A stretch of 64,000 nucleotides of DNA from Nemertoderma westbladi (taxonomy: Eukaryota; Animalia; Xenacoelomorpha), in contig JAUCBJ010004969.1 in assembly GCA_032718475.1 (NCBI GenBank), positions 1 to 64,000 of the forward strand. The letters run 5' to 3'. Below, one piece after another: positions 1 to 64,000 of the stretch (position 1 is the stretch's first letter; each line of letters begins with the position of its first letter). The translations under genes and the position numbers were made by a program. The notes under the pieces were generated by a model, which had not been told where the DNA came from, ran no database searches, and was given only the letters and a program-made list of their open reading frames with translations.

Positions 1-420
1 CATGAACAATGTTAACAATATAGGTAAGTTATGCCAAAACAATTAATTTTAATCCAAAACATTCCAGAATATCTAATTGCGGATAATGTAGGGCCAACCA
101 CTCCCTTTTGTTCAAATGTAGCTACAATGTCCTCGTCATTGACCTCATCAACGTTGAACATATCTACTTCCATTTCGGGATTCGAGTCGGGAGGGGAATA
201 TGTTGGAGGATTTCCAACGGTGGATGTTCTCTACACCTATCCTTATTATGTGGTATAAATTAGGTAGTTATATTGTACGTCATAAAGTTTCATTTTAATT
301 CATTAATTTACTATATATTCAATATAATTATATTTAGATTGTATTCAAATAAATTATTAAATTATATTATAATCAAATTAAATTAAATGTTTTGTATTTA
401 TGTTTAATAATTATTAATTA

Positions 421-801
421 TTAATGTTCTTCAAGTATGTCGAAGAGGCCGCTATTGTTAGTGGAGTCTACTTTTCCTCGGATCGAGACCGAGTTGCCGA
501 TTAGGATGGCTATCAGGAGTCTTTGCAGCAGGAATCGATGAGACCGGGGTTCCTGTGTTGCTTGTCGAATCTTCCTGCCGACCTCTTTCAGGAATGAGGT
601 TGTTGCTGGTCCTGGCCGGCCAAGGGTTTCGAAGGCTACTGGTGCGAAGAGGTATCCTCGGTCTACTAGTTCTTCGTGCTTTCTGGATTGGGTCTCTTCT
701 TGCTCCTTGGCAACACGACCTCCTGCGAATAGACTGGTAGCGAGATGGCTGGGCGCTAGAGGGTCTACGACCATCGCGTCTACGACGCGACGGTTGGTCA
801 A
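421..801 (-). mobile_element. 5'-truncated CRE-clade non-LTR retrotransposon, C-terminal restriction-like endonuclease fragment
   Basis: Translation ...VDPLAPSH...YLFAPVAFETLGRPGP...FLKEVGRKI...EPRSHRFLLQRLLIAILIGNSVSI matches the typical CRE-type RLE C-terminus (F.PxAxETLG..G...QRLSxAIQRGN). It is a GC-richer block within AT-rich flanks. Confidence 0.8.
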
Positions 802-872
802 AAATTGAATTTACTTAATTAATATAAAATACAAATATAAAATATAGAAATATTTACAACTATTTTATGCAG

Positions 873-1196
873 ATTATGGATTTTGTGGTGATTGGGGAAC
901 ATCCCTTCGAAAGGAGGTCCTTCAATGGGGTGATAAGCGCTTGGCTTCTAAAGGGTGATGAACCAGTCATGGATGACACAGTGGTCATTGCCACTGTATT
1001 GAATTTTAACAAAATGCGAAACGCCAGCAAACGTACAAACATTTCCATGGAGAAACGGTTCGACAGAACGATAGTATTGGCAGATGTTGGGGGTAGTATT
1101 GCCCTCCTGTTTACCACAACATTGGCGAGGCCTGCAAACATTCTTAGATTTGATGACATGGGGATTGGATCGACAGTGGCTGTTTTGGAGCCCTAA
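873..1196 (+). pseudogene. OB-fold-like coding exon of an unknown gene, stops at 1194-1196
   Basis: Acceptor ttttatgcAG at 871-872. Protein VVIATVLNF...RTIVLADVGGSIALLF...GIGSTVAVLEP has an OB-fold-like strand pattern and resembles the gene at 25201-26443. Confidence 0.4.
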
Positions 1197-1379
1197 TTTA
1201 ACGGGGCATTTTTCATAAAAGGTAATAGTAATCCTATTATCAAACGTCCACGTTTTATGGACACATAACCTCACCTTTTGGGTAAGTTCCTACGTAATTC
1301 GTGGACTTTTGAGTTTTATGACCCACCCTAATGCAGAGGCTCCAGGTTTAGCAACTACCTCCTTCAACTTCGGCTGATG

Positions 1380-1541
1380 TTCAGAACCATTGCCTTTACC
1401 ATTGCAAGGGCAACTGCATGTAACACTACAGCAATTGAGAACTTCTTCCAATTATATGAGTCGAAAGTTAAAGAATTGGGAATAGAAGACAATGGAAGAG
1501 TGTTCCCGCCTTACATCATATTTAATGGATCCGGAGTTTAG
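1380..1541 (+). pseudogene. Possible pogo/DDE_1 transposase remnant
   Basis: Reads ARATACNTTAIENFFQLYESKVKELGI...GRVFPPYIIFNG, resembling two pogo-type motifs joined by an internal deletion. Confidence 0.35.
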
Positions 1542-1757
1542 TTGGGATTTTGTTGGGTTTATTTTGTTGCTGTTGGATTTAGTTGGGAAGTGTATTTTCT
1601 TATTTGGCACAAATCAAAAATAAATAAGCATTCCGAGGGCAACCAAAGTGGGGCTGCTTGGAACAAATTTTGTCATTACATCTTATCATTGATTTTGCAA
1701 TATATAAAAAATATAAATTATTTATTTGTTTTATAGATTTATAGAACACCCACATCC

Positions 1758-1850
1758 TACAGCAGACAACCGATAGCCAACAGCAGACAACAACCAACAT
1801 CAGACAACCGATAGCCAACAGCAGACAACAACCAACAACAGACAACCGAG
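1758..1850 (+). repeat. Minisatellite built from CAGACAACCGATAGCCAA / CAGACAACAACCAA units
   Basis: Directly visible tandem units. Confidence 0.85.
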
Positions 1851-2259
1851 AGCTTCGAATTTAATAGCAGCATTATAATATAATTTATTTAATAAATTTA
1901 ATTGAATTTACCATAAAACTCACCCCACTCCCTCCCCACCTGATGGCTCACCCCACTCCCTCCCCACTTGATGGCTTGCGCCACTTGATGGTATCACATT
2001 CGTATTCAAATACCTTAAGTAGTACATTTAAAAGCAGTAGTCCTTGGCGATATATCGGTTAATTATTGTAGTAAGTCGCGCATTCATAATCTTGTTCCAA
2101 TTCCTTCACTATCTGAGGTTTTGGATGATTCGTCTAAGAATAGAAATGTAAAATTATTATGTAAACTCTACGAAGTGAAACTACGTTTTTGAATTATAAA
2201 CATGATTCTACAATAAAAATTCGATTAGGCTAAATAAATCTGATAATGAAAAAGATAAG

Positions 2260-2750
2260 TATTAAGGGGGGGGGGGGGCACCCCCTCCTTGGGTAAAATT
2301 TTCACATTTTTGGTTTTCTATTTCATCTGATGCAGAATTTAATGGGGAGTTCAAATCTTAAACAGTTTGGAGCTTTTTTAGTTCTCGAGTTATCGCTGTC
2401 TTTCCGTCTATCAGTTTGTCAGTCAAAATTTAGAAGACAGACAGACAGACATGCTGTCAGACAGACATATTAGATGCCACCAAACATTAAAACTGACATC
2501 AGAAATTAAATCACCAACCCCGAAAACCCCCATATTGATAATTTTAGTGAGTTGGTATGAAGCCATAGTGTCATACATTACTGACCGATTAACAGACTAC
2601 AGACAGTCAGGTTTGAGTGGGAAGGTTCAAATTTTAAAGCAAATTATCTCGGAATTACATTTCACGATATTTCCATTTGTCAAAATACTACTCCTCCGCC
2701 GTTTTAACCCAAATTCTATAATTTATGGCTCGTTTGAAATGTAAGTGGAA
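2260..2750. mobile_element. Non-autonomous DINE-1/HINE (Helentron)-like repeat
   Basis: Poly-G/CACCCCC end, internal (GACA)n/(TCAG)n microsatellite and ACCCCGAAAACCCCCATA segment typical of these elements. Boundaries approximate. Confidence 0.4.
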
Positions 2751-4244
2751 TCAATTCTGCCGCATTACCCTCATAAAATGGGAAGTGGCATTTTCAGCAA
2801 TATAGCGGAGATACGAGATTAGCAGTAACTAATCTCGTATCACAACCAATATTGGGGACAGTACAAACCCCAAAGCCACGAACAAAGGGAGGTTAGAGGT
2901 CAAACCACCTCAGAGGAAGACAGCTAGCGGGGCCTAGCGACAGAGGGGGAAACACTCCCAGAGAGTGTTGTATATTATCAACTCGCATATCAATTTGTAG
3001 TTCAGTTTATCCAGTTACCGGTTTCAGTGCAGACGGGCAACATTGTTTTACCGTCACCGTTGCTGTTACATATTATTTACTATATACCATCATATTACCG
3101 GTTATAATATTATCTGCAATTCAACACATGTGCTATTATATATATAACGCCGAAGGATAGATAACAACAACCTTTAACTTTTCCATCACTCCGGTGACAT
3201 GTATGAAACAACTTACCGGGTCGGGGTTTATCGATCCCGTCACAGTAAAACAAATGCCAAACTGAACTATGACTGCCAGACACAAGAGATAAAATAAAGA
3301 TGAGCAGCCAGGAGCCCCGATCATCAGAGGGAGAGAGGACGCCGCCGTGGACCCCGGACAACACCAACCAAACAATCCGTGAGGCCGCGACTCGACGGTA
3401 CCGACCTGCGACGCCGGATTCGCCAACGAGGGACAATCCGGCACCCCAAGCGGAGGGCGGCCGTCAACCACGAGAGAGGGACGAGTGGATGGAGTACCGA
3501 AGTTGCCGGCAAGCCCCAGGCCGAAGGCGACGAACGGCCCACCGGAACGGCGACGGTGGGGCCGCCGGTACGGTGCCGAACCAGGAGAGGAGGAGGAGAT
3601 GTCGGCGAAGAGGAAGTCGGGACCAGCAATCGGCTTCGACGGGCCTACAACGCCACGAAGAAACAGTTAAAGGAGGCCAGAGGGGGAGCAAAGGTAGACC
3701 AAGCCAAGTTACACCAACGACTAGGTGAGTCAAATAAACACTTCCAATATCTAATACCATCTAATATCTAATATCCAATGTCCCACGAACGTTAACGGAT
3801 AATGCGCGGGGCAAGTTAGATGAACCGCGGCACGCGACGGCAGAGAATAGTAGGGGGATTGCGGGTATCCCCAGCAGCCCGGCTAGAGAGAGGTTGGCGT
3901 CGTGAGCGGGTGAGCGATAAGACATCGAGCCCAGTCAGAAGACGGAAGAAGGACAGTGGAGTTTACCGGGAGGTCGAAGAGAGATCGAAGAGAGATCTCA
4001 TGAACTGGAATGCTACACTGGAGAGAGAAGAAGTGAAGAGAATAGAAGAAGCATTGCTACGAGCGACCGGAGAGCGAGGACGGATAGCGAGCCGTCGGTA
4101 GTAGAGATAGATTTGGGGAGTTGGTGGGATCGAACTCTGGGAGATTGCCGTTGATGAATTATTTCACTATAAGATAGCATTTGTAGTTTAACTTTAACGT
4201 AAAAACTTTCAAAAATCCGACGCATTTTGAGTAAGTTATAGTAA

Positions 4245-4831
4245 TGTAATATTGCCTATTTATATTTGTACACATAAAACCCCTAGGTACTCTCGTGGCG
4301 TAGTGGTCAGATGGTTAAGGCGTTGGTTACATTACAGATAGGTTACGAGTTCGAATCCCGGTCGGGAAATTTGTATTTTGGGGCCATTTATTTTCATTTG
4401 GTGCAAATTGGCGGACCAATGAGACGCGTACAACGTATCGAACGATGAGCCAGGCCAATCATGGGGCATAAAATATCTTATTGCTCAAATGTGAGGCTAT
4501 GGAAAATTCTGTTAGGATTCCGTGTCCCAGATTAGTGTAAGGGCCAGTTTGCATTGAACGATGGGCTGGGCCAATCATAGGGCATAGGGCACTTTATTGC
4601 TCAAATGTGAAGCTGTGGAAAATTCTGTTTGGTTTCCATGTCCGATATTTAGTATAAAAGGCTGGTTTGCCTTCGGTTATCATCTCTCTCACACTCCACT
4701 TGACTTGCGTTATTATTCACCTTGTTAACTTGTCAGATTAGTTATTTAGTTTATTTTGGTTTCTTGTTGAAACTCTGTTTGATAATCTTTGCTCGAATCT
4801 AAACTGTAAATATACTGCAAACTCCTGAACA
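4245..4831 (+). promoter_or_regulatory. Putative 5' LTR of the BEL element
   Basis: TGT...ACA ends, a ~117-bp tandem duplication with CCAAT boxes (4440-4670), TATAAAA at ~4653 and a pyrimidine-rich R-like stretch. TGGTCC follows at ~4842 but is only a partial PBS-like match. No 3' LTR to confirm boundaries. Confidence 0.45.
4296..4367 (+). other. tRNA-derived (pseudo-tRNA / SINE head-like) segment with Pol III A and B boxes
   Basis: TGGTCAGATGGTTAAGGCG (A box/D arm) and GAGTTCGAATCCCG (B box/T arm) at tRNA-like spacing. Acceptor and anticodon stems do not pair, so it is not a functional tRNA. Confidence 0.65.
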
Positions 4832-5948
4832 TGTTTTCTTTTGGTCCAACCTTGGGACAGACAAACATCGAGAGGATGGCAGCCTAAACAGTTAGGCCGT
4901 CAGCAACGCAGGGGAAAGATGTCCACAACACGCTAGCGCCCACTTTAGATTTGACCGCACACCCCCTTTGCCCTTCGAAATACTCCGACTTCCCATGCAG
5001 CGCCCGCTTTATGAGGAAGGTAAGACTTTGTTCGACGCCCTTGCCCAACATAAGACCTATAGATCAGGGTAAGCGTGATGCCGTCCTAGGACGCCGCAAA
5101 ATTTAGGATCAAATAACTATATTCTAGGCAACCCCCCCCCCCTTGTCAGTACTGCAAATCCCTGGGTTACCTGTATACCTCACAGGTGCAAGCTATTGCC
5201 GTTCGTCAGTACGCAAGTACACATTAGGTACGGACAGCATACGTTCCATAATTTAGTGATTTGTTAGTACTGACTGTTTGGTACCGGTTCGCTTTGTAGA
5301 GCATACATTAGTACCCCCCCCCCCCCCCCCCCCCCTCTGCCTGAAGTTAGTTATTTGATCAGGCAAGGAGTATTTCTGCTACCGGCACACCGCTTGGCCT
5401 AGGGAGGTTTTATTAATATCCTACTGCACCTTGCCACGTACTGATAGGTATCTGCTGCTAACTACCGCGGCAACAAAATTCTAGAATCAAATTTGTATAC
5501 CAGATCAGCTAACGTACGGTAGCGATTAACCCCTATTTCTTATCTTACAACCAGAATCTGGTATTAGTGCCGATCACGGGTCTAGTTACTAACACCGTGG
5601 TTGCCCAGTTGAGTTGTGGATAGGAAGGAGAGAGCTTTGACGTCATTTGTGAGTATAAAGTTCTACAAACGCGACTAGTTTATTTTAGTAGCTAGTGCAC
5701 GGTATCATTTCAGTCAGAAAATCACTAAAACCTAGTGAAAAGATATACACCAAAATTGTTTTTATTGTAACACACCCACACACACACGCCCTAAAACATA
5801 TTTACCCTTAGAGTTCTACTAGTTATAGCGCACTTCGGATTACGTTAGGCAGAATTTATCTGTATTTGTAGAATTAGGATCTGATATTTAGTTACGGCAA
5901 AAGGAGTATTTCATCATTTTCGTTATTAAACTGTTGTTTGCCTAGAGC

Positions 5949-6077
5949 ATCAGTATTGTTACGTTAGGCACGACCCTTTTTAGACTGATTTCGTACAGGG
6001 GGATCAGTTATTGTTACATTAGGCACGACATCTTTTAGGCTGATTCAGACAGGGAGATCAGTATTGTTACGCTAGGG
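5949..6077 (+). repeat. ~54-bp tandem repeat (about 2.4 copies) in the BEL leader
   Basis: ATCAGTATTGTTACGTTAGGCACGAC... repeated. Confidence 0.8.
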
Positions 6078-7269
6078 CTGTAACCCACCTAGCTCGTATA
6101 TAAACCATATAAATCACACCGCGGCAAGTTACGGTATTTAGGACTGTCAGCGATAGTTAGGATTCGCTGCGCGGGGATTGTTTTCCCGTGAGTTTGGTCT
6201 GTTACTGTAACTGTACATCTGCCATACCGGTTAGAGGACAGGTTTCCTTTTGTCTAGTTCGTAGGCATTAGACCCGCTCACGTACATAGAATAGACACCA
6301 GGCTCTGCTCCTCGCCAGTAGTAGTTTGTGTACTGTATCTGTTCGTTTAGATATCCTGGACTGGGATTTGTTGTCAGATACTGTACAAGCCCGTTTCATT
6401 ACTAGAGTCTCATAGTAAGATACATCGTTACTAGGATCTGGTAAGCGGTATACTACTGGACTTTACGGTTAGAGATATTCTATAGCTTCATATTAGTAGA
6501 CTTGTAGGCCGTAGGATAGCCCCTACCGTAGAGGATACAACAGTGAGGTATATTTATTATTAAATTTGCAAGTTGCGATTTGCAAATTATAAATATATTG
6601 TTAGCTATTGTAAGTAGGAGATATTTAAAATTTAAGGTTAGTAAATTAGTAATTTGTAGAACGTCCCCTGCTTCAGTAGGCTTTAGGGTAGCTAGTAGTT
6701 TCGTATTTAATATTTGACTAGCTAATAGTTAGTTTGTAGCAATTTGTTTTACGCCGTGTGTGTGCGGTGTTACTTTCGGTACTTGAAAAGGTACATAGGG
6801 TTTAAAGACCAAGTTGTATCGGTACCTAGGAAGATTTTTCGTAGAGTAGAAGTAAAACTCTCACCTTCGACTTTTCAGGACTCAAGGACTCATTTCTGGA
6901 CCGCTTCGAGGATTAGACCGCTTTTCGCAAAGTTTGGGAGACAATAAATTCGTCCGCGCCGCCGAAAAACGGAACGACCCACGTCCGGTTTGTATTTGCG
7001 AATTTGCACGACTGGAAGATCAAAGGAGCGTAAGTTTTACGACTCGTGTCGTTCAAACTTAGAAAGCACAGTAGTACTCAAAATTTGTGGGTTTCACTGT
7101 CTAATTTAGTAGTGTTGTTGGTACTTATTTTCCCGTTAGACGTTGCTGTTTTGCCTATTATTTGTACTTGTTGATCTACCTTTTGGTAACGTATACCGTT
7201 ATCTCACGTATTCGTACAAATTTAGCCGGTAGGCTAGATTATTACTTATTTTATTATATACTTTGTTAG

Positions 7270-7462
7270 TTTTATTTGTACCGGTTAGGGTATATATATG
7301 ATATATATATATCAAGGTAAGTTTGACATTTGGACATTTCGACATTTTGACATTTCGACATTCTGACTTTGTTTTTTTATTTGTACCGGTTAGGGTATAT
7401 GTGTTATATATATACCAAGGTAAGTTTGACATTTCAACATTCAGACACTTTGACATTTTATT
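7270..7462 (+). repeat. ~106-bp tandem duplication with GACATTT sub-repeats just upstream of gag
   Basis: TTTATTTGTACCGGTTAGGGTATAT...CAAGGTAAGTTTGACATTT present twice. Confidence 0.85.
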
Positions 7463-7489
7463 ACCCGTACTTGACGTATATAATAAGAC

Positions 7490-10400
7490 ATGAGTGACAC
7501 ACCCCATTCGACGAGATACCCACCTACCGACTATGACTCATGTGACCCGGACAGATCGACAGTAGACGAACCGAGAAGGAGAACCCGAGATTCCACCGAT
7601 GTCATACTGCGTGCGTCGCCGGTACCCCGTACGGAAATACCGGAAGCCGCAACGCATGGCGACGGTAGGATCGAAGATTTCCTTACCGTCCCGCAGACTA
7701 GATCGCGGGAACCGGACATGGTAAGTTCGACTGGAAGCCAGGAGAACGTCATTAGAAGCATAGGAGGACACATGGCCCAGATTACTCGGAACCTCGGAGA
7801 AGGTTTTCGCACTTTACGCGAGTTATCCGCCCCGATGTCAAGATACGAGTTCTATACCTTACAGGTAAGGATAGAAAGTAGGGTACATGCCTCCGTAGAT
7901 AAACTTAAAGGTTTACACGAACTTGCCGAGTTGCGTGGCGACAACTTTACTCAGGTAAAGATAATAGATAAGTTAGTAAGTGCGAGAGAAAGTATTATCC
8001 AGTTTAAGTCAGTAATAAGATTGGCTCAACAGGAGCAGTTCGACCAACTGCTAGGTGAGTCAGTTTCGGACGCGTTGTTACAACCCGAAGAGGAGGAAGA
8101 ACTTTATTGCCTGGACGGAAGGTTGGAGACGCTCACCAATTTTCTTCGTAGATGCGGCATACCGGTCGAAGAACCGGAAGTCGAACCGCGAGGGACGACG
8201 GAAGTTCTCACTACGGAAGGCTCGCGAGCCTATCAGCATCCACCACTGGATAGATTGTTCGTTAGCATGTGGAGCGATGTTGGCGACGTTAGTAGGACAG
8301 CGTCTGTAATTACTCGACAACAACAGGAAGTTGCACGCCAACAACAAGTTGCCGAGGAAGAAGCGCAACTACAGATGGCACAGATCGCCACCGAGGGAGA
8401 GAAACAACGCAGAGAAGACGAGGCGAGAATTGCGCAACTCAAAGCGCAAGCCGAATTTGAAGCATCGGAAATGTGTAGATTGGAGGAGGACCTAGCGCGA
8501 GAAGCGGCAGCAGCAGCCGACGAGTTAGCACGGAAGAAAGCAGCATCCGACGCTCGTGCTCAGTTGGAGGCACGGCAAATAAAATCGCGATTAGCCATTC
8601 AGGAAGCGGAGTTAGCGGCACAACAACAAGTAGCAGATCGACGCGAAAGAGAGATGCAACTACAGTTCGAATTTAATCGTAGATCGCGCGAGGCAGCGAA
8701 CGCGCAAGCGGACCTCGAACTCGACGCGAGAGATAGATCTATAAGATCGCGAGCTGGACACGATTTGTCTGCCCTGGATCGCTTGGAAGCTCGATATCGC
8801 GGGATACAGAAGCGAATTGAGGAAGGGAGTGTGGGAGCGATGGATCGAAAGGATGAGTTCGTCGAGGATTATTGTAAACGTTTTCCACAAGTTATTCCTA
8901 TGCTCAAACCCACGACTCCGATAAATCCGATCTTTGTTACGAAACCGAAGGAAATAACACCTGTGCGCTCGACGCAAGGTGACAGGTTTGTTGTGACGGA
9001 AATACCGCAACCTAGGGCAACTTCATCGCCGATTTTAGCAGGTAACATAACTATTCCACCTACAGTAAGTCGTAGTCTACTTGTAGGAAGAGAGGAACCT
9101 GCGTTTGTAACAATTAAACAGGTAAGTAAACCGTCAGCAGTTCAACCTGCAACGTGCTGTGCGAACTCAGTTGTTTACAGATTGACTACGAAACCCGATT
9201 ACTTTACTCGACCATTGACACAATGTTCGACGCGACCTACGACTTCGTGGAAGGCTTGCGAGCCTACCGAACAACGGAGGAGGACGGATGTGGGTAGTAC
9301 CCACAGGATCGAACAATGTTTAACGAGACCTACGACTTCGTGGAAGGCTTGCGAGCCTACCGAACGACGGAGAACCGTAGATTCTGGACCGCAACGCATT
9401 CGACAACGAGTAATACGCCATACGCGAACCCGCCAACCACCTTACACGGACGACAGCGATTCATCCAGTGACTCGGAGTCGACGGAACGGGAAATATTCC
9501 GTACTGGAGCGGCGGCTGATTACAAACAGGAGGAGAGATCAACAAATCCATACATCAACAATCCTCCACGAGAAACACCTTTGCAGAAACCCACGTTGCA
9601 ACCGACTGAGACGATTACCACCAACAGACTCGCCGAAATAATGCGACCTGTGGCGGACCGACTAGCTCAACTCGAAGAGCGACTCGAAGCGCAACCGTCG
9701 GATCGATCACGAACAAGCGTGGAGTTAGAACAACCTAGACAACATCGACCACCGAGGAGAGAACAGGAGACTAGACGGACTCCGACCCATCGAGAAGAAG
9801 ATCCCGTTAATAATTCCTACCGACGAACAACGCGCGGAAGGGAATGACTGGACGACGCCATCGAACAGGGATGCGGACAGTTGGACTTAGTTAGCGAGAT
9901 TGCGAAATTCGCGGCTAGACACGGATTACCGGCACAGCAACCGCCGAAGTTCTCTGGCAACGCGAAACACTGGCGCACACTGGTAGACTACGTAGAGTCC
10001 CAGATCGCTAAGTGTGCTTTCACCTCGACGGAGAAGTTTAATTACTTGCTCCTAGTCCTGTCTGGTGAGCCGAAACAATTAGCGGAAACCTTCATTGGTG
10101 TTCCAGATGCCTTTGAGTTGGCGTACGACCGTTTGTATTCGATTTACAGTGGTAACGTGGCCATGGCTAAATCCATCATCGAAGACCTCTGCAGAGGAGG
10201 CAGCATTTCGAACCCGATCGACCTTCTACGACTCGCGGACGAAATCAAAAACGCTATAGGGACTTTACGGTCCATCGGACAACTCGAATACGCTAACGCA
10301 CCGACGGTTCTCATCAGGATAATCGTTCGACTTCATCATCGACTCCGACGAGAATGGCGACGCATCGAGTATCAGCATGAAGAAACCGGCGGGCTATTAA

Positions 10401-11437
10401 AACTCACCGACGTCTACCAACTGATTTCCCGGGAGGCCGTTATCGAGACTCGATCGAACTATACCAATCACCATATCGCGGCAGAAGGGATAGCTATTTC
10501 TGCGCTGACTCGGACTAAACCATTTCCGACGAATGCGAAAGCCGTTACCTACGCCACCCCTACTGAGACTTCTAAAGTTCTGACGCCTATCGGCACCACG
10601 CAGCCACGACAACAGTTGCCGGCGGACTTTGTGGGAATCTCGTACTGCGAGCGGAACGGCAGAAACGATAGCGGACATAAACTTTGTGGATGTTGCGCTT
10701 TTAAGGAGTTAGGAATCGAAGAGAGGAGACTCCAGATTCAATCGTTAGATTCCTGCTGGAGATATATGAAGCCAGGACACGTCCGGAAGGATTGCCCGAG
10801 CGACGATACATGTCCTCAGTGTGGACGTAACCATGACGCGTTGCTCCACACAACCAGTCATACTCCGACCAAACGCTTTCGACGAGAGCATCCAGATAAA
10901 GCGGCTAGATGCGACGCGCTTTACAAGGAGCGTGCGCCGCGCGAGATCCATACGTTTTTTACGGACTGTATGGATCAGTCAGGATCATCGGACGAGGACG
11001 AGGAGGAGGGCGACACTTTCTACGTGCATGCGGGTGAGGAACAGCCATCGATAACGCTCCTCACACAGAACCAATTGAAAGGGTTTAGCGTGATTCCTAT
11101 AAAGATTACCGGAAGCCGAGGGAGCAAGCATATATACGCCATCTTAGACTCTGCGTCATCACATAGCTATGTCGACAAACAAGTAGCCGATGTGGTTACG
11201 GACATGAGTCAAGGTAAGACTGCTCAGTATACTGTAAGCAGCATGCATGGTAAGAGAGCGATCCCTGTGACGAGAGTAAAACTAACTTTAGACACTCTTC
11301 TTTCCAAAGCGGAACACAGCAAGGAGGAGCACTCATTACTTCCAGTAAGAAATTTGACCTTTGCAACTACGAAGGACTGTAGTAACTTGCTCGGCCCTGT
11401 GCCAGAGCAATCACCAGAAGATCGTAAGTATTTCTGA
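7490..11437 (+). CDS. gag: BEL/Pao Gag plus aspartic protease (in-frame TGA at 9845-9847)
   Basis: Long N-terminal E/Q/A/R coiled coil, then PPKFSGNAKHW...EKFNYLLLVLSGEPK (DUF1759-like), BEL Cys-His array (CWRYMKPGHVRKDC...CPQCGRNHDALLH) and protease motif YAILDSASSHSYV. Confidence 0.9.
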
Positions 11438-14400
11438 CACCTTGGAATACCGGAATGTCCTGTTAATTATCGCTCAATCGCGATGTTGATTGGGACAGAC
11501 CAGTTTAACTTACATCAGGTATGGGAGACACGCCCATCTGTTATTACAGCAGGCAACCCCTACGCATGTAGAACTCCCATAGGTTGGTATACTAGAGCTC
11601 CAATACATTCACTAGAGGTAAGTGACCAGGAGGACGACGTTTTGAGTACGTGTAGTTTATTGACTAACACGATAGATAATTCTCCTTCACACTCCTGTGG
11701 TCTTATTGTACAGACGGCAATATGACAGACTTGCGTCACTAACGCAGACGCCATCGATACTGACGTAACTGATCTGGACACGACCACACGGACCTCTGAC
11801 CTACAACTACTTGCAGCAAACCAGGTTGTATTGACTACTGGAGACCAAAGGGTTGTTGCCGTGGATGACTCGATGAACGAGGATTTTGGAAGGCTTGCGA
11901 GCCTACCAAAAATTACTAAGGTCATTGACCCCACCCACCAGGCTTTGACACTGGTCGTTGATCTTGGAAGGCTTGCGAGCCTACCGACAGATCAAGAGGT
12001 TGTCAAACCGCCACAAAACGATTCGACGCCGACTAGTGACACCGGAAGGCTTGCGAGCCTACCAGACACATTGACACTAGCCACCGCAGCGGACGAAGAC
12101 GTGGACGAGGACCATGGCGCAGTGCAAGCAGCGCTTGACCGACTGCTGACTGAACGGACCATTCAATGGTTGGAACAGGACTCAGCAGAACCCGGTAGTT
12201 ACGAGACCGCTATGTCAGAACAGGAAAAACGGTCATTAAATATTATGAGAGATACCATTCGCCAGACCGCAAATGGCCACTACGAGGTTGGTATGTTGTG
12301 GCGCAATGGACAACCTAAGCTCGTTAACAATTACCCACTTGCTTTGAGGCGACTCAAATCAATAAGGCAGCGATTGTATCGAGACGAGACGGCCCATATG
12401 CAATACAATGCACAACTTCAGACGTATCTCCAAAAGGGATACGCCATTAGGATGTTAAATCCCGAGGTGACCACAGATCAGACATATTACCTGCCACATC
12501 ATTTTGTTCGACACCCGGACAAACCTGGCAAGGTGCGTGTAGTCAACGACTGCGCCGCACTTTACCAAGGGATGTCTATGAACAGCGAACTGATGGACGG
12601 GCCAAATATGAATAATTACCTCATGGGAGTCCTAATGCGTTTTAGACAACGCAAAGTGGCTTTCACCTGTGACGTAGATGCCATGTTTCACCAGGTTAAG
12701 GCTTTGGAGCGGGACAGGGACAGCTTGAGGTTTCTTTGGTATCCGGACGGAAATTTAGAACTTCCGCCAGAAACTTACCAAATGCAGGTAAGAGTTTTCG
12801 GAGCCAGGGACAGCCCCAACTGCACCATGTACGCCTTAAAGCAGACAGCATTGGACAGACGAGACCAGTTTGACCCAGAAGTAGTTCGGACCGTGGAACG
12901 AGATTTCTACGTGGATGACAGCCTCAAGAGTTGTGACACCTTGGAGCGTGCTACAACCGTAGCACACCAACTCCAGGATTGTCTCGCTGAGGGCGGATTT
13001 CACCTGACGAAATTCGCTTCCAACGAACCTGAACTGGTGAACTCATTTGACCCGACAGATCGTAGTGGAGGGGACTTGGACTTAGACCTAGAACGTCTAC
13101 CGACGACCAAAGTATTAGGACTTAGTTGGGACCCTAACACCGACAATTTTAGGGTACGTGTAAGGTCCAACGACCCGACTAGACCTCTCACTAAGAGGAC
13201 TTGCTTATCGACCATGAGTCGATTGTATGACCCATTGTGTTTCATTAGTCCAGTGATCCTACATGCTAGGATCATACTCCGCAGCATTTGGCAAGCCGGA
13301 TTGGAATGGGACGACCCCATCCCAGAAAAGTTAGCTGAGCAATGGAGGGACTGGGAAGCCCAACTGACTTTCCTACAAGACTATACCATACCAAGGGTAT
13401 ACTTTCCTTTGCAGACCACCTTTCCTGCCGATTTAGAGTTTCACAGCTTTAGTGACGCTAGCAAGGATGGATTGGGGGTTACATTATACCTTAGACGACA
13501 AGTGACATCGGACAGCTACGATGTGTCTCTCGTTACTTCTAGGGCTAGAACAATGCCATTGAAGTATATGACTGTACCTCGTGGAGAGCTACAAGCCGGG
13601 ACGATATCCACAGATATTGTCAGTCTAGTTCAACGCGAGCTGGAGGCTAACTTGAAGGTCACATATTGGACGGATGCGACATTGGTACTTTGGTACATAA
13701 ACAACAAAGCGTTTGAGTTCAAGACTTTCGTAGCCAACAGACGGGCTGAAATCTTAGACCGGTCGCTCACACAAGATTGGCGTCACTGTCCAGGGAAGCT
13801 GAACCCAGCTGACATCGCGTCACGGGGGATGCAACCACTTCACTTTTGTAAACCGTACAATAAATCCTTTTGGTTTAGAGGACCCGATTTCCTACAGCGA
13901 CCATCAGACGAATGGCCACCGTTATTCGACGCGACAACCAATACCGTACCAGAGGGTGCCGAGATAAAAATCGACAAGGTTGTCAAATCTAAAGCAAAAG
14001 CCAACGCCAAGGTCAAGGGGAAACAAGGACGGACGGGATCTGATGACCTGGACGCTAGACCTGACATTACGCCAGACGTCTCACCAGAATCTCGACCAGA
14101 CGCTTGTACGAATCTTTCACTGGATGTTCCGCGGGAGATTTCACCAGACGTTTCGCCAGATTGTTCAACAGATTACTCGCCAGATTATTCACCAGAAGCG
14201 ACACCAGATTGTTCTCCGGATTGTTCGCCAGATTGTTTTATGGAACTCTCGACAGATTGTCTACCGGACGTCTCACCAGACTTTCCACCAGACATCTCAA
14301 CAGACTGTCCACCAGACTTTAGACCAAACTTTCTGACAGAAGTTACGCTTGACACCTTTTGGGACCAACGACAGGACATTTCGCCGGATGTTCCGCGCTA

Positions 14401-16269
14401 TGTCTCACCAGACGTCTCACCAGACTGTTCATGGGACGCTTCACCAGACTGTCTATTAGACACTCCACTAGAAGACCCATTGGAGCGGACCATTAGAGAC
14501 TTACCGAATTTGACTTCTTTGGACGACAGAGGTGTGGCCACAGCGATCACACTCCGCTCAAAGAAAGTACTTGACTTACCACCTACAGGTAAAGGTGTGA
14601 CTAAGGTTAGGAAGCTTACAGGCTCACAGGAACACACTGGTACTGTAGAGTTGAAACCGTTACTGCCAGTCGACTCACTAGGAGCGGACGGTAAAGGTAA
14701 GACCGTGGAGATTGACATACTTGGGGACTCAGGCAAACCTACCGGAAGGCCCGTGGGCCTACCAAGTCCAGACAAGTATCCACACTACGACTATACCTTA
14801 CCTGATGACGTCACTAACACTTATGTTGACCGGATATTAAACCTAACTAGATCATGGACTGACGCATGGCTCAAACGTTTGAGACAATATGCCAGAGGCA
14901 AACGCGACTTTCCTAGAAGACTTACCTTAAAGGAAGTTGTTCATTGTGAAGTTGATATCATTCGCCATTATCAATTGCGATATTTCGCACGAGAATTCAC
15001 AGCGATCAACCAAGGTAAACAGATCAAGTCTTCACCGATTTTGAGTTGGAGTCCGATTATTTATCGGGGCTTACTTTGTCACAAGTCCAGACTCCAAAAC
15101 ATCGACTTTGCACTTGACTTTAGGTATCCTATCATCATACCGCAACACCATGAATTACAGCGCGCAATGATACTGGACGCACATGTACAACTCAAACACG
15201 TGGTTAGACACCACTGTCTATCACACTTACGATCAAGGTTTGTACTGATTAGGCCTAGCAAGGCATTGAGTTCCGTAACACGGAACTGTATGATTTGTAA
15301 GAAGGTGCACGCGAGGATAGGACACCAGGAAATGAGTGAACTACCACTAGCTAGATTACAGGCGTTTAGACCCCCTTTCACTGAGACGGGGATAGACTGT
15401 TTTGGACCCATAATCGCGAAACGCGGAAGGGTACAGGTAAAACGTTGGGGATTGATCTTCACTTGCATGGCCAGCAGAGCTGTCCATATTGAGCGTGTGA
15501 CAGATTTAACCACCAATGCCTTTATCCTAGCCTTACGGCGATTTATCGCTAGACGTGGATTGGTCAAATCCATTTACTGTGACCAAGGGACAAACTTTGT
15601 GGGCGCACGGAACGAAATAACCAGCGCTTTGAGGAAGTTGGACCAAAACCAGATTTCCGAGGAACTACGTCCTCACCGTATTGTTTGGAATTTTAATAAA
15701 CAATAAAAACAGCTATAGCTAAAGTAATACCGACGCAACACATCTTGACAGACGACCAACTGACGACGTTACTAATAGAAATCAAAGCGATTTTGAACAC
15801 TAGACCAATCGCTTTGATCCCAGACAATAACGACGTACAGTTTGCCTTGACACCAGCACACCTGCTTATGCAGGAGCCAACGACATTGTTGCCCATTTCG
15901 GTACCCGTTAATAGCGACGGATACGGCAACAAGGTTTGGAAAATCACTCAACTGCTTGCTAATAAATTCTGGGAAATATGGCAGAAATATTATTTGCCCT
16001 CTATTTCGACCAGAACCTCTTGGTATCTAAATACACGATGTTTGAGACGTGGTGACCACGTTTTATTGGCTGAAGCCAATCTGAAAAGACGGTTTTGGCT
16101 GACTGGAGTCATTTTGACCACACACCCTACATCTGGTGTAGTAAGGACCGTTACTGTAAGGACTATCGACGGGCATACCGTAGATAGGCCTGTACAACGT
16201 CTCGTACTCCTAGAGGAGACTAGAAACGAGACAGGAGACTACAAATCTCCACCCAATATTAGTAAATAG
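11438..16269 (+). CDS. pol: BEL/Pao Pol (protease end, RT, RNase H, integrase), disrupted by TGA at 11723-11725 and a frameshifting deletion at ~15700
   Basis: YYLPHH, DVDAMFHQV, FGARDSP, FYVDD (RT); FSDASKDG, WTDAT, NPADIASRG (RNase H); H-H-C-C zinc finger, GIDCFGP, YCDQGTNFVGA (integrase); DUF5641-like C-terminus. Confidence 0.95.
14057..14470 (+). repeat. In-frame 12-bp minisatellite encoding (x-S/P-P-D)n inside pol
   Basis: PDITPDVSPE...SPDVSPDCSTDYSPDYSPE...SPDCSPDC. A shorter version is present in the second copy at ~50230-50395. Confidence 0.85.
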
Positions 16270-16993
16270 ATGTGGGACCTTTGATGGCTGCCACATAGCT
16301 TTACCGTATTTTAGTAATTTAGTATTTTGTATTACTGTATGTGCATTTGTAATCCTCTTCACTGTAGATAGAGACAGCGGTGGAATTCCATTGTCTTTAT
16401 ATGTGAACATGGAGGGTAGTACCCTTATGTATCACATAGGAGCGGGATTGTGTGTACAGTAGGAATGGAATTCCACTTGGAACCCACAAGTGAGACAATT
16501 TTTCAAAAATTATTAAACAAATCCATTTAGTTGGATTTAAATTTAAGAAAAATTATTCTCCAGTGAATGCGAATTCTAGAATACAGCTAGATAAAAATTA
16601 AAAATTGGGGAGGACAAGAGTGGATGGAAGGCTTGCGAGCCTACCGATAAATTTTTTTTTGGAAAAAGAAAATTGGCCTTGTTCTACGTAGTCGTGTCTA
16701 CTATTATTTAGACCGAATTAATTCTCGACTGCACTATTTTCTTTTGGGAATGTAGCTTGGGAAATTAAAAGGTGAGTATTTTAGACTCACGGCTAGTTTA
16801 CCCGGAATTCGTTTTTTATCGGCACAATTTTGGATTAGGAGCCAGTGCGAAATCACGCAAACCCGAAGTCATTAGGCAAATGGGTTGGGGTTTAGAGCAA
16901 AGTTGAGCCAAAAGCCGACAAATCACATCTAACCTCTATTTTGTGCTTCATCTAGTAGAAACGTAACGATATGTAACCATATATTCGTACACG

Positions 16994-19900
16994 ATGGCAG
17001 AGAAGATGTACAAGGAGTTATGTCAAGGGTTTACGCAGGAACAAGAGCACCAGGCACCATTTAATCGTTATGGAGCTAAAAACTTTAACGTGTTTGGAGT
17101 GGAGAGTATGGCTAGGAGTACAGCCAAGTTCGCTAAATCCAAGGCGGACCCGAATGTTACGCGACAGCAGTTGGACGCATATAACAAAAGAGTGGAGGAA
17201 TTACTCGCGGAGTTCAATGCGTTATATCCTTACGATGCGTTATGTGACGCTAGCGACATTTGCGAGGATCCAGACACGGAGATACGCCGATTGTATCATA
17301 CGCTGCAATATTTGACGGCGAACGAACCCTTACCTGCAGCCAGAGACGATTTCGAAGGAATGCATCTTTATAGATGCGCTCGAGGAGCTGATCCAGAGAC
17401 AAAGGACACGTTCTCCATATACAAACTGTTTTATAAACATGTATGCATGAGCAAGACAACGCGATTCCTATGCAGTTGAACTCGGAGAACCCCGAGCCGA
17501 TATTAGCGCGATGCTCATACCACCAAAGTCTACGTTACCAAGAAGGTGGATACCCTTTGACGAATCCGTACCATTCGTTTAAAATGAGTGGACCAAACGC
17601 GGGTGAGATCATTATTTACAAACCCAAATTAGTCGAACCAGATGTCTACAGCATGGTAGTGGACGAGTCTAATAAGTCGACACAAGAGAAACGGGAAGCT
17701 TTGAGCCTCTTCAGGGCGTACAAGGCGTACGAGAAAGGCGAGATCGAGGAGTTCGGCGAAAGGCTCGCGAGCCTACCATTCTATTGGATATCCCACGATC
17801 AAACCGAACCCAAGGAGATGACACCCAAACTCTTCGATAGTATCACCTTTGCTCAGCATTTGTCGCAGAGACTACAGATACCTCATGTCGAGATGACGCG
17901 AGAACCTCAGCCCCATTCTGCTGGAGCGATAGTACCAGTTGCGAGACCAACTAGTTTTCCTATTAGTATACCGACCCGGAAGGAGACAACTTATGAGATT
18001 CCTATAGTTGAACACCCGGAGATCATTTCGAACCTGGATTTCCTCCCATCGGTTACCTTTGGCGATGTGTTGGAGTCAGCCGAGTTGCGTAAAATAATAG
18101 TTCAAAAAATCGTACGCAACGTGCCTCCACATATTACGGACTTTAAGGAAGTGGATCGCGCGGGGACGGATATCGCACCTTGTATCTTGCGAGGATATCT
18201 AACGAAAACGATTCGATTATGGATCGGAGTTGGAACGATTGAGACCGACACAGATATCGCGACCAATTGGACCGGTAAACCTATTAGTTTCGATGATGAA
18301 AAGTCGATTGGGAGAATTTGGAACCCTACCGACGATTTACTCGACGATTGGGACGTGACTAGCCGATCTCTAAAGGAGAATGGTTATATGTTTTACGATA
18401 ATGAAGGAGGAAGCCATCAGCAAAGCCTCACTTCGAAGACTATACAGATTAGAGCACCAGATGGCGTGTTACATGTCTTCAGCCGACAGAGGAGTGATAG
18501 AAAGATGCCTATGCCGGAAGGAACGACGCAAAGACACGCGATGATAAAACGGATAGTTAAATCCATGGACCTGGCTTGTAGCATAGAAGCTAGGATGTTG
18601 CCAAAGGCCGTGCGAGATATTGTGTTGGATAAGAGCATCGTCAAGATCGGATCCGGTGTACGGGATGACCTTATTAGCGATTTTGCGGGAATGCCCACGG
18701 AAGAGGATCGATTGCCTACGCCATATGTGGATACTAGACCATTGTTGCTCTGGGCTATTGAGCAAGGATATTTTAGGGAGTATAACACGCTAAAAACTGG
18801 GACGGGTTATATCTCATATCTAATGTTCAGTTGGGATTACAAGGAGAGTAAGAGAAGCAAATACATGGACGTATACGGAGAGGGAGATACCCCCGGCGTA
18901 AACGAGTTCGAGTCACAGTTGAAGTGGCAAGGTTGCGTGTATTGGGCGATTACTTCACCTCCGCGAATAATCTTGCAATACTATTTAGCGATAGAATCTT
19001 CGGTTAACATTTGTTTCATCGCGGATGTAGTATCCAGAACCCTAAAGCGACACCCGTTATGTCTCGGCGAAGGACATACCTTTTACGACGGAGGAAGGAT
19101 GCATACTGATGTATTCCGACGATTTCTCCAACCCTTTTATAACACCGATGCGCACTGCGAAGTTTTCACGCGAGCGGGACTTAGCGTTTTCAGGGACGTC
19201 TATCTCACTCACGCGGGAAGTCTAGTCAACAGACCGTCGATGTTAACGTTAGTACCCTGTGACGGGGAACGCCACGCGGAATTCAAAGACCCGGAAGGAT
19301 CCTGGAAGGCTCGCGAGCCTACCGCCTATCATGACGATGTGGACCCGACCGAGTTTGCGATGATAGACGAACCGTTGCGGCAACTCATAGAGATAGAGGA
19401 GAACCTTCCGAGGAAGACGCGAACTGAGATACGCGAGTTGGAGAAAAGCGATTCTATGGTTTGTGTACAACCTACGGAGACGAACATACCGACTGACCCG
19501 GATGATGAGAATTATCACGTGGATGGTAGCGCTCGCCCCATCGGAGATCTCATCTATGAGCGAGTTTGGTACCCTGCCAACACTATTTGTGGGAGATGCG
19601 GGGCAACTGTCCATCACGCAAAGAAATGCGGAGCAAAGCACATATCTCTCTACCGGACTTAGTATGCAACTGGTGCGGGGATCAACGTTCGCACACTTTC
19701 TACACTTGCTGGCGTTTCGTGGTGCAGTGCACGTATTGTAATATTAAGGGCCATAGGGCATCGGAATGTCAACTTAGAGACGTCCCCTATGAGCACATGT
19801 CAGTTAAAATCGTCCGACAGTTATTCGACCATTGGGAGGATCTAGCAGACGAGCATGTATCGACGCAGCGACGCCGTTTCCCTATGAGAGCACATTTGGG

Positions 19901-20132
19901 ATTTTGGGCTGCCGTAAACCCTCTCATAATGTCAAAGGAAGGATATGTATCGGCTATGCCTCAGTATGATGAATTGTTGGAGGTGCTGGATATATTGCCA
20001 TTGGACAGTGGATTCAAAGTTGTGCGGGACTATTTCTTACAGGTGCACCCCGACAACAAGAATACTTGGAACTTTCAAACTATGATGAACAAGATTACCG
20101 CCGGAGAATTCGATAAACTGCGAGTTGAATAG
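16994..20132 (+). CDS. BEL ORF3 (~1040 aa, two frameshifts): DEDDy 3'-5' exonuclease (WRN/EXD/Mut-7-like) plus three CCHC-like zinc knuckles
   Basis: Overlapping ORFs 16994-17479, 17443-19662 and 19566-20132. ExoI FYDNEG, TIQIR, LPKAVRDIVLDKSIVKIGSGVRDD (ExoII), YVDT, W...QYYLAIES (ExoIII-like). Knuckles CGRCGATVHHAKKC, CNWCGDQRSHTFYTC, CTYCNIKGHRASEC. Confidence 0.75.
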
Positions 20133-20175
20133 CGAAATCGAGGAGCCTGGCATTCGATAGGGTCACACCAAAGGG

Positions 20176-22092
20176 TTGCGGGAGTTTATCGGTATGGTAA
20201 CGTTTTACCACCGATTTATACCCGCAGCTGCTGCCGCACTGCAGCCACTTTACGCCGCCGTCGCCACCAAGGCTAGGGACATCGACTGGACTCACGAACT
20301 AGCCGCATCCTTCGAGTCCTCCAAGCGGGCCCTCGCAAACGCCGCCATGCTCGTCCACCCTCGCCACGATGCGCCGACCTCCGTCACCACCGACGCATCA
20401 GACTCAGCTGTCGGCGCGGCACTAGAACAGTGGACCGATGGAAAGTGGCGACCGCTCGCGTTCTTCAGCCGACAACTTCGCCCTCCCGAACGGAAGTACA
20501 GCGCCTACGACCGCGAACTCCTCGGCTTATACCTCGCGGTCCGCCACTTCCGTTATTTTCTCGAAGGCCGAACGTTTGTGGCCTACACGGACCATAAACC
20601 CCTAACTCAGGCCTTCTCAAAGGTCACTGACCCCTGGTCCCCCCGTCAACAGCGCCACCTGGCGTACATCTCGGAATTCACCACGAATGTACGCCACGTA
20701 GACGGAAAGGACAACCAGGTCGCGGACGCCCTCTCTCGCAGCTTCGTGGGCCACCTGTCGACCCAACTCGGGGTCGACTATAAGGCCATGTCGGCCGCCC
20801 AACGGGAGGATGACGAACTACAGGCCTTCCAGGCAAACCCTGGTAGCCTTGATCTACGTGACGTCACACTCGCGGACGATGACGTCACGCTCCTCTGTGA
20901 CGTCTCTACGGGCCGACCTCGGCCGATAGTCCCCAGCACGTGGCGCCGCCACATGTTCGATGTGGTCCATTCGCTGTCCCACCCATCAATCCGCTCCACT
21001 AGGAAACTCCTCTCCGAGCGTTTCGTCTGGCACGGCCTGTCCAAACAAGTGACGAGCTGGGCCAAGGCTTGCGTCGCCTGCCAGACCTCTAAGGTTCAAC
21101 GCCATATAAAGGCCCCCCTCGAGACATTCTCTGTTCCTCGACGCCGGTTCGACCATGTCAACGTCGACCTGGTAGGGCCCCTCCCTCCATCCAGAGGCTC
21201 CACCTACCTGTTTACGATCGTCGGCCGGACTACTCGTTGGCCCGAGGCCATCCCGCTCGCCGACTCCACAACCGAGAGCTGCGCCCGCGCTCTCGTCGCC
21301 CACTGGATCGCCCGGTTCGGCGTACCGGTCGAACTATCCTCCGACTGCGGCAGTCAGTTCACCTCGGAGTTGTGGGCCGACGTCAACAGACTCTTCGGCA
21401 CCAAACTCCACCGGACGACGGCCTACCATCCGCAGGCAAACGGCCTGGTGGAACGGTTCCACCGTTCCCTCAAGGCCTCCCTTAGAGCCCGACTAACTGG
21501 ACCAAACTGGGTCGACGAACTGCCATGGGCCCTTCTGGGCTATCGGACCGCCCCCAAAGAGGACCTCCACTGCTCGTCGGCCGAGCTGGTCTACGGCGAG
21601 CCACTGACGGTGCCTGGCGACTTCGTTGCCTCGCCAACCGACCCTCCGAACTCGACAGCTTTCCTCCCGGGCCTCCACTACCACGCACGGCAGTTCATGC
21701 CCACACCAACCTCCCGTCATGGCCAACCCAACTCGTCAGTGCCGTCACAACTAACAACCAGTGACGATGTCTTTTTACGCACTGATGCTCACCGCGCTCC
21801 CTTACAGCGGCCCTACACCGGGCCGTACAAGGTCGTACAGCGCGGCTCAAAGACGTTCGTCATCGAGGTGGGCGGGCGTCAGGAGACCGTCTCCATCGAC
21901 AGACTCAAACCGGCCCACCTCGCTATCGATGAACCCGTCATTGTGGCCATCCCACTGCGCCGTGGTCGACCACCTACAGTGACACCCCCGGACCTCCCTC
22001 CCCCCAGTCCCTGCAATTCACCCGAACCACCGCAAACTACCATAGCAACTCGAAGTGGGCGGGCCATCCGGCAGCCGGACTATTTTTATTAA
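20176..22092 (+). CDS. pol: Gypsy Pol fragment (RT thumb, RNase H, integrase)
   Basis: TTDASDSAVGAALEQ, YSAYDRELL, YTDHKPL, NQVADALSR, HHCC finger, VNVDLVGPLP, AYHPQANGLVERFHR, GPY motif. Confidence 0.95.
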   Translation: MREFIGMVTFYHRFIPAAAAALQPLYAAVATKARDIDWTHELAASFESSKRALANAAMLVHPRHDAPTSVTTDASDSAVGAALEQWTDGKWRPLAFFSRQLRPPERKYSAYDRELLGLYLAVRHFRYFLEGRTFVAYTDHKPLTQAFSKVTDPWSPRQQRHLAYISEFTTNVRHVDGKDNQVADALSRSFVGHLSTQLGVDYKAMSAAQREDDELQAFQANPGSLDLRDVTLADDDVTLLCDVSTGRPRPIVPSTWRRHMFDVVHSLSHPSIRSTRKLLSERFVWHGLSKQVTSWAKACVACQTSKVQRHIKAPLETFSVPRRRFDHVNVDLVGPLPPSRGSTYLFTIVGRTTRWPEAIPLADSTTESCARALVAHWIARFGVPVELSSDCGSQFTSELWADVNRLFGTKLHRTTAYHPQANGLVERFHRSLKASLRARLTGPNWVDELPWALLGYRTAPKEDLHCSSAELVYGEPLTVPGDFVASPTDPPNSTAFLPGLHYHARQFMPTPTSRHGQPNSSVPSQLTTSDDVFLRTDAHRAPLQRPYTGPYKVVQRGSKTFVIEVGGRQETVSIDRLKPAHLAIDEPVIVAIPLRRGRPPTVTPPDLPPPSPCNSPEPPQTTIATRSGRAIRQPDYFY

Positions 22093-22113
22093 TTCAGGTT
22101 CTGGGGGGAGCCA

Positions 22114-22343
22114 TGTAGTGGCCATATATATATATTAGGGGTCATCGAACCTGAATTGAACTAATACTGTTGTACCTTACTGCAGTATGCACCCATCACT
22201 GCACTGTATCAACTTTCGGTTTCATGGAAACTATTGTTACAGTCAGACAGTGGCTGTACCCGTAGTCATTACTAATACTGGTTTTACTTACTGCTGTACT
22301 GACTCATGTAAATATTAAACGTTGAGAGACTACGCTCTCTACA
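22114..22343 (+). repeat. Gypsy 3' LTR (230 bp)
   Basis: Starts TGTAG right after the PPT, ends CTACA, contains ATTAAA poly(A)-like signal. Confidence 0.85.
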
Positions 22344-22580
22344 CAATATAATATTGTCAAATGCGACTGTCAAGATGTGATGCTATAATTAACGATTAAC
22401 GATACGAATTAATTAATGATTATTTTAAAATTAAAACATATTATAAAACACATTTCTTACTATACTGTAAGTACACGTTCGTGGGGACTTCGCGCAGCAC
22501 GAGGCCTAGTTATTATATACAAATTAAAATGCAGCGACTGTATCACAAAATCAGGTTTTGAGAAATTTACCCACACCACC

Positions 22581-23230
22581 AATCAATCAAAGAAAGGTGG
22601 ACAGTACGTGTTCACCCCTTTTAATCTCCCCCCCCCCCACCCTTCCCAACCACCAATACATAACCGCGACATCTACCACCCACGGAAGGGTAGCACGAAC
22701 TTATTTCCAATCGCACGTTAAATATGCAAAGCCAGGTGGTTTATAGGAATATAATAAACGCAGTACTCGTTTTCATTATAAGCCTCTTTGCGTTCGTCCT
22801 GTTTTGTATTTAAATATATTTCTTAAACGCAAGCTAGGACGATCTTTATAATAATAATAACTAGGGATGCGATCAATATGTGAAGCCAGGTGGTTTATAT
22901 AATAATTTAGTCAACGCAGTACTCGTCTTCATTATATGCCTCGTTGCGCTCGTCGCTTGTCCTGTTTTGTCATAAAATATTTTTCCTAAACGCAGACTGA
23001 CGATCTTTATACAGTTATAACTATGCGAAGTTTCGAAACTGTGCGAGTAACTGTTGATACATCTATGTGGAGATGTGTGATATGTGGAGATGTGTGATAC
23101 AACGCCAACGCATCTTATGCCGATGTAGTAATATGGGTATTGAAATAATATTAAATCAATGTACACTCTTAAAGCTGCAGCGAAAAAATGTAGCTAATTT
23201 CCTAGGTTACATATAAAATAATAATATTAT
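22581..23230 (+). repeat. Interspersed repeat with internal ~130-150-bp sub-repeats, copy 1 (copy 2 at 50553-51160)
   Basis: AATCAATCAAAGAAAGG...GTGTTCACCCC...CTTAAAGCTGCAGCGAAAAAATGTAG shared with 50553-51160 in the same orientation. Confidence 0.8.
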
Positions 23231-23952
23231 TTTTAAGAACATTAATTTTACTACTTTGCAAAAATTCAATTAAAAAATAACCAGACATATACATTGTGGA
23301 ATAAACTATTTCAGAAGCCTACAACAGCCATGCCATGGATTGTATTTATGTTATTATATCTGTCATTTAACTGAGATAGCAATAGTAGTAATAGTCGAAC
23401 GGTTATGCGGCCCGTCCAGCCTATAATAAACACAATTCAGTGATTGGGCTGGAATAGCAATACTGGTTGCCTCTATTACAATTCCTCTCAGGTTAGTCTA
23501 CAGCCACAACTCCCAGCAGCTAGCTCCACACCAGCAGAGACTTGACCAATAATGGGAAGGATTAAATTTGTACTCAATAATTGTGCGGTTTAATTACGTT
23601 TAGATCAATTAAAGACACATTTATTAAAGCAAATCACTTAAACTAATTAAAAACTATAATAGAATGGCGTATGGGGATTATATCTGTATAATTTTTAAGT
23701 ATAATTATTTAAATCTTATACTGTAAAACAATTAATTTCCTTTAAAAGGCAGGTTGAAAATGGCGTTTTCACCGCAATCAACTTAATTAACTAATTAACT
23801 GCTATTATCTGAGCTTCTCGAAGGCCACACGGAAATTCTACTTGGAAAATTTCTAAACTTTTGCCAAACAACATGTGTACCAAGTTTGGATAGATTTCAT
23901 CAAAGAATGGCCGAGTTATTAACGTTTAAAATTGAACACGACAGAACGACAG

Positions 23953-24875
23953 TTGCTAAGTTAGTTTAACCGCTGTTCTAACGTTTGTTCCTCAGTTAGT
24001 GTAACCGCTGTTCTAATGTTTGTTCCTCAGTTAGTTTAACCGCTGTCCTAACCTTTGTTCCTCAGTTAGTTTAACCGCTGTCCTAATCTTTGTTCCTCAG
24101 TTAGTTTATCCGGTGTTCTAGCGTTTGTTCCTAAGTTAGTCTAACCGCTGTTCTAACGTTTTGTTCCTCAGTTAGTTTAACAGCTATCCTAATATTTGTT
24201 CATCAGTTAATTAAACTGTTGTTCCTCTGTTATTTTGATTGGTGTCGTAAACTTTGTTCCTCAGTTATTTTAACCGCTGTCTTAACCTTTGTTCCTAATG
24301 GATGGCGTAACACTTGTTCCTCAGTTAGTTTACATGCTTCTAGTTCTAATCTTTGTTCCTCAGTTAGTTTAACTGCTTTCCTAATCTTTGTTCCTCAGTT
24401 AGTTTAACTGCTTTCCTAATCTTTGTTCCTCAGTTAGTTTAACTGCTTTCCTAATCTTTGTTCCTCAGTTAGTTTAACTGCTTTCCTAATCTTTGTTCCT
24501 CAGTTAGTTTAACTGCTTTCCTAATCTTTGTTCCTTTGTTACTTTAAGAGCTGTTCTAACTTTTGTTCCTTAGTTATTTTAACTGCGCTGTCCTAACCTT
24601 TGTTCATCAGTTTTAACAGCTGTAACCTTTGTTCCCCAGTTAGTTTTATCGGTGTTCTAACATTTTTTTTTTGAGTTAGTTTAATCGCTGTCGTAACCTT
24701 TGTTTCTCTTTTAGTTTAAGTGTTGTCCTAACCTTTGTTACCCACTTAGTTGAACCGTTGTCGTAACCTTTCTTCCTCAGTTAGTTTAATCGGTGTTCTA
24801 ACCTTTTATTTCTGAGTAAATTTAATCGCAGTTGTATCCTTTGGTCCACATTTAGTTTAACTTTTGCTTAGTTTA
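23953..24875 (+). repeat. 35-bp satellite array (TTTGTTCCTCAGTTAGTTTAACCGCTGTTCTAACG)n
   Basis: About 26 head-to-tail diverged units with no unique spacers. Confidence 0.95.
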
Positions 24876-25200
24876 ACCAGGCAGAAATACGGGATTATAG
24901 TGTTTTCTACAACACTGTATAATAGTTATTCTTTGAGGCATGGTTGCCTTTTCTGGCAGAGCACGGCAATAACGAAGTTGTACTTTCCTTTGAGTGATTA
25001 GTTGGCTTAAATATGATGTCGCATTCCATAGCGAAATATTCATTCGGTGTTGTAGCTTAGTATACTCACCCGGCTGATAACCAGAAGTTTGAAACCTAGG
25101 CACCGGGTTCGAGACCCAATATAGCCGGTTGATATTTTTCCCTATGGAGAGCATTATTGTATTGTCTTGTTTACATTGTATATTTATATTTTTGTTATAG

Positions 25201-26443
25201 AATGGCAGCAATAATTGGCCTTGCTGACGTTTTGTCGGCGAGGACAAGAGTAGAGGATTGTTTCCTGGAATGTCGAGTCGTGCACGTTTTAAATGGATTA
25301 AAATCAAAGAAATTGAATAAATCTACGGCTGCTAAAGCAGCTAAAAAGGCTAGGCCTAATTATAACACAATGGTGTATTTCTTGTAAGTATTTAATATTC
25401 ATTACGTTATTAGTTTTATGTTTTTTTCTGTAATTTTTCGCTAGTGAGATTCGTAGTAAGTCATTGAAGGGGATACTTCATGTGTTGGTAGACCTGGGTA
25501 TTTGTGAGATTTCCCGTTTCCTCGGAGTTACGCATGTTTCTTTTCATTTTGTCTTTTTTCTTACTCTCAATGTAGTGATGAAATGTAGATGAAATATACT
25601 GTATGGAAGTTGTACATATTCCATTTTTGATTATTATCAATATTTCTAATTGGAGTAATAGTTATGGAAATTAAAAGTAATTTTTATATGCTAATCTGTA
25701 AGTGTATTCTATTTTGCAGTATTTAAAATCGATGGATTTTTTTTAAATCGAAGTTTTTTTGAATTGAAGTTTACAAATGTTAGAACTGCAGTGATATTTT
25801 TTGATATAATAATCTTTAATAAATTTATGTAGCGTAGGTGTGTTGGCTTTTGCTAATTAATTTATCGAAATATGTTTTGCTCTAACGCAGCAGTTTTTCC
25901 TTTTGTGAGGCTTAATTTTATTTGAAATTATTTTGTTTTATTTTTGATGAGATACCTAAATAATACGCATCATATCTTGATAGTTTTTTATTTTTTATAA
26001 ATAGAAGTTACTTTTTTTGGAAAGACTCTTAATTTGAAAATTTTTAAATTTCCATACGTGTGTTTCTATTTTTTTATTTATTATATCATGTCTATTATTT
26101 GTGGAATTTCTTATATGGTCATGTACTTTTGAAAAATATATTTTATTTTAAATAAATTTTTTTCAGAGATTTGACATCATCGATGATGTTTATTGTTATA
26201 AATCATGGCAACGAGCAGAGTCGCAATTTATTTCAACCCAATGTGGGTGTGGGAACTAAGATCCGATTGTACGAGCCTGCATTTAGAGGCGATACCTCCC
26301 ACAAACTACCGATATTAGTAGTGGTTATGAAGCCTGTCCGTATTATTATGACCATGCAACCTCTTCCTGAAGTACCTATAACCGCTTTGGTGGAAAAGAT
26401 GACACCCTTTAGTGTCCATGTTGAACATCTAGTATTGCGAGGT
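25201..26443 (+). CDS. Spliced gene fragment, OB-fold-like protein (exons 25201-25383 and 26167-26443)
   Basis: tatAG|AATG acceptor, TTCTT|GTAAGT donor, tttcAG|AGAT acceptor, GGT|GTAAGT donor. The join is in frame: ...CRVVHVL...TMVYFL-DLTSSMMFIVIN...GVGTKIRLYEP. Confidence 0.6.
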
Positions 26444-26647
26444 GTAAGTTCAGTTAATTGTTGTACATTTCAATTTTAACTACATTATTAAAATATAAAT
26501 TATTTTTATATTTATTTAATAACCATACTAATTACTATATAATTATAACTATATAATATTTAATATAAATTTTTATTAAATTTTTCAATGGATATTTTAT
26601 ATTTGAAGTTAAATTGAAGAAATATTAACATAATCCATAATCCTAAG

Positions 26648-27534
26648 CTTTGTTCATCAGTTAGTTTAAACGCTGTTCTAATATTTGTTCCTCAGTTAGT
26701 TTAACTGCTGTTCAAACGTTTGTTCCTACTGTTAGTGTAACGTTTGTTCCTCAGTTAGTTTATCCGCTGTTCTAACGTTTGATCCTCTGTTAGTGTAACC
26801 GTTGTTCTAACGTTTCTTCCTCAGTTAGTGTAAACGCTGTTCTAACGTTTGTTCCTCAGTTAGTTTAACCGCTGTTCAAACGTTTGTTCCTCAGTTAATG
26901 TAACCGTTGTTCTAACGTTTTACTCGGTTATTTTAACCGCTGTTTTAATGTTTGTTTCTCAGTTAGTTTAAGCGCTGTTGAAACGTTTGTTCCTCAGTTA
27001 GTGTAACCGCTGTTCTAACGTTTCTTCCTCAGTTAGTGTAAACGCTGTTCTAACGTTTGTTCCTCAGTTAGTTTAACCGCTGTTCAAACGTTTGTTCCTC
27101 AGTTAGTGTAACCGTTGTTCTAACGTTTTTCTAGGTTATTTTAACCGCTGTTTTAATGTTTGTTCCTCAGTTAGTGTAACCGCTGTTCTAACGTTTGTTC
27201 CGCAGTTAGTCTAACCGTTGTTCTAACGTTTGTTCCTCAGTTAGTTTAACAGCTGTCCTAATCTTTGTTCCTCAGTTAGTTTAACCGCTGTTCAAACTTT
27301 TGTTTCTCAGTTAGTGTAACCGTTGTTCTAACGTTTGTTCCTCAGTTAGTGTAACCGCTGTTGTAACGTTTGTTGCTAAGTTAGTTTAACCGCTGTTCTA
27401 ACGTTTGTTCCTCAGTTAGTGTAACCGCTGTTCTAACATTTGTTCCTCAGTTAGTTTAACCACTGTCCTAACCTTTGTTCCTCAGTAAGTTTAACCGCTG
27501 TCCTAATCTTTGTTCCTCAGTTAATTTATCCTCA
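26648..27534 (+). repeat. Second array of the same 35-bp satellite
   Basis: About 25 units, same consensus and orientation as 23953-24875. Confidence 0.95.
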
Positions 27535-27910
27535 GTCACAACAACCTGTTATCGAACCAACCTCACAACCCCCCCCCCCCCCCCCCCCCCCCTTTCGTAA
27601 CAAAGAAGGTAGTAGTTACTCTAGTTAGTAACTCGGTGTCACTCTTTAGAGTGTCATGAAATGATTTATTAATTTTCCAAAATATATATGAGTGAAGGCG
27701 ATGCTATCAGTTTGTGATAAACTACTTGTAAAAACAGAGATCCATTTCAGTTTGCCCTTACACAATTTAACTGTCATTTGTAAACCTTCTAACTAGGACT
27801 ATTTAAGTTAAGTTTCTTATGACATTTTTAGTTTTACAATTCTCTTATCCTTCATTAGTCTTGTTGCGCTAGTCCTGTTTTGTCTTAAAATAATTTTGTG
27901 TTATATTCAG

Positions 27911-28262
27911 ATAATGGGACTAACTTCGTGGGTGCGGAGAATGAGTTAGCCGAAGCTCTCGACATCCTGGAGGGAGATGATGTCAGGGCGGTGATGAGGA
28001 AACACCTTATAAGGTGGGAGATAAACTAAAAACCCATATTAAAATACATTTTGCACAGTACAGATGCAACTGTTGCCGGACCTGGTCCTCCGAAAAGAAG
28101 ACGATGGTTGGTCATCTGGCTTCATGCTACTATGGGGGGACCGTATTTACTTACGTAAATGAGCCAGCCGATTGTCCCTGCGGAATCGCTCACCCTATCA
28201 TCCATTTCAAACCACAAATGCTACAATCGTCTTTTTTCGTGGAAACACAAAACTCCAGCTAA
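27911..28262 (+). pseudogene. Degenerate zinc-finger-like coding segment
   Basis: LKTHIKIH...YRCNCC...MVGHLASC...CPCG. Acceptor-like tattcAG at 27909-27910. Confidence 0.35.
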
Positions 28263-28439
28263 CTCCCAGTCATCCCCATCAACTCTACTCCGGAACAAGC
28301 CAGCGGCGGTGGCTCCAATAACAAACCATCAACATCGCGAGATTATAACTCTATTTCCCCAAACAATCCCTTTCAACCTCCCACCAACGGAAGCGCACAC
28401 GGATGACTATTTACATATAACAATGATCTCTCCGAAACA

Positions 28440-29110
28440 TCACTCAACTTTGAACTAACTTTAAACGAAAATTTTTAACATATCCAAGAACATGTTAGTA
28501 ACCATTTACATACTGCTTTGGGGTCTTTAGAGTCTGGCTTACAATTAACTTCATAATGGAACGCGAAACCAGTGAGGGTTTTCAAATTGACTCCTGTTTT
28601 AAATCTAGCGGTAACAATAACCAAATTCTAGATCTGGCGCTGTCAACCATATTGATCAGCTATTAAGTGTGTTTCTCTGCCTCGGCTCGGGTTGGCGCAT
28701 AATAGCTATCGAGCAAATAACTATTGAGATTGCGTGATCCCAACGCAACCCCTATTTAAAGGGTCAAGGCTTTAATAATTCTAAAATATTATTAAATAAA
28801 CAATGTACCGTAAGCATAGACTGCCCGCTGTGGGATTGCTTTAAATACACTGTATTGGCCGCCGCGAATTATAAGAAAATTTATAGAAAAAAAAATAATA
28901 TCAAAAGAATATCAACATATAATCCTTTCTTAAAGATGTTTGATTTTTCCTATTTAAGTTTTCCAGTTAACAGAGTTAGAGTGACTGGTATTCCCCAGTT
29001 TCTGAAAGCAAACCCTTTATACTGTATAAACATTTTATATTAGAGTAATACTGAAGAACTGTCCATTCTAAGTCAACCAGAACCGATGAGGTTGTCTACG
29101 TGTTTTACAA
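28440..29110 (+). pseudogene. Degenerate N-terminal region of a Polinton/Maverick-like protein-primed PolB
   Basis: GSGWRIIAIEQITIEI...DCFKYTVLAA...RISTYNPF..FDFSYLSFPV...IPQFLKANPLYCINIL matches the SGW / CF.W.ILA / I.FPV / FEK.N..INV pattern upstream of these polymerases. Confidence 0.65.
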
Positions 29111-30370
29111 CAACCTCCCCTGTATCATAAACTCATCAACTCTCTACAAAAAGGAATATCTATCGCGATTCGGAGATTCTATCGCTTACTTCAGAGTCGC
29201 GGTTTCTACGGACAGGAACCGCATTGCCTCGTGAACCTATAGGGGTGGGTCGGTGACTGTCTGGGAGTGGGAAGCGACCGGTTGGAGGGTCGTAATAATA
29301 TATTTTAATCTTAATAATAAGTATTCAACATCAATTATTTTATAAGTCTTGTCAATGTATACGATTGCTAAAGACTACAGAGCTAACTTTAGGATAATCT
29401 GCTTTATATTTTTAGAATTATTATAATTAATTTTGTTATGTTTATAATGAATTGTATCTTTTGACAAACTAATTGATGGGGGGGGGGGGGGGGGGGGCAA
29501 TCAATATTCTCCCCTCCACAGGTGAAAATCTACACAAATAACAGCTTGTTTACTACTAAAATAAAACTGCATCCTGTTCTATAGGAAAAAAACATTATAG
29601 GGGAAATTTTAGCAAATTGTGTTTATTTTAGCCGATAGACAAGATTACATGTTTACCAAGTTTGGTATAATTTAGTCAGAGATTGAAAGAGTTACGATTT
29701 TAATGAGTTACATTATTTTGTTCCTCTAAGACAGACGATTTCTGCAAATGTATCATACAGTCAGCAAGATATTGGAAATAAAAGTAAATTGAAATTGTGC
29801 AATTATACTTCTAAACCTTTATGAACTGAATAAAATTAACTGGAGTAGAGCAATTATATTTGACACCTTTATGAACTGAGTAAAAAAGTACCTTGAATTA
29901 CTGCAATTATACTTGCTTGAGTAAAGCAATTATATTTGGCAACTTTATGAACTGAGTAAAAAAGTAACTTGAATTACTGCAATTATACTTAATACCTTTA
30001 TGAAATGTGTAAAAGTAACTGAAAGTAAAGCAATTATACTTGATACCTATATGAACTGAATTCGTATAATTGTATTGCATTTATTATATGTATATATGTG
30101 AAAATGATTGCACAAATATTTTAAGGTATGAATATGATTTTAATTTAATTATAATTGAATATTTGCATAGTAAATTTAAGTAATTAAGTGAAGGAAGGCC
30201 TGTGTGTAAGAATGACATTAAAAAAGTGGCACAGTGGAATAAGAGTAACATCAGTACAGTATGTGAGGTGTGAAAGTACTAGGAGCGCTTATAAAATTAA
30301 AATTGAACTACAAGATACGAGTTGTTTCATGCCAGTAACTACTGGGTAGAACTGAGTTATGAGTTCACAA

Positions 30371-32381
30371 AAAAAAAAAAAATTCAAATTCAGAAGTGCC
30401 GAAATGACCTTCATAAGGCGCAGAAAGAGTCCCGACTCAAACAGACTACAGCGGCCAAGAATGCAGTTAAAGCTGCATCTAGGTCCCTGAACAGGCAGTA
30501 CTCTGTTAATCTACAGGAGCTAATAAACCAACAGGTTGATGCCATCAATGATGCTGACGACAGCAGGCAATCATCCCAGGCATGGAAATCGATCAATCTG
30601 CTTACTGGGCGGAAAAGCCAACCAACCACCAAGGTTAAGGCTGAATCACCAGCCGATCGCCTCAATGGTTGGAAAGCCCACTTTGAAAAGCTCCTCAATA
30701 ATGACAGGGTATTTCCTGATAACTTTATAGAAGTAAAAGTATCTGAGTCTGTACTCCCAGATATTCCCATTGGCGATATCTCCTTTGCAGAAGTGAAGGC
30801 TGCTGCAAAGAGCATTAAGACCAATCGTGCCAGTGGAGTAGATGGTGTTCCCCCTGAGGTCTTTAAAATACGTTATAAGTACGAAATAAATACGAAATAA
30901 GTTTAAAGCTCATCTATCCCATCATAGTAGACATGTACCGTACAACAAGAGTCCCACAAGAAATGAAAACAAATAAGTTGGTGCCAGTTCCCAAGAAGGG
31001 CAACCTAACACTCTATGGTTCTTTTCGGGGAATCTCATTGATCTCGATTGCTGCAAAACTATACAATAGAATTCTATTAAATCGCATCAGGGATCCCATT
31101 GAGAGACTGCTACGTGGAAATCAGAATGGGTTCCGTAAAGGTCGTGGGACCATGGAGCCCATTTTGGCACTTAGAAGGATAATTGAAGAGTTATCAAAAA
31201 AGAAAGACAGGCATCTGGCTGTTATCTTTGTTGACTTCTTCAAGGCCTTTGATTCAGTCTCTCGCTCACGTATGTTCAGCATACTTTCATTATATGGGAT
31301 TCCTGATGAAATTATTGCAGCAATCAGATCAGTATACGATGGTTCGACAACATTTGTGTCTACTGTTGATGGTGACACAGAACCATTTGAAGTGTTATGG
31401 GGCGTCCTCCAAGGAGACACACTTGCACCATTCTTGTTCATTATTGTGGTTGACTATGTTCTACGCATGTCCTTAGATCATCATAATGATGATGGGGTGA
31501 TGATAACTCCACCTACTGGCTCCAGAAGTCGAGGAAATCCTGCCAAGTACCTAACTGATCTAGACTTTGCTGATGACTTAGGAGTACTCTCAGAATCATT
31601 AGAGGGAGCCCAGCGGCTCCTCAGCTCATTAGAACATGCTGCTTCTAGTGTTGGTCTTTTTATTAACTCCAGAAAGACCAAAATTCTGACAGTTAACTTT
31701 GAAAGTCCTCAGCAAGTCTCTGATCGGATGAGCATAAGCTCAAAGGATGGTATGCTTGAGCATGTGGACGACTTCTGTTACCTGGGATCATGGATCCGGA
31801 AGTCAGGTGAGGACCTTCGAATACGTAAGGGAAAGGCATGGGCAGCCGTGAATAGGCTTTCCAGGATTTGGAAGTCACCTAGAATTAATCGGAAACTTAA
31901 GGTCCGATTATTTAGAGCAGCAGTAGTTCCAGTACTCCTCTACGGGAGTCCATGCTGGGCTCTAACTGCTGAGGACACCAAATCTCTGGATGGCTCATTC
32001 ACAAGAATGCTACGCCGGGTACATTGTGTCAAGTACAATGCACACATCTCCAACCAGACACTATATAACATTGGAGGTGTCTCATTGGTTCCCCCAAGCT
32101 TGACACTAGAACAAAATCGCCTCCGCTTTGCAGGACATTGCTTTCGCCGTGAGGACCAGCCAGTGCATAATCTTGTACTTTGGCAGCCTCATGGAGTGAA
32201 TAAGCATGGTGGACAGCCCATGACTTTCTTGAGACGCATCTTAAAGGACACTGGCCTTAAAGATGCGGATGATCTAGCAAATGTCATGGGTGATAGGGAG
32301 TTGTGGCGGTGCAATTTTGTTGACAAGCCGGCACAGCATTCTTAAAAATGCAGCTGCAATGCAGCATGCCGATCCTAGTAG
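30371..32381 (+). mobile_element. 5'-truncated RTE-clade LINE with 13-bp TSD
   Basis: TSD TATGAGTTCACAA at 30358-30370 and 32382-32394. Short TAG-repeat tail. The empty site is visible in sister copies at ~36290-36320 and ~41875-41905. Confidence 0.9.
30385..32345 (+). CDS. RTE reverse transcriptase, frameshifted near 30870-30900
   Basis: ASGVDGVPPE, FRGISLISIAAKLYN, QNGFRKGR, FVDFFKAFDSV, GVLQGDTLAPFLF, DLDFADD, FCYLGS, RLRFAGHCFR. Confidence 0.93.
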
Positions 32382-34097
32382 TATGAGTTCACAACCCAAA
32401 GAGACTTAAATGAATGTGTGAAGTACCGGTACATAATTTAGATAAAAAGGTCAAAGTATCAATAGGAACCAGCGGCCAAACCAAGGGGGTATCATGTGGT
32501 TGTGCAATATATCAGTTTTTACTTTACTTTACTTGCCGTTTTTTCTTACTGTTTTTTACTACCGTTTCTTTTTCTTCAATACCAGTTTTTAATTGCCTTT
32601 TTTTTCGTATTGGTTTTTATTTCCATTTTTTTTAAATAATTCCTGGACTATCGCTAAGCAGCTGAAGTGCTGCTCCGATTCGCCTCAGATTATAAAAACA
32701 TTATTTAATCTCTTGATTGATATAATTATATATATAGATTTTGTAGGTACTGCAGTAGCAGAACCAGTACTGTGGCAATCCACATTTAGCGGCAGTAGTG
32801 TTGTGAAACTGGGATGAGAGTATCTGAAATACAGTAGGAGGTAGCTGTGAGACACGGCCAACTGTTAGTATTACTATTGTAGTATTAATTCGTATAGTAC
32901 TATTGCTGCAGTAATATTACTACAGCTAGCATTACTTGCAATTTAGCTATACTATATATATAAGTATTAGTATATAGTACTATAGCTATAGTACTGTAGC
33001 TATGTTAAATCATGGAAACTGGGCTTTAGATTAGATAAATTAATTATTATGATTAATTAATAATTAGATTAGATTAATTTAAAGTACCACAAGAGTCACA
33101 AGACCACGGTGGGTGCTCTGGGTGGTTGGGTGCTTTCCAGTGCACAATTCCACTGCTTCCAAACCACATAACTGGTGGCTTAACAGCCTAAGTACTGGCC
33201 TACTATGTACTGAACTGATATACAGTACTTTGTAAACATAGGCCTGTCTACCTGTCACATAGGCCTGTATAGTAAAATTCTGAGAATATATGATCAGGTG
33301 ATATAAACTGATTATTAATTCGAATTTGATTAGGCCTAATTCACTGCATTCTGGTGTTACCACAGGACCAAGTTTGTGTGCTACCCACCACTCCCAAATA
33401 GACAATTGACAAACTTTCATAGAGTTGCCTCAAAGAAAGGTCCTTGACACAATCAAAGGTGCAAAGTTCATCGCGACATTGAAAAAGTGCTGTAGGCCAA
33501 TCCGAGCTAGAGGTACCACCAGCGGTACAGGTACATTTCGCCATAATCAAGTACCGGCTGACCGGTAATCCAGAATTATAATACAGTAATATCGGAATAT
33601 GAAAATCAGTCTAAAAACACTGACTGTGTACTGCTGTATGCTACTGCTACGCTACACACTCTGATACTAGGACTATAATAATACAGTATCGGTACCGGCT
33701 GACCGGTAATACCTAATAGCAGTATAGCCTACCTGTAGCAATAGCAGTTGCAGTATAGTGCCTGTCAGCCTGTAGGCTTGTGTTTGTTGAGCTGATTGCA
33801 AGAGTCCCCATATGTGATAGAGCCTGTCACTTCTATGCTATATCAGTTCAGTACATGGTAGGCCAATACTTAGGCTGTTAGGCCACCAGTATTGGTTCTG
33901 AAGTTTGGAAGCAGTGGAATTGTGGTTTGGAAGCAGTGGAATTGTGCACTGGAAGGCACCCAACCACCCAGACCACTCACCGTGGTCTGGTGGTACTTTA
34001 AATTAATCTAATCTAATTATTAATTAATCATAATAATTAATTTATCTAATCTAAAGCCCGGTTTCCATGGTTTAACATACTGTAGCTACTGTACTAA

Positions 34098-34483
34098 GGG
34101 GCCGTCCAAGTATGACGTCTGCACTTTTCCCCAAAATGTTGACCCCCTCCCTCCCCTAAATCAGATGTCATCAGATAGGCGTTGACCACCCCCCCCCCCC
34201 CTCCCCTAAATCAGATTAAAAAAAATTTCGCGTCCTAATCACTGAAACATGGTGACTGGTAACTGAAACAGAAGGTCGTGCTACGGGCCTTCGGGGGCTT
34301 CGAACAATTAAAATAGGCAAGCTATTTACTCTTCTGCTATATCTCTTCTAGCACCTATAAATGAACATGCTGACGTCAGATTTTGGCTGACCCCCTCCCC
34401 TCCCCTCATCAGCACGTCATCAGATTTTCCCAACCCCCCCCCCCCCCCCCCCCAAAGTGCTGACGTCATACTTGGACGGGCCC
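34098..34483. mobile_element. PIF/Harbinger-type MITE
   Basis: TIR GGG(G/C)CCGTCCAAGTATGACGTC at both ends; TAA target duplication at 34095-34097 and 34484-34486. Confidence 0.85.
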
Positions 34484-34523
34484 TAAGCTATATTACTATA
34501 TACTAATACTAATATATATTATA

Positions 34524-35518
34524 CAGTCCCGCTCACCAACAGAGTGCCATCGGATCCGATCGGATCCAACACACTCCGACAGCTTCAAACAAGCACAATG
34601 CTAACCTACGGGGATTTAGTACTGTTTGATTCTGTTGGAGAAAATATTTCCAACAAGTTTAGTCTGTTGGAGCCCATCTGAATCTGTCTGAAATCCGTCT
34701 GAAAGTGTTTGAAATTTCTGTTGGATGTTGTTGGAAGCTATCTGAAGTTGTCTGAAGCTGTTTGAAATTGTCTGAAACTGTTGGAAGTTGTCTGAAGATG
34801 TTTGACGCCATCGGAATTTGTTGGAATTTGCCAATGCCTTACAAAAGCGTAGTTCATTAACAAAATGTCAATCACTTTTACTCTCAATTTGAAGTGATTG
34901 TGAGGGTGTGCTATTGTCAATTATAAACCGAAACAAAGATTTGTTTCATTTAACAATTTTTATTTACATAATTATGTCGTTAATTATATCAATTAATTAA
35001 CTAGAATGCATAAACGAATTCCCCATTTCCCATTCCCCATTCATTTCAATGGTAGCCAACTTGTCTTTCTTGTATTGGGGGTAGACCACTGGTTAGCTTT
35101 CTGCTATTGTGTTATTCAAAGATAGCGGCAGGAATAAAGAGAAATACCGACCTCACTAATGGGCTGTTCCTTCAGGTCAGCTTAAGTTACAGTGTGAATG
35201 TTCAAGGGCGCCGCCAGTGGCCAGTCCACTCTGTCGTTATTGTGGCTTTATGAATGGAGTTCCTTTAGTAGTTTCAAAAGCTTTCATTCTATCTGCGCGC
35301 AAGAAGATGGGAGTTGAGTTGGGGTTGAGTGTGGGTGGAGTGATTGACAGGTTGTTGGAAGTTGTCTGATTCTGTTTGAAACTGTCTGAATCTGTTTGAA
35401 ACTGTCTGAATCTGTTTGAAGTTGTTGGACTGTTGGAGTTTGTCTGAAAGTGTTTGAAGCTGTTGGATCAGATCGGTTCAGATCGGATCCGATGGCACTC
35501 TGTTGGTGAGCTGGACTG
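34524..35518. mobile_element. Tc1/mariner-type MITE
   Basis: TIR CAGTCC(C/A)GCTCACCAACAGAGTGCCATCGGATCCGATC at both ends; TA duplication; internal ~10-bp TGTCTGAA/TGTTGGAA repeats. Confidence 0.85.
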
Positions 35519-36551
35519 TAGCTAAATTGCAAGTACTGCTAGCTGTAGTAATACTACATCAGCAATAGTACTATACTAATTAATACTACAATAGTAATAC
35601 TAACAGTTGGCCGTGTCTCACAGCTACCTCCTACTGTATTTCAGATACTCTCATCCCGGTTTCACAACACTACTGCCACTAAATGTGGAATGCCACAGTA
35701 CTGGTTCTGCTACTGCAGTACCTACAAAATATATATATATAATTATATCAATCAAGAGATTAAATAATATTTTTATAATCTGAGGCGAATCGGAGCAGCA
35801 CTTAAGCTGCTTAGCGATAGTCCAGGCATTATTAAAAAAAAATGGAAAGAAAAACCAATACGAAAAAAAAGGCAATTAAAAACTGGTATTGAAGAAAAAG
35901 ATAGGGTAGTAAAAAACCGCAAGAAAAAGGCAAGTAAATCATGGTAATTAAAAAGGAAAGTCAAAACTTTTATAGGCAATAAAGTAAAAATGAATAGTAA
36001 AAACCAGGTAAAAAAAGGCATTTAAAAACTGGTGATAAAATAAGAATGTAAAAACTAATAATAAAGAAATGGGAAGAAAACCAGTAAGAAAAAACGGCAA
36101 GTAAAGTCTGGTAGGCCTAATAGAAAATTAAAGTAAAAACTGGAAATTTGTAATAGAAAAGGAAAGTAAAAACTGATAGATTGCTCAACCACTGATACCT
36201 CCTTGGTTTGGCCGCTGGTTCCTATTGCTACTTCGATCTTTCTATCTAAACCATGTATGTACCTGTACTTCACACATTCATTTAAGTCTCTTTGGGTTGT
36301 GAACTCATAACTCAGTTCTACCCGGTAGTTACTGGTATGATTTCTTGTAGTTCAATTTTAATTTTAATAGCGCTCATAGTACTTTCACACCTCACATACT
36401 GTACTGATGTTACTCTTATTCCACTGTGCCACTGTTTTAGTAGCATTCTTACAGGTAGGCCTTCATTAACTTAATTAGTTAAATTTACTGTGCAAATTTT
36501 CAATTATAATTAAATTAAAATCGTATTCATACCTTAAAATAATTGTGCTGT

Positions 36552-36860
36552 GTAGCGCGGCGAGATCTCCAGCGGCATCCCGGAGTTCATTATGCCGCTG
36601 GATTACCAGCCCCCCCCCCCCCCCCCTTCTTGCAGTTGAGGCCGTGGTTTAGGTCGAAGTCTGAACCACAGCCGTCACAGCGACTTGGGACCCCCACCAG
36701 TGGCCTACCGTATGATGGCTAGCGCGTCCCTGAATTCCTGTGGAGACAGGTCAAACTGGTGTTCCGCCAATGGGACTGACGAAACCCATCCGCCTGTCTT
36801 CATCTCGGTCAGTGTATGGGCGGTATCGCCACCCTCGACGGCCGCACCCACGCCCACCAC
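36552..36860 (-). mobile_element. CRE-clade non-LTR retrotransposon fragment (post-RT zinc-finger region)
   Basis: Minus strand reads [27 protein letters not shown]...[34 protein letters not shown]. Confidence 0.8.
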
Positions 36861-39729
36861 CCCTATTGAAAAGTTTTATTTTCTGCGCCGAACGCGGCGC
36901 CGGGTGCCTAAAATCCTGCGCCGGCTCCGAGCAAAACCACGCCGGGTGCAAAAAATCCTGCGCCGGCTCTGTGCAAAACCACGCCGGGTGCAAAAGATCC
37001 TGCGCCGGCTCTGTGCAAACCCACGCCCATGCCAGGTGCAAAAATCCTGCGCCGGCTCTGTGCAATGCAAAACGCTGCGCCGGGTGAAAAATCTTCCACC
37101 GGCTCTTCAAAGCTGCACCGGGCTGACTGGTATAAAACATAAAATCTGCCTGTTATACTGTACAGTACCTGTAGTTTATTCGGTTATCTATAATACTGCA
37201 GCTGCACTAATCCGAGTTGTTACTTAAACGAACGAAAGTTGTGGGTGGGTGAAATGAAAATAAGGACACAGAGACGGAAAACCTTAAAGACAAATGCAAC
37301 AAGTACAGTAGGTACGTTGTTTTATTCCAAAAGTGTAAAAATACGAAACAACTACTTAAGAAACACTGCATGTAAATTTTTGTTGTCAAGTAAAGTGTAC
37401 ATTTTTTGAAATTACTCAAATGTTACAATATGAATTATAGACAGAATATTAAAGACTACCGGTACTTCAGTAGGCCTAGTCCTTGTATTTATGTACTACG
37501 TTCTACTTTACTAGGCCTACATACTACGTACTGTGGTCCAGTATACGTCTATGCTACAGATACGGTATGTCTGAATGAATAATGACTAGCTGTATGTTAT
37601 GTTATGTTATTAATATCGCCAGAATAACAATAAAATATTAATTTTTGCACATGTACGTACACGTACAGTAGATTAAAATAAAATGAACACATAGGTATCT
37701 GCAAAGTACGCTAATAAGCGTATGTATGATTTTAAGAAAAATACGGATAATGGTATTCAGGTAAAATTAGTAAAATATTTAAAATTATAGTATATTTACA
37801 GTACTTACAGTTGGTGCATAATAATTATTAAAAAAAAATGAAATTACAGTAAAATTAAATTAAAAAACGGCAAAGCATACTTACAGTAGGTTCAAGGGCT
37901 TCAACAACATACAGTACTAAAGCAAACATATTAATAAGGACAAGTTTACAATACTCTATAGGATACAACACAACAATACGTAGTTATACGTAACATAAAT
38001 TTGGTACCGTAGGTAGTACCGTATGTCGCATAAGTAAAATATTACTGCTGAAATAAAACGCGCAAAGTAAAGTAACTACAAAAGGTAGGACAACAATTAA
38101 ACATAAAAAAACACTATTTTAAAATTTAACAAAAAAAAATGTTTTTTGAGATTGAAAAAATGAAAATAATAGGTACTGTAGCTAGATTTTAATAAAAATA
38201 TCGTTGTATCCGAAAGATATCGCTTTCGCTACTGCCACTTGGCGCACAGGAGTATCACTATATATTAATTTTAATGGACATTTCGCAGTCTAGTCTATTT
38301 TTGAATATGCTCAATCATGGAGTACCAAGGGTATTACGTGCATTAACAACACTTTCCGGTAATGGTAAAGGATTCCAAATGTTTACAACGCTGTCTGCAA
38401 AGTTGTTGCGTGTTAACATTGGTGGAGTTAGGAACGAAACTGGAAGAAATTACTTCGCTCAATTTTGTCAATCCCGTTGATAAACTTGTATGTTGTTATA
38501 AGGTCGGCTAGTACACGGCGATATATTAATGTCGGTAGTTTGAGTGCAAGTAGTCGGTTTTCATATGACAACTCATCCAGCGATAGTACAACTGTACAAG
38601 GCGAGTGACCACACGGTGTTGTACTTGTTCAAGACGTTCAATATTTATCATGTCGGAGGAATGGCGAACAAACATCTGTGTCGTATTCAAGAAGAGGCCG
38701 ACCACGAGCTTCCAAATATGTAAAAGTTCTTCGTATTAAATGTACGACTCGCATGGCGCGGGCTGGAGTCTTTGTGCAGTGAGCTGTGATGCTGTGAACT
38801 GGTGAAGGACAAGTCTGGTGTAAATGTAATTCCAAAATCACGTTCCTCGGTCAGTCGGTTGCCGATACAAGTGTCCATCCATTCATTGTGTAAAGGTTGC
38901 TTGGGGATTTCTAGAACCTAGATGCATGCATGACCTTGCACTTGGAGTCATTGAACTGCAATTTCCAATGGTTACACATGTGTGTCGGTAATAAATTGTT
39001 TCATTATCAATAGTGCCATAGTATAAGTCGTTTTGTTTTATTCACTGTTCAACTTCATTCTGTCTGCCCGTTTTATTATATGTGCAGTTTTATTTATACG
39101 CGTCTATGACAGCGGTGTCTCCATCCAAATAATATAATATAAATATAGCTTATACAATACAGCAATATTATGTAAATAAATAAACTGACTATGACCAATA
39201 GCAATAATGACTGATCAGCTGATAGCTGGTACTGTGATAGCCTACCTGCCTACTGCATAACAGCATAACTGCATAAGGTAAAATACGTAAATAAATGACC
39301 AGTTGCAGTCAGCCAGTGCTGCAGTGTGAGTTTCTTTTCTGCCTCCTGCATGGCCAGTTGTTATGTGTTGCTGTGCTGTTGGTCTGATGAACGCATGTCT
39401 GCTGTCTCAGTCTCACTGTCTGCCTGGTGCTAGGTTCGGCTGATTTCTGCGCCAGGCAAATATGTACGCCGGGTGTGCTGGGCTGATTCCTGCTCCGGCG
39501 CCGGGTCAATTTCTGCAGCGTCGACGCCGGGAATATTTCGACGCCTGCTGCGCCGAGCGCAGCATCTCTACCATTGCCAGTTCTCCGCCGGCTACGCCGG
39601 CGTAGCACATCTCTGCGCCGGCCAGTCCGGCTCATTGCCCGGCGTAGCACATTTCTGCGCCAGCTCCCGGCGCAAGTTCTAGTGCTGCGCCGAACGTGCT
39701 CGGCGTACATGTAAAACTTTTCAATAGGG
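36861..39729. mobile_element. Non-autonomous DNA transposon, 18-bp TIR, 8-bp TSD, GCGCCGG subterminal repeats
   Basis: TIR CCCTATTGAAAAGTTTTA at both ends; TSD CCCACCAC at 36853-36860 and 39730-39737. Confidence 0.85.
38270..38975 (-). mobile_element. Decayed CR1-type LINE 3' fragment inside the DNA transposon
   Basis: RPLLEYDTDVCSPF...LERVQ...LSYENRLLALKLPTLIYRR..ADLITTYKFI...RVVNIWN.LP motifs. Confidence 0.75.
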
Positions 39730-41209
39730 CCCACCACCTCGTCGTGGGAGAGTACTCATAATATTAATAATAGGATTACGGCCGTTGATGTGTATTCGGT
39801 CCATGTTTCTAGGTATGCTTAATAATCAATTTGGTGCACACCACTTGTGTTTGTTTTTTTAAATAGCCCATTTAGAGGAAAAGCAGCAGGTTAATGAGGC
39901 TGGCTTTTCTAACCAAAACAATAAACGATCACTTTTCCATTCAAATATAATTGCTTTACTCAAGCAAGTATAATTGCAGTAATTTAAGTTACTTTTTTAC
40001 ATAAAGGTATTTTTTATATAAAGGTTTAGAAGTATAATTGCACTATTTCAATGTACTTTTATTTCCAATATCTTGCTGAATGTTTGATAGGCCTACTCTA
40101 CATCTGATGCAGAAAACAATATTTGTTTTTGTCAAGGATTTGCAGAAATCGTCTATCTTAAAGGAACAAAATAACAAATCTACACAGATCAGATATAGTG
40201 CTGTCAGTTGAGTAGTAAGGATATTTCTGATCTTCTTTTAGGACAAAAATTTCCAGTGTACCGGTATATACAGTAGGCCTAGTTAATTCGTCACCTGATG
40301 CTAACTTTTCTCTTCATGCTGGTACCGGCAGACATGGCTATTAAGTTATCTCTCTAATCGTTGCAGATTTGTTGCATATATGATCCATTATTCCACAGGA
40401 AATGACTGACAAACAACTAATACATAATGTAACTGACATTTGTTTCAAACAAATGCAAGTTACATTATGTATTCAGTACATTGTGTGCCAGTCATGTTGC
40501 GTCGTTATGGCAAACCCCGCCATTCGTGTACAGTGTAAAGCTAAATGAGTAAATCTAAATAAGAACAAAATGTCCGTTAAATTGTTGAATTGTGCACTGG
40601 AATACAGTGGCTGAATTCGGCCAAAATTAATTATATTATGGAAACACGTTTTTGGTGATGTTGTAAAATTAATTATATTATGAAAACACGTTTCTCACCC
40701 AGACAGTCTGGCGCCAATGACACTCATAAGGTGACATTGGGTGTCACCCAGACAGTCTGGCGCCAGTCAGTGGGGTCTAACTGTCACCAAGCCGGCCAAG
40801 ACTCTACTACTAATGTAGTTGAAGGGAAGATAGTTTGTCCTTGTTGCTGTTCAGAATTAAAGTCCAGTATATCAAAAAAGCTGATTGTACATCTCCATAA
40901 AAACATTACCTAGTACATTACCCACATTGTAGACGTACTGCCCATGGTTATCGCCAACAAGGGTGAGCCGACAATCAGCTAACTGATATTGTGCATGTGT
41001 GTTTTGTGAAGTTCAATTATTTTATATTATTTTATATAATTAGTTGGCACATTATACTTTCTATTTAAAGTGTACATACATATAATATATCATTTGTATT
41101 CTTAAATTGTTACTTTTTCGCTCAAATATACCCAAAACCCTTTTTTCCCAATCAGGACAATTACTTTGCTGAAGATTAAGAAGTTCCGTGACTAGTACTA
41201 CGTAGTAGG

Positions 41210-42070
41210 TGAATAGTACTATACTAATTAATACTACAATAGTAATACTAACAGTTGGCCGTGTCTCACAGCTACCTCCTACTGTATTTCAGATACTCTC
41301 ATCCCGGTTTCACAACACTACTGCCGCTAAATGTGGAATGCCACAGTACTGGTTCTGCTACTGCAGTACCTACAAAATCTATATATATAATTATATCAAT
41401 CAAGAGATTAAATAATATTTTTATAATCTGAGGCGAATCGGAGCAGCACTTAGGCTGCTTAGCGATAGTCCAGGAATTATTAAAAAAAATGGAAATAAAA
41501 ACCAATACGAAAAAAAAGGCAATTAAAAACTGGTATTGAAGAAAAAGATAATAAAAACCAGTAAGAAAAAGGCAAGTAAATCATGGTGATTAAAAAGAAA
41601 AGTCAAAACTTTTATAGGTAATAAAGAAAAAATGAATAGTAAAAACCAGGTAAAAAAAGGCATTTAAAAACTGGTGATAAAATAAGAATGTAAAAACTAA
41701 TAATAAAGAAATGGGAAGAAAACCAGTAAGAAAAAACGGCAAGTAAAGTAAAGTAAAAACTGATAGATTGCACAACCACATGATACCCCCTTGGTTTGGC
41801 CGCTGGTTCCTATTGATACTTTGGCCTTTCTATCTAAATCATGTACCGGTACTTCACACATTCATTTAAGTCTCTTTGGGTTGTGAACTCATAACTCAGT
41901 TCTACCCAGTAGTTACTGGTATGATTCACAACTCGTATCTTGTAGTTTAATTAGTTTAATTTAATTAGTTAGTTTAATTTTAATAGCGCTCATAGTACTT
42001 TCACACCTCTCATACTGTACTGATGTTACTCTTATTCCACTGTGCCACTGTTTTAGTAGCATTCTTATAC
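41210..42070 (-). repeat. Third copy of the foldback-arm sequence
   Basis: Closely matches 35565-36455, including the empty RTE target site. Confidence 0.85.
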
Positions 42071-42654
42071 GTAGGCCTTATACGTAGGCCTTTCGTAGGT
42101 CAGGTTGACCTGAATTAATTAGTCTGTTGAATGTGTCAGTTTGTGTTTAACCCCTGTTTTTAGATCCCCCATCACCTCTGTCAGTAACGTCTTGGCTGTC
42201 AGGTTCCTATCTACTAGTGTAAAGTTCGGTGTGTCAGTGAGGAATGACAAAGTATCCAAACTAAAGTCTCTAACATAGTGTTGTCAGTTATTAAGTTCAG
42301 TAAAAGGCGTCATTAGGATGAGCCAATGGCAAACTGTAATTGTGGTATTGGTACCACCCCTGTCCCGTGTCATGCAATTTTGCCATTGGATCAGAGACTC
42401 GTCACATGGTACAATCGTCGCCCCCCACATGCAGTCCTATACGTCCTCTGTATAATACCGTGGTGTCCGTGGCAATGTCATTTGCTCCACAAATTCCAGA
42501 CCTAGAAAGGCGTGGTTGGAAAGGGATCGAGCAATATTGGATCTGATCTCTAGAACAAGAGTCTCCGAGTGTTTAACAGCTGTGAAGAGTCCGTGGTGTA
42601 GTGTGGCTTATAACTTGCCTTGGCTAATGGCGGATAGATCGATGTCGACAGGTC

Positions 42655-43030
42655 TGCCCCCATCTCTGTCTCACCCAAAACCCCACCCCAGCCCCCACCC
42701 TCATGTCTCACCCCCACCTCCCACCCCACACCCTCACGCTCTGCCCCCCACTTACCAATCCCACCCATCCACTCTGTTCTAATCTAACCATCAATTAAAT
42801 CTGTCTATTCTGGTACTCAACCGGCCTCTCTCAACCCCTGTCCCCAACCCCTTGTCCCTCATGCCCCCCCCCCCCCCCCCCCCGCCCTCCACCCCCCACC
42901 GCCTACCCCCACACTCCACCCCACCCCATCCCCCACCCCATGCCCCACCCGCCACCCCAACCTGGCACCCCCACAACCCACATCCCACCCTCCCCACCCC
43001 CCACATACACAGACCCACACTCCCACACAC
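42655..43030 (-). other. C-run tract on plus strand (G-quadruplex-prone on minus strand)
   Basis: Dense runs of three or more C over ~370 bp. Confidence 0.7.
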
Positions 43031-43224
43031 GGTTTTCTGCGGTAAGTTGTCTGCTATTTTCATTATTTGATTGTGTGGCCCTTACTTAAAAGAGCCACTC
43101 AGAAATAGGAATTACTGTGGACACTAACCACAGCAAGTAGATTGGCCCTTAAAAGGGCCGTTTGGGTTGTTAGGACTTAATGTGGGCGCTACACCACAGC
43201 AGGTAGAGCATCCTGGATAGTGCA

Positions 43225-43640
43225 ATACAACTTGCACTGTCCGACATCACTAAGGTGTATGCCATCAGAGTGAAGCAAGGCTCCTCCCTGCAGCCGATGG
43301 CATAGAGCACCTTTCATGGCTATGATGCGGTCGTATTGGTTTTACCTCAGCCACGCCGCCATCCTGCTGTTTGTAGCCACACGCCACGAATCAAAATCGG
43401 GGTCCACAGGTATTCTCTTCAGGCGCTTTGACGCGGGACGATTTGTGCCCATAAATCAGAGGAGGCCTCATTGGATGAATATTCTGTAATCATTGCCTTC
43501 AATTTGGTGACAACAAAATCTGTCTCTCTCACACACAGATCGTTGCCTCCAAACATTATAACAATGATACAGGGTTTCTTCTCCCAATGTCTACTCCACT
43601 GGCTCCCCCTCACAATCTGGCCTCCCTGGTGACCCAGGGT
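43225..43640 (-). pseudogene. SGNH/GDSL esterase remnant, probably retroelement-borne (DIRS/Ngaro or CR1/L2-type)
   Basis: IIVIMFGGNDL (block III) and HSDGIHLSDVG (block V) on the minus strand. Confidence 0.6.
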
Positions 43641-44989
43641 TTGGGCCAGAAAGGAAATCAGTAAAGGGACTCACAAAATTGTTGGCAGCAGTCATCCCAC
43701 TCCATACCACATCCCAAAAAAATAGCAGGTGAATGGTCATCAATTATTGTCAAACTTTCACTAATAATTCGATTATGTTTGCATAAAAAACAGACATTAA
43801 GAAAATTTGGTTAGTATAATTATAAGTAGCTCAATGATGGTTCATTCACGTAAAATTCCTGAAGAGATTGATCACTTTAAAATTGCCATCCCTACCCAGC
43901 TGCAATACGATGGACAACAAGGTAGATGAGATAAATGATATAAAATTGAGATAAATTATTATATAGAAACAAAATGTTCCAGAACTATATATGTGTATTT
44001 ATTTAATAGAATAATTTAATTATCACAACTACATTTAAAAATAAATGTATATAATTGTGTTAATTCTAATCATACCACAAACAGCTTTCAAATAAAAAAA
44101 CTATTTAGGTAGAAGAATAACTGCAAATGTAACTTGGGGCAATATAAATATCACATTAAAAATCCTGACACGACCAAATGTATCTCATTAAGATTTGTAA
44201 AAGAAAATTATAGGGATGAGAGGGTTTCCAAAAGAATTACTTTTCAGTAGCAGTTAGAAACATGAATTAATATAATATAATAGTAATAATAATCATAAAA
44301 TATGTAGTTAATTTCTTCAAACTTACTTCTATATAAATTGAAGTGATAAAGTTTGTCCTTCTTTATGATGGATGTTGTTATATGGAACCTGGCAGGTTCT
44401 ACCTGCTCCGTAGCTGCATCTATTACAGCAGACTGAGCCCATCCAGATATCACCCAACCACCGCGATATCTTTTCAGTTCGTTACGGATGTGATTCCGTG
44501 CCTAATCATTAGTGACGGATTGATTGTGTCTGAGGCTATAAATAATTATTTATACACTAAATAACTAAATAATTTGGTACTAGGATGTTGTCAAGGATCT
44601 GAAGGTGCGAATAAGCAGACTAATGGAAATAATCACGTTACTGTGGCAGGTTATTACAACCAAAACAATTAAATAAGTCAATATCAGGGGTTTCAGTTTA
44701 TATGTATATTAATGACAAAAGATGAAACAAAGCTCTTAATAGCGTGGTAAAAGTCAGCACTTCTACAAAATACCCTATATTTCGGGCACAAAACTTACAG
44801 TGTAATAAAATGCGTTAACTAACATAACATAAGGCTTCATTATAGGTATCTGTACGCACTGATATGGGATTTGCGTCCAGTTTCTCACCCTCTCCATATC
44901 TCGACGAGATACTAAAATATATGCCCGAGACCAATCTGTGATTGTGTGTATATTTACTTTGGAGTTAATGTTAATCTTTATTTGATAGA

Positions 44990-45650
44990 CTATACCAAAT
45001 CTGTTACTTGAAGTACATCTTTAGGGAAGAATAACATCGGAAATTCAGTGTTCGAAAACATGTGTGGTATAATAATGTTATCCTCCTTATCAATTATCAT
45101 CTTGTCCCATTTAGGTCGAAACGAGACTACCCACTCCTTGTGAACTGTGCGAAAGCATGGGCATGGTTGAACTCTAACCAGCCCATTGCCCCCTTGCTGG
45201 CGCAAACATAATCCATAGAAATCTGTATCAAAAATATATTTATATTATATGGAGAAAATATTTCGGCGAATGATTTAATAAATCCAAAACATTTTCACAA
45301 TGTTGTGCATGCTACAAAAACCTTGAATAATGCAACTCAACTCAAAGTTGGTTATGTTCTTCGGAAATTGGATAATTTAATCAGGTGTGAAGCCATTAAA
45401 TCGCAGAATGCAGAAATTCAAGCACTGGTAAACAACTTCATGTGACTGTACAAGTGGCATGTCAAAATCTCATCTTCTTCTTTGTATAGAATGAAGAAAT
45501 CCCATTTTAATAAAGTTGATGACCTTACAGAGGATATCCTTTCATTACACAATTATACTAGAGACGGCGTCAAGACGCCGTTAAGCAAGTCGGAAGTCAT
45601 CAATCAAATGTAAATTCCATCAACAAGCTGTCATTGGTGTTATTTTACCA
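44990..45650 (+). pseudogene. Degenerate tyrosine-recombinase-like transposon protein
   Basis: DLINPKHFHNVVHATK...LKVGYVLRK...WHVKISSSSLYRMKKSHFNK...LTEDILSLHNY, plus a possible catalytic-end relic STSLGKN...LSHLGRNETTH. Confidence 0.45.
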
Positions 45651-45659
45651 TTGCGCCTA

Positions 45660-45900
45660 TGGCGTTTTTTCATTAATCTCTATTTTTCGAGCCCACGGCT
45701 CATGGACGAAATAGCGGAACATACCAGGGACCTTAGAATCGCGGTATCTAGCCGCTGTGAAAATTTGATCAAAATCGTTAAGAGTAGTTTTGGCTGTAGA
45801 TCAGTCAGTCAGCCAGTCAGTCCAGTCAGTCAGCCAGTCAATCAGCCAACAATTCTTACAGTAATCAAGTCCTACGACTTGCTAATTAATGTAAACATAA
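45660..45900 (+). mobile_element. DINE-1/HINE-like repeat fragment
   Basis: TGAAAATTTGATCAAAATCG followed by a (CAGT)n microsatellite. Confidence 0.45.
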
Positions 45901-46229
45901 AATCAATATTGTTAATGGAACCATCAGAACGGGATAGTCGAAACACTAAGTAATGAACCTAAAGTGCAGTGTTGTAAAAGTGGGGTTAAATAGAGATATT
46001 ACAGCCCAAACCACAAGCGAAGTTATGGATTACAACAGCAGAATACCTTATTATGTATTTACTGTATAATATAATGCATGATAGCCGGCAAGCAGCTCTG
46101 TTGTATATTGCAACAGATGGATGGTATACTATACTGTATCGAAAGCAATAACAATATTCTAACTATTATAAATTATCATACACACAATATTTTAAGATGT
46201 AAATATTTTCATTGTAGAATCCAGTGACT

Positions 46230-46590
46230 GCTGTACAATATCTACTGTAAAATCCCAACAATCGGGCCTAAATAATAGATACCAATGTACACAAACTACT
46301 ACTGGCGAGATCGGTGCCTGATGTCTTCCCCTAAACTTGGGCGAATCAAATGCCCTGGCTAACTTGACAATCGGGGTGACCAGTCCCTAACTGGTGAGGC
46401 AGAAATACAGTCTACAGAAACAGACCAAACTCGCAAGAAAACAATACCCGCGTAGCAAATCCTAACTACCGCTAATGGACCTAAACTACTGTAGACTTGC
46501 CGTGGAGTGATTTATATGGGTATAACAAGCCAGTGGGTTGATAAAACTAGCGTAAAACAATACTGTTGACAGACAAAAGCAGTCAAAAAA
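46230..46590 (-). mobile_element. Diverged fragment of the BEL leader
   Basis: Reverse complement of ~6040-6380, e.g. GTACACAAACTACTACTGGCGAG and CAGACCAAACTC...AATCCTAACTA...GTGATTTATATGG. Confidence 0.8.
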
Positions 46591-47189
46591 AGGGTAATAT
46601 CAGTAGAATAAGAATCATATAATAAGAATAAGAATCATTGAGTTGTGTAATCAATAATCGTAATAAAAACGTACAGTATAATAGATAGCACGCAGTACAC
46701 AGTGTGGTGGGCGATTGCATGCGACACAGATGGGTGTTAGGATAGGGTTAGGATGGGTAACTGGGGAAATGCAACGTGTCTACGTGTAGTCGAATTTCAA
46801 ATCCCATATGACACACTGGCGGTCGAGTGGCAGGAAATCATTAAGTTGGCAATCAATACCCCCAAAAAATATATTGAGTTTAAATTCAACAATTTTCATA
46901 GATATAAGCACAATCTTGAAGTTGATACCAGTAGCATATCTATTATACATTTCTGCATTTCCAAATAGAAGTTGTATGACTAAAAAAAAGAAAAAATTGA
47001 GTAGCGAATAATTTCCAATTAAATAAAAAGAGAGAACATCTTAACTTTTTTGTGATAAAAAAAGGAGGGGCCTAAACAGAGAAAAAAAAAGTTGTTCATT
47101 GAAGGAAAGTAGTATAGCATAGACTTGAGCTAGTTAAGAGCAACTTAATGAGATCAACTGCAATACTCGTCTACACTAGCCAAACATTC

Positions 47190-47960
47190 CCAAGTTAGTT
47201 CAGGCTGCACCATTGTTGCCACCAGAACCACTAGGGACAATTACCCTTTCGAGATCATGTAGATTTGAAATATTATCCATCTTTATTGCTTTGTCGTCGG
47301 GTTTGACACGGACGAAGACAGCACAGTCGAAAGTAAAGGCCGCAGAAATACAATTAGATGATTTCATCTTTGATACTGCTCGGAATAATGCCGCATGATC
47401 ACGTGTCAGATGTTCTGTGACATATATCCCGTCAGTGAGACTCTTTCGGTTTCATAAAGTGGTTTTACGCGAGGAGTGCCCATATAATTTTACTATTATG
47501 GGGCGAGAATTAACCCTGTTGGAACCGTTTGCGAGAAGAACTTCAGGGGTTTGAGTGTTCGAGCGTTTCCGACCAAGCCGGTGGAATATATCGACCTCCT
47601 TTAGGGATAGACCAATTTTAGACAACGTATCCGAGAGTAAGGACTTCTCGGAGGAGAGGTCGCGCTGTTCCGGGAGAGTGTGGATAAGGATATTAGTACG
47701 CATCGTGTACTGGCGAAGGTCATCATTCTCTGCCTGGAGAGCAGTGATATCCGCCTCGAGTTTTACCGTAGACGGTTCCAGCTTTCTTGTCGAAATTTCC
47801 AACAATGCCACTTTATCAAAAAGTAGTGGGATTTTTGCACAGTCAGACTTGATCTGTTTGATATCGCCATGGAGGTCATGAAGCCATTGTAGAAGTTTAG
47901 GGCCACATTCCTTCCAATGATTCTTCTGTCTAAGAGCTGAAGCGAGGATTTAATGCTAAC
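47190..47960 (-). pseudogene. LINE (CR1/L2-type) ORF1 protein with coiled coil and RRM-like domain, disrupted
   Basis: DDLRQYTMRTNILIHTLPE...FHRLGR...RPIIVKL...IYVTEHLT motifs. Confidence 0.75.
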
Positions 47961-48504
47961 TGAGTCACCGTTAACGGTACCAGTAGTTAAACGCGTCCAG
48001 ATAGCAGACTGTTTGGATTCTAGGCCTACTTTACGACATCACCGTACAGCAGTGCTCTGCAGTACAGAGTCGTGCAGTAGTAAAATCGAGGTATCGGATA
48101 TCGAGGTAGTCATGGTCGAGTGAAAAGCTGGGTCAAAACATGGGTGGATATCGAGGTAGTCGTGGTGGATTGAAAAGCCGGGTCAAAACGTGGGTGGATA
48201 TCTAGGTAGTCGCGGTCGTGTGAAGGAAAACAAGGTCTAATTAAGGGTGGGTGGAAGAAGTAATCGTGGTAAGTGGAGAACAGTGTCGTAAAGGTATAAT
48301 ACAAAGCAAAATAATAATACAAAATGCAAATCAAAAGAAATACAAATAGGAACAAAATACAAAAAGAACAGGGAACTCTTTAAAATATTGTTCCTTCTTT
48401 TATACTCATTCAACAGCTGATATTGATAATCAGCTGTGTCAAAGCCACTTAACCAGTCAACCAAAACCTTCATTTCAAATTGGTTTCAGCCGATTAAAAC
48501 ATGG

Positions 48505-50552
48505 TCACCGCGTCTCAGACATTGGACATTGGGTATTAAGATACCAAGAGGTTCTGGCCGAAATAGAGGGCAAATAGTACTTCTGCCATATTTCCCAGAA
48601 TTTGTTGGCTAATAATTGAGTGATTTTCCAAGCTTTGTTGCCGTATCTGTCACTATCGACAGGTACCGAAGTGGGCAACAATGTCGTCGGCGCCTGCATA
48701 AGCAGGTGCGCTGGTGTCAAGGCTAACTGTGAGTCATTGTTGTCTGGGATCAAAGCGATGGGTCTGGTGTTCAGAACCGCTTCGATTTCTTTTAACAACG
48801 TCGTCAGTTGGTCGTCTGTCAAGATGCATTGCGTCGGTATTACTTTCGCCATAGCCGTTTTGATTGATCAATTTTCCCAAACTCCGCCTCTCCACGGAAT
48901 GTCAGAAGTGTTAAAGCTCCAGACAATGTTGTGAGGATGTAGTTCATCGGAAATTTGATTTTGGTCCAACCTCCTTAAGGCTCTGGAGATTTCATTCCAT
49001 GCACCCACAAAGTTAGTCCCTTGGTCGCAATAAATGGATCTGACTAATCCACATCTAGCGATAAATCGCTATAAGGCTAGGATAAAGGCGTTGGTGGTTA
49101 AATCTTTCACACATTCAATATGGACAGCTCTGCTGGCCATGCAAGTAAAGATTAATCTCCAGCGTTTTACCTGTACCCTTTCGTGTTTCGCGATTATGGG
49201 TCCAAAACAGTCTATCCCTGTCTCAGTGAAAGGGGGTCTAAAGGCCTGTAACCTTGCTAATGGTAGTTCACTTATCTCTTGGTGTCCTATCCTCGCATGT
49301 ACCTTCTTACAAATAATACAGTTATGTGTCACTGAACTCAATGCCTTACTGGGCCTAATTAGTACAAACCTCGAGCGTAAGTGTGATAGACAGTGGTGTC
49401 TACCTACGTGTTTGAGTCGTACATGTGCGTCCAGTATCATAGTGTGCTGTAACTCATGGTGTTGCGGTATGATGATAGGATACCTAAAGTCTAATGCGAA
49501 GTCAATGTTTTGGAGTCGGGACTTGTGACAAAGTAAACCCCTGTAAATCATTGGACTCCAACTCAAGATCGGTGAAGACTTGATCGGGTTACCCTGATTG
49601 ATCGCTGTGAACTCTCATGCGAAATATCGCAATTGATAATGTTTAATAATATCAACTTCACAACTCCCAATTTCATCCAAGGTAAGTCTTCTAGGAAAGT
49701 TGCGTTTGCCTCTGACATATTGTCTCAAACGTTTGAGCCATGCTAACTTGCGGCACGCGTCCGTCCATGATCTAGTTAGGTTAACTATCCTGTCAACGTA
49801 AGTGTTGGTGATGTCATCAGGTAAGGTATAGTCAAAGTGTGGATACTTGTTCGGACTTGATAGGCCCACGGGCCTTCTGGTGAGTGTCTCCCTTTCTACA
49901 ATAGGTTTGTCTGAGTCCTTAAGTACTTCAATCTCCATGGTCTTACCTTTACCGTCCGCACTCAGTGAATCGACTGGTAGTAATGGTTTCAACTCTACGG
50001 TATCAGTGTGTTCCTGTGGGCTCGTAAGCCTCATAACTTTAGTCACACGTTTAGCCGTAGGCTGTAAGTCAAGTATTTTCCTTGAGCGGAGAGTGATCGC
50101 TGTTGCCACACCGTAATTGTTCAAGGAAGTCAAAATAGGTAAGTTGTTAGTACCTAATGGGTGTGTACTAGTCCGCTCCAATGGTGTCATTTCGGCTTCA
50201 TAGCACACGTCGCTACTTTCCGGTTGATCGTCTAGTGGAAAGTCTGGTAGACAGTCTGGTGATGCATCTGGTGAACAATCCGGCGAAACGTCTGGTAAAA
50301 TCTCCCACGGAACATATGGCGAAAGATTCGTTAGTACATCTGGTCGAGTGTCTGGTGAGATGTCTGGCGTAATGTCTGGTCTAATGTCCAGGTCATTCAA
50401 TTTCGATCGTCCTTGTTTTCTCTTGACCTTGGCGTTGGCTATCGCTTTCGATTTTGAGTGTCAGTGTCAACAGTGTCAATTTTTATCTCGGCACCCTCCG
50501 GTATGGTGTTAGTTGTTGCGTCGAACAACGGTGGCCATTCGTCCGATGGTCG
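48505..50552 (-). mobile_element. pol: Second, more decayed copy of the same BEL family (RNase H end to integrase)
   Basis: Peptides nearly identical to 13900-16050, e.g. CHKSRLQNIDFALDFRYPIIIPQHHELQ and KITQLLANKFWEIWQKYYLPSIS. Several stops and frameshifts. Confidence 0.95.
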
Positions 50553-51160
50553 AATCAATCAAAGAAAGGGGGACAGTATGTGTTCACCCCTTTAAATCTG
50601 CACCCCCCCCCCCCCCCCCCCACCCTTCCCACCCACCCACCAGTACTTTATAACTACCGATGCCTTCAATAGGCGAAGCCAGGTATGGTTTATTGGAATA
50701 TAATCAACGCAGTAGGCAGTACTCGTCTTCATTATTATAAACGTCGTTGTGCTCGTCCTGTTTTGTATTTAAACATATTTCCTAAACGCAGACTGACGAT
50801 CTTTATAACTACTGATGCCTTCAATAGGCGAAGCTGGGTATGGTTAATAGGAATATAGTCTACACAGTACTCGTCTTCATTATATGCCTCGTTGCGCTCG
50901 TCGCTCGTACTGTTTTGCATTAAAATATTTTTCCTAAACCAAGACTGACGATCTTTGTACAGTTATAACTATGCAAAGTTTCGAAACTGTGCGAGTAACT
51001 GCTGATATATCTATGTGGAGATGTGTGATACAATGCCAATGCATCGTATGCTGATGTAGTAATATGGGTATTGAAATAATATTAAATCAATGTACACTCT
51101 TAAAGCTGCAGCGAAAAAATGTAGATAATTTCCTAGGTTAAATATAAAATAATATATTTA
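50553..51160 (+). repeat. Interspersed repeat, copy 2 (see 22581-23230)
   Basis: Direct sequence match; it truncates the BEL copy at 50552. Confidence 0.8.
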
Positions 51161-52194
51161 ATTAAAAATTATAATATAGAAGTTTGGTTCCCCCCATCCT
51201 CAGATCTCAAGCTCTCACACGGCTGGACTTGTTCCTGGTGATCCTTAGTTACTACACCCTTCCTAACATTCCGTTCCACTCACAGTTTGCCAACAAAAAT
51301 TTCCATCTCCCTGAACTGGTTCCTTCCTGGGCCTCGCTATCTTCCTAACTTTGGTCTGCCCTCCGGATTTTGACTTCATCGAACAGACACAAAAACCACA
51401 ATACTCCCCACCACCTAACATATGGGGAGATGGCACCTACCACATTTCCCCCAATGATTCCGTCCTGCCACATCTTCCCTACTCATCTCTCGCACACAAA
51501 ACCCACAATACTCCCCTCCACCCAACATCGACTTGCTACACCTTCCACAATTTTTCCCAAGCCCCCCATCAGATCTACTCCCTGCAACATTAATCCTTAT
51601 CAAGTTAGTTGACCTGTACTTCCTCTTTCTCCTAACCACAGGAATCCAATATGCTCCCTCACAAACAGGCATCTCCACTTTCTCAACCTCACCATAACTC
51701 TTTACACAGTCTGACACCAGAATATCATTCAGATCAGTAGGTTTAACAGTAAGGGTAACTGGGGATGTAACAGTTGGTGTGACAGTCGAAATGTGAGTAT
51801 CAGTAGCGACAGGGGTAGGGATAGCAGTAGAACAGATGGGACAAGAGTCTAGCTTCTTACTGTAAAGCTTAGTGCATTTAGAAAAGCGAGACCAACCTGA
51901 AGATTTCCTAGCAGGCATTGTTAGTATTACCAATAATATGAGATATACAACTGACAAATGAAAAAAAGTAGAATAAAATGAACAAATAAAAACAATAAAA
52001 TAGTAACTATTATAGAAATTATTATTGTAGTTTATACTTATCCATGCAACAATGTTGTCGTTCACAAACAAAAATTAATTTGAAAAGCTGAAAAAGAATT
52101 ATATATGTAAACTTATCAGAAATCAAATATATAACCCAAGGATGCTTATGTATTTCTATTCCACTGTGTAGTGTGTAACTTAATGAAAATTCAA

Positions 52195-52610
52195 ATCGTG
52201 ACATACACACAAGGATTTTTACACATACACATGTGGTACAGAAAGTTACACACAAGATTGAGTATGTTACACACGTAGTACAGTAAATTATGTAAATGGT
52301 ACAGTGAGTTACAAATATGATTGAATAAGTTACACATGTGGTACAATAAGTTACACATGATTGAGAACGTTACACACGTGGTACAATAAGTTATGCATGC
52401 ACATGGTTCAGTAAGTTATACATGTGGTTCAGTAAGATATATACTGTATTTGGTATGGTACATTAAGTTACACAAATGGTAAAGAAAGAAACACACACGG
52501 TTCAGTAAGTTACAAACATGATTGAGTAAGTCACTCACGGTGGTACAGTAAGTTATGTGGTCCAGTAAGCTGCACATGATTGAGTACGTTCCACACACAC
52601 GTGGTTCAGT
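52195..52610 (+). repeat. Degenerate ~20-22-bp minisatellite (AGTAAGTTACACATGTGGTAC-like)
   Basis: Visible tandem units. Confidence 0.75.
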
Positions 52611-53273
52611 GCTCGCGCTTTTAGACCTTTAGCAGTTTAACCTGCTAATTTAAGTGTCTTATGATGTCTGACAGCCCGCACAAAATATGAACGCAGTAGA
52701 AGCCAGCCTAGCGCGGCGTATGACCCATGATGTTTGGGAGACTGGATTATATCAGCGAGAGTGGGATATGCTTGCTACTTTGTATTATTCGATTGTTCTC
52801 TACTATATAATCTATTTTTATTAGGGTGTACGCGGGCTCTGTCTAAAACTATAAACTAGAATGCTATGGTGTACGAAATTTAGTATGTAGACTTACCCCT
52901 TTCAGTGGACTATATATAAGTCCTGTATTTTCTAATATATAGGAAAGATATTCGTGCAGTTATTAGTGTTTATTTCTAGGTAGGGTTCATTTTTGATAAG
53001 AGGCTGGTTTCTATTTGGTTTTATATTATAATATAATAATATATATATAATACATAACTAAAACCATCCATAAATCGAAGCAAGGTTGAACTTGCGTCAA
53101 GCGATTACTACATTAGGCAGTATTAGTGTAACTGTACTATGTAACTGTAAGCTGTAAACTTTACTTAAGGAGAAAACAATTATTTTTATATTTTATAAAC
53201 AATTTAAAGTATTAACATAAAGAGTTTAAACGGAGCAATGGATGGGTGGTGTATAGAAAAAACTCCGTTTCTT

Positions 53274-53312
53274 GCTATATTTCGATCTCCTTACGGATGA
53301 CCGTCTTCAGGC
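53274..53312 (-). ncRNA. Minimal type-I hammerhead ribozyme of Penelope-like pseudo-LTR type
   Basis: Minus strand GC-CUGAAGA-C-GGUC-AUCC-GUAA-GGA-GAUC-GAAA-UAUA-GC: conserved core boxes, paired stem II and a tiny palindromic stem III. Confidence 0.65.
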
Positions 53313-53499
53313 TGTAATTTAATAACCGGTACGATGGCCTACCAGAAATTATAAATTGCACAAATTTGAAAATCCTGCTAAAGGGGAAATTGAAAACATT
53401 ACATGTAGTTAATAGTCTACTGTAGAATTAATGAGCGAAGACAATATGTGTGAAAATTTACGAAAAATGCACCAATGCAATTTAAGTACTGTATGTGTA

Positions 53500-53848
53500 G
53501 TTGTTCTAGTCTACAAGAAATGCGCCAATGTGAAAATAGTTAAAGTAAATTAATTAGGTACAGAATCAGGTGTAAATTTGAAAAAAATAGTTACAGCAAG
53601 TGAAAAAATTAATATGAGAGGTAAATTAAGTATATGTATTTTTGTTGTTCTAATTTACAAAAAATGCACCAATGTGGAAATAGTTAAAGTAAATTAATTA
53701 GGTACAGAATTAGGTGCAAATTTGAAAAAATAGTTACAACAAGTGAAAAAATTAATATGAGAGGTAAATTAAGTATATATATTTTTTGTTGTTCTAATTT
53801 ACAAAAAATGCACCAATGTGGAAATAGTTAAAGTAAATTAATTAGGTC
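53500..53848 (+). repeat. ~144-bp AT-rich tandem repeat (about 2.4 copies)
   Basis: AAATGC(A/G)CCAATGTG.AAATAGTTAAAGTAAATTAATTAGG recurs at ~53518, ~53662 and ~53806. Confidence 0.85.
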
Positions 53849-53854
53849 AAATTA

Positions 53855-54450
53855 ATCAAAACTCCTTCCTATGGAAATCCGACCATGAGACGGCATTCGA
53901 GAGAACTAAACTCGCTCTTCTCTCTCCTCCAATCCTCACTCCCTTCGATGCGAATCACGAAACCAAACTCAAAACCGATGCTTCCTGCAAACCCGGTCTC
54001 AGGTACGCGCTACTTCAGCACCACGATGACAACTGGAGACTGGTCGAGTGCGGATCGCGGTTCATTTCAGAAACTGAGTCGTGTTACGCGATGGTTGAAC
54101 TTGAACATCTAGCCGTCGCCTGGGCCGCACATAAATGTAGACTTTACCTCCTGGGCCTCCCCCATTTTACTGTCATTGTCGACCACCAACCATTGGTGAC
54201 AATCCTGGATCGCTATACGATTGATGCCACCAATAACACACGCCTCCAGCGGCTCAAAGCAAAACTCACTCCTTATTTCTTCACAACAGTTTGGAGGAAA
54301 GGTAAGGAGCACCACATTCCTGACGCCCTATCCCGTGCACCTGTCGATGACCCATCCCCTGACAACCTCATCGATGATGGCGAGATGGCCTACCATCTTA
54401 ATGCGGTCACCATAGCAACTGTTGCTGCCATCATGGAAGACTCAGAACAC
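53855..54450 (+). mobile_element. Gypsy-type RNase H fragment
   Basis: LKTDAS...YAMVELEHLAVAWA...VIVDHQPLVTIL...RLQRLK...PDALSRAP. Confidence 0.85.
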
Positions 54451-55249
54451 TTCGCCCCCCGGGGGCTAAAGGGGCAAGAAAAGGGCCGAAAAAACGGAAA
54501 GATTCTTAGCGGTGGGTAAGAAATGGACGCGGATTGGTCGCGAGTGGGCTAAATGTAGCTTATAACTGATTCCCCGTTGGAGGTTTTGCCGACGTTGACC
54601 CTATCTGGTACACTTTTTGTCGTTTCTCATTAAGCTCAGCTTATAAAACGCGAGTGTAGTTCTTATTAGTTGTTTAGCCTCGGCTCTAGCACCTTGACAT
54701 CTTCTGATTAGTTGTTTGTCCCACCCTCGCGAAAACGAAGTAATAATAAATTAACGTAATTGGAAAGGTTTAAAAAAAATTATGCATATTAAAAAAAATA
54801 TTATTGAAATAAGTACATATTTTGTCATCATTTATTTGTTATTAGAAATAAATTAAAATTGCATATATCCTCCGTTTCTCAGATATCTAATTTCTTAACT
54901 TATCTATATTTGTTATATTTAATAATTCAATTATTGCATACCTTTTTTACGCTATACCAATGGTGTTAAATTACTCGTCGAATGCATAACAGATTAAGAA
55001 AAGTAACAGGGAATCCCCTCATGTTATTATTTATGAGGCGTCCAGCATAGTACAACTCCCTACTCCAATACTACAGCCAATCGGATTGCAGTATTCTTTT
55101 GTACAGGCCTTGTTCAGCTTACTAATGTTGTGATGCCTTGATATGGATGCCTGGCATAAGGGGCCCATTTTATTCAACCAATGGGGATCGAGAATTCCCG
55201 TAGTGTTGTTCCCTGCTTGTAGTATTATCTTTTAGAAACATATACTTTT

Positions 55250-57460
55250 TGTTGTCCCCGTTAAGTGTAAAGCCCCTTCCCTTCCCAAACTCGAACTCAC
55301 TGCATTATCCATTGGCGCAAGACTTTTGGTGTACATTACACAGGTATTTAGTTTCCAATTCATTCCAGCCAATATCTTTTTATGGTCAGATAGTGAAATA
55401 GCTCTACACTGGACAATGAATGGTTGTGTTAATAACGTCTATGTAAAGAATCGTGTGGATGAAATTCACCAACTATGTCCTAATGCAATATTTCGCTATG
55501 TACCAACTAAGGACAATCCGGCAGACATGCTAACTAGAGGTATTACTGCTATCAAATTATTGTCCTCTGAATTTTGGACTTGTGGGCCGGTCTGGTTGAT
55601 GTGCGTTTCTGATTGGCCAATTCAAAAAATTGTTTTCAAGGAAGAAACGGTTGCTATTGATACCACGGTTAGCTCTTTACATACGTTGGATGAAACAGGT
55701 TCTGATGTTGATGACGTCATCAACATATCAGATTATAGTGACTATAATAAACTCTTACGTGTTACTGCATTGGTATTGCGTTTTGTTCGCCGCCTAAAGG
55801 ATAGTGTTACTAATAACAGTCACAAACGTGTATATCCCACAATTGCGCCGGTCGGAGGAGGGAAAGTTCTTTCTAGTCCACTTACAGTAAATGATATCGT
55901 ATTAGCAGAGATATTCCTATTGCGACGCGTACAAAGCAATATATTTAGTAAAGAGAGCAATTATTTACTATCTCTTAATTATTCTAGTACTGAGAAAGGT
56001 AAAATACCTCCGTTAGTGCATCAGTTACGGTTATTCCTAGATGACGACAATATTATACGTTCTAGAGGTCGTATTGAACATTCTAATGTTCCTTGGCAAA
56101 AGGTCGTATTGAACATTCTAATGTTCCTTGGCAAACTAAGTTCCCCGCGATACTTCCAAGCAAACATATTTTCACTGAACTGATTATATTATCCACTCAT
56201 AAGTTTAATTTCCATTGCGGTCTGTCTGACACCATCGTTCAGTTACGCCAGCGTTGGTGGATTCCACAGATAAGACAGAGAGTTCGTTCTATTATTCGTC
56301 CATGTGCGACGTGTAATCGTGTTATTGGTCGACCTTATCCAGTACCGCCACCTCCACCACTTCCTGAGTTTCGGGTTTCAGGTTCCGTTCCATTCGAAAC
56401 TACTGGCTTAGACTACACTGGTCATATATTACTCAGAGATCGCACCAAAGCCTACATAGCTTTGTTTACTTGCACTACTGTTAGAGCTGTACGATTAGAA
56501 GTAGTGCCAGATAATTCTACTGAATCATTCTTGTTCGCATTACGACGTTTTACCGCTCGTTCTGGTTGTCCGTCTCAATTGCTAAGCGACAACCAATCCG
56601 CCTTTATTTCAGCTGATTTAGATCTAAAGACTGTACATTCTATAGCAACTGTTCAAAATTATTTATTATCACGACATATGATTTGGACTTTTATTCCAGT
56701 TGCCTCACCTTGGATGGGAGGATTCTGGGAACGGTTGATCGGTATTGCTAAGATTGTACTAAAGAAAGTGTTAGGTCGAGCTTATATTACTTATCAAGAG
56801 TTGGTTACTGTAGCCTATGAAGTTGAAGCTTACATGAATGACAGACCCCTTACTTACGTCACTGCGGATAGGTACGAGCCCTTACCCCTGACACCTTCCC
56901 AACTCCTATATGGTCGTCGTCTAACTGGGTTACCTTTACCCCTCATCGATAAGGATTTTAATAAAGATCCTTCTTATGGTGAGAGACGATCCCTTACTAA
57001 ACGTCATCAGCGTGTTATCACACTTATTTCTGATTGCTGGTCACATTGGAACCATGAGTATTTAACTTCTTTACGAGAGTTCCATCGATGGAATTCTTCT
57101 GAACCCAAACATATCCCAAAAGTAGGAGATATCGTCCTAGTTGGTTCCCGTAGACCCCGCATGCAATGGCCTCTCGGCAAGGTCATTGAACTCTTTCCTA
57201 GTAAAGACGGATGGATACGTTCTGTATCCGTAAAGACCCAAACTAGACTCTCTAAACGTCCTATCAAACTCTTGTACCCTCTAGAGTGTCCCGTTTCACC
57301 ATTAGTGGATCTATCGGATGTCCCAATTGTCCCACCAATTCGTTCACCGCAAGTTAACACTACAAAACCCCATCGTGTAGCTGCAATACGATCCCGTGAG
57401 AAACTGAAAGAATATTACGAGGATGTTTCGAATAGCGATTCATCAGTCTCAGAGATATAG
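55250..57460 (+). CDS. pol: BEL/Pao Pol 3' fragment from a second, distinct family (RNase H end plus integrase), frameshifted by a 35-bp duplication
   Basis: WSDSEIAL, NPADMLTRG, GLDYTG, LSDNQSAF, SPWMGGFWERLIG, WPLGKVIEL. Duplicated AGGTCGTATTGAACATTCTAATGTTCCTTGGCAAA at ~56066-56135. Confidence 0.93.
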
Positions 57461-57679
57461 ATTTATATTTTCTATGTAAACTATTTTAGTTGATATATTG
57501 TGCTATGTTTCAAAGTTTATTAGTATATGTTTATGCAATTTGAGTTATTTTCTGTATGTGTTATTTTCTTACAATTAGTTTTTGGGGGAATTATTGAGTT
57601 ATTTACTGTATGTGTTAAATTTCTTATGATTAGTTTATTGAGGAAATATTTACTTAGTTTATTCCTTGGCTGGTGGGAA

Positions 57680-58020
57680 TGTACAAAATATTATTTCATT
57701 GTGTATTTTGTTATATAAGAAAGCTTTTGTTTTTGAATCTCGCTCTTCTTTTAAGTTATTTTTAGTATGACGTAAGTAATTATCCGATTACAGTCATTCT
57801 GATATGAAGTGGGTACCGGTTTATGTTATTATTATTCTTTTTAACTTGCTTATGACTACGTTGATTTCTGCTGTGTATGTCTGCCATGGTATCAGTAAAT
57901 AGGCCTAAACATGTATGTATGCTATACCCTTAATTGAATAAATGAATCAGGAAGTATCTTTACTTAACCCCTTATTATAAATCGCTCTCCCAAATGCTAT
58001 CAAACACATACGCGGTAACA
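57680..58020 (+). repeat. Putative 3' LTR of the second BEL family
   Basis: PPT-like GGCTGGTGGGAA then TGT at 57680; AATAAA inside; ends ...ACA (right boundary tentative). Confidence 0.55.
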
Positions 58021-58039
58021 ACAAACCATCGCGTTTATT

Positions 58040-58668
58040 TTAAGTCTGGAAATCGCAACTCCCCTATGTTATTTTGGGACAGCAACTGCTCTATCAGACA
58101 TCTGAAACCTATCTGCCACAATTGCCATAGTGGGAAATTTACATCGTTGTTGTTTTGGTTTAACCACTACAAACGGATTATCGGAATCTTCTTAGTCTGT
58201 GTCCGCTGCAACAGAGTAATCTACACTACTATCTAATTATACTACCTGTGAAGTACTTGGTGCTTCTATTGATCTCTTATCAACATAGTATTTTTCTAAA
58301 TTTAACTTATGTTTTTCTCTTTTTCTAATAATATGACTTTCAGCAGAATCAACAGACCCGATGTACATTTTGCGATCTGCCCTCTGATCCATTAGAAATT
58401 GGTCTTCCTTCTTTGGTATTTTGCGTGAGATTTCACATTTACAGGAAGATTCCGGATTCAAACATTTACAAGAGGAAATATCGAAGATTAGAAGTGATTC
58501 AGTTTGAAAATGTTCCAGTTTTGATTTGTATGATGGTTTATCTTTCCGTTCTTTATATGGCTTTAATAAGTTTCGGTATTTCAGAACATAATCCTTCAGT
58601 AACTGAACAACACGATCAACAGAAACAGTTGGCAGAGAGGCAGTTCTCCAGATGTTAATAACCTCCAA
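58040..58668 (-). pseudogene. hAT-like (hATm-type) DNA transposase N-terminal fragment
   Basis: IWRTASLP...IFDISSCKC...CKC...KIP..E..FLMDQRADRKMYIGSVD, then AIVADRFQMSDRAVA. Confidence 0.55.
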
Positions 58669-58682
58669 TGAAACAAATTTTG

Positions 58683-59024
58683 CTAATCAAATTGTTTCCC
58701 ATACATTTCAAGTTCATCATTTATAGTTTCAATTATACCCTCTATGCTTGTGAATAATCCAGGTTTAAAAGGAATTTCTATCTCATTTTTAAATGTTTCG
58801 ATCTCCGAATCATAATGATACTTTCCTACCCATATGCTACTTTGATTTACTATATTCATATATGTAGCTTGGAATTGGATTTCTTTTAATCCAGCTACCC
58901 ATATTTTTCCAGGGTTTGGAAGTGGAATGGGTTGAGCCAATTCAATAGAAAACTCACTCGGATTATTTGCTGGAAATAAGTCCATAGATGCATTTGAATA
59001 TAAAGTTATATGTTTACTTGCCAT
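58683..59024 (-). pseudogene. Polinton/Maverick minor capsid (penton-like) protein, truncated
   Basis: ITLYSNASMDLFPANNPSEFSIELAQPIPL...WVAGLKEIQF matches the TL.SN.S...FP.N....F...L...W.V.L.EI start of these proteins. Confidence 0.75.
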
Positions 59025-59318
59025 CTCGATCAATTGTATCTATCCACACTCCTCTTTTGTAGCCTTTAAATTTAACCAAGTACTCCAGTTTAGAACCTTT
59101 CTGTCTTTGCTTGATAACTTTTTCAATAGGTAATACATTATTGTCTTGCAATACTAATTGCAATTCTTGTTCATAGAAAGTTCCTCGGATTGTTTCTCCC
59201 TTATAATCCTCTACCTCGTACATAATATATGGTTCTCTATCCATACGCATCTTAGAAATTTTGAAAATTTATTTTGTCCAATTTGGAGTATACCCTTTAT
59301 TGGCGATCGTATCTTTAT
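59014..59318 (-). pseudogene. Polinton/Maverick integrase C-terminus with chromodomain
   Basis: KGYTPNWT...YEVEDYKGETIRGTFYEQELQ...IEKVIKQR...YLVKFKGY...W. Confidence 0.85.
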
Positions 59319-59319
59319 A

Positions 59320-59987
59320 GGCGGAGTAATTCGGGTGGTGTAACACTGCGGAGTAATTCGGGTAGTGTAACACTGCGGAGTAATTCGGGTAGTGTAACAC
59401 TGCGGAGTAATTCGGGTAGTGTAACACTGCCGAGTAATTTGGGAAGTGTAACACTGCGGAGTAATTCGGGTAGTGTAACACTGCGGAGTAATTCGGGTAG
59501 TGTAACACTGCGGAGTAATTCGGGTAGTGTAACACTGCGGACTGCGGAGTAATTCGGGTAGTGTAACACTGCGGAGTAATTCGGGTAATGTAACACTGCG
59601 GAGTAATTCGGGTAGTGTAACACTGCGGAGTAATTGGGGTAGTGTAACTCTGTGGAGTAATTCGGGTAGTGTAACTCTGCGGCGTAATTCGGGTAGTGTA
59701 ACACTGCAGAGTAATTCGGGTAATGTAACACTGCGGAGTAATTCGGGTAGTGTAACACTGCCGAGTAATTCGGGTAGTGTAACACTGTGGAGTAATTCGG
59801 GTAGTGTAACACTGCGGGGTAATTCGGGTAGTGTAACACTGCGGAGTAATTCGGGTAGTGTAACACTGCCGAGTAATTCGGGTAGTGTAACACTGTGGAG
59901 TAATTCGGGTAGTGTAACACTGCGGAGTAATTCGGGTAGTGTAACACTGCGGAGTAATTGGGGTAGTGTAACTCTGCGGCGTAATTA
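59320..59987 (+). repeat. 27-bp minisatellite (GCGGAGTAATTCGGGTAGTGTAACACT)n
   Basis: About 24-25 highly homogeneous tandem copies. Confidence 0.97.
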
Positions 59988-62876
59988 GAAATCCAAAGAC
60001 CACGTCGGAATGTTTTACGAGTTAGTAAAGTTTGTGCCATTTATTTTAGGGTTATTAAAAACAAATACAGCGACGCAGTTATACAGTGCCGGGTTAATTA
60101 AAACCTCGGGGGTCCAATTGTTTATTACAACGCTTTTGGTGGATGTAAGCTGCTGGTACCATCCGGTGTACTATAAAACACCCGATTTCGGAACGTCAAG
60201 CATCCACCAAACGCGACACACGCACATCATAAAATGTGTTCCTATGAGGCGCAAATAGAATTAATAAACATAAAACTTTTATCAGCCGTTTCTCATCATT
60301 TGTTTGTGTCAACAATTTGAGATAAAAATGTATTTTTAAACTGCATTATATGTATAGGCTAATTCGTGTGAAAAAGCTAGACAACCGACATCCATATAGG
60401 GAGAACCATTATTAAAACTCTAATTCAAGCTAATCCTTATATATTGAGGGAAAGGAACAGGTTACATTACTGTGGACTGATTCCAACCAAATCAAGCAGG
60501 TTACAGTTTCATATTTGTCGCTGTCGGTTGTGGCCGTCGGTGTAGCGATTACACTCGGCTAATTTATAAATCCTACACTAACAAACCAACAAACATAATG
60601 AATTAGCTGTTGTTTGGATATTTATAATCACTATAGGCCTACACGATAAAGCTCCATTATGTTTTCAAACCGGTACCGGTATGCCAGATGTTCGTTTTTC
60701 CAAATATCTTTTGTAAAATTAAACTTTGCGCAAAATTCTGCACGGTTAGTCAAAAGGTTTCAATTATGTGGAGAGGAAGACACGTTTTGTTATTCTAAAT
60801 GGAGGCAGGTGGAACTACTGTATTATTGTATGACTCCAGTCTGTGTGTGTTAGGTTGCACCAATTGTTATACTGTGTTATTTTACGGACCAAGTTAGTTC
60901 TGAACAACACATAGCTCTTGTGTGACATCAATAATTCCAAATTCAACTTGGAAAAATGCATAATTTTTTCTACACAACACATCTCCTTAAAAAAATAAAC
61001 AATCCGACAATGTTTAAACTACAGATAACAGATACGGATTGTGTGATAAATATTGTTCTGAACTAACAGTGGGCCCTAAGCTATGGAGTATTGAGTTTAG
61101 GGGTTTAATTAATGCAATATTTACGATTTTTCGGTTCGATTCCAGCCAAAGAGGGTTATAAAATCACCAGAGATTACATTGTTATCTTCTTTTTTGTTTA
61201 CAAAGTTCGTGTAATAGAAATTGCACATTATACTACTACTTCAACTACCATACACACTGTGGTACAATAATACAGTAGGTTGTGGTGGAACAAATCAAAG
61301 TGGTTGGTTTGTTTAGCCAATAATAAAGTCGGTTTGAGGACTTTAATGTGCGAACTCAAAATCGCTATTATGATTTTATTGTACGTGATACTCATTACTT
61401 AATTAAACATACAGTCCCCCCACTTCCAACTTGTATCTATAATATTTTACTTTAATAACCCCAATTTGTATCGGAAGGAAATACAAGACATCGCCAATCG
61501 AATTGTAAAAATATTTTTTTTCACGGAGTAGTGAAGAGACTATCGTATTGAAAAATATATAGTCAGCCATAAGCAACTTACTGTCACTAAGTCAATAGAA
61601 TAGGTTACAATTTAATGTATTTACGTCGATTTTCTCCTGAAGAGGTATGTCTATACTGTAGTCCCCCCTGTACACTGTCCCCCCTTTCCCCACTGTACAG
61701 ATATATGCAACTATATAAATGTTAATTTTACAATCAAATATCTGCTACAAATAATTCCATGTACAATTGACAACTGATTCTGTGAGAGTGAAAATGAAAC
61801 GTTATCGAACCGAATTCATTTTGAAACTATGTAAATCAGCAGATGCGAATAAGGACTAGGAATAAGGAACAGCATAACGAATTATGTTATATGAATAAGG
61901 ACTAGAGCATAACGAACGAATTATGTTATATGAATAAGAATATGTCCGTTTCCGGGCCGGAAACTGGCATTCTTTGTTTTGGTTTACGAGGCGTCAATAT
62001 GTCTACGTGAATGCGAACTATATGGTTGTAGTCTCTATGTGATTGTTAATACCTGGTTCGACCCCCCGAAATACCCATTGAAGCGTGTAATTTCTATTTT
62101 GTGAAATATTTTTATTTAGCTAAGGATTTATAACCCTAACAGCGAATTTACTGCCGTTGCAAAAATAAAATCAGGTGTCTACGTGAATAATTCACCGTTA
62201 CAAAGGATAATGCAGTGCTATTTTTTCTCAGATGGAGATTAGAGGGTTGTAATTAGTTCTAAGTAGATTGATTGTGCGGTACCATATTGTACGGTGCCTA
62301 TAAGAGCCTTAAATATGCTTACTATAGCAGACTGCATAACCTAGAGTGATCAGATAATGTAATGTTCTATTAATGAATTCCCTCTCCCCAGACCATTAAC
62401 TGTATAATAACTAGCCTATCATATTGGCACTAAAATAAACCCTAAATTGTTTTCGAACACAAGTGGCTGGAATGGCGGCGTCACATGGAATACATAATCG
62501 GTGGAGAATCGCGAATTTTGTTAGATTATTTTCGCATTTCGAACTTAATATACATTACATTCCCGGTAGGCCACTATAACAAACATTTTCAGACTATTGT
62601 TACTGAAGTCCCGGTTGGATAACGTAATCGTAGTGAAAAAAAATATAACTTGCGAGAATGAAAAAAAAATGACTTAATTTGATTTTGCGGGACTTTACGA
62701 CTTATTACTTATGATATTACTGATGTAATAAATCGAAACGCTCCGCATAATTAAATTATGGCATTTTTTCATTCGTGCAATAGTTATAATAATTTTACAA
62801 AGACTAGTGTTCTTTCGCTACAATTTATTACTTTCAGACGAATTTTCCCAAATATTCAGTAAACAATTATTTTCAG

Positions 62877-63035
62877 GCGAATGTTCCCAACAATTCGCTA
62901 TACAATTACCGGAATGGATTCCGACGCGAACTACATACTTCTAATGGATTTGGCGCCAATAGACGACTGTCGATACAAATTCCATAACAGCCGCTGGGTG
63001 GTGTCAGGAAAAGCAGAGCCAAGACTCCCTGGACG
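62877..63035 (+). CDS. T-box transcription factor internal exon, Tbx2/3-like (possibly divergent)
   Basis: tttcAG|G...CG|GTGAG, 159 bp, phase 2 at both ends. Encodes [52 protein letters not shown]; [12 protein letters not shown] is characteristic of Tbx2/3. Not in the ORF track. Confidence 0.92.
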
Positions 63036-63161
63036 GTGAGCAACAACTAGATTTAAGGGAAAGCCATAGGGATGGCGGGGGGTCATCAGACGGATGAATA
63101 TAGACCATATACTGTACGTATTTAATAAAATACGCTGGTGATCCGATGTCCTTCTCGTTAA

Positions 63162-64000
63162 CCCTATTAAACCCGGGGGGGGGTCAATATGACCCCCCCC
63201 GTGGTTTTTTTATTATAATTCTGAAACAAACGCAGTTGGGAATCTGAAACTTTATGACTTTTCCTAAAAATCTATTGTCTTCCTAGTAGTGAAAACCGTT
63301 TTCAAAAATATTAGGTACTTTTCGAGTTATAGCACCATTTTTTAACCCTACTTTTGGCACTTTTTTTGAGACGTTTTTTGAAAATTACATTTCATTAAAT
63401 ATGAATTGTAACATCTCTATTTTTGATTTACACCGGTTTTTTGGTGTTAGAAATTGGATGGAATTCATATAAATTGATTTAGAAATTTCAAACTTGTTTT
63501 TTTCGGTGGGTGCCAAATTTTGGTGCCAGCACCAAATTTTGAAATATGTCAATTTTGTAAATTGATTGTTTGAAACTTGTTTTTTACGCAATTGGGGTTT
63601 TTTGCGGTTCTGGATTCGATGAAATATACACGAGTTGCACCAAGCGTATCAAACTTGTATTTTTCGGTGCTGTGTGCAAATTTTGGTGCTAGCACGAAAT
63701 TTTGAAAATCCATTCAATAGATAAAATTGCTTGTGACAATTTATTTCTTGCGTTTTAGAGGTTTATGGCTGTTCTGAATTCAATGGAATATATAATTATC
63801 GAACTAAACATCTCAAACTTGTATTTTTCGGATGTGGGTGCAAAATGTGGTGCTAGCACCAAATTTTGAAAACCATCAAATATATCAATTGATTGTGTCA
63901 CCTTGTTTCTTGCGTTATACGGGTTTGTGATGGTTCTGAATTTAATGGAATCAGTAAAAATTTCATAAGAGTCCTCAAACTTGTATTTTTCGCCGGTGGG
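63162..64000. mobile_element. piggyBac-like non-autonomous element in the T-box intron (runs off window)
   Basis: TTAA followed by CCCT, a GGGGTCAATATGACCCC hairpin and ~160-bp internal repeats. Only one end is visible. Confidence 0.5.

Follow-up and report, generated by a model that had tools for sequence, protein, structure and literature searches.

The closest described systems are the DIS of HIV-1, DIS-1/DIS-2 (SL-A/SL-B) of MoMuLV and the SL1a/SL3a kissing hairpins of Ty1, which share with the locus presented here a pseudopalindrome that can adopt hairpin or extended-duplex forms, carried by an element whose Gag has zinc knuckles (PMC7599994; PMC5454406). The known signals number one to a few and lie in the 5′ part of the RNA. 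DIS pseudopalindromes convert from hairpin to extended duplex, and HIV-1 NC is described in section 4.1 of PMC7599994 as binding guanines 2 and 4 of tetraloops. Bel/Pao replication is poorly understood according to the ICTV profile (PMC8742986), which gives a descriptive genome range of 4.2-10 kb. No dimerisation or packaging signal of Bel/Pao elements was found in the literature searched, in which a description of the family given in a supplement or repeat library could have escaped notice. The DNA analysed here (the window) consists of 64,000 nucleotides from Nemertoderma westbladi. It contains a Bel/Pao element with ten copies of a short palindrome in gag, pol, intergenic DNA and ORF3, whereas the leader has none (Table 1). 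It is proposed, with a roughly even chance of being right, that at its ten places in the genomic RNA this family-specific palindrome of 20-22 nt serves as a dispersed signal for dimerisation and packaging.

Table 1. Features of the element, palindrome copies and neighbouring fragments (window coordinates)
Feature	Position	Strand	Remarks
Probable 5′ LTR region	4920..6560	+	Ends inferred, not fixed; no motif copy
gag-pol	7487..16269	+	Bel/Pao: DUF1759, Peptidase_A17, Integrase_H2C2, DUF5641
Copy 1	8215..8234	+	gag N-terminal region, phase 2 (EGSRAY); centre CGCG; position 19 = T (G·U if paired)
Copy 2	9249..9268	+	gag linker, phase 1 (WKACEPT)
Copy 3	9342..9361	+	gag linker, phase 1 (WKACEPT)
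Copies 4-6	11888, 11966, 12044 (11888..12063)	+	Protease-RT linker, phase 0 (GRLASLP in each), 78-nt period
Copy 7	14744..14763	+	RNase H-integrase linker (GRPVGLP, pol frame); compensatory U-A to C-G change, centre CGTG
Copy 8	16626..16645	+	Non-coding; lies between pol and ORF3 and precedes nine consecutive T
ORF3	16967..20132	+	Three frame pieces: 16967-17479, 17437-19662, 19560-20132
Copy 9	17758..17777	+	ORF3 N-terminal part, phase 0 (ERLASLP)
Copy 10	19304..19323	+	ORF3, phase 1 (WKAREPT), between DEDD-like region and knuckles
Gypsy-type RNase H-integrase fragment	20161..22350	+	Unrelated, own LTR-like end, at the element's expected 3′ end; no motif copy
Sister-subfamily pol fragment	48453-50552	-	80-83% identical, decayed
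Copy 7 orthologue	49859-49878	-	In sister-subfamily pol fragment; 18/20 letters in common, inner stem and centre intact

The motif is carried by a Bel/Pao LTR retrotransposon that is decayed and at least 15 kb long. Pao-type domains follow the Belpaoviridae order Gag-PR-RT-RH-IN, with Pfam matches to DUF1759 (5e-10), Peptidase_A17 (1e-39) and DUF5641 (4e-19). The best 120 of 617 Bel/Pao relatives all carry PF05380 and are 36-45% identical. Two knuckle-like motifs were recognized in Gag by pattern search. In this copy gag-pol is broken by stops at 9845, 11435 and 11723 and by a frame change near 15700. Measured between the LTR-like region and the stop of ORF3, the element extends over ~15 kb, which is above the described Bel/Pao range. 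The LTR-like region exists on the 5′ side only, and the 3′ LTR is missing, with the Gypsy fragment in its place. Positions 6059-6333 are 77% like an isolated fragment at 46565-46287, and a simple scan found no PBS. The assignment of ORF3 to the element, argued in the first-pass annotation, is supported by the two motif copies within ORF3 and by the contigs of runs X1 and X3, which span every bin from 4800 to ~20060.

The nine 20-nt copies that had been reported (all but copy 7) are all present on the + strand, seven of them exact and two with one mismatch, for a chance expectation of 0.02 ± 0.20 (100 shuffles). Translation frame by frame reproduced the three reading registers and their peptides; the non-coding nature of copy 8 and the single orientation of all copies in the element likewise stood. 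Copy 7, which differs by three changes, had been overlooked. Nine of the ten copies are thus coding. The motif is stop-free in its three sense frames, and one antisense frame has a stop. The copies are not independent and amount to about seven clusters. Copies 2 and 3 sit in a 60-nt duplication that is 93% identical. The mismatch of copy 9, at 17759, is private to this genomic copy among the 40 of 1,806 differences listed for the X-run contigs. A covariance-model scan with filters off detected no further copy in the 64-kb window; once the 11 sites used for training and their echoes on the reverse strand are set aside, the best score is 8.6 bits (E 5.2). No copy lies between 4920 and 8214, which includes the LTR-like region and 5′ leader. 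The ~45 kb of DNA elsewhere in the window, where a further Bel/Pao piece, a LINE piece and pieces of Gypsy are found, has none either. The earlier claim that no copy exists outside this element is to be read as none outside this family: the sister-subfamily pol fragment carries an orthologue of copy 7, and nothing outside the family was detected in the window.

The eleven sites, orthologue included, all have a Y-G-Y-G centre, with guanine at loop positions 2 and 4 and a pyrimidine at positions 1 and 3. In all of them, the residue 5′ of the 20-mer is a pyrimidine and the residue 3′ of it is a purine. Folding prediction agrees with the initial view of a hairpin-forming sequence. Each copy is predicted to fold on itself as a 7-bp hairpin that contains an A·A mismatch and has Y-G-Y-G as its loop. 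Together with any other copy it is predicted to be able to refold as a duplex of ~16-18 bp. A duplex pairs centre position 1 with 4 and 2 with 3, so that exactly the Y-G-Y-G tetramers can pair mutually by using G·U; accordingly, the centres are both self- and cross-complementary. Predicted energies are -28.6 to -37.9 kcal/mol for the duplexes versus -9.1 to -11.1 kcal/mol per hairpin. When a folding window contains two or three copies, a copy-to-copy duplex is predicted instead of separate hairpins. Both the MFE and centroid structures show this pairing at 11870-12080 (z -5.0) and 9225-9385 (z -4.7), the low z-scores being due in part to the mere presence of repeated palindromes. Dimerisation is therefore favoured among the roles suggested by the first-pass annotation, which had also included packaging, recognition by knuckles and a dimeric DNA-binding site. 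With ±40 nt of context, the hairpin of copy 1 is predicted to be absent (P 0.0), and that of copy 9 to form only about half the time. The antisense strand is predicted to fold about equally well. C-to-T is the usual decay at CpG, and the TGCG and CGTG centres represent only two events; the strand bias is therefore possibly due to chance (about 1 in 4).

That selection acts on the nucleotide sequence itself, as had been deduced from conservation across frames, is supported by the 78-nt array and by variation among genomic copies. The two duplicate units of the array share 20/20 motif letters, identical at synonymous positions too, versus 26/58 spacer letters. Spacers 1 and 2 are homologous, old duplicates, and none of 500 shuffles reached their score. 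In the other genomic copies, sampled over 11840-12110 (the three motifs of copies 4-6) from contigs of runs X1, X3 and X5, 13 of 271 positions are variable at a share of at least 4%, and none of these 13 falls in the 60 motif positions (P = 0.035). Run X5 is RNA only as a guess, and X4 gave no contig in this region. The flanks 12021-12110 and 11842-11887 are invariant as well among the X-run contigs, which makes the contrast between motif and flank patchy, and one X3 contig has a motif centre that lacks its first G. Overall, the motif looks constrained as nucleotides. Covariation, which had been put forward as a check, did not rise above the shuffle control (467/500 shuffles attain the score). 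There is one compensatory event only, the U-A to C-G stem change of copy 7 at 14744, which is kept in the sister fragment and is thus common to two subfamilies; a G-C to G·U change occurs in 2/11 copies.

As judged from alignments, the motif is placed in dispensable linkers: all seven gag-pol copies lie in stretches that are missing from, or unaligned to, the 120 relatives. In the proposed dimerisation and packaging role, the Gag zinc knuckles would bind to the loop guanines and act as chaperones in the switch from hairpin to duplex, as retroviral NC does at DIS/PAL. At many points of an unusually long genome, pairing between copies would either link the two RNAs that are packaged or make a single RNA more compact. 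The copies may have arisen through template switching and local duplication, and may have persisted only at sites where a stop-free insert of seven residues is acceptable to the protein. The self-complementarity and the double capacity for hairpin and extended duplex that characterize DIS/PAL-type signals are found here by prediction, but the location in the 5′ leader is not. The loops also fit the N-G-N-G tetraloop pattern, with guanines at 2 and 4 in all eleven sites and knuckles encoded in cis. The NC-bound SL2 and SL3 tetraloops of HIV-1 (GGUG and GGAG) have guanines at the same positions, whereas positions 1 and 3 are pyrimidines here and knuckle binding is putative. If the motif is a dimer or packaging signal, a retroelement can spread such a signal along its coding region rather than confine it to the leader, possibly to cope with a genome half again longer than the described Bel/Pao range. 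The motif is short, sharply bounded and repeated, and offers a direct experimental handle that can be made as a 22-nt RNA.

It is less probable, and on balance unlikely, that the hairpin is instead recognized in the RNA by the element's ORF3 protein, whose knuckles would dock a DEDD-like domain to trim, protect or export the RNA, the motif being a mark of self. After an N-terminal part that is an orphan, ORF3 has DEDD-like motifs (D-x-E, KxGxGVxxD, YxxxE) and, by pattern search, three CCHC-type knuckles. The DEDD-like motifs occur in order, as FYDNE at residue 319, KIGSGVRDD at 403 and YLAIE at 516. They were recognized with the ExoI/II/III acidic patterns of DEDDy enzymes, the last acid being E and not D in ORF3. 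In the Atlas language model a WRN-like exonuclease cluster, 38% of whose members carry PF01612, scores 0.91 for ORF3 by features (155/256). Against this, HMMER found no match of ORF3 to exonucleases in Pfam, the PDB or a home-made profile of 30 bacterial PolA/RNase D exonuclease domains, and the single-sequence fold has a pLDDT of 34 and is unusable. From motif order and this one language-model match, ORF3 is a candidate DEDD-type exonuclease, as a lead only. Sequence searches found no relatives of ORF3, and ORF3 and the motif are both absent from the relatives of the element that were found, a point in favour of this reading. Constant pyrimidines at loop positions 1 and 3 are not explained by ORF3 binding. 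Precedents exist in the DEDDy ORF3s of rotifer LTR elements (PMC5408684) and in the Cer1 export factor CERV (PMC10309623). The bdelloid LTR elements Vesta and Juno have an extra ORF with DEDD-like motifs after pol, although they belong to other lineages and the ORF3 of the present element is far longer and has knuckles; the terms 'hairpin' and 'palindrom' are absent from the main text of PMC5408684. If ORF3 reads the motif, the DEDD-type ORF3s of LTR elements, so far unexplained, would have a first substrate.

On another reading, which is quite improbable, the motif is a double-stranded DNA site bound by a dimeric protein, either host-derived or VANC-like and encoded by the element, that protects the integrated copy from silencing. 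In its favour, the motif forms an inverted repeat whose centre is rich in CpG. The CpG o/e ratio is 1.13 in the element versus 0.73-0.91 in flanking DNA and 0.5 in the LINE piece, but the adjoining Gypsy piece reaches 1.1 without any motif. Arabidopsis VANDAL elements also associate an accessory protein, VANC, with a family-specific motif multiplied within the element, and some copies arose by tandem duplication here as in VANC targets (PMC5735166). However, VANC motifs are non-palindromic DNA sites of 8-9 nt in non-coding tandem arrays of a DNA transposon. Such arrays are not seen here, where nearly all copies are coding, none is in the LTR region and all ten have the same orientation. The symmetric double change at 14744 also alters both half-sites yet preserves pairing.

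It is again quite doubtful that the motif is functionless for the element. It would then be a micro-repeat, selfish or recombinogenic, that template switching at the hairpin has copied and homogenised and that linkers tolerate, as with the palindromes of bacterial coding sequences. The absence of stops in all sense frames and the confinement to linkers missing from relatives would suit such a repeat, in-frame repeats fused to genes exist in bacteria (PMC3184786), and conversion between copies could mimic conservation. Conversely, the copies have no common target-site duplication and do not occur in the ~45 kb of other window DNA, and the 14744 variant stayed distinct in two subfamilies, which counts against homogenisation. 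Reverse transcription moreover tends to delete direct repeats, the figures taken from PMC3187697 being for repeats of at least 110 bp. More doubtful still is a two-part system of RNA self-recognition, with a hairpin barcode present ten times in any frame of the coding sequence and a knuckled exonuclease, encoded by the element, that reads it to protect or process the element's RNA against host silencing or rival elements; if true, this would be the RNA-level equivalent of VANC in an animal.

Several known repeats and structures were rejected. A CRISPR-like repeat-spacer array does not suit spacers 1 and 2, which are homologous and in frame. A histone stem-loop was discarded as no Rfam covariance model matched the motif; the two Rfam matches in 5000-23000 are chance matches that lie on no motif copy, and a tRNA scan gave nothing on the motif. 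Motif-derived peptides in any of six frames occur in none of the 120 Bel/Pao relatives (the best of 617, at most 45% identical), and viral contigs contain no exact motif and no related loci. Rickettsia palindromic elements and GTAG-type REPs are also palindromes inside or between genes, and the antisense strand starts GGTAG here. However, Rickettsia palindromic elements are 105-146 nt long and genome-wide, whereas the motif has 20-22 nt, occurs within the window in a single retrotransposon family and is not a prokaryotic repeat. A bacterial REP origin was rejected, since matches in the prokaryotic and viral collections are at chance level. In 596 Gb of prokaryotic genomes the exact motif occurs twice, with about 2 expected by chance. 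Four viral matches to the degenerate 14744-variant form are one identical sequence of 67% GC with no Bel/Pao protein match. Two metagenome contigs contain the exact motif as single matches, in bacterial-type DNA of 58-63% GC.

The window was searched for the 20-nt palindrome with up to three mismatches, in parallel with shuffled sequence. All nine copies of the first-pass annotation were recovered at their positions, together with a tenth at 14744, against a mean of 0.02 matches in the shuffled controls. The ten copies lie in phase 0 (five), phase 1 (three), phase 2 (one) or non-coding sequence (one), in agreement with the peptides that had been named for them, and the motif contains no stop codon in any of the three sense frames. 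The motif had also been described as absent outside the element. This does not hold for a diverged sister pol fragment, where a script scan allowing five mismatches found the orthologue of the 14744 copy, but it does for the rest of the 64 kb, where a covariance model trained on all 11 copies detected no further one. A five-mismatch match at 4078 is unrelated. The letters bordering the 20-mer are coupled in 9 of the 10 window copies (5' T with 3' G, or 5' C with 3' A); at the one exception, 11888, genomic copies elsewhere conform. As wobble pairs, U·G and C·A have similar shapes; the bordering letters could instead mark two lineages of copies.

Palindrome copies and other features of the window, with positions in nucleotides
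Feature	Position	Observation
Palindrome copies 1-10 (starts)	8215, 9249, 9342, 11888, 11966, 12044, 14744, 16626, 17758, 19304
Sister Bel/Pao pol fragment	48453-50552
Orthologue of the 14744 copy	49859-49878 (-)	in the sister fragment
Tandem in LTR-like region	5949-6070	55-bp unit; length variable among other genomic copies
Duplication in leader	7260-7458	103 bp
Array in RNase H-integrase linker	14047-14485	degenerate 12-bp tandem (S/T-P-D-x peptide); shorter in sister fragment
Stretch with nine-T run	16646-16680	follows the only non-coding copy, which is itself predicted to lie in a larger stem
ORF3	16967-20132	in frame pieces
Gypsy-type fragment	start ~20160	occupies the expected 3' end of the element
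Satellite-like arrays	23870-24860, 26640-27600, 59240-60088	units of 35 bp and 27 bp
LINE-type reverse transcriptase fragment	30300-32345
Second Bel/Pao fragment	55236-57460	unrelated; LTR-like end; no motif copy

The host of the copies is a Bel/Pao LTR retrotransposon with the ordered domains DUF1759, Peptidase_A17, Integrase_H2C2 and DUF5641. It is 36-45% identical to the best 120 of 617 relatives, of which those named are mainly from marine invertebrates and fish. With ~15 kb between its LTR-like region (near 4.9 kb) and the stop of ORF3, the extra frame after pol, it is longer than the 4.2-10 kb of the ICTV profile (PMC8742986). The window element is decayed: gag-pol has three stops and changes frame once, and ORF3 changes frame twice. 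Parts of it are present in five of seven sequencing runs, four of these five from one organism. Contigs of runs X1 (19,556) and X3 (9,224) covered all bins, with a summed depth, which does not equal copy number, of 19,000-110,000 across 4800 to 20061 and of 600-1,100 across the greater part of the Gypsy piece. This coverage only suggests a repeated family to which ORF3 would belong: its continuity favours the earlier assignment of ORF3 to the element, but none of the listed contigs bridges pol to ORF3. In run X4 (window 15953-20061), contigs cover the LTR-like and ORF3 regions and leave parts of gag-pol gapped, which could reflect filter loss or derivatives retaining ORF3.

All seven gag-pol copies lie in stretches aligned by at most 10 of the 120 relatives; such stretches hold 1,173 of 2,740 residues. 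Protease and RT are 334 residues apart (59 relatives: 149-286), RNase H and integrase 427 (51 relatives: 94-196). Motif-derived peptides occur in none of the best 120 of 617 relatives. Because few relatives align, the linkers are longer, the peptides are not shared and the frames are stop-free, the motif is family-specific and seated in dispensable linkers at domain borders. Such placement is required under all models and discriminates between none.

Copies 4-6 recur with a period of 78 nt. Their first two spacers, 26/58 identical without gaps, score above 500 of 500 shuffles and are therefore old duplicates, yet the motifs of the array are identical despite this divergence; the likeness of the third spacer to the others is not significant (p 0.06-0.10). 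Contig and window sequence disagree at 13 positions within 11840-12110, and the 60 motif positions are free of such differences (P = 0.035; 0.0035 when limited post hoc to 11888-12063). Most of the 13 oppose the window copy to the majority, and the flanks at both ends are invariant too, so that the contrast between motif and flank is patchy. X1 and X3 contigs match motifs 4 and 5 with the intervening stretch unaligned, as expected either of diverged relatives retaining the motifs or of contigs from another motif site. None of the contig depth in X1, X3 and X4 carries the mismatch at 17759, which is therefore private decay of the window copy. Spacers, contig variation and this decay bear out the proposed nucleotide-level selection: the motif is apparently constrained as nucleotides. 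Against constraint stand a changed centre in one X3 contig and two outer changes in the sister copy. An X5 contig (organism B), ~94% like 11465-12006, carries two unaltered copies; either a related species also has the family or DNA of organism A is present in the run.

A single copy is predicted to fold into a hairpin whose four-base loop is closed by five pairs, below which come an A·A mismatch found in every copy and two outer pairs. At 14744 a U-A is replaced by C-G, an outer pair is G·U in two copies, and 92% of pairing cells are paired across copies. The predicted folds and the U-A to C-G change agree with the hairpin suggested by the first-pass annotation; covariation among the copies was no better than in the shuffled control. 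The central tetramers of the 11 copies, the sister included, are TGCG (six), CGCG (three) and CGTG (two). In an annealed pair of copies, each of these tetramers can pair with itself or with the others by G-C and G·U. Predicted energies are -28.6 to -37.9 kcal/mol for the copy-copy duplex versus -9.1 to -11.1 for the hairpin, and in stretches holding two or three copies the predicted fold pairs copy with copy. RNA pairing has weak points: the central C-to-T changes are also ordinary CpG decay and number only two, and the antisense strand is predicted to fold equally well. The loop leaves G at positions 2 and 4, in common with HIV-1 SL2 and SL3, whose loop G at these positions are bound by the NC knuckles (PMC7599994).

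The favoured reading, with an even chance of being right, is that the motif is a dispersed palindrome for RNA dimerisation and packaging. Its hairpin is predicted to switch to a copy-to-copy duplex, knuckles may bind the loop, and the copies would bring about dimerisation, their dispersal possibly being tied to the long genome. The predicted behaviour is like that of DIS/PAL; unlike these, the motif is not in the leader, and it is therefore not classed as a member. Searches of prokaryotic and phage sequence collections and an Rfam scan ruled out a repeat of those sources or an Rfam family. The open-access literature searched listed no LTR retroelement whose coding regions repeat one near-identical palindrome. 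Most likely, the motif is a new arrangement of an established type of RNA signal in retroelements.

It is improbable that the motif is a binding mark for the ORF3 protein, which the absence of both from relatives would fit, but nothing connects the two. Searches of 5.8 billion and of 1.84 billion proteins found no relative of ORF3, and its main piece has no match in Pfam or PDB. It carries three knuckle motifs and, in order, D-x-E, KxGxGVxxD and YxxxE, which is the order in a DEDDy exonuclease. In the Atlas, a WRN-like exonuclease cluster scored 0.91, with only 155/256 features in common; a profile from 30 bacterial exonuclease domains did not match, and structure prediction gave no usable fold. 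ORF3 is thus a candidate, a lead only, for a DEDDy-like exonuclease, with a precedent for its DEDD-like motifs in the DEDDy ORF3s of rotifer LTR elements (PMC5408684). Slightly less probable is a VANC-like DNA site, which tandem growth of the copies would fit (PMC5735166) and which their coding location, single orientation and compensatory change do not. Neutral or selfish copying, equally doubtful, would account for the location in linkers, whereas the stable 14744 variant does not fit it. From its sequence, the motif is judged real, non-random and family-specific, on the basis of one element family.

The CpG observed/expected ratio is much lower in the LINE-type fragment (0.5) than in the Bel/Pao element (1.13).

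Follow-up and report, generated by a model that had tools for sequence, protein, structure and literature searches.

A third open reading frame with a putative, remote DEDDy exonuclease domain and three zinc knuckles behind pol in a decayed BEL/Pao retrotransposon of Nemertoderma westbladi

Background

What kind of protein is encoded by the long third open reading frame (ORF3) behind pol in a BEL/Pao element of Nemertoderma westbladi, and what may it do for the element? The window analysed is the whole 64,000-nucleotide stretch, positions 1 to 64,000 of contig JAUCBJ010004969.1 (assembly GCA_032718475.1). An earlier note, made from the letters alone, had proposed a WRN/Mut-7-like 3'-5' exonuclease with triple zinc knuckles in the env position. 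An exonuclease has reportedly been found before in a nematode BEL element; no exonuclease ORF of a BEL/Pao element was found in the literature searched, the older nematode BEL papers lying outside its reach. The novelty that the note had considered does not extend to the type of gene, because LTR retrotransposons with a DEDDy-type ORF3, Juno and Vesta of bdelloid rotifers, have been on record since 2017; Athena/Terminon elements have such an ORF as well (Rodriguez, Kenefick and Arkhipova 2017, PMC5408684).

Table 1 Features of the BEL/Pao element and its flank in the window
Feature	Position	Strand	Basis or remark
Probable part of 5' LTR	6059..6400	+	74-77% similarity to 46232-46565 (-)
Gag region, BEL/Pao	7487..11437	+	ORFs; DUF1759 E 5e-10
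Near-palindromic motif, ~20 bp, dispersed	8216..19322	+	Window-copy consensus GGAAGGCTYGCGAGCCTACC
Remainder of pol (RT, Pao RNase H, integrase, DUF5641)	11438..16269	+	Peptidase_A17 E 1e-39, DUF5641 E 4e-19
Spacer between pol and ORF3, AT-rich, 724 bp	16270..16993	+	One copy of the repeated motif at 16629
ORF3 piece A, N-terminus	16994..17479	+	ORF
ORF3 piece B, 741 codons	17437..19662	+	ORF
Putative WRN/EXD2-type DEDDy 3'-5' exonuclease domain, ~30-residue insertions	18364..19010	+	ESM Atlas, hhalign, alignment A2
ORF3 piece C, with the second and third knuckles and ~120 unassigned C-terminal residues	19560..20132	+	ORF
Three CCHC zinc knuckles	19588..19769	+	Pattern scan
Gypsy RNase H-integrase fragment, unrelated	20161..22092	+	RT_RNaseH, rve; GC 0.58-0.63; depth step

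Results

The element and its decay

Gag is followed by a predicted PR-RT-RNase H-IN that has the Pao-type domains, and its RT has YVDD at 12908. This is the arrangement by which a BEL/Pao element is recognized, and the assignment made in the note is borne out by DUF1759, Peptidase_A17 and DUF5641 upstream of ORF3 (Table 1). The match to Integrase_H2C2 is below its cut-off. A triple Cys-His box in Gag is a BEL/Pao trait (PMC554778); here one box fits the pattern, at 10811, and two degenerate ones stand upstream of it in the translation.

The copy in the window is dead and decayed. Gag is broken by the in-frame stop at 9845-9847, further stops in gag-pol are found at 11435-11437 and 11723-11725, and the frame changes near 15700. 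The probable LTR segment resembles one that follows a second pol fragment, read along that fragment's own strand, and at 6059-6400 a search for LTR boundaries, a PBS and a partner LTR found none of them. No convincing candidate for a PBS or polypurine tract of the element was seen, and its 3' LTR is absent, because the GC-rich Gypsy fragment begins at 20161. The second pol fragment (48453-50552) ends within DUF5641 and is therefore uninformative on ORF3.

Structure of ORF3

The note had described an ORF of ~1040 codons with two frameshifts, behind pol and on the same strand. This agrees with what was found: ORF3 (16994-20132, +) has ~1046 codons in three frame pieces, starts with the ATG at 16994 after the spacer that follows the pol stop, and ends with the stop at 20130-20132. 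The corresponding open frames overlap (16967-17479, 17437-19662 and 19560-20132). No slippery heptamer is present in either overlap, and programmed frameshifting is therefore unsupported; neither of the two frame breaks is among the 12 indels listed of 57. Synonymous and non-synonymous differences number 5 and 8 in ORF3 and 9 and 16 in gag-pol, which is uninformative; they are 38 of the 40 differences listed, one non-coding difference and one in the Gypsy fragment having been dropped, and 1165 further differences lie beyond these.

Piece A has no protein family match. In piece B, ~300 residues without an assignment precede the exonuclease-like domain, after which come an acidic linker and knuckle 1. 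The maxima of the 19-residue hydropathy mean are 0.31, 1.5 and 0.78 in pieces A, B and C, so that, as the note had supposed, the hydropathy scan reveals no clear membrane anchor; profile searches reveal no glycoprotein family. An env identity of ORF3 was rejected for want of a membrane segment.

All three knuckles named in the note are recovered by the pattern scan: CX2CX4HX4C at 19588-19629 in the second frame, CX2CX5HX4C at 19665-19709 and CX2CX4HX4C at 19728-19769, both in the third frame, with the frame break between knuckles 1 and 2. Pfam zf-CCHC matches knuckle 3 alone (E 6e-4, slightly short of the curated cut-off).

ORF3 as part of the element

ORF3 belongs to the BEL/Pao element, because gag, pol, the spacer and ORF3 have a repeated motif in common. 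Its copies lie at 8218, 9252, 9345, 11891, 11969, 12047, 16629, 17761 and 19307, with a degenerate one at 14747; two are in ORF3, and outside the element the motif occurs only once, in a related pol fragment. In all, 19 strand-matches at 10 places were counted against 0.02 expected, a result reached in 0 of 100 shuffles, and all three reading frames are used across the copies. The motif has no exact match in viral contigs and no copy in any of 10 distant BEL loci, and no Rfam family is found in 5000-21000. Its fold z-scores (-0.5 to -1.4) and single compensatory pair (87/500 shuffles) do not discriminate between an RNA hairpin and a DNA palindrome.

Over gag, pol and ORF3 the read-contig depth stays at a similar level; past ORF3 it is lower by a factor of 30 to 50 in three of the four runs. 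The mean depths over gag, pol, ORF3 and the Gypsy fragment are 38k/52k/26k/0.7k in X1, 25k/25k/27k/0.6k in X2 and 34k/38k/22k/0.6k in X3, and in these runs depth is unbroken across the spacer. Run X4 shows the counter-pattern, gag-pol (34/54) being far under the spacer and ORF3 (262/254) and close to the Gypsy fragment (100). No contig bridging pol and ORF3 is among the contigs listed. The codon-position GC of piece B (0.52/0.40/0.52) is in line with gag and pol. ORF3 has no match in 10 distant BEL relatives (37-51% integrase identity), seven of which have less than 2 kb of downstream DNA.

Remote similarity to WRN/EXD2-type exonucleases

A DEDDy fold is quite likely for the ORF3 domain, as a remote relationship. 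With the domain alone, the top ESM Atlas match is a Werner syndrome-like exonuclease (0.93, 173/256 features), and 23 of 30 matches fall in the Werner-like set (recognition 2654), a cluster with PF01612 on 38% of its members; shuffled proteins get a first match of at least 0.9 in 4-10 of 100 cases. Residues 40-741 of piece B have as first match (0.85) a Euglenozoa cluster with PF01612 (100%) and zf-CCHC (61%), which may be taken as a lead only. In hhalign, the bacterial WRN-like profile scores 30.2 over 65 columns (top of 60 shuffles, 20.1) and the Mut-7-like profile 22.1, over a slightly different query range, while the PolA exonuclease (17.5; shuffle maximum 25.7) and RNase D (14.9) are within noise. 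The WRN half of the label 'WRN/Mut-7-like' is thus the better supported one, and 'WRN/EXD2-like' is more apt.

Searches by sequence are blank. The expectation of a Pfam exonuclease match was disappointed: PF01612 gives no row at E<=10 in four domain sub-ranges or at E<=1 in the whole of piece B, and Pfam, PHROGs and NCBIfam assign ORF3 no exonuclease family. The WRN-like HMM gives the domain 6.0 bits, and an unrelated frame of the window 7.0 bits; the Mut-7-like HMM does not report piece B at E<=1. No relative of ORF3 was found among 5688 candidates, among 1.84 billion protein representatives (E<=0.001) or among PDB sequences, TbRND chains included (E<=10), and 60 + 7 pattern matches in motif searches yielded none that was confirmed. 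A phage match (E 3) without a family and with disagreeing motifs was dropped, and other weak matches were dismissed.

In structure prediction, the alignment-guided model (pLDDT 52) finds DEDD proteins, weakly (best VIA Z 7.2, rmsd 4.7, 154 residues) and circularly; the unguided model (pLDDT 34) has no structural matches and is uninformative, and the viral fold library gives none at E<=0.001.

Catalytic motifs

The residues that the note had named are each in place, D 18397 and E 18403 for Exo I and, further on, Y 18982 with E 18994, and the last acid is indeed E instead of D. The proposed DEDDy order holds for Exo I and II. Both Exo I residues (D 18397, E 18403) fall on invariant columns of alignment A2, and the D of Exo II (18667), a residue beyond those in the note, pairs with the invariant D in every alignment. 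The Exo I pair is picked in two of three settings of the block test; the third takes an upstream D-x-E at ~18292, which also came out in one further analysis.

Exo III is less well placed. No canonical Y-x3-D was found, and the candidate Y-x3-E was set by eye; one MAFFT run aligns this region to Exo III, with partial agreement, and two others do not, one of them being A2, which sets a helix without Y or D there. The ordered-block test is above all shuffles, yet an unrelated integrase frame does equally well and Exo III comes out off the proposed motif. In the guided model, residues 199-213 are predicted to form a helix, and this helix has a W, then a Y and an acid at Exo III spacing. Exo III is ambiguous, and metal-dependent 3'-5' exonuclease activity of the domain is therefore uncertain.

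Discussion

Comparison with known systems

The WRN/EXD2/Mut-7-Nibbler (PF01612) order is kept in ORF3 (Exo I D-x-E, IQI strand, LP...KIG...DD helix-strand, VD strand). ORF3 differs from PF01612 domains in lying under all Pfam thresholds, in two ~30-residue insertions, and in an Exo III with D replaced by E or with the motif displaced.

Juno and Vesta are gypsy-type elements that carry a dUTPase, whereas the host element here is BEL/Pao. According to the description of the rotifer elements, their ORF3 has in common with the present one that it is a non-env gene behind pol, of DEDDy type, without a membrane segment and with altered acids; this likeness is one of architecture by description. The acidic set is D-E-D-(E) here and DEED in the rotifers, where that description gives the activity as untested (PMC5408684). 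The ORF3 here has three C-terminal CCHC knuckles, whereas that description mentions only a Cys-His-Cys motif, in Vesta2/5. ORF3 thus looks like a variant of the retrotransposon-captured DEDDy enzymes, not a new kind. Env-bearing BEL/Pao elements (Belpaoviridae: Cer13, Tas and the Atlas element; PMC8742986, PMC9094657, PMC554778) have the same backbone, and their additional gene likewise sits behind pol, ahead of where the 3' LTR is expected. Unlike their env, ORF3 is nuclease-like and knuckle-bearing, with neither membrane segment nor glycoprotein match.

The best architectural analogue is TbRND of Trypanosoma brucei (PDB 7c42), to which we infer that the Euglenozoa Atlas cluster corresponds. 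The likeness, a DEDDy domain and then tandem zinc fingers, concerns architecture only. TbRND depends on its C-terminal zinc-finger domain (ZF1-4) to bind RNA and to trim the 3' ends of guide RNAs efficiently (PMC7797062). TbRND is, however, a cellular mitochondrial enzyme, and ORF3, which comes from a retrotransposon, has ~190 residues between nuclease and knuckles and ~450 additional N-terminal residues.

Possible roles of the ORF3 protein

We give a probability of about one half to the reading that ORF3 encodes a diverged WRN/EXD2-type DEDDy exonuclease which, together with its three knuckles, would be a soluble RNA 3'-end-trimming accessory of the BEL/Pao element. In an intact element, this soluble accessory enzyme would be expressed separately from its own ATG, like env-position genes, and would act in trans, outside Gag-Pol. 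The knuckles would grip single-stranded RNA, as in TbRND, and the DEDDy domain would trim RNA 3' ends. The substrates may be short single-stranded RNAs in the cytoplasmic RNP of the element, the likeliest being small RNAs of host silencing or the precursors of these, followed by the element's own RNA ends. The repeated, hairpin-like motif of the element could serve as a mark of self RNA for the knuckles.

Zinc knuckles are able to bind ssDNA too, and ORF3 might be a DNA-directed 3'-5' exonuclease that proofreads for RT or, within the particle, trims the ends of cDNA or primers. The nearest profile is WRN-like, and WRN works on DNA (PMC5603734); but ORF3 is a separate gene, 724 bp past pol and unfused to RT, the PolA proofreading profile is below its shuffle maximum and the closest architecture match is RNA-directed, which makes a DNA substrate improbable. 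Scarcely more probable is it that the exonuclease likeness arose by chance or that ORF3 is an independent repeat which, in some copies, has come to lie behind pol. The blank standard searches, the Atlas scores of shuffled proteins, the distant relatives without an ORF3 match and the greater depth of X4 on ORF3 than on gag-pol speak for this; against it, two Atlas queries and the profile test converge on PF01612, the element-specific motif is found in the spacer and twice within ORF3, depth in X1-X3 is continuous through the spacer, and piece B resembles gag and pol in codon-position GC.

A rival with somewhat more to commend it, though still unlikely, is that the DEDDy fold is kept with weak or dead catalysis, the protein being an RNA-binding adaptor like EXD1 or Maelstrom whose knuckles help localise, protect or package element RNA. 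In favour of such an adaptor are the non-canonical Exo III and the large insertions on both sides of the core; inactive DEDD derivatives occur in piRNA pathways (PMC5408684), and the repeated hairpin-like motif is a possible cis site. Against it stand the retention of all three Exo I/II acids on invariant columns and the W, Y and acid at Exo III spacing in the predicted helix.

The rotifer DEDDy ORF3s were already known, without demonstrated function. That a high-copy BEL/Pao family has what seems to be a case of its own, its knuckles set out like those of a small-RNA trimmer that has been characterised, suggests that the gain has been repeated and beneficial for LTR elements. ORF3 also offers a concrete case in which to test whether small-RNA silencing is countered by suppressors encoded in animal retrotransposons, and the dispersed motif specific to the element is a candidate cis partner of the ORF3 protein. 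Since ORF3 has no relative among the 1.8 billion representatives, such ORFs are probably overlooked by standard annotation.

In a more elaborate form of the RNA-trimming reading, which we consider improbable as it stands, ORF3 would be a counter-silencing ribonuclease: the triple knuckle would read hairpin tags on the element RNA, and the DEDDy trimmer would destroy the engaged host small RNAs or their precursors. This would be RNA-level self-protection by an animal LTR retrotransposon, of which no description was found in the literature searched.

ORF3 and the state of the BEL/Pao copy

ORF3, the third gene behind pol of the BEL/Pao copy, starts with an ATG after a 724-bp spacer and continues through three overlapping frames (~1046 codons). 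The motif residues named for it in the earlier note are all found in place, as are the three knuckles, the middle one with the spacing CX2CX5HX4C. The lack of a clear membrane anchor also holds, because the highest 19-residue hydropathy mean is only 1.5.

The copy itself is dead, because gag-pol is interrupted by three in-frame stops and changes frame near 15700, and its 3' LTR is missing, since the Gypsy fragment starts next to the 3' end of ORF3. An upstream stretch, which is probably part of the BEL/Pao LTR, is 74-77% similar to an LTR-like stretch downstream of the second pol fragment. Repeats of 12 bp, read as SPD-type peptide repeats, form an array inserted in frame between the RNase H and integrase of pol; the array is also present in the second pol fragment.

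Features of the BEL/Pao copy and of other retroelements in the window
Feature	Position	Strand	Remarks
LTR candidate	6059-6400		
gag of BEL/Pao retrotransposon		+	DUF1759
pol of BEL/Pao retrotransposon		+	Peptidase_A17 E 1e-39; YVDD at 12908; DUF5641 E 4e-19
Repeated ~20-bp near-palindrome	8216-19322		10 places
Repeated ~20-bp near-palindrome	50016-50031	-	
12-bp repeat array	13985-14485		
ORF3	16994-20132	+	ATG at 16994; piece B (a frame part), 17437-19662
Exo I acids	D 18397, E 18403	+	
Exo II acid	D 18667	+	
Exo III candidates	Y 18982, E 18994	+	
Knuckles	19588, 19665, 19728 (starts)	+	
Gypsy RNase H-integrase fragment	from 20161		GC-rich
Very high-depth repeat	22581-23228; 50553-51158		
RT fragment	30879-32345	+	RVT_1 E 5e-29
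LTR-like stretch	46232-46565	-	
Frame of LINE ORF1 type (presumed)	47300-47950	-	
Second pol fragment	48453-50552	-	Ends inside DUF5641
Gypsy-type RNase H fragment	53842-54519	+	
Distant BEL/Pao pol fragment	55236-57460	+	Peptidase_A17 weak; DUF5641 E 2e-21

Similarity of ORF3 to DEDDy exonucleases

Relatives of ORF3 are found neither among 5688 candidates, nor among 1.84 billion representatives, nor in PDB. No nuclease family is assigned to it in Pfam, PHROGs or NCBIfam, and these blank searches speak against an exonuclease. In the ESM Atlas, a Werner syndrome-like exonuclease cluster is ranked first for 18364-19035 (0.93; 173/256 features; 23/30 hits), PF01612 being present on 38% of this cluster and shuffles reaching 0.9 in 4-10 of 100; for piece B, a cluster with PF01612 and zf-CCHC is first (0.85), as a lead only.

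The reference set consists of a bacterial WRN-like protein, L044 (PF01612 E 1e-22; PDB matches WRN, EXD2 and mut-7), its relatives, and Mut-7-like proteins. The hhalign score for the WRN-like profile is 30.2, over 65 columns, and 60 shuffles reach 20.1 at best; the score is 22.1 against Mut-7-like proteins and 25.4 against a 25-sequence mix (0/50 shuffles each). It is 17.5 against PolA exo, under the shuffle maximum of 25.7, and 14.9, a score without shuffle baseline, against two RNase D sequences. With hmmsearch, 6.0 bits are obtained, above 1001 decoys (best 2.2) and below an unrelated frame of the window (7.0). The ordered-block test is better than 300/300 and 200/200 shuffles, and an unrelated integrase frame is about equal (13.1/23.1/3.2 against 14.5/26.6/1.9). 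The signal lies mostly in the Exo II region.

In the alignment with reference exonucleases, the Exo I D/E and the Exo II D fall on invariant columns, with a ~30-residue insertion between the two motifs. One MAFFT run places Exo III where it is read by eye, at W...Y-x3-E; two further runs and the block test do not. The WRN/Mut-7-like DEDDy exonuclease that had been proposed is therefore upheld in part, by the Atlas ranking, the WRN-like hhalign score and the Exo I and II acids, while two strict DEDDy features, the Exo III D and a score at the Pfam cut-off, are lacking.

The unguided AlphaFold model is uninformative (pLDDT 34). A model guided by bacterial DEDDy sequences has a pLDDT of 52, with ~70-77 in its Exo II part. 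Its structural matches are proteins of the DEDD superfamily (Foldseek EXD2 E 3e-4, TM 0.32; VIA best Z 7.2, rmsd 4.7, 154 aligned), a result that is circular because of that guidance. A DEDDy fold of the domain is considered likely, and it probably comes with the triple knuckles.

Association of ORF3 with the element

ORF3 very probably belongs to the BEL/Pao element, and the family carrying it is high-copy. Contigs from four public DNA runs (X1-X4), which were found with the spacer-ORF3 stretch, were placed on 6500-23500; X1 and X2 are one sample, and one run may be the source of the window. The mean depths on gag, pol, spacer, ORF3 and Gypsy fragment, which are not equal to copy numbers, are 38k, 52k, 51k, 26k and 0.7k in X1, 25k, 25k, 27k, 27k and 0.6k in X2, and 34k, 38k, 41k, 22k and 0.6k in X3. 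X4 is unlike these (34, 54, 262, 254 and 100). In this run, spacer and ORF3 (contigs on 15572-20107) are about five times deeper than gag-pol, and part of gag has no coverage; this pattern could come from derivatives that carry ORF3 and are non-autonomous, or from a sister family that has diverged. None of the contigs listed spans pol to ORF3.

Among ten distant relatives of the BEL element, with 37-51% identity in the integrase, none shows a match to ORF3; seven of them have <2 kb of downstream DNA. Two metagenome contigs (L003 and L006) hold an apparently intact single-ORF BEL element in head-to-tail copies, without ORF3.

The gag and pol regions contain three copies each of the repeated near-palindrome, with a further, degenerate one in pol; ORF3 contains two and the spacer one. 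Elsewhere in the 64 kb, only the second pol fragment has it. The total is 19 strand-matches, where 0.02 would be expected (0/100 shuffles), and the motif is absent from all ten distant BEL loci. About seven places are independent, because local duplications account for the rest (the 9252/9345 pair, and the 11891/11969/12047 trio at 78-bp spacing). The motif has a single orientation throughout and is read in all three frames; from this reading in every frame, the constraint acts on nucleic acid. In two of three contexts it can form a stem of 5 bp closed by a loop of 4 nt, with z-scores that are not significant and one compensatory pair. Judged from sequence, an RNA hairpin tag and a DNA palindrome bound by a dimer are both conceivable. 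Binding by the ORF3 knuckles is a speculation, and the nucleocapsid part of Gag could just as well be the binder.

Possible function of ORF3

The ORF3 protein would be soluble and made separately from Gag-Pol, because the gene starts with its own ATG behind a long spacer and encodes no membrane segment. Its knuckles would guide the nuclease to single-stranded RNA, the 3' ends of which may be trimmed, with host silencing small RNAs or their precursors as the leading putative substrate. This reading as a knuckle-guided single-stranded-RNA 3' trimmer is given a probability of about 0.5, by analogy with TbRND (Trypanosoma brucei RNase D), the closest characterised architecture. The C-terminal zinc-finger domain of TbRND serves RNA binding and efficient guide RNA 3' trimming, and overexpression depletes guide RNAs (PMC7797062, available part).

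The domain might also be an inactive RNA-binding adaptor, which would suit the inconstant Exo III but leaves the invariant Exo I and II acids to be explained; this is rather unlikely, and activity is slightly favoured to have been intact in the ancestral element. The blank sequence searches would fit a chance likeness, and the distant BEL relatives without an ORF3 match would fit a separate repeat; set beside the Atlas and WRN-like profile results and the motif copies in spacer and ORF3, this explanation is quite improbable. A DNA proofreader or end trimmer would accord with the WRN likeness, less so with the PolA exo score and the RNA-directed TbRND as nearest architecture, and is likewise improbable. 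The trimmer reading is thus retained.

An exonuclease has reportedly been described in a nematode BEL element; none was found for BEL elements in the literature covered by the search. The ICTV profile of Belpaoviridae lists gag, pol and env-like genes only (PMC8742986), the word 'exonuclease' is absent from the main texts of a BEL/Pao survey (PMC3118150) and of PMC9094657, and the available parts of PMC3985635, PMC5603734, PMC554778 and PMC11662393 do not mention a BEL exonuclease. As is proposed here for BEL/Pao, the bdelloid LTR elements Juno and Vesta carry DEDDy ORF3s, which, according to the available part of PMC5408684, were gained at least twice, have DEDD changed to DEED, are shared with Athena/Terminon elements and are of unknown function; the available parts of PMC6431247 and PMC5718144 restate these findings. 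DEDDy ORF3s in LTR elements are thus already published, and the present one is probably a BEL/Pao variant with triple knuckles.

Other retroelements in the window

The second pol fragment represents a related subfamily (83% DNA and 71% protein identity), and the LTR-like stretch lies 1.9 kb downstream of it. The frame taken to be a LINE ORF1 resembles, by eye, a coiled coil with an RNA-binding domain and has no Pfam match. Behind the distant pol fragment, no + strand frame of at least 120 codons is found up to 59000. With the RT fragment and the Gypsy-type RNase H fragment, the window is a nest of decayed retroelements. The very high-depth repeat occurs shortly behind the Gypsy fragment and again abutting the second pol fragment.
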